Source of the DNA: Scyliorhinus canicula
Taxonomy: Eukaryota
Assembly: GCF_902713615.1 (NCBI RefSeq)
Contig: NC_052146.1
Coordinates: 128,133,875-128,197,874 of the forward strand
DNA length: 64,000 nt
Reading direction: 5' to 3'
The notes beneath the pieces were generated by a model, which searched no databases, was not told the DNA's origin, and was given only the letters and a program-made list of their open reading frames with translations. The first letter of the stretch is position 1; each line of letters starts with the position of its first letter. A program made the position numbers and the translations under genes. Below are positions 1 to 64,000 of the stretch, in pieces.

Positions 1-871
1 CGACCATAGTGGGCCGGATCCCGAATAACGATGAGTCAGAATACAGGAGGGAGATAGAGAACCTAGTGGTGTGGTGCAGCGACAACAATCTATCCCGCAA
101 TGCCAGCAAAACTAATAAGAGCTGGTCATTGACTTCAGGAAGCAAAGTACTGTACACACCCCTGTCGGCATCAACAGGGCTGAGGTGGAGATGGTTAGCA
201 GTTTCAAATTCCTAGGCGTACACATCTCCAAAAATCTGTCCTGGTCCACACACGTCGACACTATCACCAAGAAAGCACAACAGCGCCTATACTTCCTCAG
301 GAACCTAAGGAAATTCGGCATGTCCACAGTAACTCTTACCAACTTTTACAGATGCACCAAAGACAGCATCCTATCTGGCTGCATCACAGCCTGGTATGGC
401 AACTGCTCAGTTCAGGACCGCAAGGAACTTCAGAGAGTCGTGAATACCGCCCAGTCCATCACACAAACCTGCCTCCCATCCATTGATTCCATCTACACCT
501 CCCGCTGCCGGGGGAAAGCGGGCAGCATAATCAAGGATCCCTCCCACCCGGCTTACTCACTTTTCCAACTTCTTCCATCGGGCAGGAGATTCAGAAGTCT
601 GAGAACACACATGAACAGACTTAAAAACAGCTTCTTCCCCACTGTTACCAGACTCCTAAGCGACCCACTTATGGACTGACCTCATTAACACTACACCCCT
701 GTATGCGTCATCCGATGCCAGTGTTATTACATTGTGTACCTTGAGTTGCCCTATTACGTATTTTCTTTTATTTCCTTTCCCTTTCATGTACTTAATAATC
801 TGTTGAGCTGCTCGCAGAAAAATACTTTTCCCTGTACCTCGGTACACGTGACAATCAACAAATCCAATCCA
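1..871 (+). mobile_element. Rex1/Babar-type LINE, 3' portion (RT C-terminus, DUF1891-like region, 3' UTR and tail)
   Basis: ORFs 9-215 and 185-679 (FKFLGVHISKNLSWSTH...[11 protein letters not shown]...RLKNSFFP) are typical of the fish Rex1/Babar RT tail. Ends in GTGACAATCAACAAATCCAATCCAA. Confidence 0.85.
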
Positions 872-1899
872 AGAATCTGTGCTTGTCTCCTTCCTGACTG
901 GGCAGATTATGTATCCTGGGGAGGACTGGGTTCCTTCTGACTTTTCCTTGAGATTGGAATATTTTTTTTAAGTCTTTTTCTTTAGAGCTAATAGAATAGG
1001 AGGATGCTGTGATCTCCTGCTGGTAGTCCTAGTTCTCCTTCATTTGTTTTCTTGGGAGGTGTTGATGGCACTGATCATAATCTGAATATATTGCTGCTGC
1101 TCCTCTCTGTATAAATATATGCAATGGTGTTGGCTCTGTGCTGGGCCTGAGATTGATATGATATATATGTCACACCCTCTTAGATCTAGGGTCCTCATGT
1201 ATTTACATTTTTGTTTCCTTATTTTTAAAGGGGTGGGGATAAAAATCTGTGATTGGCTCCTGTATGGGTGCAGATGGGGCTAATATCTGAAGAGAAGAGG
1301 AGGTGGTGTGTCATTGATGTCTCTGATACTTCTGGAGTTTAGGGAGTTGGTGTGTGCCAAAACATTGCACGAAAACCTTATCCTGGACTCTGGTAGAAAT
1401 TATGAGCAATTGCCGTGAGCACCATTTTACCATGGTTTCATGGCCTTACATCATGGCTTCACATCTGATTTCTGGTTGGGCTTAGAGAGGCAACAAGTTA
1501 TGCCTAATGATTGCATCAAGCTAGTTAGACTGCTGTTCTCATGGTCCCCCTCTGCATTCATGTATGCTGAGCCTTTTATTTGTTTGCTGTGCTGTATTAT
1601 TCTTATAGTTTTATTGCATTGTTCATTAAAATGTAAAACCTTGATGTATGCACTTTTAAACAAATGCAGTGATTTATATGGAAGTGACTCAATTGGTTGG
1701 GATTTTCCGCCCCCACCCACGATGGATCCTGTCCTGGCCAGGGCGGAAGATTCAGAGAGGCAGACAAACATCATTGACTTTGGGGGGGAATCTGTGGTCC
1801 AGCTGTGGGTGGGGCCCTACTACTGCCTGCGCACTCATCAAAGCAGGCACTGATACTGGTTCAACAGTGCAAGTGTTGGAAGAGCCAGTGCAATATAGT

Positions 1900-3470
1900 T
1901 GTACTGTCTGGCTTGTAGATTTGATACTGCAGAGTTACAGCTTACTATTGGACAGTCAGATCCCAGAGTGGAATCTGACTCGACAGATCCCAACTTTCTT
2001 CTGGTTCAAGGCATGGATGAACAGAGTCACATGACTACTGATAAACTTCTAACAAAAGAATAAAACTTTTGTTAAGTACATCACCAACATCAGACTTCTG
2101 TTCATAGACTGCTGCTCCCCCTTCAACACCATTATGCCGACAAGACTAATAACCAAACTCTGCAACCTTGGACTTGACCCCTCCCTGTGCAGCTGGATCC
2201 TTGACTTCCTCACCAACAGACCGCAATCTGTCAGGATAGGCAACAGCACCTCCTCCACAATAGTCCTCAACACTGGATCCACAGAAGGAAGTGTGCTCAA
2301 TCCTCTACTGTACTCCCTATGCACACACGACTGTGTGACAAGGTTTAACTCCAGTTTGATCTATAAGTTTGCAGATGATGCGACTATGGTGGGCCGTATC
2401 TCAAGCAATGACGAATCAGACTACAGAAGGGAGATAGATCACTTGGTTGCATGGTGTACCAAAAAGAACCTCTCTCTAAATGTCGGAAAGACCAAGGAAC
2501 TGATCATTGACTTCAGGAAGCACAGCATGACACACACCCTCATCTACACCAATGGCTCCAAAGTGGAGATGGTCGATAGCTTCCTGGGGGTCACCATCAC
2601 CAACAGTCTGTCCTGGCCCACTCATATTGATGCAACAATCAAGAAATCCCAACAACGTCTCTATTTCCTACGGGAGCTAAAGAAATTCAGCATGTCTGCA
2701 TCAACTTACAAACTTCTACAGATGTGTGATAGAGAGCATCCAATCCAGCTGAATCACAGCTTGGCATGACAACTGCTCGGTCCAAGATCGCAAGAAACTG
2801 CAGTGTGGTGAACTCAGCCCAATGCATCACACAAGCTTGCCATTCGCACATTGATTCTGTTTACACCTCCCGCTGCCTCAGGAAGGCAAACATTGTCAGA
2901 GATCCCTCACACCCAGGCTGTGACCTCTTCCAGTCCCTTCCATCAGGCAGAAAATACAGAAGTCTGAAGATCCGCACATCCAGACATAGGAACAGCTACT
3001 AGACTCCTCAACGACTCTCCCTCGAACTGATCTGTTCCCAGTAAGAACACTAGTCACGACACCCTATGCTGGTCTTGCTCATGCATTGCTTGTTTGGCCC
3101 TTGTTACGCACTGTAACCAATGACTATTTATCGATGTACCATTTATCAATGTACTCTGTCGATTATCCTTTTGTCTACTATGTACGTACTGTGTACATTC
3201 CCTTGAGCGCAGAAAAATACTTTTCACTGTACTTCAGTACATGCGACAATAAATAAATATCAATCAATCAATCAATATCAATCGCTAAACAAGAAAAGAT
3301 TGACTATAATACATTACTCCTTCACCCTGGCTATACCTTTACAGATATACACAGATTTATAAGGATAACACAAGTTAGAAACTTTATCTTATACTCTAAT
3401 GTTCTCGGTTAGTACACAGTCCATGTGAACTAATGATCGGAATGTGGTCAGACACACCACACTTTAGAGG
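1900..3470 (-). mobile_element. Possible degenerate solo-LTR fragment interrupted by the Rex1/Babar copy at 2080-3283
   Basis: Non-coding sequence on both sides of the LINE reads as one continuous LTR-like unit. Termini not resolved. Confidence 0.3.
2080..3283 (+). mobile_element. Rex1/Babar-type LINE, 5'-truncated
   Basis: ORF 2134-2769 carries RT motifs ([28 protein letters not shown]). 3' tail GCGACAATAAATAAATATCAATCAATCAATC. Confidence 0.88.
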
Positions 3471-6190
3471 CCAGGTGTGGAGGAACAAGGCAGGACATGG
3501 TGCAATCAATTGAAGAGCCCCCTTTCCTTCTTATCTCTATTTTTAAAAAGGGCCTTTGCACTTTGGACTGCTTGGTACTGTCCAGCGTTTTACGACAGTG
3601 GAGGTCGATTGAGGCCCTGAATTGGGCAGTTAAGGGCTGAGCCAGCCTAAGGGTGGGTGGCCTTGTGGACATCTTACCTAACCTCCATATTATCAGGAAA
3701 GGTAAGGGCTGAGGGAGGAGTTGGTAAGCCAATCACAATACGTATTTTACGTGCCCTGATACATCTCACCCTAAAAACATGGCCGGGGCCATAATGGCAC
3801 CGCCCCCTGATATCGGCATTAAAACAGATTCTCCGGCCAATCGGCGAATGCGATTTCAGCATCGGCAATCAGAGAATCCGATCATGATTCTTAAATTCAA
3901 GTACCCTAAAAAAAATCCAAAAAGAACCCAAAACGGATTTGCCCTAACCGAGAAGGTATCCTTAATCACAGTGAGGACTGAGTTCACCCTACCGACCTCA
4001 ACTCTTCACCCTGCTCTGGCTCCACAGATTTTCCTTATAAAGAAGGTAGGAGGTGATAAAACAAAACATTCCCTTTCAAAAAGTACAAAGACTTTCAGAC
4101 ATAATAACAAAAAGGAGTAAAACTGTGCACAGATTGTACTTCCTATAATCAACTCAATATGATTTTGTTAGAGCAGGATTATCTTCAACACCCACACACT
4201 TGCCTCACATTTCACATGCGCTTACAGGAGAAAGGACAACAATAAATAACCAACAACATATTCACAAGGGAGTAACGTCCTGGATTATAGAAGAATTGCA
4301 GGATAAATTGCAGGATAAAGACACCAGCCATATTGCATAAGAAGGTAAAGGAAAGCCAGGATCAGTGAGCACTTTTCAGGATTTCACAAAGATTCCAATG
4401 ATCGAAGCACGAGGCACCATAATTTCCACTATGCCGTCACTTTGACACCCAGGCGAACCACAGCCTAGACCTCGGTCAGGTGGGATGATTCGACCCACTC
4501 GGCAACCTCCAACCCCTCTTGCCAAGCATCGAGAATAGGACAATACAGGATCAGTGATCGGTGGACCCAAACGACACCTGGTCTCAAAGTTTGGATTTGT
4601 TCTGCTCCATCAAATCTGATGCACCCAGACTCCATATCAGGATTACCAAGACAGGGCAGCCAATATTCTAATTCTATTGCAAACTCATCCCTCACTAGGC
4701 ACCAAACACATGGACACACCTTGCCTGGCTGCTACCTCCCAAACCCGTCAGGGTAAACGACACACCATGCAGTAGGATCTCGACAACATAAAGGCAGGCC
4801 CTCAGCAGGGAAAGTGCTCTTTTGAGTAAAATAACTCTCTCATGCACCTTGATCGCTCTCGTAAAGCTACACCGCAATTCTTTAAAGTGAGCTCCAACGA
4901 TCTACACCAAAGAGCCGAGATCTTCAACAAAGACAACATTTGCGATGGCGGCGATCATCCGGATGCATACAGTACCACTGAAACGCAAGACCACTCACCA
5001 GCAACTATGCTACTGCAAGCTGGGCCCCATCCCAGTCCACTCGAACTGCCATGAACAAACAAGGATTTTTACTATTTATCTCGGTTCTCCTTCGCAAACA
5101 CCAATCAGGATCCTCCAGAGACATAGCCCAAGCCACGTAACCAAGAAAAAGCAAAAATTAAATGTGCATCAGGATAAAACGAAGGGTTAAAAGATGATTA
5201 GAGCCGGAGTTCGCGAAAATGCAACCACTCCCAGAATCGCATCACATGACCCCACCCCTACCCCGAGTTTTGGAAAGTTAAACAAACACATCGGCAACAT
5301 CCTCAGTTATATATTTTAATACTCTGGAGAGGAAAGCATCAAGGGTGGGCTTCTCTGGCCCCACAGCCTTGTCAATGGGGTTTCCCATTGTAGGTCACCC
5401 CACATGTCGGGAAACATCCGGGCATGGGTGTGCTGCAGGCGGGGTGGACAATCCCGCCGATGAAGAATCCCGCAGCTGATCTCTGAAATTTGTCTATCCC
5501 AAATCCCATTTTTTTTTTCTATTAACTTCCATTAACTCCACGTTTTAAAATGTTAGAGTCCTCAAATGTTAGAGATAGAAAATGCTTAGTTAGGTTGGTT
5601 ATCTGATTAGAATGTGATTTATTATAAGTCAATCTTGATGAACAGAGCCAATAACCCATGGATGATAACTTATGCATATTAAATGAAGCCCATGTAGTCT
5701 AATTTCCCTTTCACTGTAAAAATTCAACTATTATAAAGATATTCTGGTACCATAGCCTCAGATACAAATTTATATTTTTTTCAAACTACCTGTTTAATAA
5801 AATAAGTACTTCTTCCTTCTGTACTTCTCTAGAATTTACTTTTAGTAGATAGTTTCCAAAGGGAGGATTATGCTCTTGTGGAGGTAATCACAGTATTATT
5901 TTATTGGCAACACTTTAATTAAAAATGGTCTTTCATATAGTTCAACAGGGATACGATTGTTAATATTAGTCCTTTGGTAAATCAGAGCTGTCAAAGAACA
6001 GCAATATAATTAATAGAACATTTTTGATTTTATTAAACAGCAATGTTAAATAATAAGGTATAATAGTTCAAATATTCAGTAATTGCGATGTCGTTCTGCA
6101 ACTTTTCAATCTTTGTAAAATAGAATGCAGTAAATACAGATGGTTTTAAAGCATATTTAAGTAGTGACTTTTAAAAAGTTCCTAATAACA

Positions 6191-6359
6191 GGGGCTGTTT
6201 AGCACACTGGGCTAAATCGCTGGCTTTGAAAGCAGACCAAAGCAGGCCAGCAGCACGGTTCGATTCCTATAACTGCCGCGCCGGAATGTGGCGACTAGGG
6301 GCTTTTCACAGTAACTTCATTGAAGCCTACTCGTGACAATAAGCAATTTTCATTTCATT
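6191..6359 (+). mobile_element. tRNA-derived SINE (head type 2) with Rex-like 3' tail
   Basis: A-box-like TAGCACACTGG, B box GGTTCGATTCC, tail CTTTTCACAGTAACTTCATT...GTGACAATAAG followed by CATTT repeats. Confidence 0.8.
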
Positions 6360-6659
6360 GGTTAAAAGAGTCATAATGCAGCTGACAAATTGCACATAAC
6401 GCAGCCCCTATACTTCACAATCTGCAGTGACAGATGTTCTATTATTCAAAATGTTACCAAGAAAAATATTAGATGCTAATCTTCAATGTTAAGCACTATT
6501 TGGAAAATAATTTCTCTACCAATCACTATCTCATAACATTGCACATGGGCAGTCAGACCAATTGCAGCATACTGGTGAAGTGGGATTAAACACAAGAACA
6601 GGAAGAGGTCATTGAGCCCCTGAAGCCTGCTTCACCATTCAGTTAGATCACATATTATC

Positions 6660-7027
6660 TATAGAATCCCTACAGTGCAGAAAGAGGCCATTCGGCCCAT
6701 CAGGTCTGCGCCGACCCTCTGAAAGACACCCTACCTAGACCCACTCCCCCACCCTATCCCTGTAATCCTAATCGACACCTAATCCCTATAACCCCTATCT
6801 CCATCTAATCTGCTCTTCTTTGCACACTAAGGGGCAATTTTTAACGTGGCTAATCCACCTAACCTGCACATCTTTGGACTGTGGAATGAACCCGGAGAAC
6901 CCAGGGCAAACCTATGCTGACATGGGGAGAATGTGTTAACTCCACACAGTCAGTTGCCCCAGGCTGGAATTGAAACCGGGTCCCTTGCATGTAGAGGCAG
7001 CAGTGTTAACCATTCTGCCACCATGCC
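6660..7027 (-). mobile_element. HE1-like V-SINE with CR1-derived tail
   Basis: The reverse strand shows a tRNA head (GGCATGGTGGCAGAATGGTTAACACTG), the V-domain, and the tail GGGCCGAATGGCCTCTTTCTGCACTGTAGGGATTCTAT. Confidence 0.8.
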
Positions 7028-7315
7028 TCAAGCCCACCAAGATACCTTTGCTCAATTTCGATATTCTCTTTGCTCCATTTCAATATTCCCTTCAATTCTC
7101 TTTTCTCTGTGCGACCTGCTCCTTGCATTGTGCAGCCCCTTTAAGATTGTCACGAGGCCATGCATGCACACATCTTGCAAGGAACATTGCTTCTGCACAA
7201 CCTGTTTGATCCATGCATGATATATTTCATCCAGATTACTGCATGGCCACACAATTTAGAATTACCCGTACTTAATAATATCCTCGTCAATCTCAGTCTT
7301 GAAAGCTTCAATTGA

Positions 7316-7912
7316 AAGCTGCGGAAGCTAAAGAAATTCGGCATGTCAGCATCGACTCTCACAAACGTCTACAGATATGCCATAGAGAGCATCCTATGTG
7401 GCTGCATCACAGCTTGGTATAGTGACTGCTGGGTCCAAGATCGCAAGAAACTGCAGAGTGTGGTGAACTCAGCTCAACGCATCACACAAGCTTGCCACCT
7501 GCACATTGATTCTGTCTACACCTCCCACTGCCTCAGGAAGGCAAACAGCATAGACCCCTCACACCCAGACTTTTCCCTCTTTTAGACCTTTCCAGGCAGA
7601 AGATACAGAAGTCTGAAGACTCGCACATCCAGACGTAAGAACAGCTTTTGCCACACAGCTACAAGACTCCTCAACGACTCCCCCTCGGACTGATCTGTTC
7701 CCTGTAAGAAAACTATTCATGACGCCCTATGGTGCTCTTGTTTGGCCTTGTTCTGCACTGTAACCAATCACTATTTGTTGATGCACCACTGTCAATGTAC
7801 TCTGTTGATCATTTTTTTGTCTACTATGTACGTATTGAGTACGTTCCCTTGGCTGCAAAAAATACTTTTCACTGTACTTGGGTACATGTGACAATAAATA
7901 TCAATCAATTAA
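7316..7912 (+). mobile_element. Rex1/Babar-type LINE 3' fragment
   Basis: ORF 7343-7585 (IESILCGCITAWY...DRKKLQSVVNSAQRIT). Tail GTGACAATAAATATCAATCAATT. TCAATTGA flanks both ends. Confidence 0.85.
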
Positions 7913-7919
7913 TCAATTG

Positions 7920-8340
7920 AGCAGTATCCACAATCTTTTGTCTTGCAGACTTCTACTGTTATTCATGTGAAGAAGTTTCCTTAGTACACTGCTAAATGGC
8001 CTAGCTCTAATCTTAACATCATTGTTTTTGGTTCTGGATTCCTCCACGAGTGGAAACAGATTTTCTTTACCACCCTAATAAATCATTTTATGATGCTAAA
8101 GGCATCAATAAGATCACTTCTTAATCTTCCATGCTTAATGGGAAAACAGGTTAATTCAACTTGTTCTCAATTTAGATTCCAGTATAATTCTAATGCATCT
8201 AGCTGCACCCTTCACATGACTAACATACCCTTCTTGAGGTGCAGTGTCCAGAACTGAATGCATTACTCTAGATGGTGTCAACTGAAGCATGACGTCCTCG
8301 CCGCTGTATTTCAGTCCGATTGAGACGAAGGCCAACATTT
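7920..8340 (-). mobile_element. Old CR1-type LINE 3' fragment
   Basis: Reverse translation resembles the CR1 motif KKANEMLAF...VMLQL...(HLEYCVQFW)...GLKY. Heavily decayed. Confidence 0.55.
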
Positions 8341-8352
8341 CATTCGCTTTCT

Positions 8353-8576
8353 TTTTTTTAAAATTTAGATTACCCAATTATTTTTTCCAATTAAGGGGCA
8401 ATTTAGCGTGGCCAATCCACCTACTCTGCACATTTTTGGGTTGTGGGGGCAAAACCCACGCAGACACGGGTAGAATGTGCAAACTCCACATGGACAGTGA
8501 CCCAGAGCCGGGATCGAACCTGGGACCTCAGCGCCGTGAGGCGGTTGTGCTAACCACTAGGCCACCGTGCTGCCCT
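8353..8576 (-). mobile_element. Short V-SINE with A-rich tail
   Basis: tRNA head GGGCAGCACGGTGGCCTAGTGG...GGTTCGATCCC. Flanked by TSD TTCATTCGCTTTCTT. Confidence 0.9.
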
Positions 8577-8792
8577 TCATTCGCTTTCTTGATTACATTT
8601 TGATACATTCTGCTCTTTCTTACTGATGTGTATGTAGACACCCAAACTCTGCTCCTCAACAATTCCTACTTTATAGTCATTTAAAATAGACTGAGGGAGA
8701 AATCCATTGATGTAGATGGTAAATTCACTGGCAGGCACCACTACAGGCCTCTAAGCGAGCGGCATTCTTCAATGCTGCCAATGTAGGACAAG

Positions 8793-11236
8793 AAGTCTTA
8801 CAGGCCGATCTCGCTCCTTAATGTAGATGTCAAGTTGTTGGCAACGGTGCTGTCCAGGAGGATGGATGATGTGGTCCCGACGGTGATTCATGAGGATCAA
8901 ACGGGGTTTGTAAAGGGGAGACAACTGAATGCCAACGTGCGGAGGCTCCTTAATGTCATGATGATGGCGCCGGCGGCTGGGGAGTCAGAAATAGTGGGGT
9001 CCATGGATGCGGAGAAATCTTTTGATAGGGTGGAGTGGAGTTACCTGTGGGAGGTGTTGCGGAGGTTTGGGTTTGGTGAGGGGTTCATCAGCTGGGTGAG
9101 GTTGCTGTACAGCTCCCTGGTGGCGAGTGTGGTGACGAATGGGAGGAGGTCAGCGGACTTTTGGCTTTCCAGGGGGATGAGGCAGGGGTGTCCCTTGTCT
9201 CCCCTGCTCTTCGTGTTAGCGATTGAGCCCCTGGCCATGGCGCTGAGGGACTCGAAGAGTTGGAGGAGGATTGTGCGTGGAGGGAGGAGCACCAGCTGTC
9301 GCTGTACGCAGATGATCTGCTGTTGTATGTCGCGGACCCGGCTGAGGGGATGCCAGAGGTGCTGAGGATACTTGAGGAGTTTGGGGACTTTTCGGGTTAC
9401 AAGCTCAATGTGGGGAAAAGTGAGCTGTTTGTCCTGCACCCGGGGGATCAGGAGAGGGAGATAGGTGAACACCCGTTGAAGAGGGCTGAGAGGAGCTTTA
9501 GGTATCTTGGGGTCCAGGTGGCTAGGACCTGGTGGGCCATGCACAGGCTTAACTTTTCGAGGCTGGTGGGGCAGATGGAGGAAGAGTTTAGGAGGTGGGA
9601 CGCGCTACCGCTTTATTTGGCGGGCAGGGTCCAGTCAATTAAGATGACGGTGCTCCCGAGTTTTTTGTTTCTTTTCCAGTGCCTCCCCATATTGATCCCA
9701 AAGGCTTTTTTCAGAAGGGTGAATAAGTCGATTCTAGGGTTCGTGTGGGCGCGGAAGGCCCCCGAGAGTAAGGAGGGTATTTTTGGAGGGAAGAAGGGAG
9801 GTAGGAGGCCTGGCGCTGCCCAACCTGTGTGGATTTTATTGGGCGACGAACGTGGCGATAATTCGCAGGTGGGTGACGGAAGGGGAGGGTGACGCATGGA
9901 AGAGATTGGAGGTAGCGTCCTGTGCGGGTACGAGTCTGGAGGCTTTGGTGATGGCCCCACTTCCACTCCCCCCGGCAAAGTACTCTACGAGTCCGGTGAT
10001 GGTTGCGTCCCTTAAGATTTTGGGACAGTGGAGACGGCATAGGGGGGAAGTGAAGGCCTCAGTTTGGGCCCCGATACGGGCCAATCACCGTTTTGCGCCG
10101 GGGAGAACAGGTGGGGGATTTGGGAGTTGGCACAGGGCAGGCATCAGACAGTTTGGGGACCTCTTCCTGGATGGGAAGTTCGCGACTCTGGAGGAGCTGG
10201 TGGGGAAGTGGAACCTCCCCCCGGGAACGCTTTTAGATATATGCAGGTCAGAGCATTTGTTAAGAGGCAGGTGGCGGAGTTTCCATGGCTGCCGCCAAGG
10301 GGGGTGCAAGATAGGGTGTTTTCGGGGACGTGGGTCGGTGAAGGAAAGATCTCGGCTATTTACCAGCTGATGCAGGAGGAGGAAGAGGCCTCAGTAGAAA
10401 AGCTCAAAGCGAAGTGGGAGGAAGAGCTAGGGGAAGAGATTGAAGATGGGACGTGGTCGGACGCCCTGGAGAGGGTGAATTCCTCCTCCTCTTGCTCACG
10501 GCTCAGCCTAATTCAGCTGAAGGTGCTGCATAGGGCTCACATGACAGGGGCAAGGATGAGCCGGTTCTTCGGAGGGGAAGACAGGTGCGGGAGGTGTTCG
10601 GGAGGCCCAGCGAACAACACCGATATGTTCTGGGCTTGTCCGGCCTTGGAGGGGTTTTGGAAGGGGGTGGCGGGGACTTTGTCTGAAGTGGTCGGCTCTA
10701 GGGTCAAGCCGGGCTGGGGGCTCGCGATCTTTGGGGTAGCTTCGGAGCCGGGAGTGCAGGAGGCGAGAGAGGCCGGCATTCTGGCCTTTGCGTCTCTAGT
10801 AGCCCAGCGCAGGATTCTGTTACAGTGAGGGATACGTGGCCCCGAGCTCGGAGACCTGGATCAATGACATGGCTGGGTTCATCAAGTTGGATAGGATGAA
10901 GTTTGCCCTGAGGGGGTCGGTACAGGGGTTCTTTCGGCGGTGGCAGCCCTTTCTCGACTTCCTGGTGAAGGGGTAGAGAGTGGTCAGTCTCAGCAGCAAC
11001 TGGGGGGGGGGGGGGGGTGGGGGTTTGGGGATGGTTAGGGGGTTTGTTTTTGCGGCGGTGGGTTTGCTATGTTGTTATTTTCTTCTTTCTTGTTTTGCTG
11101 TTGGTTTTTTGTTATTATTTATTTCGGGGGGGTGAGTTCTTTTCTTGTGTTGGTGTGGAAACACGCCTTGTTTGTTTTAAATTGTGGGGAGAAAATTTGT
11201 TATTGAAAAACTTGAATAAAAATTATTTTGTTTTTA
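8793..11236 (+). mobile_element. L1/Tx1-clade LINE, 5'-truncated ORF2 plus 3' UTR
   Basis: RT motifs (IHEDQTGFVKGR, DAEKSFDRVEW, RQGCPLSPLLF, SLYADDLLL), C-terminal C..C...MFWAC, AATAAA. 13-bp TSD AATGTAGGACAAG at 8780-8792 and 11237-11249. Confidence 0.93.
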
Positions 11237-11672
11237 AATGTAGGACAAGGCGCAGAAGCCCTTGTTTCAGCATGCCTCGAGGGAATCAACACAAGTCTGC
11301 ATAGCGTCGCTTACACCAAACAAGCTTTTCCCCCACTCTGATTTGTCTTTCTTAAACTCAAAGTAGGCAATCCTTTAGGCTTTCACATCGAACTCCATTT
11401 GCCAAAGTTTTACCCATTCACTTGATCTGTGAATGTCCCTTCATAGCTTCCTTTTCTCAACTGTGCTACTTACTGCGTCAATCAACTTAATGTTAGCTGC
11501 ACACCTGGACACACAACTAACTCTCTATTCCTTCATCTAAGTCTTTGATTAAAAACAGTGAAAAGCCGGGACCCCAGTACAGAACCCTATCTGGGGAATA
11601 CCCTTTGTCATATCCCACCAAATAGATTAGGCTCCATTTTATCCTTACTCCCTGCCTTCAACCTTCCAAGCA

Positions 11673-11862
11673 TTTTTTTTACAGGAGCAATTTAGTGTCG
11701 CCAATCTACCTAACCTGCACATCTTTGGGTTGTGGGGGTGAAACCCATGGAGACACGGGGAGAATGTGCAAACTCCACATGGACAGTGACCCAGGGCCAG
11801 GATTTGAACCCAGGTCCTCAGCACCGTAGTCTCATTGCTAACCACTGCACCCCGTGCTGCCC
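11673..11862 (-). mobile_element. Short V-SINE
   Basis: Same family as 8353-8576. Confidence 0.85.
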
Positions 11863-13347
11863 TCGTCCAAGAAATTTTTAACCCATATTTCGCTCTGAAA
11901 TTTCTGCACTTTCATTTTTGTTAATAATCTCTTTTGCAGGAACAGGTAGGGCTAGAGCCCACCTGCATAATTCAATCCCCATTTTACTATGAGAGGCACT
12001 GGTCAATATGCATGCCTAATAACTTTGCAGGAATAGAAACTATTTAGCAGCATGATTGCTTGGATTCTGATGCCAGATTCTGAACAACACTAGTGCAAAT
12101 TAAAAAAGAAAGTTAAAAACCACTTTGCTCTAAGTTTATATTTTTTTGAATTTTTGTGCCAATCCAGTGCCAGCATCAAGGATTCCCAGATTGGATATCA
12201 CACCAGCAGATGTACTTCTGTCCCAATAATATACTTTGACTGAAACTCGCCCATTGCTCTAAAGTATGTGTGGGCACATCACCAATCCTTTTGGTCTCTC
12301 TAAGCGATAGCCAACTTATTGCACATTGCGCCAAAATATGACATGTGGCTCACACCCATAAGAAACTGTGTTGGACTGCACATCTCATTTTGTAGAAATG
12401 AGCTATCAGAAACAAGAGGTTTCAAACTAATCCCTCAGAAGTAAATATAAAGCAAACTCCCAGAGGCACTATCGCCATCCACTCTACCCCAATATTTCCC
12501 AGACATTGCCTTTAAAATAAATATTATTTTCTCTCTTTTTCCAACACTGCCCACCCCAGATTTTGGTCAGGACAACATACGGGCAACTGCAGCTATTGGT
12601 CAAGGTCACCTTGCAGATTGTCAGGAGGAGAGTGTTACAGATTGCAACTAAAAGGTGGAACGTTTTCCACCATTTCCCTCATTCCATTCCCTCAGCATCT
12701 TCAATTCACCCAATGTTGCTGGCCTGAGGAAAGGTAGACTGAAGGTATTCAAAAACAGAACACTTAATAGACACCATCTCAATGTGTCAGTAACAAAAAA
12801 AAATCATGCAGGGTTTGAAAGCCCTATTGTTTGTGTCTAAAGACATGCAAATATTTATGGGACACAAAGATTAAATGCACTTGTGAGGGGAAGAGTAAAG
12901 GAAAAGAGAAGCTGCAATTGCCTACATGAATGCAGATACATTTAAGCTGAATTACGTTGTAAACTATCTTTCCGATATTGTTGTTGAATAACAATCATAA
13001 AAATTGCAAAGTCATAAGTCCTGGGATAAAGTACCAAACATGAATAGATATAAGAATAAATTTAAGTCATATATTTTATGCTAACTACCAATATTTTCCC
13101 AGGTATATACTAAATCATGTGTCATTTAGAAAAAACACTCAGAATGCAACGGTTACTGAAGAGTTCAAATGTATTTGCTGTACAGGTAGATAGCCATTTG
13201 GAATTCATGTCCTGCTTTTATATAAAGATTATCGTACATATTCTGCGCTTTGCACCAATAAGAATTGCAGTTTGATCAATTCAATCTTCACAATATGCCA
13301 AAGCATGAGTGGTCCAAAACGTTAAAAATAATAAAGGTATACCATAC

Positions 13348-13434
13348 CTGAACCTCTTGGTTTGTGAATATCTGCTCATTAACTTCACATGCAACTAACA
13401 CTACCAGTTCCCACTCCATCTTCTGTACTGGCAT
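13348..13434 (-). CDS. RCAN2: First coding exon of the short isoform of a regulator of calcineurin (calcipressin), most like RCAN2 exon 4
   Basis: The minus strand reads ATG(13434) MPVQKMEWELVVLVACEVNEQIFTNQEVQ, 29 codons, preceded by an in-frame TGA and ending at a canonical phase-0 donor CAG|GTATGG (13348|13347). It aligns without gaps to the mammalian RCAN2 short-isoform N-terminus as recalled ([29 protein letters not shown]). Paralog assignment (RCAN2 vs RCAN3) is inference. Confidence 0.82.
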
Positions 13435-14000
13435 TCTTCAATGTGCTTAATCTATTTTTGTAGTTTCTCCACTCTCGTCTTCTCTCTTCCTCCGTAGCAT
13501 AGGAAAATCAGCACTCAGGACCTCTACCAAAACACAGTTTGGCTGATGCTTCTGAGCATCACCAATAATGTTATAAAACACAATGTATTCAAGGATCTTT
13601 TTAAAAAACAGGCTTTTTAAAAATCAGCTGCGAATGATGATCCTGCTTACAGCCAGCTCAGATCCGCACTCCATTTGCCTTCAGGAGATAAATGCAGGCA
13701 CTGAAAACTGAACACAGGGATTTAGTCCTGCCCGTGACATCACTGCAGCACTGACCTGGCATGCTAATTAGCTTGGCTTTCCTTTTCACAATTTATACAT
13801 GCTGCTCAAATTACACAACAAAAAAGGCTGTACAAGCAACCAAGCAAATTAAAATGGTAATAAATGAAGATTTCGCAGAAACTAGAATGGTAAATATTCC
13901 CCATTTATAATTTTAGCTGTAATTTACAGTGACAAACCATTCCCTTAACCTCTACTTCCTACACATCAGAGCCCACCTCTATTTGTATAATATATGGTAT
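13435..14000 (-). promoter_or_regulatory. Putative 5' UTR and proximal promoter of the RCAN short-isoform exon
   Basis: TE-free AT-rich sequence upstream of the exon. Minus-strand TATAAAT at 13797-13791 and 13909-13903, CRE-like TGACATCA near 13735. TSS unknown. Confidence 0.35.
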
Positions 14001-14663
14001 TTGTAGCGAGCTCAGGGGTTGAACAGAAAATCCTTGTTACTGTATTTCAGCTTATGGATGCATCACATGCAGGGCAATAGAATAAACACTCCATCCGACT
14101 CTGGCTTAGGCTATGATCTATCAGACAGGTTTATTGAACTTTAAACAGATAAGTGAATGGTAGCAAGAGCAGACTATAATAGATTTACAATAATTATGGG
14201 CGTAACTGTTTTTCCTTGGGTTACAGAAAACAACAAAGTCATTTCTGCATTAACACTCTCAATTCAAAACTGAACCTGAAGCAGAAGTCCAGGATTAATC
14301 TGCCACTGCAGTTTGGTGTTGATCTATGACAGTCTTTGGCAATGTCCCCATATTTGATGGCTTGGGAACGGCTGCTGAATTTAAACAAGTCAGCCAGAGA
14401 TTTTTTAATGTTTTGAAGATAAACCATAACAAAGGAAATTAAAATATGTAACGCAGATGCCAAATCAAAAATGTATTGTAAACAGATCCACAGGATACTT
14501 GTGTTTGAACTGAATGGCTTGAACCCATTTCTAGGAGCAAATTATCTTGCTTTACCCGACTGCTGTTGCAACAGTCTAATTGTTGAGTTATGGCAAAACC
14601 CCGTTTTTAAAATCATCAACCGGGAAAAAACTTTACAGGTTACGTATCAGAAATGATCTGATT

Positions 14664-14851
14664 GGTCACTGTCAGCAGTTGGGGGAGGAAAGTTCAGGTG
14701 GGGGAAAGGGGCAGGGTTTTTTTTTTTAGTCTTCTGTGTATCGGTTGAAGTGTGGGGGGTGGGGGGGGGGGGCTGTTTTGTTACCTTTCCTATTTTGTGT
14801 TCTTTGTTTTATGTGTAAGATGTTAAAAACCTAACAAAAATATATTTTTTT
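14664..14851 (+). mobile_element. L1/Tx1 3' UTR-only insertion
   Basis: G/T-rich 3' UTR similar to 10980-11236. 13-bp TSD AAATGATCTGATT at 14651-14663 and 14852-14864. Confidence 0.8.
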
Positions 14852-15122
14852 AAATGATCTGATTTTTGAGCTGGTATGTATCAAAAACCTGGGCCTGGGA
14901 CTTCCGGTGGCGGCGATGCGCAGTTGAGCCGCACATTCGGCGGCTCCCGCGAATAACGGACTTTGGGGCTCTTTTCAGGGCCCCCAACGGAGCTGAGGCG
15001 GCAAATCCCAACAGGGGAAGGGGCCAGCAGTCGACCCCAACGGTCTCATGGTCCGGACCAGGAGTGGGGCAGTGAGAAAACCGTTGAAAACACCTAGGAA
15101 AAATCGGGGGCAGGAAAACAAA

Positions 15123-15893
15123 ATGGCGGCCGGCGAAGGCCTCGAGGAGCTGAGGAAGTGGGCCCAGGAGTAGCAGGCAATTCTGCTGAGCTGCTTTCAG
15201 GAGCTGAAGTTGGAGTTGTTGGAGTCCCTGAAGGTAACCAACAGGGAACTGATGGAGACCCAGACAGCCCAGGGGGCTGCGATCCGGGAGCTGCAGCAGC
15301 AGGCCGCCGAAAGGGAGGACGAGGTCGTGGCCGCGGCGGGGAAGGTGGAAATGCACGAGGCGCTCCATAAAAGATGGCAGGAGCGGTTCGAGGAGCTGGA
15401 CAACCGGTCGAGGAGGAAGAATTTGCGGATCCTGGGCCTCACGGAGGGGCTGGAGGGGTCGGACCTAGCGGCCTATGTGGTGATGATGCTAAACTCGCTG
15501 ATGGGGGCTGGGTCCTTCCAGGGGCCCCTGGAGTTGGAGGGAGCCCACAGAATTCTGGCTAGGAGGCCGAAGCCGAATGAGCCGCCGCGGGCGGTGTTGG
15601 TGAGGTTCCACCGGTTCGTGGATCGTGAGTGTGTGCTCCGGTGGGCCAAGAAGGAGCGGAGCAGCAAATGGGAGAACACGGAGGTGCGGATCTTCCAGGA
15701 CTGGAGTGCGGAGGTGGCGAGGCGGAGGGCCGTGTTTAACCGGACGAAGGCGGTGCTCCACAGACGGAGGGTGAAGTTTGGAATGTTGCAGCCGGCGCGC
15801 CTGTGGGCCACCTATAAGGATCGGCACCATTATTTTGAGTCCCCGGAGGAGGCGTGGGCCTTTGTGCAAGCCGAGAAGCTGGACTCAAACTGA
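15123..15893 (+). pseudogene. L1 ORF1p (coiled coil plus Transposase_22-like RRM/CTD) with premature TAG at 15171
   Basis: Motifs LDNRSRRKNLRILGL, LEGAHR, PRAVLVRF, RIFQD, PARL. In-frame stop at codon 17. Confidence 0.88.
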
Positions 15894-16361
15894 GGGTCCC
15901 CCTGATGGGGGATGCTGTATAATACTGTATTTGTATTTGCTTGGTTTAGTGTAAGATGTGGGGTGGCTTTAGGGTGGGTGGGGTGATGTCGTACGGTTTT
16001 TTCTATGTGGGTTTTTAAGCAGGGGTCGGGTGGATGGGTTCGGGCAGAGGGGTAAATGGGGAGTTCGGGGAGCTGGTGGGGGGGACTGACAATGGGAGTG
16101 GCCCTGGAGGAGGTGGGACCCGGCAGGGCGAAAGCGCGGGCTTTCTGCGGGGTTCCCGCGCTGTCAGAGGGTGGGGGCGTGTTTTATTTTCCCGCGCAGG
16201 AGCGGGGGGAGGGTGGACTCGTTGGCGGGCACAATGGAGGAGGGGCAGGCCCACGTGGGGAGGAGCCGAAAGGAGGGCGGGAGTCGCCGGGGTCAGCAGA
16301 AGTTAGCTGGCTCATGGGAGTGCTGTAGAGGGTGGGGTGCAGCTAGGAGGGGTCCGAGCCT

Positions 16362-16394
<33 letters not shown>

Positions 16395-16524
16395 GGGTAC
16401 CAGGTTGCTGCTGAAACGGTCAGGAAGGAGCTGGGGACGCAGGGGGTGCTGGAGGGGGGGAGTTGCCGCAGTGAGAAACTGGCAGAGCGGGGGACGCTGG
16501 CCGGGGGTGGGCAAGGGATAGGGT

Positions 16525-19500
16525 ATGGCTAATCGGCAGGGGAAGGGAGCAGGGAGCCCTCGGATCTGGCTGATAACTTGGAATGTGAGGTGGCTGAATG
16601 GGCCCGTCAAGCGGGCCCGAGTATTTGCGCACCTGAAGGGACTGAAGGCGGATGTGGCCATGCTCCAGGAGACACACCTGAGAGTGGTGGACCAGGTCCG
16701 GCTGAGGAAGGGGTGGGTGGGCCAAGTGTTCCATTCGGGGCTGGATGAGAAGAGTAAGGGAGTGGCGATCCTGGTGGGGAAGAAGTTGTCGTTTGAGGCG
16801 TGGAGGGTGGTGGCTGACAGTGGCGGGAGGTACATGATGGTGAGTGGCAAGCTGCAGGGGAGCGGGTGGTGTTGGTGAATGTCTATGCCCCAAATTGGGA
16901 CGATGCGGGGTTTATGTGGCGTATGTTGGGCCGCATTCCGGACCTGGAGGCGGGGGACCTGATCATGGGGGGGGACTTTAACACAGTACTGGATCCCCCA
17001 TTGGATCGATCCAAGTCCCGGACGGGTAGGAGGTCGGCGGCGGCTAAGGTGCTGAGGGGATTCATGGACCAGATGGGGGGGGGTGGACCCCTGGAGGTTT
17101 GCGAGGCCAAGGGCCAGGGAATACTCGTTTTTCTCCCATGTACATAAGGCCTACTCGAGGATTGATTTTTTTGTCCTGAGCAGTGGGCTGGTGTCGAGGA
17201 TGGAGGATGTGGAATACTCCGCCATTGCCATTTCGGATCATGCCCCGCACTGGATGGACCTCGGGCTGGGGGAAGAGAGGGACCAACGTCCGCTCTGGCG
17301 CATGGAGGTGGGGCTGTTGGCAGATGAGGAGGTGGCCGGGAGGGTTCGGGGGTGTATCGAGAGGTACCTCGAGGCCAATGATAACGGGGAGGTTCGAGTG
17401 GGGACGGTTTGGGAGGCATTGAAGGCGGTGATGAGGGGGGACTTGATCTCCATCCGAACCCATAGTGAGAGGGGGGAGCAGAGGGAGAGGGAGAGACTGA
17501 TAGGGGAGATGGTGCAGCTGGATAGGAGATATGCGGAGGCCCCAGAGGAGGGATTGTTGGGGGAGAGGCGTAGGCTTCAGGCCAGATTTGACCTACTGAT
17601 GACCAGAAAGGCGGAAGCTCAGTGGAGGAAAGCACAGGGGGCGGTGTATGAATACGGGGAGAAGACGAGCAGGATGCTGGCGCACCAGCTCCGGAAGTGA
17701 GACGCGGCCAGGGAGATTGGGGGAGTGAGGGATAGAGCTGGGAAGGTGGTGCGGAGGGGGATAGATGTCAATGGGGTCTTCAGGGACTTCTATGGGGAAT
17801 TGTACCGGCCTGAACCCCCGGTGGAGGGGGGTGGAATGGGGCGCTTCTTGGACAAACTGCGATTCCCGAGGGTGGAAGAGGAGCAGGTGGAGGGACTAGG
17901 GGTGCCGATCGAGCTGGAGGAGGTGGTCAAAGGGATAGGGAGCATGCAGTCGGGGAAGGCGCCGGGGCCGGATGGGTTTCCGGCGGAATTCTATAAAAAG
18001 TATTTGGACCTGTTGGGCCCCCTGTTGGTCCGGACCTTTAACGAGGCAAGGGAGGGGGGGGGGGGGGGGGGGGGGGGGGGCGGCTCTGCCCCCAACTATC
18101 TCACGGACGCTGATTTCCCTGATCCTGAAGCGGGACAAGGACCCTCTGCAGTGTGGATCATATAGGCCGATTTTGCTGCTGAACGCCGATGCTAAGCTGC
18201 TGGCAAAGATCCTGGCCACTAGAATAGAGGATTGTGTGCCTGGGGTCATTCATGAGGACCAGACGGGGTTTGTGAAAGGAAGGCAGCTGAACACAAATGT
18301 ACGAAGGCTCCTCAACGTCATTATGATGCCAGCTGTGGAAGGGGAGGCGGAGATAGTGGTGGCATTAGATGCGGAGAAGGCCTTCGATAGGGTTGAGTGG
18401 GAGTATTTGTGGGAGGTGTTGGAGAGGTTTGGGTTTGGGGAGGGGTTTATCCGGTGGGTGAGGCTGCTCTACGAGGCCCCGATGGCGAGTGTAGCCACAA
18501 ATAGGAGGAGGTCGAAGTACTTTCGGCTGTACCGGGGGACGAGACAGGGGTGCCCCCTGTCCCCCTTGCTCTTCGCGTTGGCGATTGAGCTCCTGGCCAT
18601 GGCATTGAGGGAGTCAGGGAACTGGAGGGGCCGGGTGCGGGGTGGGGAGGAGCATCGAGTGTCGCTGTACGCGGACGACCTGTTGCTGTATGTGGCGGAC
18701 CCGGTGGGGGGTGATGCCGGAGGTGATGAGGAGTCTTAGGAAATTCGGGGGTTTCGCAGGGTATAAGTTGAACCTGGGCAAGAGTGAGGTGTTTGTGGTG
18801 CATCCGGGGGATCAAGAGGAGGGGATTGGTAGGCTCCCATTGAAGCAGGCAGGGAAGAGCTTTAGGTACCTAGGGGTCCAGGTGGCGGGGAGCTGGGGGG
18901 CCCTGCACAAGCTCAACCTCACAAGGTTGGTGGAGCAGATGGAGGAGGAGTTTAAGAGGTGGGATATGTTACCGCTGTCACTGGCGGGGAGGGTGCAGTC
19001 CGTTAAGATGCCGGTGCTCCCGAGGTTTTTGTTCCTGTTCCAGTGCCTCCCCATCCTTATCTCGAAGGCCTTTTTTTAGGAGGGTCAACAGGAGTATCAC
19101 GGGATTTGTGTGGGCGCATGGGACTCCGAGGGTTCGAAGAGTGTTCCTGGAACGAGGCAGGGATGGGGGGGCTGGCGTTGCCCAACCTCTGTGGGTACTA
19201 CTGGGCTGCCAACGCGGCGATGGTGCGTAAGTTGGTAATGGACGAGGAAGGGGCAGCATGGAAGAGGATGGAGGTGGCGTCTTGTGTGGGCACGAGCCTG
19301 GAGGCGCTAGTAACGGCGCCGTTGCCGCTCCCTCCAACGAGGTATACCACGAGCCCGGTGGTGGCGGCTACCCTCAAAATTTGGGGGCAATGGAGATGGC
19401 ACAGGGGAGAAATGGGGGGCTCGATGGAGGCCCCGATACGGGGGAACCATCGGTTTGTCCCAGGGAGCATTGATGGCGGATTTCTGGGCTGGCACAGGGC

Positions 19501-20335
19501 AGGGGTTAGGAGGTTGAGGGACCTGTTTGTGGAGGGGAGGTTCGCGAGTTTGGGGGAGTTAGAGGGGTAGTTTGGGCTCCCCCCCGGGAACATGTTTCGG
19601 TACATGCAGGTTAGGGCGTTTGCCAGGCGGCAGATGGAGGGGTTCCCCTTGTTGCCCCCACGGGGGGTACGGGACAGCGTGCTCTCGGGGGTGTGGGTCG
19701 GAGGAGGGAGGATTTCGGACATATACCGGGTAATGCAGGAGGTAGACGAGGCCTCGGTGGAGGAACTGAAGGGTAAATGGGAAGAGGAGCTGGGTGAGGA
19801 GATTGAGGAGGGGACGTGGGCGGATGCCCTGGAGAGAGTGAATTCCTCCTCTTCCTGTGCGAGGCTTAGCCTCATACAGTTCAAGGTGCTGCATAGGGCC
19901 CACATGACTGGGTTGAGGATGAGCAGGTTTTTCGGGGGAGAGGACAGGTGTGCGAGGTGCTCGGGGAGCCCAGCGAACCACGCCCATATGTTTTGGGCGT
20001 GCCCAGCATTGGGGGAGTTTTGGAAGGGGGGTAGCAAGGACGGTGTCGAGGGTGGTGGGATCCAGGGTCGAGCCAGGCTGGGGACTCGCAATTTTTGGGG
20101 TTGCAGTGGAGCCGGGAGTGCAGGAGGCGATAGAGGCCGGTGTTCTGGCCTTTGCGTCCCTAGTAGCCCGGCGGAGGATCTTGCTCCAATGGAAGGATGC
20201 GAGGCCCCCAAGCGTGGAGGCCTGGATCTCTGATATGGCGGGGTTCATTAAATTGGAGAGGGTGAAATGAGGGGACCAGTGCAAGGGTTTTTCAGGCGGT
20301 GGCAGCCTTTTCTGGACTTCCTGGCGGAACGGTAG
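16525..20335 (+). pseudogene. L1 ORF2p (APE endonuclease, reverse transcriptase), several frameshifts and stops
   Basis: TWNVRWL, LQETH, VNVYAPN, GGDFN, SRIDFF, SDHAP, GKAPGPDG, QGCPLSP and YADD are spread across ORF fragments. Confidence 0.92.
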
Positions 20336-20646
20336 GGAAATAGGCCGACAGCAGCAGCAACCCGGGAGGGGGGGGGAGGGAAGGTGGGGGGGGGGGGGGG
20401 GGGGGAAGGATTGGGGGGAGGGAGAACTGTGCACATGGGTTTGGGGAGGGTGATATCTCTTTCCCTTTCGTTGTCTGGGTGCTCTTTTGTTTTTTGTTTT
20501 TGTTCTTTCCTTTTGTTTGAAGTTGCTCTTGAAGCTGGGGGGGTATTGTTCATGGGGTGTTACCACGGTTGTTTGTTAATAGAGTTAAGATGTTTATATT
20601 TTGTATTTTGTAAAAATTTCAATAAAAATTATTTTTTTAAAAACCT

Positions 20647-21327
20647 GGGCCTGAAATTTCCGCTGATCGGCAGTTATACACCGCAGGCCAGGAAGTGGTC
20701 GTGAAATGCATTCACGACCACGGTCAGTCCCGGAGCGCAATTTCACTCTCGCTGGCCAATTAACAACCAACCAAAGTGAAGCGCACTTTGTGAAAGGCTG
20801 AGCGATGCCGGGGAGGGCGGGAAGAGGATGGGCACCGAGAAAAAGGATCGTGCAGGCTGGCGATTCCATTGTGTTCCCTAAGGGGCCACAGCCCCTACGG
20901 AACTGTCTGAGAAAGCTGCTGATCTGCCAAAAATAAATATCAGCAGAAAGACTGTGCCATGAGTGTCCAGGCAGCACAATCGTACACAGACACCTTCCAG
21001 ACACATTTGTTTATTTTATTTGAGCCCTGATCTTTTATCCTGCCCTGGATCGAGGTCACAGCTTTAACAGAAAGGCCTCTTGGCCAATCAGCCCCCGCCA
21101 ACCGTAAAGACAGATGGGCAATATAAAATCCCAGCCAATTGCTGCTTAATTAATTTAAATGTCTTCTTGATTGTCGATGGGAGTGCTTCTAACTTGTGTG
21201 TGCGCGCGCCTACCGAAATATCGCATTAAGGGAGCAATGAGGTTGGGACCACGCCTGTCTCTTCGTTTAATTTTACCCGCTTCCAGGTCAGGCGCCTGCC
21301 TGCACTTTATACTTAAAATTCTAGCCC
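20647..21327. mobile_element. Degenerate MITE / non-autonomous DNA transposon (Harbinger-like TIRs)
   Basis: Imperfect terminal inverted repeat GGCCTGAAATTT ... AAATTCTAGCCC. Confidence 0.4.
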
Positions 21328-23269
21328 TGGACTATCTTCTTGAAGTGAACCTAATTATAACCATGTGTGGAAGTCACCAGCAAGAAGGAAGTCAATAGTA
21401 CAATCCATTTTGAAGAGATGCTTCATGCTGTCACACACAAGTTGATCAAGGTCTTCAATTTATAAATGTAACAGTTGGTGCATCAAGTTTATCAATGACC
21501 AAATGGTACAATTTAGTACCATGAACCCCATCTGAATGCACCCGTCATTTATTCCTTAGAGAGACAAGAAGCCATACAAAAACCCCCTTAGTCAATCTAG
21601 ACGGAAGAAAACCCGGGAATTACCTCTGATGACAGAATGTGATTGGGAACATTTCAGGGGAGCACAGATGCATCACCTATTATTCTATCTACCGTTTAGA
21701 TATTGTATCAGCCACAGTTAGGAACTAGTTCCTCCTTCTTTTGAAAGCTTGCTGTGAATTCACACTCATTGCACAAACCAGCAACTTGCTGCAGAGATTA
21801 TCACTGCTCTATGAAAAGTTCAACCTCCTTACATTTAACCTGGTTCAATGCTTGCATATCTTAAATGCAAAGCTCTCATGCCTCCATCCCAATTAACTAA
21901 AATAGCTCATTCATTGTGGTTTCTGTTTTGTCTCATGCATAAACAATGGGAGTAATCTTACCTAACCTACTTTGCAGGGAACAGGTAGATACGGGTTAGT
22001 GCCCAGCTTTAACTCTCCACTGAAGTCAGTGGAGAGAGATAGGTGGCTGGCTAGAAACCTATCAGCTTCCCACCGGGTGGAAGAGGTGAACATGACCCAA
22101 TATCTCACGCATGACAAAGCCAATGGTATTATTTTACAAGTGTATCAAGAACTCAAGTATATCATTGCTATAGCAGCTTTTCTCAATTGAAGTCTGGAAC
22201 TGAGCATCCCTCGCGATTCCTATTGCAGTGACTAAAGCTATATTGGTGACAGAAAATTAGGGGTTGGGTCCAGCCGACCCAATAGGGGTCTCTTCCACTG
22301 GCTGGAGAACTGGTGGGTATTCTCTATGAGCAAGGCCTAATGATATTAAGTATCCTTCAGGAACTTTAGAGGCCACCGTTGGACCTTCCCCAGTGCACCG
22401 AGACCTGCTGATCAGAGGCCGGCCGTTGCTATTGGGTGTGGTGGCAGCTGCCAGCAATGCTGCCACCAGAGACCCAGGATTGCCGAGGGTTCCAGGCCAA
22501 AGATGAATGAGGGAGGATGGGGATTGCTGAATTAATGTTACGGGAAGAGGGGGTTAGATGGGTTAGAAGAAAGGGTGGGGGTTGACTTCTGTTGGCTTCA
22601 GACTTCAGCAACCACAGAGCACTTGACAATCATGGAATCCCTTAGAAGGCTGCGGCACACCCGATAGTGGCACAGGAAAGCCACACAGCTCCCTTTCAAT
22701 CCCCAAGTTCCCAATAAATTGCAGTGGGATAATGGGTGCCAACCTGCCACCAGCCGAGAATCATGCGTCAGCCCCTTCTGCCCTAAGAATTAATGGGGGA
22801 GGTTCTCCCTCACCAGGAGACTAATGTGGTTCTTCTCTGGTGATTTTGCAAGCTCAGCCACTCATGGTTCCTGCAGTGACAGGCTGTATTAAATCCAGCA
22901 ATATCAATCTATACTATGTGCTCAAGTCTCTGGACTGGGCTTCAATCCATGACCTCAACTATGAGAGCGCTGCTGCCAAGCTTACGCCGATGCAATAACT
23001 TATTAAATGCTTGTTATAAATCCATTATACATTACTTCAATTGCATTTCCTTTACTAATATACTCCTCAAAGAACTCTTGCTAAATTTCTCAAATGCATC
23101 TTGTTCTGTGCTGACTAACCTTAATTAACCCTTGTTTTCCTTGGGGAATATTAACTTTATCCTGTATTAGGGTCTTTAGAATCTAATCCGTTACTCATGT
23201 TTACTTGACTGCTCTATAATTACTTGATTTATCTGTTTTCCCTTTCTGAACAGAAGAAATATGTGAAAT

Positions 23270-24060
23270 GATGGGCGGAATTCTCAATTTTCCGCTGGCT
23301 GGAATTGCATGGACACTGATTCTGCGCTTGAAGCCTCATTAATTATGCATGAGCAAGCACCCCTCCAAATCACCTGGGTTGGGAGCTGATTCGTTAACCT
23401 ATTGTCAGCTGGCAGGTTCAAAGGTCTGGGTGCCATATTTAAACACCAGTGCATTACACTCCTATCACTCACCAGCACACGAGACCGAGCGGGATGTCAG
23501 CAACACAGAGACAAAAGGCTAGCCACCTCAAAAAGAACCATCCCCTTGAGACTTTGATTTGAGGAGTCCAGGCACAGAGGCCTACTCCTCTACCCAAGGG
23601 GCAGGACGGTAGCATAGTGGTTGGAACTATGGCTTCACAGCCCCAGGGTCCCAGGTTCGATTCCCAGCTTGGGTGACTGTCTGTGTGGAGTCTGCACGTT
23701 CTCCCCGTGTCTGCATGGGTTTCCTCCGGGTGCTCCGGTTTCCTCCCACAAGTCCCGAAAGACGCGCTGTTAGGTGAATTTGACGTTCTGAATTCTCCCT
23801 CTGTGTACCCGAACAGGTGCCGGAGTGTGGCGACTAGGGGCCTTTCACAGTAACTTCATTGCAGTGTTAATGTAAGCCTACTTGCGACAATAAAGATTTT
23901 TTTTTTTTTAATTAAGGGGCTGGCTTCAGTCAACCCAGCAACTTCAACTCACCATTGCCCAGGAGGCCAGCTGGGTGGCAACCACGCCACAGGCACCATA
24001 CAGTGCAGGAAGGGAATGAATGATCTCATCCGTTCCAACAGGGTAAGTCTTCTCTCAACT
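23270..24060 (+). mobile_element. Harbinger-type element remnant with Myb/SANT-like ORF fragment, interrupted by a SINE
   Basis: Begins GGGCGGAATTCTC. Near 23995 it encodes (T)IQCRKGMNDLIRS followed by GTAAGT, matching the QCRKxxNDL helix of Harbinger Myb/SANT partners. Confidence 0.5.
23600..23910 (+). mobile_element. V-SINE with Rex-like 3' tail
   Basis: tRNA head, V-domain (GTCTGTGTGGAGTCTGCACGTTCTCCCCGTG...), tail CCTTTCACAGTAAC...TACTTGCGACAATAAAG. Confidence 0.88.
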
Positions 24061-25426
24061 CCCTCGAGCATTGGCCTCTCAGCATAGCATCATATACTCT
24101 AATGGCTACTCACTTCACAGATTTTACACATCCATTAGCGAAGGTCACATATCAACATTCCTACCCTCATGGACGCTTTCAGATCAACATCATCTGTCAT
24201 GTTGCTCACACTCCATTCTTTGCCCGTTCTGGGGAGGGCTCACCACACACAAGGGACGTGCATTTCACCGAACCTCTGCTCCAACCCTCTGATTACATGC
24301 CTTTCTGTTATCTTCATACAGGGCAAGCTGGCGGATCCCGGACTGCACCAAGGCATAGTTATAGGGATAGGAAAGCTAAAGCATTTTGAGGTCACCTCTG
24401 GTTCACAGATGTGCCTCCACTGTAAATAAACTGCATTTATTGAAACTCATTGGATGGATACGTGAATGTTCTGGCCAACTGAAAGCATTTTGATTTTGCT
24501 CTTTAGAATCCTCTTATCCCAAGGTTCAGCCATCTTCATTCAACTTATCCCATTTAAGATTAACATTCATGTGATGTCAACCTCAGTGTATGTATTCCCG
24601 CGATTTCTGTGTGTCAGGGAGATGTGTGTAAATCATTACTAAGAGTATATGATCGAAAATGCTTGAATTTTCATTCCTCAAAGCACAGCAATGAGTATGA
24701 GCGAGGGCAGCTCATCAGCAACAATACTCTAGCAGCATCTCAGTGTTAGCATCCAAATCCAAGACTGGTACTTTAGCATGAGATCCCATGGCTGGTCCGC
24801 ATCTCAATCACAGCAGTGCCTGCATCATTAAGTGGCATCAAAAGCATCGAGCCTTGTCTCACATCGCTGTCGGCCTCACTGGACTTTAGGCTGACAATGT
24901 GAGCCTATCAGCAGGTCACCGATGATCAGAGCTAAGATCAAATCCGAGCGGATCATGAGCTCAGAACGCAGTAAGTGTCCTTCCTGACGATTCCCTTATT
25001 TCCCTTTTCATTATTTTTGCTGTTATCATTTTGATCCATAGATATTTAATGGAGATCTTTAAGTCAAGCAGCAGAGAAAAAGTGGAATACAAGAAGTTGC
25101 AGCATTGTATATTGTGCTGCTAAGTTTGGACAGCAGAATCCAGACTTTGTGGCACCAAAGAGATGGTGTGGTACTCAATTCGATTGGTTGGCTGGTGGCC
25201 AATGAATTGGCCAAAAGGCCGTATTCTGCCTGGTAATAGTTGGTGAGTGGATCCTGATTCAGTGGGATGATTTCCAGAGACCTAACGCAAACAGAGTTGA
25301 GACCAGGACACACGGACATGGAGCTGCTCCTTCTCTTCTCTCTCCAAAAAGGCTGTGTGCTGATGTATTTATGGATCTACAGATAACCTTAATGAATGAT
25401 ACATGTCCATTAAACATTATAATAGA

Positions 25427-25770
25427 GTGGCACGGTAGCACAGTGGTTAGCACTGTTGCTTCACAGCTCCAGGGTTCCTGGTTCGATTCCCGGCTTGGGT
25501 AACTGTCTATACGGAGCCTGCACATTATCTCCGTGTCTGCATGGCTTTCCTCCGGGTGCTCCAGTTTCCTCCCACAGACCAAAGATGTGCAGGTTAGATG
25601 GATTGGTCGTGCCAAATTGACCCTTAGTGTCCAAAAAGGTTAGCTGGGTTACTGGGTTCCGGGGATAGGGTGGAGGTGTGGGCTTAAGTAAGGTGCTCTT
25701 TCCAAGGGCCAGCGCAGACTCCATGGGCCGAATGGCCTCCTTGTGCACTGTGAGTTCTATGATTCTATGA
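25427..25770 (+). mobile_element. HE1-like V-SINE with CR1 tail
   Basis: tRNA head, V-domain, tail GGGCCGAATGGCCTCC...TTCTATGATTCTATG. Confidence 0.9.
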
Positions 25771-25966
25771 ATCTACAGTGAAACCATAACTGGCTGAAAA
25801 CAGTCATGGATCTGAAAGCTTAAATAGAACCATCTGCTTAAATAGAACCATCTGAGCAAAGATTCTTTCTCCTTTTACTTATTACTTTCACCCCTCCCCT
25901 CCCCTCTGTTTGTCTGCCTTGTGTGTTTGTGTTGATGGTGGGGTAAGTTAAAGTGGGTGATTAAAG

Positions 25967-27645
25967 TGGACTGATAGAAATGAGGTTATGACAGGTGATG
26001 ACCTTGAGAGGATTGTTATCACTAAGGAGGTAGTGATGGGCAAGCTAATGGGGCTAAAGGTAGACAAGTCTCCTGGCCCTGATGGAATGCATCCCAGAGT
26101 GCTAAAAGAGATGGCTAGGGAAATTGCAGATGCACTAGTGATGATTTACCAAAATTCACTAGACTCTGGGGTGGTCCCGTGGGATTGGAAATTAGGAAAC
26201 GTGACACCACTGTTTAAAAAAGGAGGTAGGCAGAGAGCAGGAAATTATAAGCCAGTGAGCTTAAGGTCAGTAGTAGGGAAGATGCTGGAATCTATCATCA
26301 AGGAATAAATAGCGAGGCATCTGGATAGAAATTGTCCCATTGGGCAGACGCAGCATGGGTTCATAAAGGGCAGGTCGTGCCTAACTAATTTAGTGGAATT
26401 TTTTGAGGACATTACCAGTGCAGAAGATAACGGGGAGCCAATGGATGTGGTATATCTGGATTTCCAGAAAGCTTTTGACAAGGTGCCACACAAAAGGCTG
26501 CTGAATAAGATAAAGATGCATGGCATTAAGGATAAAGTAGTAGCATGGATAGAGGATTGGTTAATTAATAGAAAGCAAAGAGTGGGGATTAATGGGTGCT
26601 TCTCTGGTTGGCGATCAGTAGCTAGTGGTGTCCCTCAGGGATCCGTGTTGGGCCCACAATTGTTCGCAATCTACATAGATGATTTAGAGTTGGGGACCAA
26701 GGGCAATGTGTCCAAGTTTGCAGATGACACTAAGGTGAGTGGTAAAGCGAAAAGTGCAGAGAATACTGGAAGTCTGCAGAGGGATTTGGATAGGTTAAGT
26801 GAATGGGCTAGGGTCTGGCAGATGGAATACAATGTTGACAAATGTGAGGTTATCCATTTTGGTTGGAATAACAGCAAAAGGGATTATTATTTAAACAATA
26901 AAATATTAAAGCATGCTGCTATGCAGAGAGACTTGGGTGTGCTAGTGCATGAGTCACAGAAAATTGGTTTACAGGTGCAACAGGTGATTAAGAAGGCAAA
27001 TGGAATTTTGTCCTTCATTGCTAGAAGGATGGACTTTAAGACTAGGGAGGTTATGCTGCAATTGTATAAGGTGTTAGTGAGGCCACACCTGGAGTATTGT
27101 GTTCAGTTTTGGTCTCCTTACTTGAGAAAGGACATACTGGCACTGGAGGGTGTGCAGAGGAGATTCACGAGGTTAATCCCAGAGCTGAAGGGGTTGGATT
27201 ACGAGGAGAGGTTGAGTAGACTGGGACTGTACTCGTTGGAATTTAGAAGGATGAGGGAGGATCTTATAGAAACATTTAAAATTATGAAGGGAATAGATAG
27301 GAGAGATGCGGGCAGGTTGTTTCCACTGGCGGGTGAAAGCAGAACTAGGGGGCATAGCCTCAAAATAAGGGGAAGTAGATTTAGGACTGAGTTTAGGAGG
27401 AACTTCTTCACCTAAAGGGTTCTGAATCTATGGAATTCCTTGCCCAGTGAAGCAGTTGAGGCTCCTTCATTAATGTTTTCAAGGTAAAGATAGATAGTTT
27501 TTGAAGAAAAAAGGGATTAAGGGTTATGGTGTTCGGGCCGGAAAGTGGAGCTGAGTCCACAAAAGATCAGCCATGATCTCATTGAATGGCGGAGCAGGCT
27601 CGAGGGGCCAGATGGCCCCTCATTCTCATGTTCTTATGTTCTTAT
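25967..27645 (+). mobile_element. CR1 (HER1-like) LINE, 5'-truncated
   Basis: ORFs 25988-26308 and 26393-27415 (KSPGPDGMHPRVLKE, LDFQKAFDKVPH, SGVPQGSVLGP, KFADD, RPHLEYCVQFW). Tail (TTCTTATG)n. Confidence 0.95.
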
Positions 27646-28074
27646 TAAGAATTAGATAACAGTTAACCAGTTGTATTTACTGCATATTTCACTATAATTC
27701 TTGTTATGAATAAAATGTAATTGTGTTCAAATTTACAAACCAGGTGACTGTAATTATTCAGCAGCCAAGGGTCAAACACTTTGGGTATTTTTCGAAGTAT
27801 TATTGGTTAATTCATCTGTGGTGAGACTCCGAGTCAAGTGGGGCTGGAATTGACTGCACATTAGCCCAGGAGGTCGTAACAATGCCCAAATGTGAATGTA
27901 GGACCCGTCCACTCGGCACTGGTTCGTAATCCCCTGAGATGACAGGAAACGGTTTGGCGGGCTGGAGGAGATGTTTCCAGATGACCGGACTTAATTTTGT
28001 TCCTCTTGGAACCTGACAGCTATTAAAATATCACAGGCACATTTCCCTTCTTCCATGGCACCAAAGCTCTCATT

Positions 28075-28310
28075 TGTTTTGTTTTTATACATTTAGAGTA
28101 CCCCAATTCATTTTTTTTCCAATTAAGGGGCAATTTAACGTGGCCAATCCACCTACCCTGCACATCTTTTCGGGTTGTGGGGATGAGACCCACGGAGACA
28201 AGGGGAGAATGTGCAAACTCCACATGGAGAGTGACCCAGGGCCGGGATTGAACCTAGGTCCTCGGCGCCGTGAGGCAGCAGTGCTAACCACTGTGCCACC
28301 ATGCCGCCCC
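28075..28310 (-). mobile_element. Short V-SINE
   Basis: Same family as 8353-8576. Confidence 0.88.
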
Positions 28311-28319
28311 TCATCAGTG

Positions 28320-28752
28320 CTCTCATACTGTCGGTCAGCATCCCCAGGGCTTCCTGACCCTCCTCATCGTTATCTTCCGATGAACTCTCCTCCTCCAGTT
28401 CAACCTCTGGCAAGGGCTCACCTCTCTGCACAGTCACATTGTGAAGGGCACAGCACACTGCGATCATGTGGCAAACCCTCTCTGGTGCGTATTGAAACAT
28501 ATTGACACCTGGGAGTAACTAAGGATCCAGAAGTCATGACAACTTCCAAGGTAAGATGCTCACAAATGCAGGATGTGCTTGAGATGGTCACACGCTAGTT
28601 GTATATTGATGGAATTGTAGTCCTTGCAGTTCATAAACTGCACTCATGTAGAGCCACATGGGTGCAGCCGATTGCACCATGCACTCTGAGGAAGCCTGAA
28701 ATAGCTGCAAAGAAACTGAATGCAGCTGTCACCTTCAAGGCCACTGGCAGGG
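28320..28752 (-). pseudogene. PIF/Harbinger DDE transposase (HARBI1-like) fragment
   Basis: Reverse translation pieces LPVALKVTAA, GAIGCTHVAL, NSINIQLACDH, GSCHDFWIL, QYAPERV...VCCALHN. Confidence 0.75.
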
Positions 28753-28754
28753 GG

Positions 28755-29346
28755 AAGCCTCCAATTCTCAGATTTTGTCACCCAGATCTGTTTTCCAGGT
28801 CCTCCATCTTCGCTCGTAGACCTTTGTTGGCCTCCACCACCCTCTGCATCTCCTCACGATCGAGGCGAGTTGATCGCTGTGTTGCGACAAGGCCTCCTCC
28901 ACTCCTTTCAGTTTCTCACCCTGCTCCTGCGCCTCGGCCGGTCGTTGACACCACCGCCTTCACCGGGGCAATCGCCTCCTCCACTAGTACCTACATTTCT
29001 GCCATCATCTCCTTCCTCATCACCTCCGTGCGCTTTGCAAACTGCTTTTGCTTTTCAATCTCCATGACCATCACCTCGGTCATCTTTTCTGCCGTGAACG
29101 GTGCGGCCCCACCCAGCGACCCAGCCTTTGCCATCTTTCCAGTTGCCGAGCTGACCCTTCCACTCGACAGTGAACCGTCACTCGCCCCCTTCTTCACAGC
29201 GGCTTTCTTTTGGTTTTTGGACATTCCCCCTCCTTCCTGCACTTATTTGTTGAAAAATTGCCCCAGCCATAAAGTTCTAAAATAAAATCTAGCTTCGGGC
29301 AGAAGCCACCAATGTGCGACTTCCTCCTACACGCCACCACCGGATG
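28755..29346 (-). mobile_element. 5' fragment (5' UTR plus ORF1 N-terminus) of a second L1/Tx1 family
   Basis: ORF 28991-29242 (MSKNQKK...) leads toward EDLENRS..NLRI. 5' end CATCCGGTGGCG...GGAAGTCGCAC resembles the 14898 element start. Confidence 0.7.
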
Positions 29347-29479
29347 TGCCCTCTTTGAGGTGCTGCCGGACGGTCTGTGCCACCAAAATCTTTGGCTGAG
29401 TGCTGAGACGTTGCGTTACTTGTGCCAGATGGTGTTGCACCTGGCACCATGAGGGTTTGGGGGAGGTAAGTAAGTAGTC

Positions 29480-29685
29480 CCAGATGACCATAGGCTGCTT
29501 TCCACTTTTGAGGGGGAGAGATGACTGGTGGTGCTTTAAACTGAAGATCATCATGACTCACGCGAGGGGCAAGGTTGATAAGGTGGGACCTTCATGAGTA
29601 ACCTCAGCCAGAACAGGAATTGAACCCATGCTGCTGGCCTCACCCAGCATCATGATCCAGCTGTCTAGCTAACTGAGCTGAACCG
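29480..29685 (-). mobile_element. tRNA-derived SINE (head type 2)
   Basis: Reverse B box GGGTTCAATTCC. Homologous to 38870-39075 and 58196-58284. Confidence 0.65.
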
Positions 29686-29689
29686 GAGG

Positions 29690-29975
29690 ACACCCGCTCC
29701 CAGTGGCTGTCAAGGTGATGGTCACTGAACTTTTATGCCTCTGGATCTTTCCAGGGGTCGAGCGGGGGCCTGTGTGGGATTTTGCAGATTCCACACACAG
29801 GTGTATCCCCAATGTGACACCCTTTGGGTCTGGGCAGCAGATTATATATCCTTCAATCGGGATCAGGCACATCAGGCTGCCCGGGCAGCAGGATTTACCA
29901 CCACCACTGATATGCGTCAAATCCATGGGGTGATCGATGGCATACATGTCACCTACAAGCACCGATTCATCAGCC
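29690..29975 (+). pseudogene. PIF/Harbinger transposase N-terminal fragment
   Basis: PLPVAVKVMV..(N)FYASGSFQG and GVIDGIHV (first catalytic Asp). Cut off by the Gypsy LTR at 29976. Confidence 0.75.
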
Positions 29976-30398
29976 TGTCATGTTAATCATCCTGGAGTAA
30001 CACGGACTGCAACTGGATGCAGTTATACTTGAAAGTAGACTCCAGACTGTGATGTTGGTTCAATACGCTTTATTGAACTTGTTCAGCAGTGCACACAGTT
30101 CGCTGTGGGTTTGACACACTACGAATCTAAGCGCACTTCCTATAACTAACGGGACCAGACTAGCTCTGAGCCACGTGTAGAAGGTGCTAACTGATATATA
30201 CACCCTGACTGCCACTACAGTTGCCACCAGTGGAAAACGGCAGAGTGTTGATGCCTCGTGTGTTTTATAGTGCGAGATCACCTTCTAGTGTTCTGCCTGG
30301 TGATTGGTTGTGTTCTGTCCTGTGTGCTGATTGGCTGTACTGGGTGTCTGTCACTGCCTGTCTGTATCTCATCATGTGCATGAATGCATATCATGACA
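29976..30398 (-). repeat. 3' LTR of the Gypsy element
   Basis: TGTCATG...CATGACA inverted termini, adjacent PPT, TATAAAA and AATAAA on the minus strand. Confidence 0.85.
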
Positions 30399-33300
30399 TC
30401 TCCCCTTTGTTAAAAAAAATGTTGGTTGCTTGGAGCATATGCAACTGTATTTACATGTAGAACTATTTACATTAAATGGCGAGAGGATGAAAGCGAATGG
30501 ATGAATATATACATAAGAGGTGTCTGGCATGCAGATACAGAATAAAATTTACAAGAGAAATGTCTATAAGTCCAATCTTTGGGGCTTGCGCCTGATCCTT
30601 GTCGACCGCCTGAAAGGTGGAGGTGGTGACGACGGCGCCTTGACAGGCGGGATTGCTGCCAGATTGGTGGCCTCGTGTTGCGAGGTGTCTGGAGGAGGCA
30701 TAACAACATATGGAAAAGTAGGATCTGGTGGTGGGCAGGCAACTGTGCGCAGTGCCCTTCTGTTGTGCCTGACAATGGAGCCATCAGCCATACGAACTAC
30801 AAACAATCTGTGAGCAGCCTGTCGAACAACAATAGCTGGAGCTGACCAGCCTCCAACGGGTAGCTTGATCCGAACAGCATCCTCCGGAGATAGCAGAGGC
30901 AAATCGGTAGCATGAGCATTGTACGTCATCTTTTGCTGGTTCCTGAGTTGCTGCACCTTTTGCAGCACTGGGAGGTGATCCAGGTCTGATAAGTCTGGAA
31001 CAGTCGTCCGCAGGTCTCTATTCATGAGGAGTTGAGCCGGAGACATACCGGTGGACAGAGGGGTTGCCCTGTACGCCAACAGCTCAAGGTTGAAGTCAGA
31101 AGCAGAGTCCACAGCCTTGCAGAGCAGTTGCTTCGGTATATGGACCCCTTTCTCAACCTTCCCGTTGGACTGCGGGTAGTGTGGGCTTGAGGTAATGTGG
31201 TTGAATTGGTACGACTTGGCGAAATTGGACCACTCTTGGCTATGGAAGCAGGGACCATCGTCACTCATGTCAGTGAGTGGAATACCATGCCTGGCAAATG
31301 TCTCCTTGCTGGCCTTGATGACTGTCCTTGATGCGAGGTCTGATAGCTTCACGACCTCTGGGTAATTTGAGAAGTAATGTATGATGAGCACATAGTCACA
31401 CCCATTGGCATGAAAAAGGTCGATTCCCACCTTGGACCACGGAGAGGTCACAATCTCGTGTTGCTGGAGTGTTTCTTTTCTTTGAGCAGGCGGGAAATGC
31501 TGGCAGGTTGCACAATTGAGGACCATGTTGGATATGTCCTGGCATTCCAGGCCAATAGACAGCCTGCCGGGCCCTGCACCGACACTTTTCGACACCTAGG
31601 TGTCCCTCGTGGATTTGTTTGAGCACTAAGCTCTGCAGACTGTGAGGAATAACGATACGATCCAACTTGAGGAAGATCCCCTCGACGACCGTCAGGTCAT
31701 CCTTCACATTGAAGAACTGAGGGCATTGCCCTTTTTGCCAGCCATTTGCAAGGTGGTGCCTTACACGTTGCAGAAGAGGGTCTTTGGCAGTCTCTTCACG
31801 AATGCTGATCACTCTTTCATCTGAGGCCGGGAGGTTGCTGGCACACAGCTGCACCTGTGCCTCAATCTGACGGATGAACTCAATCTGTTCACAGGGCGAG
31901 GTGATGGAGCGGAACAGGGCATCCGCAATTATCAGCTCCTTGCCTGGTGTGTGTACTAACTCAAAATCGTACCTTCGGAGTCAGAGGAGAATGTGCTGAA
32001 GCCTGGGAGTCATGTCATTCAAGTCCTTATGAATGATATGGACCAAGGGTCTGTGGTCAGACTCCACTGTGAAGGTTGGTAGACCGTAGACCTAGTCATG
32101 GAACTTTACAATGCCGGTTAGGAGGCCCAGGCATTCTTTTTGTATCTAGGCGTACCTCTGTTCAGTAGGATTCATGGTCCTTGGTGCATAAGCAACTGGA
32201 GCCCAGGACGAGGAGTCATCCCTCTGGAGGAGCACCGCACCAATTCCGTCCTGGCTTGCGTCCGTGGAGACTTTTGTTTCCCTGTCCGGGTCAACAAATG
32301 CTAGTACCGGAGCAGTGGTGAGCTTTGCTTTGAGCTTGAGCCACTCTGCTTGATGTGTGGGTAGCCACTGAAATGCATTGGACTTCTTCACCAGATGTCT
32401 GAGAGCCGTGGTGAGTGAGGCCATGTTGGGAATGAATTTTCCCAAGAAGTTCACCATTCCGAGGAAGCGTCGTGCCGCCTTCTTGTCTTCTGGGGTCTTC
32501 ATGGTGTTAATGGCTTTGACCTTGTCCGAATCTGGTCACACACCCTGCTGGGATATCTGGTCGCCTAAGAACTTGATGGTTGACATGCCAAAGGAGCACT
32601 TGGCCTTGTTCAGCTTGAGGACGTTTGCATGGACACGTCGAAAGACTTGTTTGAGAAGAGCTATGTGTCTCTCGGGGGTCATGTACCATATGATTACATC
32701 ATCTTGGTAGACACGCAAACCCTCAATGACCTCCAGCATCTGCTCTATGATCCTGTGGAAGATTTCAGAGGCTGAGACAATGCCGAACGGCATACGGTTA
32801 TAACAGTACCTGACAAATGGTGTGTTGAACGTGCAGAGCTTCCTGCTGGACACATCCCGTTGTATCAGCCGGAAACCACGTGATGTATCTAGCTTCGTGA
32901 AGAATTTGGCGTGGGCCATCTCACTGGTCAGTTCCTCCTGCTTCGGGATCGGGTAGTGTTCCAGCATTATATTCTGGTTAAGACCTTTGGGATTTACGCA
33001 TATCCATAACTCTCCTGAGGGCTTCTTCACACAGACCATCGAGCTGACCCAGTCAGTCGGTTCCGTTACTTTGGAGATGATGCCCTGGTCTTGGAGCTCC
33101 TGTAGCTGTGCCTTTAAACATTCCTTCAGAGGAGTCGGCACCCGGCGTGGTGCATGGATTACAAGTGCGGCATCAGGCCTGAGTAGGATCATGTAGCAGT
33201 GTGGCAGCATACCCATTCCATCAAACACATCCGGATATTGAGCAAGGATGTCATCAATGTCAGCCTGAAGATCCACATTGGAAGAAGACATGGCATGGAC

Positions 33301-33572
33301 TCACTGTACGAGGTTGAGTAGCTTGCATGCATGGGCACCGAGCAGGGATGCCTTATCAGGCTTGACGATTTCAAATCGCAGTGTGACATCGATGATCTTG
33401 TTGGAGACGAATAGATGACAAGATCCTAGTGCAGTTATGGCATTGCCATTATAATCGAGTAACTAGCAGGCTGGCGGAAGAATTTTGGGTTGCTTTTTAA
33501 TGCGGTCAAAATCAGCTTGAGAGATGAGATTGGCAGAAGCACCAATGTCCAGCTTGAACTGGATGCTGCATT

Positions 33573-33806
33573 GTTTTAAAAAAAAAATTAAATTTAGAAT
33601 ACTCAATTATTTTTTTCTAATTAAGGGGCAATTTAGTGTGGCCAATCCACCTACTCTGCACATTTTTGGGTTGTGGGGGCGAAACCCACGCAGACACAGG
33701 GAGAATGTGCAAACTCCACACGGACAGTGACCCAGAGCTGGGATTGAACCTGGGACCTCAGCGCCGTGAGGCAGCAGGGTTAACCCACTGCGCCACCGTG
33801 CTACCC
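33573..33806 (-). mobile_element. Short V-SINE inserted in the Gypsy protease region
   Basis: Same SINE family. GCATTG duplicated on both sides. Confidence 0.88.
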
Positions 33807-34297
33807 TCGCATTGATTTACTTGTATGACAGCATGCCATTCGTCCGCGGAATCCACATTGAGGATAGGCATCTTGCTGAATTTGAGGAGGCATACTTACA
33901 TGTAGTGATGATGCCCACACGATAGGGGGACTCCAGGCACTCGTCCTCTGGATCCGTAGTGCTACCAAGATCAGAATCCAGTAAACCTTGCTGTACACAT
34001 CGAACGCGCTTGCGTTGGAAGTGGGATTGCTGGCCCTTGACTCATGGTGCAGACCTGCACAAGGCTGCATAATATCCAGGCTTCCCGCAATTTAAACATC
34101 GCCTGCCTTTTGCAGGGCATTGCCACTTTAAGTGGGCGGTGCCGCAGTTTGGGCACGTCATGATGTTGACATCGTTACGCTCCGTGCGTCGTCGCACATG
34201 TGCAGTGCGGTCAGCCGCCGATCGCACCTGCGCAGTTTGATCTTCGGCTGCTTCATTCTCCCGTTCGTATTGCGCATGCGCGGGGCCCAAACACGAT

Positions 34298-34655
34298 CCC
34301 TGTCCCTCCTCCCTTCCCTGCACCTTCCCTGTCCCTCCTCCCTCCACTCCACCTTCCCTGTCCCTCCTCCCTCCACTCCACCTTCCCTGTCCTTCCTCCC
34401 TTCACTCTGCTTTCTCTCAGCCTCAGCCTTTCAGTCCACTTTCACCGTCCCTCCTCTCTTCATCCTCCACCTTTTCTGTCCCTCAATCTTTCACTCCTTC
34501 ACTCCAGCGTACTTGTCCCTCTTCATTTCACCCCACCGTAACTCGTCCTTCCTGCCCTTCACTCCATCTTCGTTATTCCTCAGCCCTTCACTGCACCTTC
34601 CCTGTCCCTCCTGCCTTCACTGCACCTTCCCTGTCGCTCAGCCCTTCATTCCCTA
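34298..34655 (+). repeat. Pyrimidine-rich degenerate minisatellite (~29-bp unit CACCTTCCCTGTCCCTCCTCCCTCCACTC)
   Basis: Direct reading of the sequence. It sits at the truncation point of the Gypsy element. Confidence 0.7.
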
Positions 34656-34787
34656 GGGCTCACTCACTGGGAAAGCTGTCACAAAAGGCGGGTTCACACT
34701 TCTGGACCTGTACCCTGCCACCTCTCTCTGAGGGTGACAGCAGGTGGGACATTCAAGTGCCACGAGGACCCTTCCCGCCCATCCTCC

Positions 34788-34821
<34 letters not shown>

Positions 34822-35691
34822 ATCCTCCAACATCCTACATACCTTTCCCGACACATCCTCTACACCCAGGCCAGCCCATCCCTGAAACACTTCAGACAGG
34901 GACAGGTCGGAATGTTGGTGCAAAAGTGTTTACTGGTAACTATACACATTATTGTGCCCTGGCCTCTAATTATCTCCTATGTGCCACACCCATGCCAACA
35001 TGTGGTGTCCAACTTTCTAATTTTAACCAGTCCTTCTAGGTGTTATCCCAGACAGCACATCAGATGTGGAGGCGGCCTGCTGCCTTTCTCACTCTCTCAC
35101 CTGTGATGTCTTCCGCAGGCATCCTCTGACGGCCCTGTACCTGGATGGGCCCAACCGGTTTTTGTGACACCGTACCACCCTGTTCTGCCCATTGCCAGTG
35201 TCAGGTGTGGGGAGTGGAATTAGTAAGTGCTGAGGTATTCCCTGTGGGAGGCACCGTCACGGACCTCTTCACTTCCTCTCCCATCGGTGTGCTCGCTGGC
35301 CCCCGGGTTATTCCATGGGACGGAGATGAGTCTGGAGTGAACGTTGGAGGCTCCACTGTCACTTGGTGCTGCCAGTCCTGGAGGTCCACTCTCATCTGAG
35401 CCATAGTGTCAATCCCTCAACCATAGAGCGCTGAGACTGGGACACGTTCCTGAGCGAGTGAGACATGTCCCTCATTGCTTCGGTCATATCCCTCTGGCAC
35501 TGTGCAATGGCTCTCAGAGACTGCGGCATGTGCCTCCGCACCTGTGACATGTCCCTCTGTGACTGGTCAAGGTCAGACAGTGTCTCACTGGATGTCTGAC
35601 CAGTGCCTAACTGAGGAATAAATCATGATTGTTTATTCGAGCATGCAGGGAGAGCATTGTCTTAGAAATCCCTCATACAGTACGATGCCAG

Positions 35692-36382
35692 GGGCGGGAT
35701 TCTCCGACCCCCCGCCGGGTCGGAGAATCGCGGGGGCCGGCGTCAATCGCGCCCCCGCCGTGTCCCGAATTCTCCGCCACCAGAGATTCGGCGGGGGGGA
35801 ATTGCGCCGTGCCGGTCAGCAGGCACCCCCCCGGCAATTCTCCGGCCCTCAATGGGCCGAAGTTCCGCCGCTGTCAACCCTCTCCCGCCGGTGTGATCAA
35901 ACCACCTACCTTACCGGCGGGAGCAGGCGGCGCGGGCGGGCTCCCGGGTTCAGAGGGCGGGGGACGGGGCGATCTGGCCCCGGGTGGTGCCCCCACGGTG
36001 GCCTGGCCCACGATCGGGGCCCACCGATCGGCGGGCGGGCCTGTGCCGTGGGGACACTCTTTTCCTTCCGCCTTCGCCGTGGTCTTCACCATGGCGGAGG
36101 TGGAAGTGACCACTCCCCTGCGCATGCACGGGGATGACGTCAGCAGCCGCTGACACTCCGGCGCATGCGCGGACCTCCGCCGGCCGGCAAAGTTCCTTTG
36201 GCCCCAGCTGGCGCCAAAGGCCTTACACGCCAGCCGGCGGGACGGGAACTACTCCGGCGCGGGCCTGGCCCCTAAAGGTGCAGAGACGTCCGCACCTTTG
36301 GGGCGGCCCAATGCTGGAGTGGTTCACGCTACTCCATCACGCCGGGACCCCCCGCCCCGCCGGGTAGGGGAGTATCCCGGCC
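35692..36382. mobile_element. Harbinger-type MITE
   Basis: TIRs GGGCGGGATTCTCC / GGAGTATCCCGGCC, 3-bp TSD CAG, GC-rich interior. Confidence 0.85.
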
Positions 36383-36734
36383 CAGATTACAGAAGTTTTA
36401 CCTTATTTATACTTTGTTGGTCATGCACACAGAATGTTCTCTAAATTCCAATCTTGTCCACAGAGAGGTTTATATTAAAACATTTCACCCGAGCTGGACT
36501 CGTTACCTCCTCCTAGCGAGATAATATTTGTCTTCTCCTTATCCTATCCAGAGACTATATTTAATCTGTTTCGTAAACAATGTTGATTCCCAAGGCCTAA
36601 CTGGAGAGTTCTGCTGATTTAGGTCCTTAGGATGAATCCTGACTATTCGGATGTGCTTGATGATACTGGTTTGTGTGAGCATTTAACTGGCATGTGCTCT
36701 TTACACTAAATCAAGACTGTTATCTCTAACTTCT

Positions 36735-36960
36735 TTTTAAAAATAAATTTAGAGTACCCAATTACCTTTTCCAATTAAGGGACAATTTAGCGTGGCCAAT
36801 CCACCTATCCTGCACATCTTTTGGGTTGTGGGGGCGAAACCCACGCAGACATGGGGAGAATGTGCAAACTCCACATGGACAGTGACCCAGTGCCGGGATT
36901 CGAACCCGGGTCCTCAGTGCCGTAAGCAGCAATGCTAACCACTGTGCTACCGTGCTGCCC
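36735..36960 (-). mobile_element. Short V-SINE
   Basis: Same family. TSD approximately TAACT(T/C)CTTTT. Confidence 0.88.
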
Positions 36961-37160
36961 ATAACTCCTTTTGATAAATTTATTTTACTTCCCCCAATAG
37001 TTCCACCCCCAATTTGGCTTTTTGCCTCGCCCAAGGTAACAGCTCCTGTGCTACTGTCCTTCCCATAATGCTCTACCCATCCATACTGGCCAAATATCCA
37101 GCTTTGGGTGATACTTAATCAGGCCATTTGTATTAATTGGCCCTTGAAACCAGGCACCTG

Positions 37161-37783
37161 TGGCTGGATTCTCTGATTCTGAGGCTAAGTGCTGATGGTG
37201 GTGTGGGAACGGTGGCCTTTTACGACCGAATAAACGGCACTAAACAGCCACCGATCCCCCATCTGTTGGGGGGCTAGCTGGCACGCAGTGTAGAGCACCC
37301 GGCTCTAGCTGCTGATACAGCCGGAGAACTGCCGTGTCCGTGGCCGCGCATGCAACACGGCGCCGGCCGCGCGTGGACCCGGCCTGCCAAATAGTGCCCC
37401 CCTTCGGCCAGGCTCGCCATCAGGGACCACTCACCAGTGCTCCCAGCCCTTGCCAAAGCCCCACCTGCCCGTGGATCGGCTCTCCCCTGACTGGTGGTGG
37501 TGGACTCAATCCACAGCCACCACATCGAGCTCCCGATAATAAATAACATGAGTGACCCACGCCGTCGGGAACTCGGCCCATCGGGGGCGGAACATCAGGG
37601 GGGGGGGGGGGGGTAACGTTCTGAGGCCGTCCATACGGCGTGTCGCGTACTCCTGTAGTATGCCATCTTGGAGCGGGGTGGGGCATCGCAAAAGCGGCGC
37701 CGTTTCCAATTTCTGTGCCAATGTGGATTCTCTGGCCGATCGCTGAACGTGATTACAGCACAGGAGATCGGAGAATCCCACCC
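37161..37783. mobile_element. Harbinger-type MITE (different interior)
   Basis: TIRs TGGCTGGATTCTCT / GGAGAATCCCACCC, TSD CTG. Confidence 0.75.
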
Positions 37784-38269
37784 CTGGTCTCTTACTTTAT
37801 TATCCCAATTGCTAAGTCTAAATCCCCAGTGCTACTGCTTGTGCAACCTTCTGGTGTGGTAAATTAGGCATGTTAGATGTAGAACCAATATCAACTGTGT
37901 TATAATCAGGGCATAGGTAATAATCTGAATCCATGGGCGGATCTGTTTTTTTGAGCATCAATTCCAAACATCCTCCCAACACGTGGAGGTATCTATTTGT
38001 TCAATATAATTTGCAAAGTCTCTAGCTTGTTGTTAGAGTGTGTACTATGTTCAGTATGCTCTCCAAGTCTGCCTCCGAATCGTAGTCAGATGTTCCGACA
38101 AGAAGGGGATTGCACAGGAAAACTGGTTCGAGTACTGTGTTGGGTTATCCTTTATGCTTTCCACAACTTGCATATCAACGGTTCCCCTCTCGTCAATTTC
38201 CACCAGTTCCATCTTCCTCACCCTTGCCGGCATTTGTTCATTGAAAGACACAGTATGATTAATTATGGG

Positions 38270-38497
38270 GTGGCGGCAGGGTGGCACAGTGGTTAGCACT
38301 GCTGCCTACGGCATTGAGGACCAAGGTTCAATCCTGGCCCCGGGTCACTGTCTGTGTGGAGTTTGCACATTCTCCCTGTGCCTCTGTGGACCTCACCCCC
38401 ACAATCTAAAGATGTGTTCAATAGGTGGATTCGCCATGCTAAATTGCCCCTTCATTGGAAAAAAATAATTGGGTACTTTACATTAATTTTTTTCTAA
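38270..38497 (+). mobile_element. Short V-SINE
   Basis: 15-bp TSD ATGATTAATTATGGG at 38255-38269 and 38498-38512. Confidence 0.88.
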
Positions 38498-38869
38498 ATG
38501 ATTAATTATGGGACAAAATCGTTTTGCTGTCACATGGTGATGGAATATCTCCCCTCACCCAGGTATGAACCGTGGGTTTGCTCTTTTGTAGCCCATATAG
38601 CTTCCAGTACGCAATTTTCTGTAAAATTAAACCCACACATTGTTTCTTCTGTTTCATATATCCCACCCCAGCACCCTCCCACCTGATTAAATGTCCCCCG
38701 CAACCAACCTTGGGTAGCGGACTTAAATTCCGCCCCAGGTCACTAACAACATTGGCAGCAGTATTCTGGGCTAATTAATGTAGGTGCAGACAATTAAGCT
38801 TTTGGTCATTCACTGCAGATAATCTACGATGGCCCCACTACCCAACTAACACCACCCCTCCCCACGTAA

Positions 38870-39075
38870 AGGCATTCTCCATTAAATATAAATGTCGCCA
38901 CAGTCCCAGAGGAGGCTCTCTCTTTTGAGAGCTGATAGGTGGTGATTTAACCTCAGGTAAGGTTGAGAACACGGGGCCTGCATGAATAACCTCAGCCGGT
39001 ACGGGAATTGAACCCATGCTGTTGGCATCACTCCGCATCACAAACCAGTTGTCCAGCCAACTGAGTTGACTGACC
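38870..39075 (-). mobile_element. tRNA-derived SINE (head type 2)
   Basis: Reverse B box GGGTTCAATTCCC. Homologous to 29480-29685. Confidence 0.65.
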
Positions 39076-39117
39076 TTCCCACACACCCTCCCTCAAAAAA
39101 TTATTTGATATATCCTT

Positions 39118-39489
39118 TGTCATGATATGCAAACACGCAGCTAATGGACACATAGAATAGGACACGACCAATGAGCAGTCAGGACACTCAGGGGTGGTAT
39201 CTCACTATAAAAAGGATGAGGCACTCACACCCCGCCTCTTTCCACAGACCAACATCGACAGAATGAGACAGGGTGTATCCTCAGCATCACACCCCAGCAT
39301 GTGGCTTAGAGCAAGGCTGGTTCAGTTAGACTGAGTTACTACATTTAGATAAGCAGAGAGTCGAACTCATTGAGAACTGTGCTAATAGTTCAATAAAACA
39401 CATTGAACTCACTTCAAAGTCTGGATCATCTTTTACTCAAAACTGCATCAAGTGGCAGCTTGTGTTATTCCAAATTACATAACACATCA
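39118..39489 (+). repeat. 5' LTR
   Basis: TGTCA...CATCA. Colinear with 44853-45224. Confidence 0.92.
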
Positions 39490-39551
39490 TGATACCAGGA
39501 GTCTGTTCAATCTAGTTAGTTCAACTCAGCAAGATCCGTGATGACCAGCGA

Positions 39552-40080
39552 ATGTATACCGGCACAATGGAAAAGATTCCAGCTCCTCACCAGCTCAGGG
39601 CCTCCGGCAATCTCAGTGCCAACTGGCGGACATTCAAGCAGAAATTTCAGCTTTACGTCGAAGCATCAGACCTCAATGGTGTGTCTGATGCACGGAAGAT
39701 AGCTCTTCTCCTCACTACAGCGGGTGATCACGCCTTGGAAATATTCAACTCCTTTCACTTCACCGAAGACCAGGACAGGACAAAGTTTCAGACCATTCAG
39801 GACAAGTTTGACAGCCACTGTGAGGTGGACACTAACAAAATCTTCGAGCGCTACATATTCAAGCAGCGATTGCAAGGTAAAGAACAATCCTTCAACAATT
39901 TAACTAACCTTAGACTGCTAGCGCAATCCTGCAACTTCGGTGATATCACTGACTCCATGATGAGTGACCAAATCATTTTGGAGTTCACTCTGATCCTCTG
40001 AGAGAGCAGTTACTGAAGATCAAGCATATGACCCTGCCAGTCGCGATTGAAACATGCACAGTGCATGAACACGCTGAAAC
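39552..40080 (+). pseudogene. Gypsy family A gag N-terminal half
   Basis: MEKIPAPHQLRASGNLSANWRTFKQKFQLY...FERYIFKQRLQ. Confidence 0.85.
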
Positions 40081-43000
40081 AAACCCAGACACACCCAGTA
40101 CAAAATAGCTCATTGAGGGGGCCCATATAAGCACCTGTGTAGGCTTTGTGCCCCAGTCTTAAGTTGACTGGAATGCTAGCAGCACTGTTTGTAGCTGTTC
40201 CTGTATATAGTTATTGGAAATAAATATTGGTGTGGTGACGGGACTCCTGCCTCCTGTGGATTATTACAGTGGCAACGAGGTAAACAAAGAACTTTGTGGA
40301 GACCAGCTGCCGCACTCGGAGGGTAAGCCTTGCTATTTTAAAAATGCCGTTTTTTGGGAGGTTAGAAGCATTCGACCCGGCTATTGAGGACTGGTCCCAG
40401 TATGTGGAGAGAATGTGTTACTTCTTCCGGGCCAATTATATAATTACGGACAAAAGGAGACGGGTTATCCTGCTGCCGGCGTGCGGACCCTCCGCTTTCG
40501 CCATTATACGTAGTGTAACTTATCCCGATGCGCCGGACACGAATTCTTTCCAAGAATTAACGGAATTGGTGAAAGAGCACTACGACCCAAAACCACCCCT
40601 CATTTTGCGTAGGTACAGATTCTACACAGCGAAGCGGGAAGACAGGGAGTCAGTCACGAATTTCTTGACCCACCTGAGAAGGCTGGCGGAAAAATGTGAG
40701 TTCGGCCCGACGCCAAATGAAATGCTTCGGGACCGGTTAGTGTGTGGTATAAACGACTTCACAATACAGAAGCGCCTGTTGGCGGAAACGCAGTTAGACT
40801 GCAGGCAGACGTTACAGCTCGCACTGTCCCTAGAAAAGGCAGCAAGTGGGGCGTAGGAACTACAGGGCACGCCAATGGAGGTAGATACCTGTGAGAGGGA
40901 CTACCACAACGGATCCAGCTACCAGATAGCCGCTCTCAGGAAAAGCCTGAGGAATAGAGGGCCAAAGGAAAACACCAGAACTGCCCCCAAGTCTGCTAGG
41001 ACTAACTGGAGACAGAGGGAAGTACCGGCTGAGGCTCCCCCAACAGAGAAGAACCGTTTTTGGCACCAGACAGAGTGGGGTAACAGCGACAGAAACCCTA
41101 GAAGGAGGTGGCAAAAGAGGAATAGCAGGTGGGGACGCAGGGAAGTATACAACCTAGACGCCCCATCCTCCTCCAAAGGGGAAAAATTATATAATATTGC
41201 GATGAAGAAAGCAGAACCTATTAAGATTACCCCACGGTTGAACGGTCGGCCGACAATAATGGAAATAGACATGGGGGCGGCCGTATCAGTAAAGGAGTGG
41301 CAGCATTTTAAAAAATCAAAGATGGATTACAGCCACTAACCCTAACAAAAACATCGACGAAACTTAAAACCTACACGGGGAAACCCCTGGAAGTTCTAGG
41401 CACGACTCATGTAACCGTGGAATATGAGAAACAATTGCTCAGATTACCGTTGACGTTAGTAGAGGGCTCCGGACCGAGCTTAATTGGACGGAACTGGCTG
41501 AAAGACCTAAAATTATATTGGATGAAAATTTTACAGAGTGGAAGCGGGCAGTTGAGTGGAGTACTCCAAAAATACCCAGAGGTCTTCCAAGAAGGTTTGG
41601 GGGAAATCATAGGCGCCAAAGCAACTTTGCATGTGGACCCAGAAGCCCTTCCGAAATTTTGTAAGGCCAGGCCGGTACCTTTCGGTTAAGGAAGATAGTA
41701 GAGGTCGAAATAGAAAGGTTACGACGTGACGGCATTATCAGACCAGTACAGTTCTCGGAATGGGCAGCGCCGGTGGTACCAATTTTGAAGCCAGACGACT
41801 CGATACGTCTCTGTGGAGATTTCAAACAGACGGTAAACAAATACGCACTGCTGGACAAATACCCGATCCCGAAAATAGACGACCTATATGCCAAATTGGC
41901 AGGTGGCTTTTGTTCACAAAACTGGACATGAGTCACGCCTACCTGCAGCTAAAACTGGACAAGGACTCCCAGAAGTTCGCTACGATCAACACCCTGAAGG
42001 GCCTTTTTCGTTATACTAGGTTACCTTTCAGAGTGTCATCAGCCTGCGCTATATTGCAGCGTACGATGGAAAATATTCTGCAGGGACTACCGCAGGTGGC
42101 GATTTATTTGGACGATGTCTTAATCACGGGTAGGACGAACAGGAAACACTTAAGGAACCTGGAGGAAGTGCTCAGGCGTTTCACAAAGTCAGGTGCATGG
42201 CTTAAAAAAAGAAAAATGTGTTTTTCTGGCCCCACAAGTGACGTACCTGGGATATAAAGTAGACGAGTCAGGCTTACACCCATTAGAAGACAGAGTAAGG
42301 GCAATAAAAGAAGCCCCAGCTCCCTCCACGATCCAGGAGCTATGATCATTTCTAGGGTTGGTAACCTATTATGGAAAATTTATTGAAAATAGGGCATCCA
42401 TCCTAGGACCCCTCCACCAGCTACTAAAAAAGGGGCAAGAATGGAAATGGTCCACCCGCCAAAACCAAGCATTGAGGGACATTAAGGAACAGCTGTCATC
42501 TGGAAATGTCCTAGAGCATTATGACCCAAGGAAGGAGTTGGTTGCCACTTGTGATGCATCCCTTATGGGGTAGGAGCCGTCTTAGCCCATAGAGGAAGGA
42601 ATGGGGAAGAACGGCCAATAGCCTATGCTTCGAGGACCTTGGCGATGGCTGAGAGGAAGTATGCCCAAATCGAGAAGGAAGGACTGGCTGTGATATTTGC
42701 AGTAAAACAATTTCACCAGTATCTGTACGGGCGGAAATTCACCACAGTGACGGACCATAAGCCATTATTAGGGTTATTAAAAGAAGTCAATACCCCCGAT
42801 CGCATCAGCTAGAATCCAACGCTGGCCGTTGCTACTGGCGGCGTATAGATACGTTCTGGAGCTCAGATCGGGAATGCGAGTAGCAAATGCAGATGCTTTG
42901 AGCAGACTTCCCCTCCCGGACACCCCACCGCTAATACCAAAAGTAGAGGAGACAGTAATGACTCTAAATATTTTGGACACCCTACCAGTGGACGCACAAC

Positions 43001-44355
43001 ATATTCGGTTGTGAATGCAAAAAGACCCGGTTTTAGCCAAGGTGAAGCATTTACTGCTAACAGGGGAACTGGAAAGATCAGTGGAGCCCCAGATGCACCC
43101 ATACTGGAGCAGAAGGGATCAAATAACCATTGAAGACGGTATCCTATTATGGGGAGCCCGGGTAATAGTCCCAGCTCATGGCCGTCAGGCAATCTTAATT
43201 GAGTTACATCACGGACACCCAGGGGTGTCTAAAATGAAGATGCAAGCTCAAAGCTACGTTTGGCGGCCAGGATTGGACACAGACATAGCAGCCTTGGTAC
43301 ATCGGTGCCAGGAGTGCCAACAGGGGCAAAGAGCGCCACCAGCTGCGCCATTGCACCCGTGGGAATGGCCAGGCAGACTGTGGACCTGCCTGCATATTGA
43401 CCACGCCGGCCCTTTCATGGGCTCAATGTTTTTGGTGATAGTGGATGCCCACTCCAAATGGTTGGACGTCCACCGGGTAAACACAGCAAGCACAGCATCG
43501 ACAATCGAAAAGCTCAGGGCCTCGTTTGCAACACATGGACTTCCGGAGGTATTGGTGTCGGACAACGAAACGGCATTCACAAGTGGGGAATTTGGAAAAT
43601 TCCTGAAGGAAAACGGAGTCCACCACATCAGGACGGCCCCTTACCATCCAGCGTCCAACGGCCTGGCAGAGAGAGCGGTCCAGACACTTAAATCAGGACT
43701 CAAGAAGCAGCCGGCAGCGTCAATGGACACAAAGCTCTCCCGCTGGCTGTTTGATTACAGGACCACACCGCATTCCACAACGGGCATACTGCCAGCTGAA
43801 CTCTTAATGGGAAGGCGGCTGCGAACAAGGCTGAGTCTCCTTTTCCCAAATTTAACGGGGAAAGTGGAGAAACAACAGGAGGCAGGGGGCATGATAATAG
43901 TCGGCAGCAGAGACATTTCCAGGTGGGGGCACCGGTTTGGGTCAAGAATTATTGGAATGGACCAACGTGGGTCAAAGGCACGGTAGAGTCCCAAACAGGG
44001 CCCATATCCTATGAAGTTTCGGTAGGAGGTAAGGTGCTGAAGAAACACCTAGACCAAATAAGGGCAGTGAAACCTGGAGGCAGGCAAAGCAGGACTGCCT
44101 CAAGCTGGGATAGCCCAGACGGAAAAGATACCCACACCCCAGCCCCGAGCAATTTCTCCAGACCCCGTCATCCAGTCGTCAGAGTCGGAGATGCACACGT
44201 ATGACGAGGCCGCTGCGACACCTCTCCCCGAGGAGGAGAAATAACAACTTCCAAGGAGGTCGTCAAGAAAAAGACGGGCATCTATAAGGTACACCCCGCC
44301 CACATCGGAGAACGACCCGGCGGACGACACAGAGGTGACAGACCCGGACATGAGG
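40081..44355 (+). mobile_element. Inner Gypsy family B segment: partial LTR, PBS, gag-pol (PR, RT, RH, IN), no 3' LTR
   Basis: LTR end ...TATTACA at 40268, PBS TGGCAACGAGG at 40270, gag ATG at 40344 (MPFFGRLEAFDP..EDWSQYVER), YLDD, integrase ORF 43015-43986. Confidence 0.88.
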
Positions 44356-44852
44356 AGCAGAGACCGTCAAAAGCAGGGCTATGACGCCCACGCTACCAAT
44401 CTGGCCATGCTATCCCTGGCAGACACTGTTAGGATCAAGATACCGGATGGTAGGTGGTCTTCCCCCGCTGTCGTTGTTCGACAGGCCGCGCCCCGCTCTT
44501 ACGTTGTATGCATGGCTGATGGCTCCATCGTGCGAGGGAATCGACAGGCACTGCTCAAAATTGCCTGCCTGCAACCACTTTCTCCTCCATTTCCATATGG
44601 TGAATTGCCACCTCCTGATACCTCGCACCACGAGGTCACCAGTCAGGCTTCCAACCCGCCTGTCAAGGCGCCGTCGTCCCCACCACCACCTCTCCGGCGG
44701 TCGACCAGGATCAGACGCAAGCCTCAGGGACTGGACTTGTGAACGTTTGTTTTGTTTGCTCTGTTCTGTTGTCCTCCATCAGTCACGTTTGACAGACTCA
44801 TTCACATGTAAATACATTCACATGCGCCAACAAAGCATAAAAAAAGGGGAGA

Positions 44853-45224
44853 TGTCACGACATGCAAACATGCAGCTAATGAACACATAGAATAGGAAAC
44901 AACCAATGAGAAGTCAGGACACTCATGGGTGGTATCTCACTATAAAAGGGACGTGTCACTCACACCCGGCCTTTTTCCACAGACCAACATCTACAGAGTG
45001 AGACAGGGTGTATCCTCAGCATCACACCCCAGCACGTGGCTTAGAGCAAGGCTGGTTCAGTTAGACTGAGTTACTACATTTAGATTAGCAGAGTGTCGAA
45101 ATCATTGAGAACTGTGCTAATAGTTCAATAAAACACATTGAACTCACTCCAAAGTCTGGAGCATCGTTTACTCCGAACTGCATCAAGTGGCAGCTTGTGT
45201 TATTCCAAATTACATAACACATCA
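44853..45224 (+). repeat. 3' LTR
   Basis: Preceded by the PPT. About 25 substitutions relative to the 5' LTR by manual count. Confidence 0.92.
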
Positions 45225-46039
45225 TTCTTCAATGTACACCATTGCTCCTTGGATCCAAATTATCTTTTTGTTTGCGTTTTGTGCATCAAAAGAAAATGTA
45301 AATCTTATTATGTAATAAAAACCAGCTGCGTAATGTAATTTTATAATCAGGGCTTCTGAGGCAAGACTGTTTAAAGTCAACAGCAGGATAATATCAACAG
45401 CAGAAAAAGCTAAGCCAATGCTGGTAAATGCAGATCTAAAAGATTAGAAACGGAAAGATTAAAAGTCTTCGCAGAACTTACATTTTAAGAAATACACTAA
45501 ATACAATATGTGGAATTTAAGTCAAGAATTTACTTTTAGCACTCAGCCAAAATCTGCACTCGCTGTCAGAAGGTCATTGAACAGTATATGAGGACGGCTG
45601 TAGACTACAGAATTCCAACCCGCCTGTTGCACACTCATACATTTTTGTTTGGGGAAGTTGATTTGCATTATTGCTGACATAATGGATGGTTTTTGGAAAG
45701 TGCAACATAGTTTAGTGCGAAAGGTTTCATAGCCGCGTGACTATGTTGCACAGGTTTCAGTCTGTTTTTGGAAGATGAGTTACTGCAAATGTTAGATGAA
45801 ATCTATATATTTTGTTCATACCATGGGGATTGGATTCAGTATTCCATTGGCACAGAATCTGACATAGAACCAGCAATAAGAGCATAGTAGAGCTGCTCAT
45901 GATGTCTGCTAGGCACACAAATGCACAACGTCAGGTCAGATTAGTACACAAACATTTACCATGCCGAGCACAGCTACTGGAGGATGATGGAAGAAGCAGT
46001 ACTACCCAGCTTAGTGTCTATGACAAATTGATGTTGTCT

Positions 46040-46200
46040 TCTCAGAACGACTTGCAAACAAAATTCAAAACCCATATAGCACAGCCAGTGGCTGTTAAAA
46101 ACATCATGACCCTCAATTTTCTCATACAAGGTTACTTCCAATTTGGAACGATGAAAATCTGCAGTCAGCGAGTCTGCTATGTTGCAACATGATTTTAGCA
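46040..46200 (+). pseudogene. Very old Harbinger transposase remnant
   Basis: AQPVAVKNIMTLNFLIQGYFQ resembles the LPVAVKV.VALNFYASGSFQ motif seen at 29690. Confidence 0.45.
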
Positions 46201-47869
46201 ACAATTAAGGGGTGCCTAGTTAAAAACCCGAGAGTCAAACCATGGAGAGTCAAAAAAAAGACTTCTGTGAGAAATGATTGTCAGTCTGGAGGTGCAACAG
46301 TATTCCCTGGTGGCAACCTGTTGCCCAGGAGCCATTTGCATCCCATTTGGGTTCGCAGTTAAGCCCTAAAGACATTTTGTTGACCGTTGCCCATATGCAG
46401 AGTTGCCACATTCCACTAATTTCTAACCACATCGTTTTTTTCCTATTGGTATGGCTGAAGTGATATACCAGTAAAGCATGGATAAGTGAAGTGAGGTGAG
46501 GTGCGTGCTGATTCCACATAACATTGACTGTGCGCTTCATCTGTGTAAAAAAGTGTAAATACTTATTTTGTTTTTACCATTTGAAGTTGATGACAGTCCC
46601 ATTGCTATATGAATGATTAATCACTTTCTATAACTTGTTACAAAATATTCAACACATGGTAAACATATTCAATCTTTTTTTAAAATATTTTTATTCTCCT
46701 CGTTTTCCACTTTTTCATCAAATATACACCCAACAAAAGATAACCAACAATAATAAATACAATAGAAAAATGGGCCATCCAATGAAGTCCGAAAGCAATA
46801 ATCCTGACCATCAGCTGTGAAATGCAATTACGATCCATTTAACCAGCTGAAATTGCACGGGGAATACCATTGCAGCTATTTATTGGGCAATGTGGGGTGA
46901 ACAAAGGACAATCACAGATTGGGGAAAACAGTGTTTACAGTTGAACTAACAGTCCTGAAAAGCGACAGTGAAACTATTGCACTGCTTGTATAATAAAGGA
47001 GAACTTGAAACTGGCAGCGGTGACATGTTTTAGACATTGTTGGCTGTTTTCATTGCTGTAACCACTTTGCCCCTCTATTTGCTGCATATCCATGGAAAAA
47101 CAGAAGACATTCGATTGCAAACTCATACTCCATCATTGGGTATTTAAAAAGTAAGTTTTACTTTGCATTAATAGTTGCCAAATGTAGTCAAAGGAGTATT
47201 TATATTAGAAAGCAAGCTAAATAAACAAAGTATTAATCGGTCACTGTCTAGAGGAGCGTGTTGCTGCACTATCACTAGCAATGAGATTAGCAAGCAACCT
47301 GGAGCACATTAATCACAAATTTCAATTAACTGGTAACAGTGTGTGTTCAAGATAACACGTAGAAAGCATCTCTGAAAGGATTTCAAGGAAAATGCTCATC
47401 TAATGTTAATTTGGGAGAATCGATGGGAAAAATTGAAAAATTGTTCTCTTTACATAAATATGCATCACAGTTACTTAAATAAAAGCACAGATTGCTCTCT
47501 GCAAATGCAAATACGTATGTGTTACCGTTAATATATTTTTCAGCAAATTTTGCATTAATTTGGAAAGTGGATGGGAAGGGTAGAGTTGACAATCAAGGAG
47601 ATCGCAATGCACACGTTCAGAGTTGGAACACAAACCTTGTACCGCCTGCTAATTCTACCTAATAATAATGGAGATGTGCAGCCCAGGCCTGAACATGCCG
47701 CTGAGTAGCTGCATGTCTCTGTTTGGGTTCCAGGTTTGTGTGAGACTAACACCCCTTAAAGCTAGCACTACTTCAGGCTAGACTATACCTCATAAAGGTG
47801 AGGTACATGCTGGCTGCAGTAGGGACTAAAACTGCTTGGAAAAAATTTGAAGACCTGGAGGAAGACTCA

Positions 47870-48110
47870 GGAAAGGGACATGGTGCAAGATATCATGTCC
47901 CAAAGATTCCAATGCTGTTATGGAGTCCTTGCTGCAGGAGACTGATGGAAGAAAAGAGGTTATTTTCCTTCAAAGGGCCAGAAGCACTCCAGACAGGGGC
48001 AGAAAGGGCAATGGCAGCAGGTGGCCATGGCGGGTAATGGACATGGATGCCACGACATGGATACAGTACTGCAAGAAGTTTAATGACCTCACGAGTGGTC
48101 AAGGGCAGTA
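47870..48110 (+). pseudogene. Harbinger Myb/SANT partner ORF remnant
   Basis: MESLLQE..GRKEVIF...TTWIQYCKKFNDLT. Confidence 0.5.
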
Positions 48111-48670
48111 CATTCATCCTTACTTGCCATAACCTATCAACTGTACCACTAGCTTCATAAAATGCTGCAATCACCTGCCAATAATCTCAATCACAATTCA
48201 AATCTCACACTCATATCCACTTCCTGCAACCTGCTTTTATGTACAAATTGCAGACAAAGTGACCAAACATTTTGTGCTTTCCCCTGTCTTCTCTCACCCG
48301 AAATGGCTCTTAAGCATTTATGCTTTCAGATTCCCAAAAACTACCATCTGGCCAGTCGATGGTGTGGGAAGCTAAAGCCTAGAGGGGGAGCAGAACATTC
48401 TCACTTGATCTGACACACACAGTCAGCAGCTCCAATGCTGGCACCGTGTGAATCTTAGAGAGTAGCATAGAGGTGGGATTCACACATCATGTCACCCAGC
48501 GTAAGTGGCCTACAGCCAGGGGAGGACTGCACAGGTGACAGCTCCATGAGGGCGCCTGGTACATGGGTTCTGCTGCAAAGGACTCAAATGAGGGGATAGG
48601 ATAAAGAAAAAGAGCTGATGGACATGCAGGCAGGAATCATTGGTTCATCTGTTCATTGGCAGGCCTACCT

Positions 48671-48912
48671 GGGGCGGCATGGTGGGGTAGTGGTTAGCTC
48701 TGCTGCCTCACGGGGCTGGGGACCCAGGTTCAATCCTGGCCTCGGGTCACTGTCCATGTATAGTTTGCACATTCTCCCCAAGGCTCTGTGGGTCTTATCC
48801 CCACAACCCAAAAAAAGATGTGCAGGGTAGGTGGATTGGCCACAACTCTTTATTATTATTACCATATTGGCCAAGCTAAATTGCCCCTTAATTGGAAACT
48901 TTAAAAAAAAAA
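48671..48912 (+). mobile_element. Short V-SINE
   Basis: tRNA head, B box GGTTCAATCC, A-rich tail. Confidence 0.8.
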
Positions 48913-48985
48913 TGATGGAAGAGAAAGTCATTGACGAAACAGCTGAAGATGGTTGGGCCTGGGGCATGACCCTATTAAACACTTA

Positions 48986-49224
48986 GGGCGGCATGGAGGC
49001 ACAGAGGTTAGCACTCTGGCCTCACACTGCCAGGGACCCGGGTTTACTCCCAGCCTTGGGTGACTGCGAGAAGTTTGCACATTCTCCCTGTGTCTGTGTG
49101 GGTTTCCTCCAGATGCTACAGTTTCCTCCGACAGACCAAAGCTGTGCAGGTTAGCTGGGGTTATGGGGACAGGGTGGGTGATTGGGCCCGTGTAGGGTGC
49201 TCTTTTGGTGTGTTGGTGCAGAGT
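48986..49224 (+). mobile_element. HE1-like V-SINE, 3' end lost at the satellite boundary
   Basis: Head and V-domain present. It runs into the satellite at ...GGTGCAGAGTCCTGCAGG. Confidence 0.75.
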
Positions 49225-52200
49225 CCTGCAGGTTCAGCTCAGCATCCGGGAGGTATGGCATCCTGCAAGTTCCTCTCCCGCCTCCTGCAGGTCCCGTTCG
49301 GCATCCGACAGGTCCTTTTTGGCATCCTGCAGAGCCCGCCTCCTGAAGGTCCCGCTCGGCATCCTGCAGGTCCCGCTCCGCATCCTGCAGGTCCCGCTCG
49401 GCATCCTGCAGCTCCCGCTCGGCATCCTGCAGGTCCTGCTCGGCATCCAGCAGGTCCCGCTCGGCATCCTGCAGGTCCCGCTCCGCATCCTGCCGTTCCG
49501 CCTCCTGCAGGTCCCGTTCGGCATCCTGCCGTTCCGCCTCCTGCAGGTCCCGCTCCGCATCCTGCCGTTCCGCCTCCTGCAGGTCCCGTTCGGCATCCTG
49601 CCGTTCCGCCTCCTGCAGGTCCCGCTCCGCATCCTGCCGTTCCGCCTCCTGCAGGTCCCGCTCGGCATCCTGCAGGTCCCGTTCGGCATCCTGCCGTTCC
49701 GCCTCCTGCAGGTCCCGTTCGGCATCCTGCCGTTCCGCCTCCTGCAGGTCCCGCTCCGCATCCTGCCGTTCCGCCTCCTGCAGGTCCCGCTCCGCATCCT
49801 GCCGTTCCGCCTCCTGCAGGTCCCGCTCCGCATCCTGCCGTTCCGCCTCCTGCAGGTCCCGTTCGGCATCCTGCCGTTCCGCCTCCTGCAGGTCCCGCTC
49901 CGCATCCTGCCGTTCCGCCTCCTGCAGGTCCCATTCGGCATCCTGCCGTTCCGCATCCTGAAGGTCCCGTTTGGCATCCTGCCGTTCCGCCTCCTGCAGG
50001 TCCCGCTCCGCATCCTGCAGGTCCCGCTCGGCATCCCGCAGATCCCGCTCCGCATCCTGCTGGTCCGGCTCGGCATCCCGCAGATCCCGCTCCGCATCCT
50101 GCTGGTCCCGCTCCGCATCCTGCAGGTCCCACTCCGCATCCCGCAGGTCCCGCTCCGCATCCCGCAGGTCCCGCTCCGCATCCTGCAGGACCCGCTCGGC
50201 ATCTGCAGGTCCCACTCGGCATCCTGCAGGTCCCACTCGGCATCCTGCAGGTCCCGCTCCGCATCCTGCAGGTCCCGCTCGGCATCTGCAGGTCCCACTC
50301 GGCATCCCGCAGGTCCGGCTCCGCATCCTGCAGGTCCGGCTCAGCATCCCGCAGGTCCCGCTCGGCATCCTGCAGGTCCGGCTCCGCATCCTGCAGGTCC
50401 GGCTCAGCATCCTGCAGGTCCCGCTCCGCATCCTGCAGGTCCCGCTCGGCATCTGCAGGTCCCGCTCCGCATCCCGCAGGTCCCGCTCGGCATCTGCAGG
50501 TCCCGCTCCGCATCCCGCAGGTCCCACTCCGCATCCCGCTGGTCCCACTCCGCATCCAGCAGGTCCCGCTCCGCATCCCGCAGATCCCGCTCCGCATCCA
50601 GCAGGTCCCACTCCGCATCCCGCAGGTCCCGCTCCGCATCCAGCAGGTCCCACTCCGCATCCCGCAGGTCCCGCTCCGCATCCTGCAGGTCCCGCTCGGC
50701 ATCCCGCAGATCCCGCTCCACATCCCGCAGATCCCGCTCCGCATCCCGCAGATCCCGCTCCGCATCCTGCTGGTCCGGCTCGGCATCTGCAGGTCCCGCT
50801 CCGCATCCTGCAGGTCCCGCTCGGCATCCCGCAGATCCCGCTCCGCATCCTGCTGGTCCCGCTCGGCATCTGCAGGTCCCGCTCCGCATCCCGCAGGTCC
50901 CGCTCCGCATCCCGCAGAGCCCACCTCCTGCAGGTCCCGCTCGGCATCCCGCAGGTCCCGCTCCGCATCCTGCAGGTCCCGCTCCGCATCCCGCAGGTCC
51001 TGCTCCGCATCCTGCAGGTCCCGCTCGGATCCCGCAGGTCCCGCTCCGCATCCCGCAGGTCCCGCTCGGCATCTGCAGGTCCTGCTCCGCATCCCGCAGG
51101 TCCCGCTCGGCATCTGCAGGTCCCGCTCCGCATCCCGCATGTCCGGCTCGGCATCCTGCAGGTCCTGCTCCGCATCCCGCAGGTCCCGCTCCGCATCCTG
51201 CAGGTCCCGCTCGGCATCCTGCAGGTCCCGCTCCGCATCCCGCTGGTCCCGCTCGGCATCCTGCAGGTCCCACTCGGCATCCTGAAGGTCCCGCTCCGCA
51301 TCCTGCAGGTCCCGCTCCGCATCCTGCAGGTCCCGCTCGGATCCCGCAGGTCCCACTCCGCATCCCGCAGGTCCCGCTCCTCATCCCGCAGGTCCCACTC
51401 CGCATCCTGCAGATCCAGCTCAGCATCCTGCAGGTCCCGCTCCGCATCCCGCTGGTCCCGCTCAGCATCCTGCAGGTCCCGCTCCGCAACCCGCTGGTCC
51501 CGCTCGGCATCCTGCAGGTCCCACTCGGCATCCTGCAGGTCCCGCTCCGCATCCCGCTGGTCCCGCTCGGCATCCTGCAGGTCCCACTCGGCATCCTGCA
51601 GGTCCCGCTCGGCATCCTGCAGGTCCCGCTCCGCATCCTGCAGGTCCCGCTCCGCATCCCGCTGGTCCCGCTCGGCATCCTGCAGGTCCCGCTCGGCATC
51701 CTGCAGGTCCCGCTCCGCATCCCTCAGGTCCCGCTCGGCATCCTGCAGGTCCCGCTCCGCATCCCGCAGGTCCCGCTCCGCATCCCGCAGGTCCCACTCC
51801 GCATCCTGCAGATCCAGCTCGGCATCCTGCAGGTCCCACTCGGCATCCTGCAGGTCCCGCTCGGCATCCTGCAGATCCGGCTCGGCATCCTGCAGGTCCC
51901 GCTCCGCATCCTGCAGGTCCCGCTCGGATCCCGCAGGTCCCACTCCGCATCCCGCAGGTCCCGCTCCTCATCCCGCAGGTCCCACTCCGCATCCTGCAGG
52001 TCCCGCTCGGCATCTGCAGGTCCGGCTCCGCATCCCGCTGGTCCCGCTCGGCATCCTGCAGGTCCCGCTCCGCATCCCGCAGGTCCCGCTCCGCATCCCG
52101 CAGGTCCCGCTCCGCATCCCGCAGGTCACGCTCCTCATCCTGCAGATCCAGCTCAGCATCCTGCAGGTCCAGCTCCGCATCCCGCTGGTCCCGCTCGGCA

Positions 52201-53122
52201 TCCTGCAGGTCCCACTCGGCATCCTGCAGGTCCCGCTCCGCATCCCGCAGGTCCCGCTCCGCATCCTGCAGGTCCCGCTCCGCATCCCGCTGGTCCCGCT
52301 CGGCATCCTGCAGGTCCCACTCGGCATCCTGCAGGTCCCGCTCCGCATCCTGCAGGTCCCGCTCCGCATCCCGCTGGTCCCGCTCGGCATCCTGCAGGTC
52401 CCGCTCGGCATCCTGCAGGTCCCGCTCGGCATCCTGCAGGTCCCACTCCGCATCCTGCAGGTCCCACTCCGCATCCTGCAGATCCAGCTTGGCATCCTGC
52501 AGGTCCTGCTCCGCATCCTGCAGATCCCACTCCGCATCCTGCAGGTCCCACTCCGCATCCTGCAGATCCAGCTTGGCATCCTGCAGGTCCCGCTCCGCAT
52601 CCCGCAGGTCCCGCTCGGCATCCTGCAGGTCCTGCTCCGCATCCTGCAGATCCCACTCCGCATCCTGCAGGTCCCACTCCGCATCCTGCAGATCCAGCTT
52701 GGCATCCTGCAGGTCCTGCTCCGCATCCTGCAGATCCAGCTTGGCATCCTGCAGGTCCAGCTCCGCATCCCGCTGGTCCCGCTCGGCATCCTGCTGGTCC
52801 CATTCGGCATCCTGCAGGTCCCGCTCCGCATCCTGCAGATCCCGCTCCGCATCCTGCAGATCCAGCTCGGCATCCTGCAGGTCCCACTCCGCATCCTGCA
52901 GGTCCCACTCCGCATCCTGCAGATCCAGCTTGGCATCCTGCAGGTCCTGCTCCGCATCCTGCAGGTCCCACTCCGCATCCTGCAGGTCCCACTCCGCATC
53001 CTGCAGATCCAGCTTGGCATCCTGCAGGTCCTGCTCCGCATCCTGCAGATCCAGCTTGGCATCCTGCAGGTCCTGCTCCGCATCCTGCAGATCCAGCTCA
53101 GCATCCCGCAGGTCCCGTTCGG
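49225..53122. repeat. 21-bp GC-rich minisatellite, left arm (consensus GCATCCTGCAGGTCCCGCTCC)
   Basis: About 180 units. 36-bp variant units at ~49470-49990 and scattered 20-bp units. Confidence 0.97.
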
Positions 53123-54371
53123 TGTGGTGAATTATAAACCTCAGTAATTCACACTGTATTGTACCACATGTATTGAGCCTGTACTCAATACAGGTTATTG
53201 AGTCATTAGGGCCCTGCATAGCATCTTCACCCTGTTTGGTTTCCCCAGCTACGTACACAGCGACAGGGATTCGTCCTTCATGAGCAACGAGCTGCGTCAG
53301 TACCTGCTCGACAAGGGCATCGCCTCGAGCATGACTACCAGCTACAACTCCAGGGGGAACGGGCAGGTGGAGAGGGAGAATGCAACGGTCTGGAAGACCA
53401 TCCTACTGACCCTCCGGTCCAGGAAGCTCCCGACTTCCCATTGGCAGGAGGTCCTCCCCGGCGTGCTCCATGCTATTAGGTCCCTCCTATGCACCGCCAC
53501 CAACCAGACCCCTCACGAGCGGCTCTTTTGTTTTTCCAGGGGCACTACCACGGGGGCCTCGCTCCCAGTATGGTTGAAGACACCGGGCCCAGTACTCCTC
53601 CAGAAGCACGTCAGGGCTCACAAAACTGACCCACTCATAAGAAGAGTGCTCCTACTCCACTCAAACCCCCAATACGCCTTCATAGAGTACCCTGACGGAC
53701 GTCAGGACACTGTATCTCTCCGGGACCTAGCGCCTGCAGGATCTAATCCCACCACTACCACCGCCGAGTTACCCCTCACACGACACCCCACCCAACTCGC
53801 CGCGCCCCACGCCCCCGCACCTATCGGTTTGCTACCCATGTTGCGCGCACCCGCGCTCACAAGCTTCCAGCGCCCCCCGTCACCAGTCGAACCAGGTGGG
53901 TATGAAGCTCGGACAGAATCACCCCCGGAGTCCGCCATCATCCAGCCACCGGAAGAGGCTGCAGCTCCGGTGCTCCGCCGATCACAACGGACAACTCGGT
54001 CACCGGACAGGCTCAATTTGTAGACCGATCACTGCCGCTGGACTTGATTTTTTTCCCAGGGGGTGAATGTGGTGAATTATAAACCTCAATAATTCACACT
54101 GTATTGTACCACATGTATTGAGCCTGTACTCTGTACCGGATTGTGTGTAATCACGCGGCCCTGCCCATAGGGGGAGATGAGGAGTTTGTACTGGGCTCCA
54201 CCCTTGGCTCCGTCCATGGCTCCTCCCCCAGCCGGAAGTATAAAGATCAGTGCTGTGATCCTGCTGCCAGTTCATCTCGAGTTCATCCCGTCACAGGCAG
54301 GCTCTGTTGTAAAACGATTAAAACCACTGTTCACTTCTAACCACGTGTTGCGTGAATTGATGGTCTCATCA
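53123..54371 (+). mobile_element. Internally deleted Gypsy LTR element inserted in the minisatellite
   Basis: First ~62 bp of the LTR (53123-53184) fused to the integrase core (ORF 53280-54023, HSDR...GNGQVEREN), PPT CCAGGGGGTGAA, full 3' LTR 54068-54371. TSD TTCGG/CTCGG. Confidence 0.9.
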
Positions 54372-57229
54372 CTCGGCATCCCGCAGGTCCCGCTCCACAT
54401 CCCGCAGGTCCCGCTCCGCATCCCGCAGGTCCCGCTCCGCATCCCGCAGGTCCCGCTCCGCATCCCGCAGATCCCGCTCCGCAACCTGCAGGTCCCGCTC
54501 CGCATCCCGCAGGTCCCGCTCCGCATCCTGCAGGTCCCGCTCCGCATCCCGCAGATCCCACTCCACATCCTGCAGGTCCCGCTCCGCATCCCGCAGGTCC
54601 GGCTCCGCATCCCGCAGGTCCCACTCCGCATCCTGCAGGTCCCGCTCCGCATCCCGCAGGTCCGGCTCCGCATCCCGCTGGTCCCACTCCGCATCCAGCA
54701 GGTCCCGCTCCGCATCCCACAGATCCCGCTCCGCATCCAGCAGGTCCCGCTCCGCATCCCGCAGATCCCACTCCGCATCCCGCAGGTCCCGCTCCACTTC
54801 CCGCAGATCCCGCTCCGCCTCCCGCTGGTCCGGCTCGGCATCCTGAGATCCCGCCCCGCATCCCGCAGGTCCGGCTCCGCATACCGCAGGTCCCACTCCG
54901 CATTCCGCTGGTCCCACTCCGCATCCAGCAGGTCCCGCTCCGCATCCCACAGATCCCGCTCCGCATCCAGCAGGTCCCGCTCCGCATCCCGCAGATCCCA
55001 CTCCGCATCCCGCAGGTCCCGCTCCGCATCCAGCAGGTCCCGCTCCGCATCCCGCAGGTCCCGCTCCGCTTCCCGCAGATCCCGCTCCGCATCCCGCAGG
55101 TCCGGCTCGGCATCCCGCAGATCCCGCTCCGCATCCCGCAGGTCCCGCTCCGCATCCCGCAGGTCCGGCTCATCATCCCGCAGGTCCCGCTCCGCATCCC
55201 GCAGGTCCGGCTCATCATCCCGCAGGTCCCGCTCCGCATCCCGCAGGTCCGGCTCATCATCCCGCAGGTCCCGCTCCGCATCCCGCAGGTCCGGCTCATC
55301 ATCCCACAGGTCCTGCTCCGCATCCCGCAGGTCCCGCTCCGCATCCCGCAGGTCCCGCCCCGCTTCCTGCAGGTCCCGCTCCGCATTCCGCAGATCCCGC
55401 TCCTCATCCTGCGGGTCCCGCTCGGCATCCTGCAGGTCCCGCTCGGCATCCTGCAGGTCCCACTCCGCATCCCGCAGATCCCGCTCCGCCTCCCGCTGGT
55501 CCGGCTCGGCATCCCGCAGGTCCCGCTCGGCATCCCGCAGGTCCCGCTTCGCATCCTGCAGATCCCGCTCGGCATCCTGCAGGTCCCGCTCCGCATCCCG
55601 CAGATCCCGCTCCGCCTCCCGCTGGTCCGGCTCAGCATCCTGCAGATCCAGCTCAGCATCCTGCAGATCCAGCTCAGCATCCCGCAGGTCCGGCTCGGCA
55701 TCCCGCAGGTCCCACTCGGCATCCTGCAGGTCCCGCTCGGCATCCTGCAGGTCCCACTCCGCATCCCGCAGGTCCCGCTCCGCATCCTGCAGGTCCCGCT
55801 CGGCATCCTGCAGGTCCCGCTCCGCATCCCGCAGGTCCCGCTCTGCATCCTGCAGATCCCGCTCCACCTCCCGCTGGTCCGGCTCGGCATCCTGCAGGTC
55901 CCGCTCGGCATCCCGCAGGTCCCGCTTCGCATCCTGCAGATCCCGCTCGGCATCCTGCAGGTCCCGCTCCGCATCCCGCAGATCCCGCTCCGCCTCCCGC
56001 TGGTCCGGCTCAGCATCCTGCAGATCCAGCTCAGCATCCCGCAGGTCCCACCCCGCTTCCTGCAGGTCCCGCTCCGCATTCCGCAGATCCCGCTCCTCAT
56101 CCTGCGGGTCCCGCTCCGCATCCTGCAGGTCCCGCTCGGCATCCTGCAGGTCCCACTCCGCATTCCGCAGATCCCGCTCCTCATCCTGCGGGTCCCGCTC
56201 CGCATCCTGCAGGTCCCGCTCGGCATCCTGCAGGTCCCGCTCCGCATTCCGCAGATCCCGCTCCTCATCCTGCGGGTCCCGCTCCGCATCCCGCAGGTCC
56301 CGCTCGGCATCCCGCAGGTCCCGCTTCGCATCCTGCAGATCCCGCTCGGCATCCTGCAGGTCCCGCTCCGCATCCCGCAGATCCCGCTCCGCCTCCCGCT
56401 GGTCCGGCTCAGCATCCTGCAGGTCCGGCTCAGCATCGTGCAGATCCAGCTCAGCATCCCGCAGGTCCGGCTCGGCATCCTGCAGGTCCGGCTCGGCATC
56501 CCGCAGGTCCCACTCGGCATCCTGCAGGTCCCGCTCGGCATCCTGCAGGTCCGGCTCGGCATCCCGCAGGTCCCACTCGGCATCCTGCAGGTCCCGCTCG
56601 GCATCCTGCAGGTCCCACTCCGCATCCCGCAGGTCCCGCTCCGCATCCTGCAGGTCCCGCTCGGCATCCCGCAGGTCCCGCTTCGCATCCTGCAGATCCC
56701 GCTCGGCATCCTGCAGGTCCCGCTCCGCATCCCGCAGATCCCGCTCCGCCTCCCGCTGGTCCGGCTCAGCATCCTGCAGGTCCGGCTCAGCATCGTGCAG
56801 ATCCAGCTCAGCATCCCGCAGGTCCGGCTCGGCATCCTGCAGGTCCGGCTCGGCATCCCGCAGGTCCCACTCGGCATCCTGCAGGTCCCGCTCGGCATCC
56901 TGCAGGTCCGGCTCGGCATCCTGCAGGTCCGGCTCGGCATCCCGCAGGTCCCGCTCGGCATCCTGCAGGTCCCGCTCCGCATCCTGCAGGTCCCGCTCCG
57001 CATCCTGCAGGTCCCGCTCGGCATCCTGCAGGTCCCGCTCTGCATCCTGCAGGTCCCACTCCGCATCCTGCAGGTCCCACTCCACATCCCGCAGATCCCG
57101 CTCCACATCCCGCAGAGCCCACCTCCTGCTGGTCCCGCTCCGCATCCTGCAGGTCCCGCTCCGCATCCTGCAGGTCCAGCTCAGCATCCCGCAGGTCCCG
57201 CTCCTCATCCTGCAGGTCCGGCTCAGCAT
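54372..57229. repeat. 21-bp minisatellite, right arm
   Basis: About 135 units with higher-order blocks of 17-19 units. Confidence 0.97.
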
Positions 57230-57291
57230 CATGTAGACTCATACAGCTGTCATCATGGTTGCAGGCACCAGTGCTGAAAGGGACAGATAGG

Positions 57292-57897
57292 AGGCACGAT
57301 TCTCCCATGCCGCGCCGTATGGGGGAATCGCCGTTCGCGCATTTTTCCTGCAGCGCCGGTCTAACGCCGGCAGGCGATTCTCCAAGGAGCGGAGAATCGG
57401 CACCATTTGCGCCGGTGCGTTTGCTGCGGCGCCGGTTGCGGGCCGCTGTCCGTGGCCGGGCTTCCGATTCTCCAGCCTTGATGGGCCGAGCGGCTGCGCG
57501 GAAACGGCAGTGTCCCATCAGCAGCGTTCATACCTGGTAGCTGCCGGTGGGAAATCTGCGCGAAGGGTCAGGGGCGGCCTGTGGGGTGGAAAAAAGCGCT
57601 CCTTCACTGGGGGGAGCCTCCAATGGGACCTGGCCCACGATCGGGGCCCACCGATCAGCAGGCCGGCCTCTCCAGCCCTGGCCCTACTTTATTATGCGGC
57701 CAGCCCCTGAACTCCTACGCCATGTTGCGTCGGGGCTGGCGAACTGAGGAAGTCCCCCATGCACGCGCGGGTTGGCGTGGCCCAATTGCGCATGTGCGGG
57801 TTGGCGTGGCGCCCATTCAAGCGCTGTGCTGGCCCCCTGTGGAACACAATAGCGTTCACGACGGCGCACTCTGTCTCCATTTCGGAGAATCGCTCCC
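57292..57897. mobile_element. Harbinger-type MITE
   Basis: TIRs AGGCACGATTCTCC / GGAGAATCGCTCCC. Interior partly similar to 35692-36382. Confidence 0.75.
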
Positions 57898-58195
57898 CTT
57901 GTCTCATAGTAGTCCCATAATCTGCTACAGCTGACTGTAGTCAGTGCTGAGGCACTGTGTGGATTTGGGTGGGGGAGATGAAAGTGCCTCTGTGCAGTCT
58001 GAATGAATACAAGTTATTGAACCCTCTCTTGGCATCAGGACTTGTGGTCTCCCAGATCCAACTATAGATGGCAAACTGCACGATAGTTGCTATTTTTCCT
58101 GTTCCAGCCTGGAAGGATCCACTGGCAAAATATATTCAGGTCCACAGTCACCTTGATATTCCCGGGCAGTGTCCCTCCCCCCCCGCTCCCCGAGT

Positions 58196-58284
58196 GCCGG
58201 TTTAAATCAGCTAGTTTGTGATGCAGAATAAGGCCAATTACACGAGTTTATTCCTGTTCTGGCTGAGGTTATTCATGAAGGCCC
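58196..58284 (+). mobile_element. SINE head (type 2), interrupted by the Gypsy LTR
   Basis: Homologous to the reverse complement of 38985-39075. Confidence 0.55.
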
Positions 58285-59866
58285 TGTTATATTACGTGAT
58301 TGTAATACATTGTTACTCTTTGCTTACTCCCAGAATGATCTGATGGTTGTCGTTCAATGAAACTATCAGTCTTCAATTTAAAGCAAACAACATTTAATGA
58401 ATAAAGAATATCAATACTAATGAGGTTGTTCACTCTTCACAACTATAACTGATGATAAAGTAAATCAGAAGAAGCATTAACTATGTTTAACAACACGTGC
58501 CAACTATGCTATATCTCTCTAAAACTCTGATGTCTCAGAGACCCTAGATCCTCTGAGTTCAGTTTATATACATGGATCTGGTGCTGCTGTCTAGTGGTTG
58601 TCAAGCATTATGATACAGTTATTAACCCTTTACATAGCAGCAGATATACAGATCACTACATCCCTCTTTTTTAAACATGTTTTCTGTGTATCAAAGAAAA
58701 TTGGATAACTTTATAACAATAAATTGAGATGTATAACTGTACAAAGCAAAAATGAGTAATGACGATACACAACAGTTGATATATTACAAGTTCAGCCTGT
58801 TTGGTTTCCTTCGTCGTCTTGTTGATTTTCTGAACTGACGAGGTGGTGTATGTGATGTTTTCACTGGCTTGTGCATGTCATCAGTATTTCTGGTATGCAT
58901 CAAAGTGTCATGAAAAATTGATTCTGTGAAATTTAAATTAGGAATAATTTGGTGGTGTAGTCCAATTTTCTGTAATGCATGCCTATTCCTATGGAGAATA
59001 ATGCCTTCCGCTGATTTCACTACGTAGGAGCATGGAGCTGCTTTCCTTAGGATTATTGCTGGAACAGACCAACCTCCATCCGGAATTTTTATTCTTACAA
59101 GGTCATTTGTATTGAGTGGTTCCAGTTGAGATGCATGTCTGTTGTAATATGACTGTTAACATCAACATTGCTTTTCCATCTTCTTTAACACTGGCAAGTG
59201 ATCTGGATTCTGCAGTCGAATAGATGGTAGAGTAGTTCTGAGATCCCGATTCATCAACATTTGAGACCGTGAGAGTCCAGAAGATAGTGACATACTCTAT
59301 AAGATAACGCAAGATGGATATCTGACGCTCAATCAATAGCTTTACTGATTAATTGTTTGACAATGTGAACACTCTTCTCCACCTTGCCCTTGGACTGAGG
59401 ATAGTGAGGGCTGGATGTCACATGTGTGAAGTTAACTTCTTTGAAAATTCGGTTCATTCAAAACTGTCAAAACATGGCCCATTGTCCGACATGACAGTGT
59501 CAGGTATTCCATGCCTTGAAAACGTTTCCTTGCATGCTTTAATAACTGATTTTGAAGTCAAATCCGGAAGTTTCATTACTTCTGGGAAATTAGAGTAGTA
59601 ATCAATAATTAAAACATTATCACGACCAATCGAGTGAAATAGGCCAATTCCTACTTTGGCCCAAGGAGAAGTAACTAATTTGTGCTGTTGCAGAGTCTCC
59701 TTGCATTGCACAGGTTGGCATGTTTCGCAGGTGATAACCATGTCAGTAATCTACCTATTTGTTTCTGGCCTGTCTCGCTTGTCATTTACACTTCTCGATC
59801 CCGAGGTGTATCTCATGAATCTGTTCAAGTATAGTGGAACAAAGACATTGTGGAATTACAAATCAG

Positions 59867-60583
59867 GGGCGAAATTCTCCGACCCCCAGCAGGGTCGGAG
59901 AATCGCCTGGGGCCGCCGAAATTCCCGCCCCCGCCGTGGCAGAGATTCTCCGCCACCCGGGAATTGGCGGGGGCGGGAATCACGCCACTCCGATCGGCGA
60001 GGCCCCTGCGGCGATTCTCCGGCCCGGATGTGCCAAAGTCCCGCCGCTGGGACGCCTCTCCCGCCGCCGAGGTTTGAACCACCTCTGGTGGCGGCGGGAT
60101 CGGCGCCGCGACCGGGCCCCCGGGGTCCTGGGGGGGAGGGGGGTGATCGGACCCCGGGGGTGCCCCCACGGTGGCCAGGCCCGTGATCGGGGACCCCCGC
60201 TCAGACTCCGGGCCAGTGCCCTGGGTGCACTCTTTCTCTTCCGCCGCCACCACGGCCGCCGCCACGGTGGAAGCGGAAGAGAAACCCAAATCGCGCATGC
60301 GCCGGTGGTGACTTCAGCCGCAGCAGGCTGCTGACGTCACCGCCGGCGCATGCGCCGACCGGCGAAAGCCTTTCGGCCAGCCCCGCTGCCGGGTGGCGGG
60401 CCTGAAAGGCCGCTGGCGCCGGTTTTTTGCGCCAGTCTTCTGGTGCCAACTGCTCCGACGCGGGGCTAGCCCCTAAAGGTGCGGAGAATTCCCCACCTTT
60501 GGGGAGGCCCGACCCCGGAGTGGTTGGTGCCACTCCCCTACGCCGGGACCCCCCGTCACGCCAGGTAGGGGAGAATCCTGCCC
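59867..60583. mobile_element. Harbinger-type MITE inside Gypsy pol
   Basis: TIRs GGGCGAAATTCTCC / GGAGAATCCTGCCC, TSD CAG. Same family as 35692-36382. Confidence 0.87.
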
Positions 60584-60969
60584 CAGTAGAGTTTCAAGAA
60601 TAGACCATCTACGTTTCTGTCCTGAGGACATTGCCCCTTCGGCCATCCATTTTGAAGATAGTGAATGACTCTTTGAAGTGATGGGTCTTTCTTTGTTTCT
60701 GTCTTAATTAAATTCAATTTCTCATCTGATGCAGGTAGGTTTTCTGCACAGAGTTGGGCCTGAGCCTCGACATCACGTATAAATTCAAATGGTAGACTGA
60801 CAGACGTGATGGAGCATGATAGAGTATCCGCAATAATGAAATCTTTCTCTCGCGTGCAGACTAGGTTTAAATCATACCATCATAGTTTCATCATTATCCT
60901 TTGAAGTCTTAGCGTCATATCATTGAGTTCCTTGTTGATTATGTGGACTAACGGCCTGTGATCCATCTC

Positions 60970-61360
60970 AACTACGCAATGGGCCGAAGTCCCGCCGCTG
61001 TCAGGCCTCTCCCGCCGATGTGGTTTAAACCACCTCTGTGCCGGCGGGATTGGCGGCGCGAGCGGGCCCCCGGGGTCCTAGGGGGGGCACGGGGCGATCA
61101 GGCCCCGGGGGGTGCCCCCATGGTGGCCTGGCCTGCGATCAAGGCTCACCGATTGGCCAGCGGGCCTGTGCCGTGGGGGCACTCTTTTTCCTCCGCCGCC
61201 GCCACGGCCTCCACCATGGCGGAGGCGGAAGAGACCCCTCCACCGCGCATGCGCCGGCGGTGACGTCAGCGGCTGCTGACGCTCCGGCGCATGCACGGAC
61301 TGACGCCGACCGGCGAAGGCCTTTCAGCCAGCCCCGATGGGTAGGGGAGAATTTTGCCTC
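60970..61360. mobile_element. Truncated copy of the same MITE family
   Basis: Interior matches ~35850-36200. Only the right TIR GGAGAATTTTGCC is present. Confidence 0.75.
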
Positions 61361-62341
61361 TAATCTGAATTGTCATCTCTTTGTAAGAGAACTGCGTATG
61401 TCACATCCTGACTTGCATCAGTGGATATTTTGGTTGCTCTTTTAGGATTGAAGAAAGCGAGTACTGGTGCTGGCATGAGTTGAGTTTTCAAATCTTGCTA
61501 TTCTTTCTGATGGTCCTCTGTCGATCCAAAAGGTGTAGATTTTTTTCTTAAAGCTGTTGTTCTTGCTGACAAGTTGGAGATGAACTTGCTTGGAAAGTTG
61601 ACGAAACCCTTTTGTCTTCTGGTGTCTTCATGTTCTGAATAGCTGCAATTTTTGCATCACCATGCTGAGAAATGGTGTCGCCTAAGAATTTGAGTGATGA
61701 CTGACCAAAAGTACATTTCGATTGATTGCATTTGAGGCCATATTTGTAAGATACACTTGCTTTAGACGTGCAATATGCTCTTCTCTGGTTGTAGACCACA
61801 TAATGATGTCGTCAACGTACACCTTCCTACCTTCAATTCCTTCCGTCATTTGTTCCTTGATCCTGTGGAATGTCTCAGATGCAGATATGATACCGAAAGG
61901 CATACGATTGAAACAAAATCTTCCAAATGGCGTGTTAAATGTGCAGAGTTGTCTGCTCGAGTCATCGAGTTGCATTTGCCGAAATCACTGTGACGCATCC
62001 AACTTCATAAAGATGCATGCATTCACCAGCTCACTGGTGATCACCTCGCGTTTTGGTATGGGATAGTATTCCCTTCTTATGTTCTTATTGAGATCCTTGG
62101 GATCAATGTAGATGCGAAGATCACCGGACGTTTTTTTTTATACAAACCAATAAACTGACCCAGTCAGTCGGTTTAGTGACTCGTGAGATTATCCCTTGGG
62201 TTTGATGTTGGCTTAGTTCTTACTTTGACCTTTCTCGCAAAAGGAGCAGGAATTCTCCTAAGTGAATGTACTACTGGCTTGCCATCCTTCCTTAGTAGAA
62301 TGTTATCTTGGAATAGTAGTACCCATGCCTCTGAAAACATT

Positions 62342-62423
62342 GTAAGAAGTCTTACAACACCAGGTTAAAGTCCAACAGGTTTGTTTCAAACACGAGCTTT
62401 CGGAGCACGGCTCCTTCTTCAGG
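62342..62423 (-). mobile_element. 82-bp Penelope-like / retrozyme-like mini-insertion
   Basis: 10-bp TSD TGAAAACATT at 62332-62341 and 62424-62433. Contains a hammerhead core. Confidence 0.75.
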
Positions 62424-62425
62424 TG
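62391..62425 (-). ncRNA. Minimal type I hammerhead ribozyme
   Basis: Minus strand CAC-CUGAAGA-A-GGAGC-CGU-GCUCC-GAAAGC-UC-GUG: stem I CAC/GUG, CUGANGA box, 5-bp stem II, GAAA box, palindromic AGCU stem III, UC cleavage site. Confidence 0.72.
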
Positions 62426-64000
62426 AAAACATTAGGATATTGATTCAAGATGCATTGGATATCATCATCCAACATAAGTGTATATTCAGTTGCTGTCATG
62501 TCTTTACATGCTTGTGCACCTAGCACAAATGGCATGACCCTATTGAAGAAATCAAGCTGCCGTTATAGACCTTCAGTCTGCAGGCTGCTGGAAGTATCTC
62601 AGCTTCTTCTTGAATCTTGCTGAGATCCAGTCTTGAAAGCAGATTTGCTGAAGCACCAATGTCAAGTTAAAACAAAATTGGGCAATTGTTAACTTGAACG
62701 ACTGTGTTCCATTCATTATTAGTATTGACTGAATTTATTTGCTGAGGATTGATTGCTGCTTCATTTGATTCCTCACACTTATCTATGAAGCTAATAAAAA
62801 AGGTATTCTTCAGTGAGTAATTGTCATTGTCTGATGAAAAGCTCTATTTGTCTTCTCTTTCTGTTGATTCAATACTCCGAACATTAATCTGCCTGTAGTT
62901 TTGTTCAGCAGATTTAAATGGAAGCAGAGATCTGCACTGTGCAGCAAAATGACTAAGTTTGGCACATTTAGAGAATTGTTTTCCATGTACTGGCCATTTC
63001 TTCTTTAAGTGGGCGGTTCCAAATCTATAAAACGTCATGACATTGACGTTGTGATGCACGATTCACCTTCGCGCATGCGGGGATCAGCTTTCGTCCGTCT
63101 CACGTTTTTTCACGAAGTACGCATGTGCAGGGTTCGAGTGCGCATGCGTGCAGGAGACTGCCGTCTGAAAAGTGCTCCTTCATCGATTGCAACACCATTT
63201 TTACACACTCAACCTCACAGTGGATTTTTGCGCCTTTTTCACGGGTATAATATTCATGGTATTGATTCTTGCTCTGCTGACGTACTAGACATTTTTCAAT
63301 CATTATTTCTAACGTTAAGTCTTGTTGTCTAAAAAGCCTTTCTCATTTATCCAAAATACAATCTGGTCACGAATTAACAAATCATGCAGTGCTGCAAAGT
63401 TACAGGATTGAGCTATCAGTTTTAAATCTGTCACAAAGCTAGTAAATGATTCCCCTGTTTTTTGCAATCTCTTGTGGAAAATAAAACGTTCAAATGTCTC
63501 ATTTGTTTGGATCTTGCGGTGGTCATCGAATTTACTTAAAATTACACCACATTTAACTTTCTACTGACCAGCAGAATTCTGAAATGAGTTATATATTTCA
63601 ATTGCATGCTGTCCTGCCATTGATAAGAGCAATGCGATTTTTATAGCATCACTTGCGATAGTTAAATCTGCAGCTTCCAAATATATCTGAAATTGTTGTT
63701 TAAACAGTTTCCAATCAGAGTTGAAATTACCAGTAATCTTGAGGTGGCGTGGAGTTTGAGCGTGGTCCATCAGGCAGTTATCTTCGAAGGATTCATTTGC
63801 TGCGACATTTCTCCAGTCGAATAGTTAATACAGATTTCTTCTCTTTATGATCTAACTAAATCACTATACTGTAGCTAGTTTTTTCAAAGCCAAAACCTGG
63901 TACCATGTTATATTACATGATTGTAATACCTTGTTACTCTTTGCTTACTCTCGGAATGGTCTGAGGGTTGTAGATCAATGAAACTATCAGTCTTCAATTT

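What the first reader, a model, noticed from the sequence alone, without database searches (positions are those of the whole stretch)
13348..13434. Hidden 29-codon RCAN2-like alternative first exon missed by the ORF track
Seen: ATG, 29 codons, and a phase-0 CAG|GTATGG donor on the minus strand, in one of the few long TE-free stretches. Known: short RCAN1/RCAN2 isoforms use an internal-promoter exon encoding 29 aa that is spliced onto the common exons. The peptide shares MP...M, LVAC.V and FTNQEV with the RCAN2 version. Inference: the two-promoter RCAN2 architecture exists in this probable chondrichthyan. No common exon (EKFE.LFR.YD...) was recognised in 1-13347, implying a following intron longer than 13 kb.
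Basis: partly seen in the sequence, partly recalled or inferred. Interest (0 to 1): 0.72.

Follow-up and report, generated by a model that had tools for sequence, protein, structure and literature searches.

The report
Real first exon of shark RCAN2
It is the expected counterpart of a known vertebrate exon, so it is ordinary gene annotation and not a discovery.

Summary
Observation confirmed. The minus strand at 13434..13348 reads ATG plus 29 codons (MPVQKMEWELVVLVACEVNEQIFTNQEVQ), followed by CAG|GTATGG.

- **RNA evidence.** RNA-run contigs of 2.0-2.3 kb from three runs in three studies cover 13347 up to 13692, 13738 and 13748. Each contig ends there, with no upstream exon joined. All stop matching the genome at 13347, the first intron base, which the next exon shares. 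One contig's continuation is printed and reads in phase 0 as ERFEDLFRVY, the start of the RCAN common exon.
- **Similarity.** The peptide matches the human RCAN2-4 (RCAN2S, ZAKI-4 alpha) N-terminus end to end: 13/28 identical, tblastn E 2.6e-4 within the window. It matches other RCAN N-termini less well. The best PDB hit of the spliced 39 aa is calcipressin 1.
- **Conservation.** In a distant relative's contig the coding part is 90% identical, against about 50-65% for intron and flanks. A 166-nt promoter/5'UTR block is 89% identical.
- **Promoter.** TATAAA lies about 45 nt upstream of the longest contig end.
- **Not shown.** No common exon lies in 1-13347, so the intron exceeds 13.3 kb. No long-isoform (exon-3-type) exon lies in the 50 kb upstream. 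"Alternative" and "two promoters" remain inferred.

This architecture is already described for vertebrate RCAN1/RCAN2. The scan also holds a second note on this same stretch (s1-243536). Interest is low.

The parts
13348..13434 (-). Coding part of the first exon: ATG + 29 codons, phase-0 end (CAG). Encodes the isoform-specific N-terminus, which forms the start of the RRM-like domain (LVAC...F).
   Evidence: sequence. (RNA contigs and stranded reads). (best match human RCAN2-4 N-terminus). (78/87 nt identical to L001; 6 conservative replacements, 2 silent changes).
13435..13748 (-). 5' untranslated part of the same exon, about 260-315 nt. It holds several upstream ATGs, among them a 16-codon uORF (ATG 13674) kept in frame and length in the relative.
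   Evidence: contigs of X10, X15 and X2 end at 13692, 13738 and 13748, each at the contig's own end. (uORFs). (about 0.49 of the sampled words of 13100-13700 held by 13 listed runs, and 0.39-0.56 by 18).
13342..13347 (-). Splice donor GTATGG, the start of an intron longer than 13.3 kb.
   Evidence: all three contigs stop matching the genome at 13347. The loose end of X10 (255 letters, first 30 printed) reads, with the shared G, GAA CGA TTT GAA GAC CTT TTC CGG GTA TAT = ERFEDLFRVY.
13749..13800 (-). Core promoter. TATAAA at 13797-13792 lies about 45 nt upstream of the longest contig end. The region is AT-rich and CpG-poor (GC 38%, CpG o/e 0.27 over 13600-14200). A conserved block starts near 13790.
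   Evidence: a TATA-like box is also present a few bases away in L001. (13790-13625 is 89% identical, peak 95%).
1..13341 (-). Intron following the exon. It holds no RCAN common exon and one conserved non-coding block at 12545-12690.
   Evidence: no common-exon motif; best tblastn hit of the exon-5 peptide E 0.18, chance level. (no RNA depth at 12600-12993). (12690-12545 is 78% identical).

Best explanation
13348-13748 (minus strand) is the first exon of the short isoform of an RCAN2-type (calcipressin-2) gene. It is the counterpart of human RCAN2 exon 4, which gives RCAN2-4 / RCAN2S / ZAKI-4 alpha. Transcription starts at about 13750-13765 from a TATA-type, CpG-poor promoter (inferred from contig ends and the TATA box). 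A 5'UTR of about 310 nt precedes the ATG at 13434. The 29 codons supply the first strand and the helix start of the RRM-like domain. The donor at 13348 is spliced in phase 0, across an intron longer than 13.3 kb, to the common exon that begins ERFEDLFRVY; this splice is shown by RNA contigs. The rest of the protein, with the calcineurin-binding motifs, lies outside the window and is inferred. Whether a second, upstream promoter and a long isoform exist in this species is expected from the mammalian genes but not shown here.
For: - Sequence.
- RNA: contigs of 2043, 2295 and 2318 nt from three runs in three studies, under two organism labels, match 13347-13748, 13347-13692 and 13347-13738 with 0-1 mismatches. 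Each contig ends there. Each stops matching the genome at 13347, the first intron base, which the next exon shares. The X10 loose end translates in frame to ERFEDLFRVY.
- Strand: raw oligo-dT reads of X23 give depth 6.1 with the first mate on + and 0.14 on -, which is one-sided. By the usual library convention this fits an RNA on the minus strand.
- Many runs: 13 listed runs hold 0.49 of the sampled words of 13100-13700, and 18 hold 0.39-0.56. The size fits the exon.
- Homology: tblastn of the human RCAN2-4 N-terminus (text of PMC3896409 Fig. S3) hits 13434-13348 over its full length at E 2.6e-4. BLOSUM62 local score is 59, against 27-42 for RCAN1-4, RCAN2-3, RCAN3-4 and RCAN1-1. phmmer of the spliced 39 aa against PDB puts calcipressin 1 (1wey_A) first at E 0.0053, with the next hits at E 0.7 or more.
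- Orthologue: the only hit among 1.84 billion representatives is P0001, 79% identical over the 29 aa, an ORF that likewise reads on into the intron.
- Conservation: coding part 90%, promoter/UTR block 89%, rest of the UTR 63%, intron 49-65%.
- Literature: exons 4,5,6,7 give the 197-aa RCAN2S from an intronic promoter (PMC7468584). The 5'UTR of exon 4 is reported as highly conserved in vertebrates (PMC3896409).
Against: - Pfam's Calcipressin model does not score the 29-aa or the 39-aa peptide; both are probably too short.
- Only 10 residues of the downstream exon could be read, so the assignment to RCAN2 and not RCAN1 or RCAN3 rests on a 29-aa comparison with a machine-read (OCR) human alignment.
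- ERFE at the junction is the RCAN3 spelling (human RCAN2 has EKFE).
- No synteny marker and no other RCAN exon lie in the window.
- Contigs show presence, not absence: a rarer transcript that joins an upstream exon to this one could have been dropped by the assembler.
Confidence: 0.85

Rival explanations
1. The exon is real, but it is the exon-4-type first exon of RCAN1 or RCAN3, or of a lineage-specific RCAN copy, and not of the RCAN2 orthologue.
For: RCAN1-4 also has a 29-aa first exon with L-I-A-C...F. The junction reads ERFE, as in human RCAN3. The only solved-structure hit is calcipressin 1; no RCAN2 chain appeared among the PDB matches.
Against: The end-to-end match (MP...M, LVAC, TNQEV) is to RCAN2-4: score 59 and 13 identities, against 27 and 7 identities for human RCAN1-4. 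tblastn with RCAN1-4 does not find this locus at all among hits up to E 50. The human RCAN3 coding first exon is much longer, as its position numbering in the alignment shows (residues 1-65).
Confidence: 0.1
2. The exon is this gene's only coding first exon in this species (a single-promoter RCAN2), and the long isoform's exons 1-3 are a later tetrapod or mammalian addition. On this reading the exon is not 'alternative'.
For: No exon-3-like coding exon lies in the 50 kb upstream. All three transcript contigs start in this exon. PMC3896409 states that exons 1-3 are conserved among mammals, whereas the exon-4 UTR and coding regions are conserved across vertebrates.
Against: The introns of this gene are large (more than 13.3 kb here), so 50 kb upstream is not exhaustive. 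The long N-termini of human RCAN1-1, RCAN2-3 and RCAN3-4 share DLP..L.AC. That suggests both exon types predate the gene duplications and should be present in cartilaginous fishes (inference).
Confidence: 0.2
3. It is a chance ORF with a chance GT, and the RNA signal is genomic DNA or unspliced background.
For: The ATG + 29 codons + GTRNG pattern occurs 8 times in the window by itself. The runs marked 'RNA?' are not proven to be RNA.
Against: The contigs stop matching the genome at the donor (13347) and go on for about 1.6-1.9 kb of other sequence, starting with an in-frame RCAN motif. RNA depth is zero in most of the neighbouring intron and upstream bins: 12600-12993, 13782-14175 and 14373-14569. 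Conservation peaks on the coding part. The raw RNA reads are strand-specific.
Confidence: 0.01

Closest known systems
Human/mouse RCAN2 exon 4, first exon of transcript RCAN2-4 (protein RCAN2S / ZAKI-4 alpha, 197 aa)
   Same: Both have 29 codons starting at the ATG, a phase-0 donor joined to the common exon (E-K/R-F-E-x-L-F-R-x-Y), and their own transcription start. They share M-P at positions 1-2, M at 6, LVAC at 13-16, V at 18 and TNQEV at 24-28. A strongly conserved 5'UTR is reported for this exon in vertebrates (PMC3896409), and one is seen here against L001.
   Different: About half of the residues differ. The junction has ERFE instead of EKFE. Brain restriction and thyroid-hormone induction of the mammalian transcript could not be tested. 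The upstream exons 1-3 were not found in the window.
RCAN1 exon 4 (RCAN1-4, 197 aa; NFAT-inducible internal promoter)
   Same: The plan is the same: a 29-aa first exon ending in the L-I/V-A-C...F...E core, spliced to the common exons.
   Different: Similarity is much weaker outside the core (score 27 against 59).
Long-isoform N-terminal exons (RCAN1 exon 1, RCAN2 exon 3, RCAN3 exon 4)
   Same: They share the last 15 or so residues, the L-x-A-C-x-V...F core that begins the RRM-like domain.
   Different: In the human alignment they are 56-75 aa long (RCAN2's is 75) and carry the DLP..L motif, which is absent here. No such exon was found on the minus strand of the window.

Membership tests
RCAN / calcipressin family | N-terminal exon ends with the L-[IVF]-A-C ... 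F core of the RRM-like domain | tested here: met
   LVACEVNEQIF at codons 13-23. It aligns to calcipressin 1 chain 1wey_A residues 8-34, E 0.0053, and to all five human N-termini.
RCAN / calcipressin family | Spliced in frame to the common exon beginning [EA]-[KR]-F-E-x-L-F-R/T-x-Y | tested here: met
   The RNA contig loose end at 13347 reads ERFEDLFRVY in phase 0. Compare with the human alignment.
RCAN / calcipressin family | Significant match to the Pfam Calcipressin model | tested here: inconclusive
   No Pfam family up to E 10 for the 29-aa or the 39-aa peptide. The peptides are short, and most of the domain lies outside the window.
RCAN / calcipressin family | FLISPP phosphorylation motif and C-terminal calcineurin-binding motifs in the common exons | not testable with these tools
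   These motifs are not in the window. Only 30 letters of the contigs beyond the junction are shown.
RCAN2 exon 4 / RCAN2-4 short isoform | 29-codon coding part, most similar to the RCAN2-4 N-terminus among RCAN N-termini | tested here: met
   tblastn E 2.6e-4 over the full length. Score 59 against 27-42 for the others. The human sequence is a machine-read figure with OCR slips.
RCAN2 exon 4 / RCAN2-4 short isoform | It is a first exon with its own transcription start | tested here: met
   Three independent contigs end at 13692, 13738 and 13748 with nothing joined upstream. TATAAA at 13797 and a conserved block lie around the start. There are no 5'-end-specific data, so this is support and not proof.
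RCAN2 exon 4 / RCAN2-4 short isoform | It lies inside the gene, downstream of exons 1-3 of the long isoform (an internal promoter) | tested here: inconclusive
   No exon-3-like coding exon lies in 13749-64000 on the minus strand. Non-coding exons cannot be recognised by sequence, and the region searched is only 50 kb.
RCAN2 exon 4 / RCAN2-4 short isoform | Orthology by synteny (RUNX2-CLIC5-RCAN2 cluster, ENPP4/5 neighbours) | not testable with these tools
   No other gene was recognised in the window, and neighbouring windows are not available. A search of the scan's notes for these gene names found nothing.

The most novel reading that the evidence does not exclude
The 166-nt block at 13625-13790 covers the core promoter plus the first 125 nt or so of the 5'UTR. 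It is 89-95% identical to a relative whose neutral DNA is only about 50-65% identical. It carries TATAAA just upstream, a CTAATTAG palindrome, an AGGTCA half-site, a TGATGTCA CRE-like site and a frame-conserved 16-codon uORF. Together with the intronic block at 12545-12690 (TGACCTTGA site), it could be an ancient regulatory module shared across jawed vertebrates that controls transcription and translation of the short RCAN2 isoform. It could also be the only RCAN2 promoter in cartilaginous fishes.
Probability: 0.25. Interest if true: 0.3.

Novelty: already known. Interest (0 to 1): 0.12.

Why it matters
The result gives a correct gene-model piece for this genome: a short coding first exon that ORF-length filters miss. 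It also shows that the exon-4-type start of RCAN2, with its TATA-type promoter and conserved 5'UTR, exists in a shark-like fish. That fits the view that this first-exon type predates the RCAN1/RCAN2 duplication. It does not change what is known about RCAN genes.

Tried and rejected
- **Pfam.** The 29-aa and the spliced 39-aa peptides gave no family.
- **PDB.** The 29 aa alone gave nothing. Only the 39-aa spliced form found calcipressin 1.
- **ESM Atlas.** The 30-aa query gave only low-score unnamed clusters.
- **Protein representatives.** The search returned just one hit, P0001, an intron-reading ORF of a relative.
- **The search for homologous proteins.** With P0001, region 1-40, it found only P0001 itself. 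The length rule (44-140 aa) excludes a protein of about 197 aa.
- **Paper search.** 'FTNQEV', the run accessions of P0001, and 'RCAN2' + 'shark' found nothing useful.
- **Scan notes.** A search for RCAN/CLIC5/RUNX2 found nothing.
- **Rfam on 12000-14600.** It gave only a chance-level snoZ182 match (21 bits against a gathering score of 80, E 0.76).
- **RNA fold of the conserved 5'UTR block.** z = -1.13, no sign of a special structure.
- **Legend conflict.** The Fig. S3 legend of PMC3896409 assigns 197 aa to 'RCAN2-3' and 243 aa to 'RCAN2-4'. The residue numbering in its own alignment and PMC7468584 show the reverse, so I followed the alignment.

Full report
**What is there.** On the minus strand, an ATG at 13434 opens 29 codons (MPVQKMEWELVVLVACEVNEQIFTNQEVQ). 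They end with CAG at 13348 and are followed by GTATGG. An in-frame TGA lies two codons upstream. The frame stays open into the intron for 48 aa in all. The window has no N and no masked letters. Taken alone the pattern is ordinary: ATG + 29 open codons + GTRNG occurs 8 times in the window. The case therefore rests on homology, conservation and RNA.

**RNA.** In one search, 13 listed runs hold 0.49 of the sampled words of 13100-13700, and 18 hold 0.39-0.56; most are marked 'RNA?'. That share is the size of an exon of about 300-400 nt.

I laid four runs on 12600-18500. Each of the three assembled runs has one long contig: X2 of 2043 nt, X10 of 2295 nt (a second organism label) and X15 of 2318 nt. 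Their last 402, 346 and 392 letters match 13347-13748, 13347-13692 and 13347-13738 with 0-1 mismatches. In each case the match runs to the contig's own end. The mRNA 5' ends therefore fall at 13692-13748, and no upstream exon is attached.

All three stop matching the genome at 13347, the first intron base, which the next exon shares. That leaves about 1.6-1.9 kb of each contig off the stretch. The one printed loose end (X10, 255 letters, first 30 shown) gives, as reverse complement and with the shared G, GAA CGA TTT GAA GAC CTT TTC CGG GTA TAT. This reads ERFEDLFRVY in phase 0.

Raw oligo-dT reads of X23 lie almost only with the first mate on + (depth 6.1 against 0.14). By the usual convention for stranded libraries this fits an RNA on the minus strand. 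RNA depth is zero at 12600-12993, 13782-14175 and 14373-14569. From about 14770 onward the high depth comes from repeats at 90-95% likeness.

**Homology.** Searches with the 29 aa alone were mostly blank. Pfam, PDB and the ESM Atlas gave nothing.

Among 1.84 billion representatives there was a single hit, P0001 (E 1.8e-6, 79% identity over the 29 aa). Like the window's ORF, it reads on into the intron after VQ|VWY. It is therefore the same exon in a relative.

For named comparison sequences I used the machine-read alignment of the human RCAN isoforms in Fig. S3 of PMC3896409. It contains OCR slips, which I left uncorrected. Three results follow:
- tblastn of the RCAN2-4 N-terminus against the window hits 13434-13348 over its full length (E 2.6e-4, next hit E 1.5). 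The RCAN1-4, RCAN2-3, RCAN3-4 and RCAN1-1 N-termini and the RCAN2 exon-5 peptide find nothing better than chance.
- Local BLOSUM62 scores are 59 for RCAN2-4 (13 identities end to end, despite a gap caused by a dropped letter). They are 27 for RCAN1-4, 37 for RCAN2-3, 37 for RCAN3-4 and 26 for RCAN1-1. The last three align only over the shared L-x-A-C...F core.
- The spliced 39-aa product (29 aa + ERFEDLFRVY) finds calcipressin 1 (1wey_A) as the top PDB match, E 0.0053. Chance Ras hits follow at E 0.7 or more. Pfam still gives nothing at this length.

**Literature frame.** PMC7468584 (Fig. 3 and Table 1) gives two routes. RCAN2-1/-2 transcripts (exons 1 or 2, then 3,5,6,7) give RCAN2L of 243 aa. 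The RCAN2-4 transcript (exons 4,5,6,7) gives RCAN2S of 197 aa, from a promoter in the intron before exon 4.

The Fig. S3 legend of PMC3896409 swaps the two lengths. Its own alignment numbering agrees with PMC7468584. [quoted passage not shown] That paper does not mention sharks, and the held library has no paper that treats RCAN2 in sharks.

**Conservation.** P0001 is encoded on two Logan contigs, L001 (2817 nt) and L002. L001 aligns to 12505-13825 at 70.6% identity. Identity by region against L001:

| Region | Coordinates | Identity |
|---|---|---|
| Coding part | 13434-13348 | 90% (78/87) |
| Promoter / distal 5'UTR block | 13790-13625 | 89%, peak 95% |
| Rest of the 5'UTR | 13624-13435 | 63% |
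| First 300 nt of the intron | 13347-13048 | 65% |
| Deeper intron | 13047-12700 | 49% |
| Upstream flank | 14450-13950 | 61% |

In the 29 codons there are six replacements, all conservative (V/A, V/L, L/V, N/S, Q/E, N/K), and two silent changes. The donor GTATGGTA is identical.

**Promoter and 5'UTR.**
- TATAAA sits at 13797-13792, about 45 nt above the longest contig end. L001 has a TATA-like box a few bases away.
- The region is AT-rich and CpG-poor (GC 38%, CpG o/e 0.27, against 51% GC for the window). This is a TATA-type promoter and not a CpG-island promoter.
- The conserved block carries CTAATTAG, AGGTCA and TGATGTCA. These are motif resemblances only.
- The 5'UTR has several upstream ATGs. 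A 16-codon uORF starting at 13674 keeps its frame, length and stop in L001. The uORF at 13740 is broken by a 1-nt deletion in L001.
- The block does not fold better than shuffles (z -1.13).
- A second in-frame ATG at codon 6 has a strong context (A at -3, G at +4). An M stands there in human RCAN2-4 too.

**What is not in the window.** No common-exon motif was found in any frame: KFE.LF, FLISPP.SPP, KLGPGE, PSVVVH and others. tblastn with the exon-5 peptide gave no significant hit.

On the minus strand, only one open segment has an [LIVMF]-x-A-C core 13-20 residues before a phase-0 GT, and it is this exon. So no long-isoform coding exon lies in the 50 kb upstream. The window neither shows nor excludes a second promoter.

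**Verdict.** It is best read as the orthologue of RCAN2 exon 4, at about 0.85 for RCAN2 given that it is an RCAN exon, which is near certain. The word 'alternative' and the two-promoter claim remain inference.

Notes of other agents call this genome a catshark; I did not test that. The same stretch is also logged as s1-243536. The arrangement is textbook for RCAN1/RCAN2, so novelty is nil and interest is low, apart from improving the gene model.

One step was left out: a search with a full-length RCAN2 sequence, for which no stored reference existed.

Noticed in passing
window 49257-57230: A minisatellite of about 8 kb: 21-bp unit GGCATCCTGCAGGTCCCGCTC, about 384 copies, 75% matches. It first showed up as a ladder of ERDLQD/EWDLQD pseudo-hits in tblastn.
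   Followed up: partly
window 12545-12690 (minus strand, intron about 700 nt below the donor): A conserved non-coding block, 78% identical to L001 (peak 85-87%) against about 50-65% around it. It holds TGACCTTGA (reverse complement TCAAGGTCA, an extended nuclear-receptor half-site; TGACCTTCA in L001). No RNA depth was seen over 12600-12690, the part covered by the stretch laid. It is a candidate intronic enhancer.
   Followed up: partly
window 13625-13790 (minus strand): The core promoter plus the distal 5'UTR is as conserved as the coding part (89%, peak 95%), while the rest of the UTR is 63%. The block contains CTAATTAG, AGGTCA, TGATGTCA and a frame-conserved 16-codon uORF (ATG 13674). There is no unusual RNA fold.
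   Followed up: partly
window 14770-18500: Very high summed contig depth (hundreds to thousands) at only 90-95% likeness in all runs, with many short contigs and loose ends. These are expressed or abundant repeat families (transposable elements) upstream of the promoter.
   Followed up: no
PMC3896409, legend of Fig. S3: The legend gives RCAN2-3 as 197 aa and RCAN2-4 as 243 aa. The residue numbering of the alignment in the same figure, and PMC7468584, show the opposite.
   Followed up: yes
window 12781-12868 (minus strand): A weak Rfam match to snoZ182 (21.4 bits, gathering score 80, E 0.76), taken as chance.
   Followed up: no
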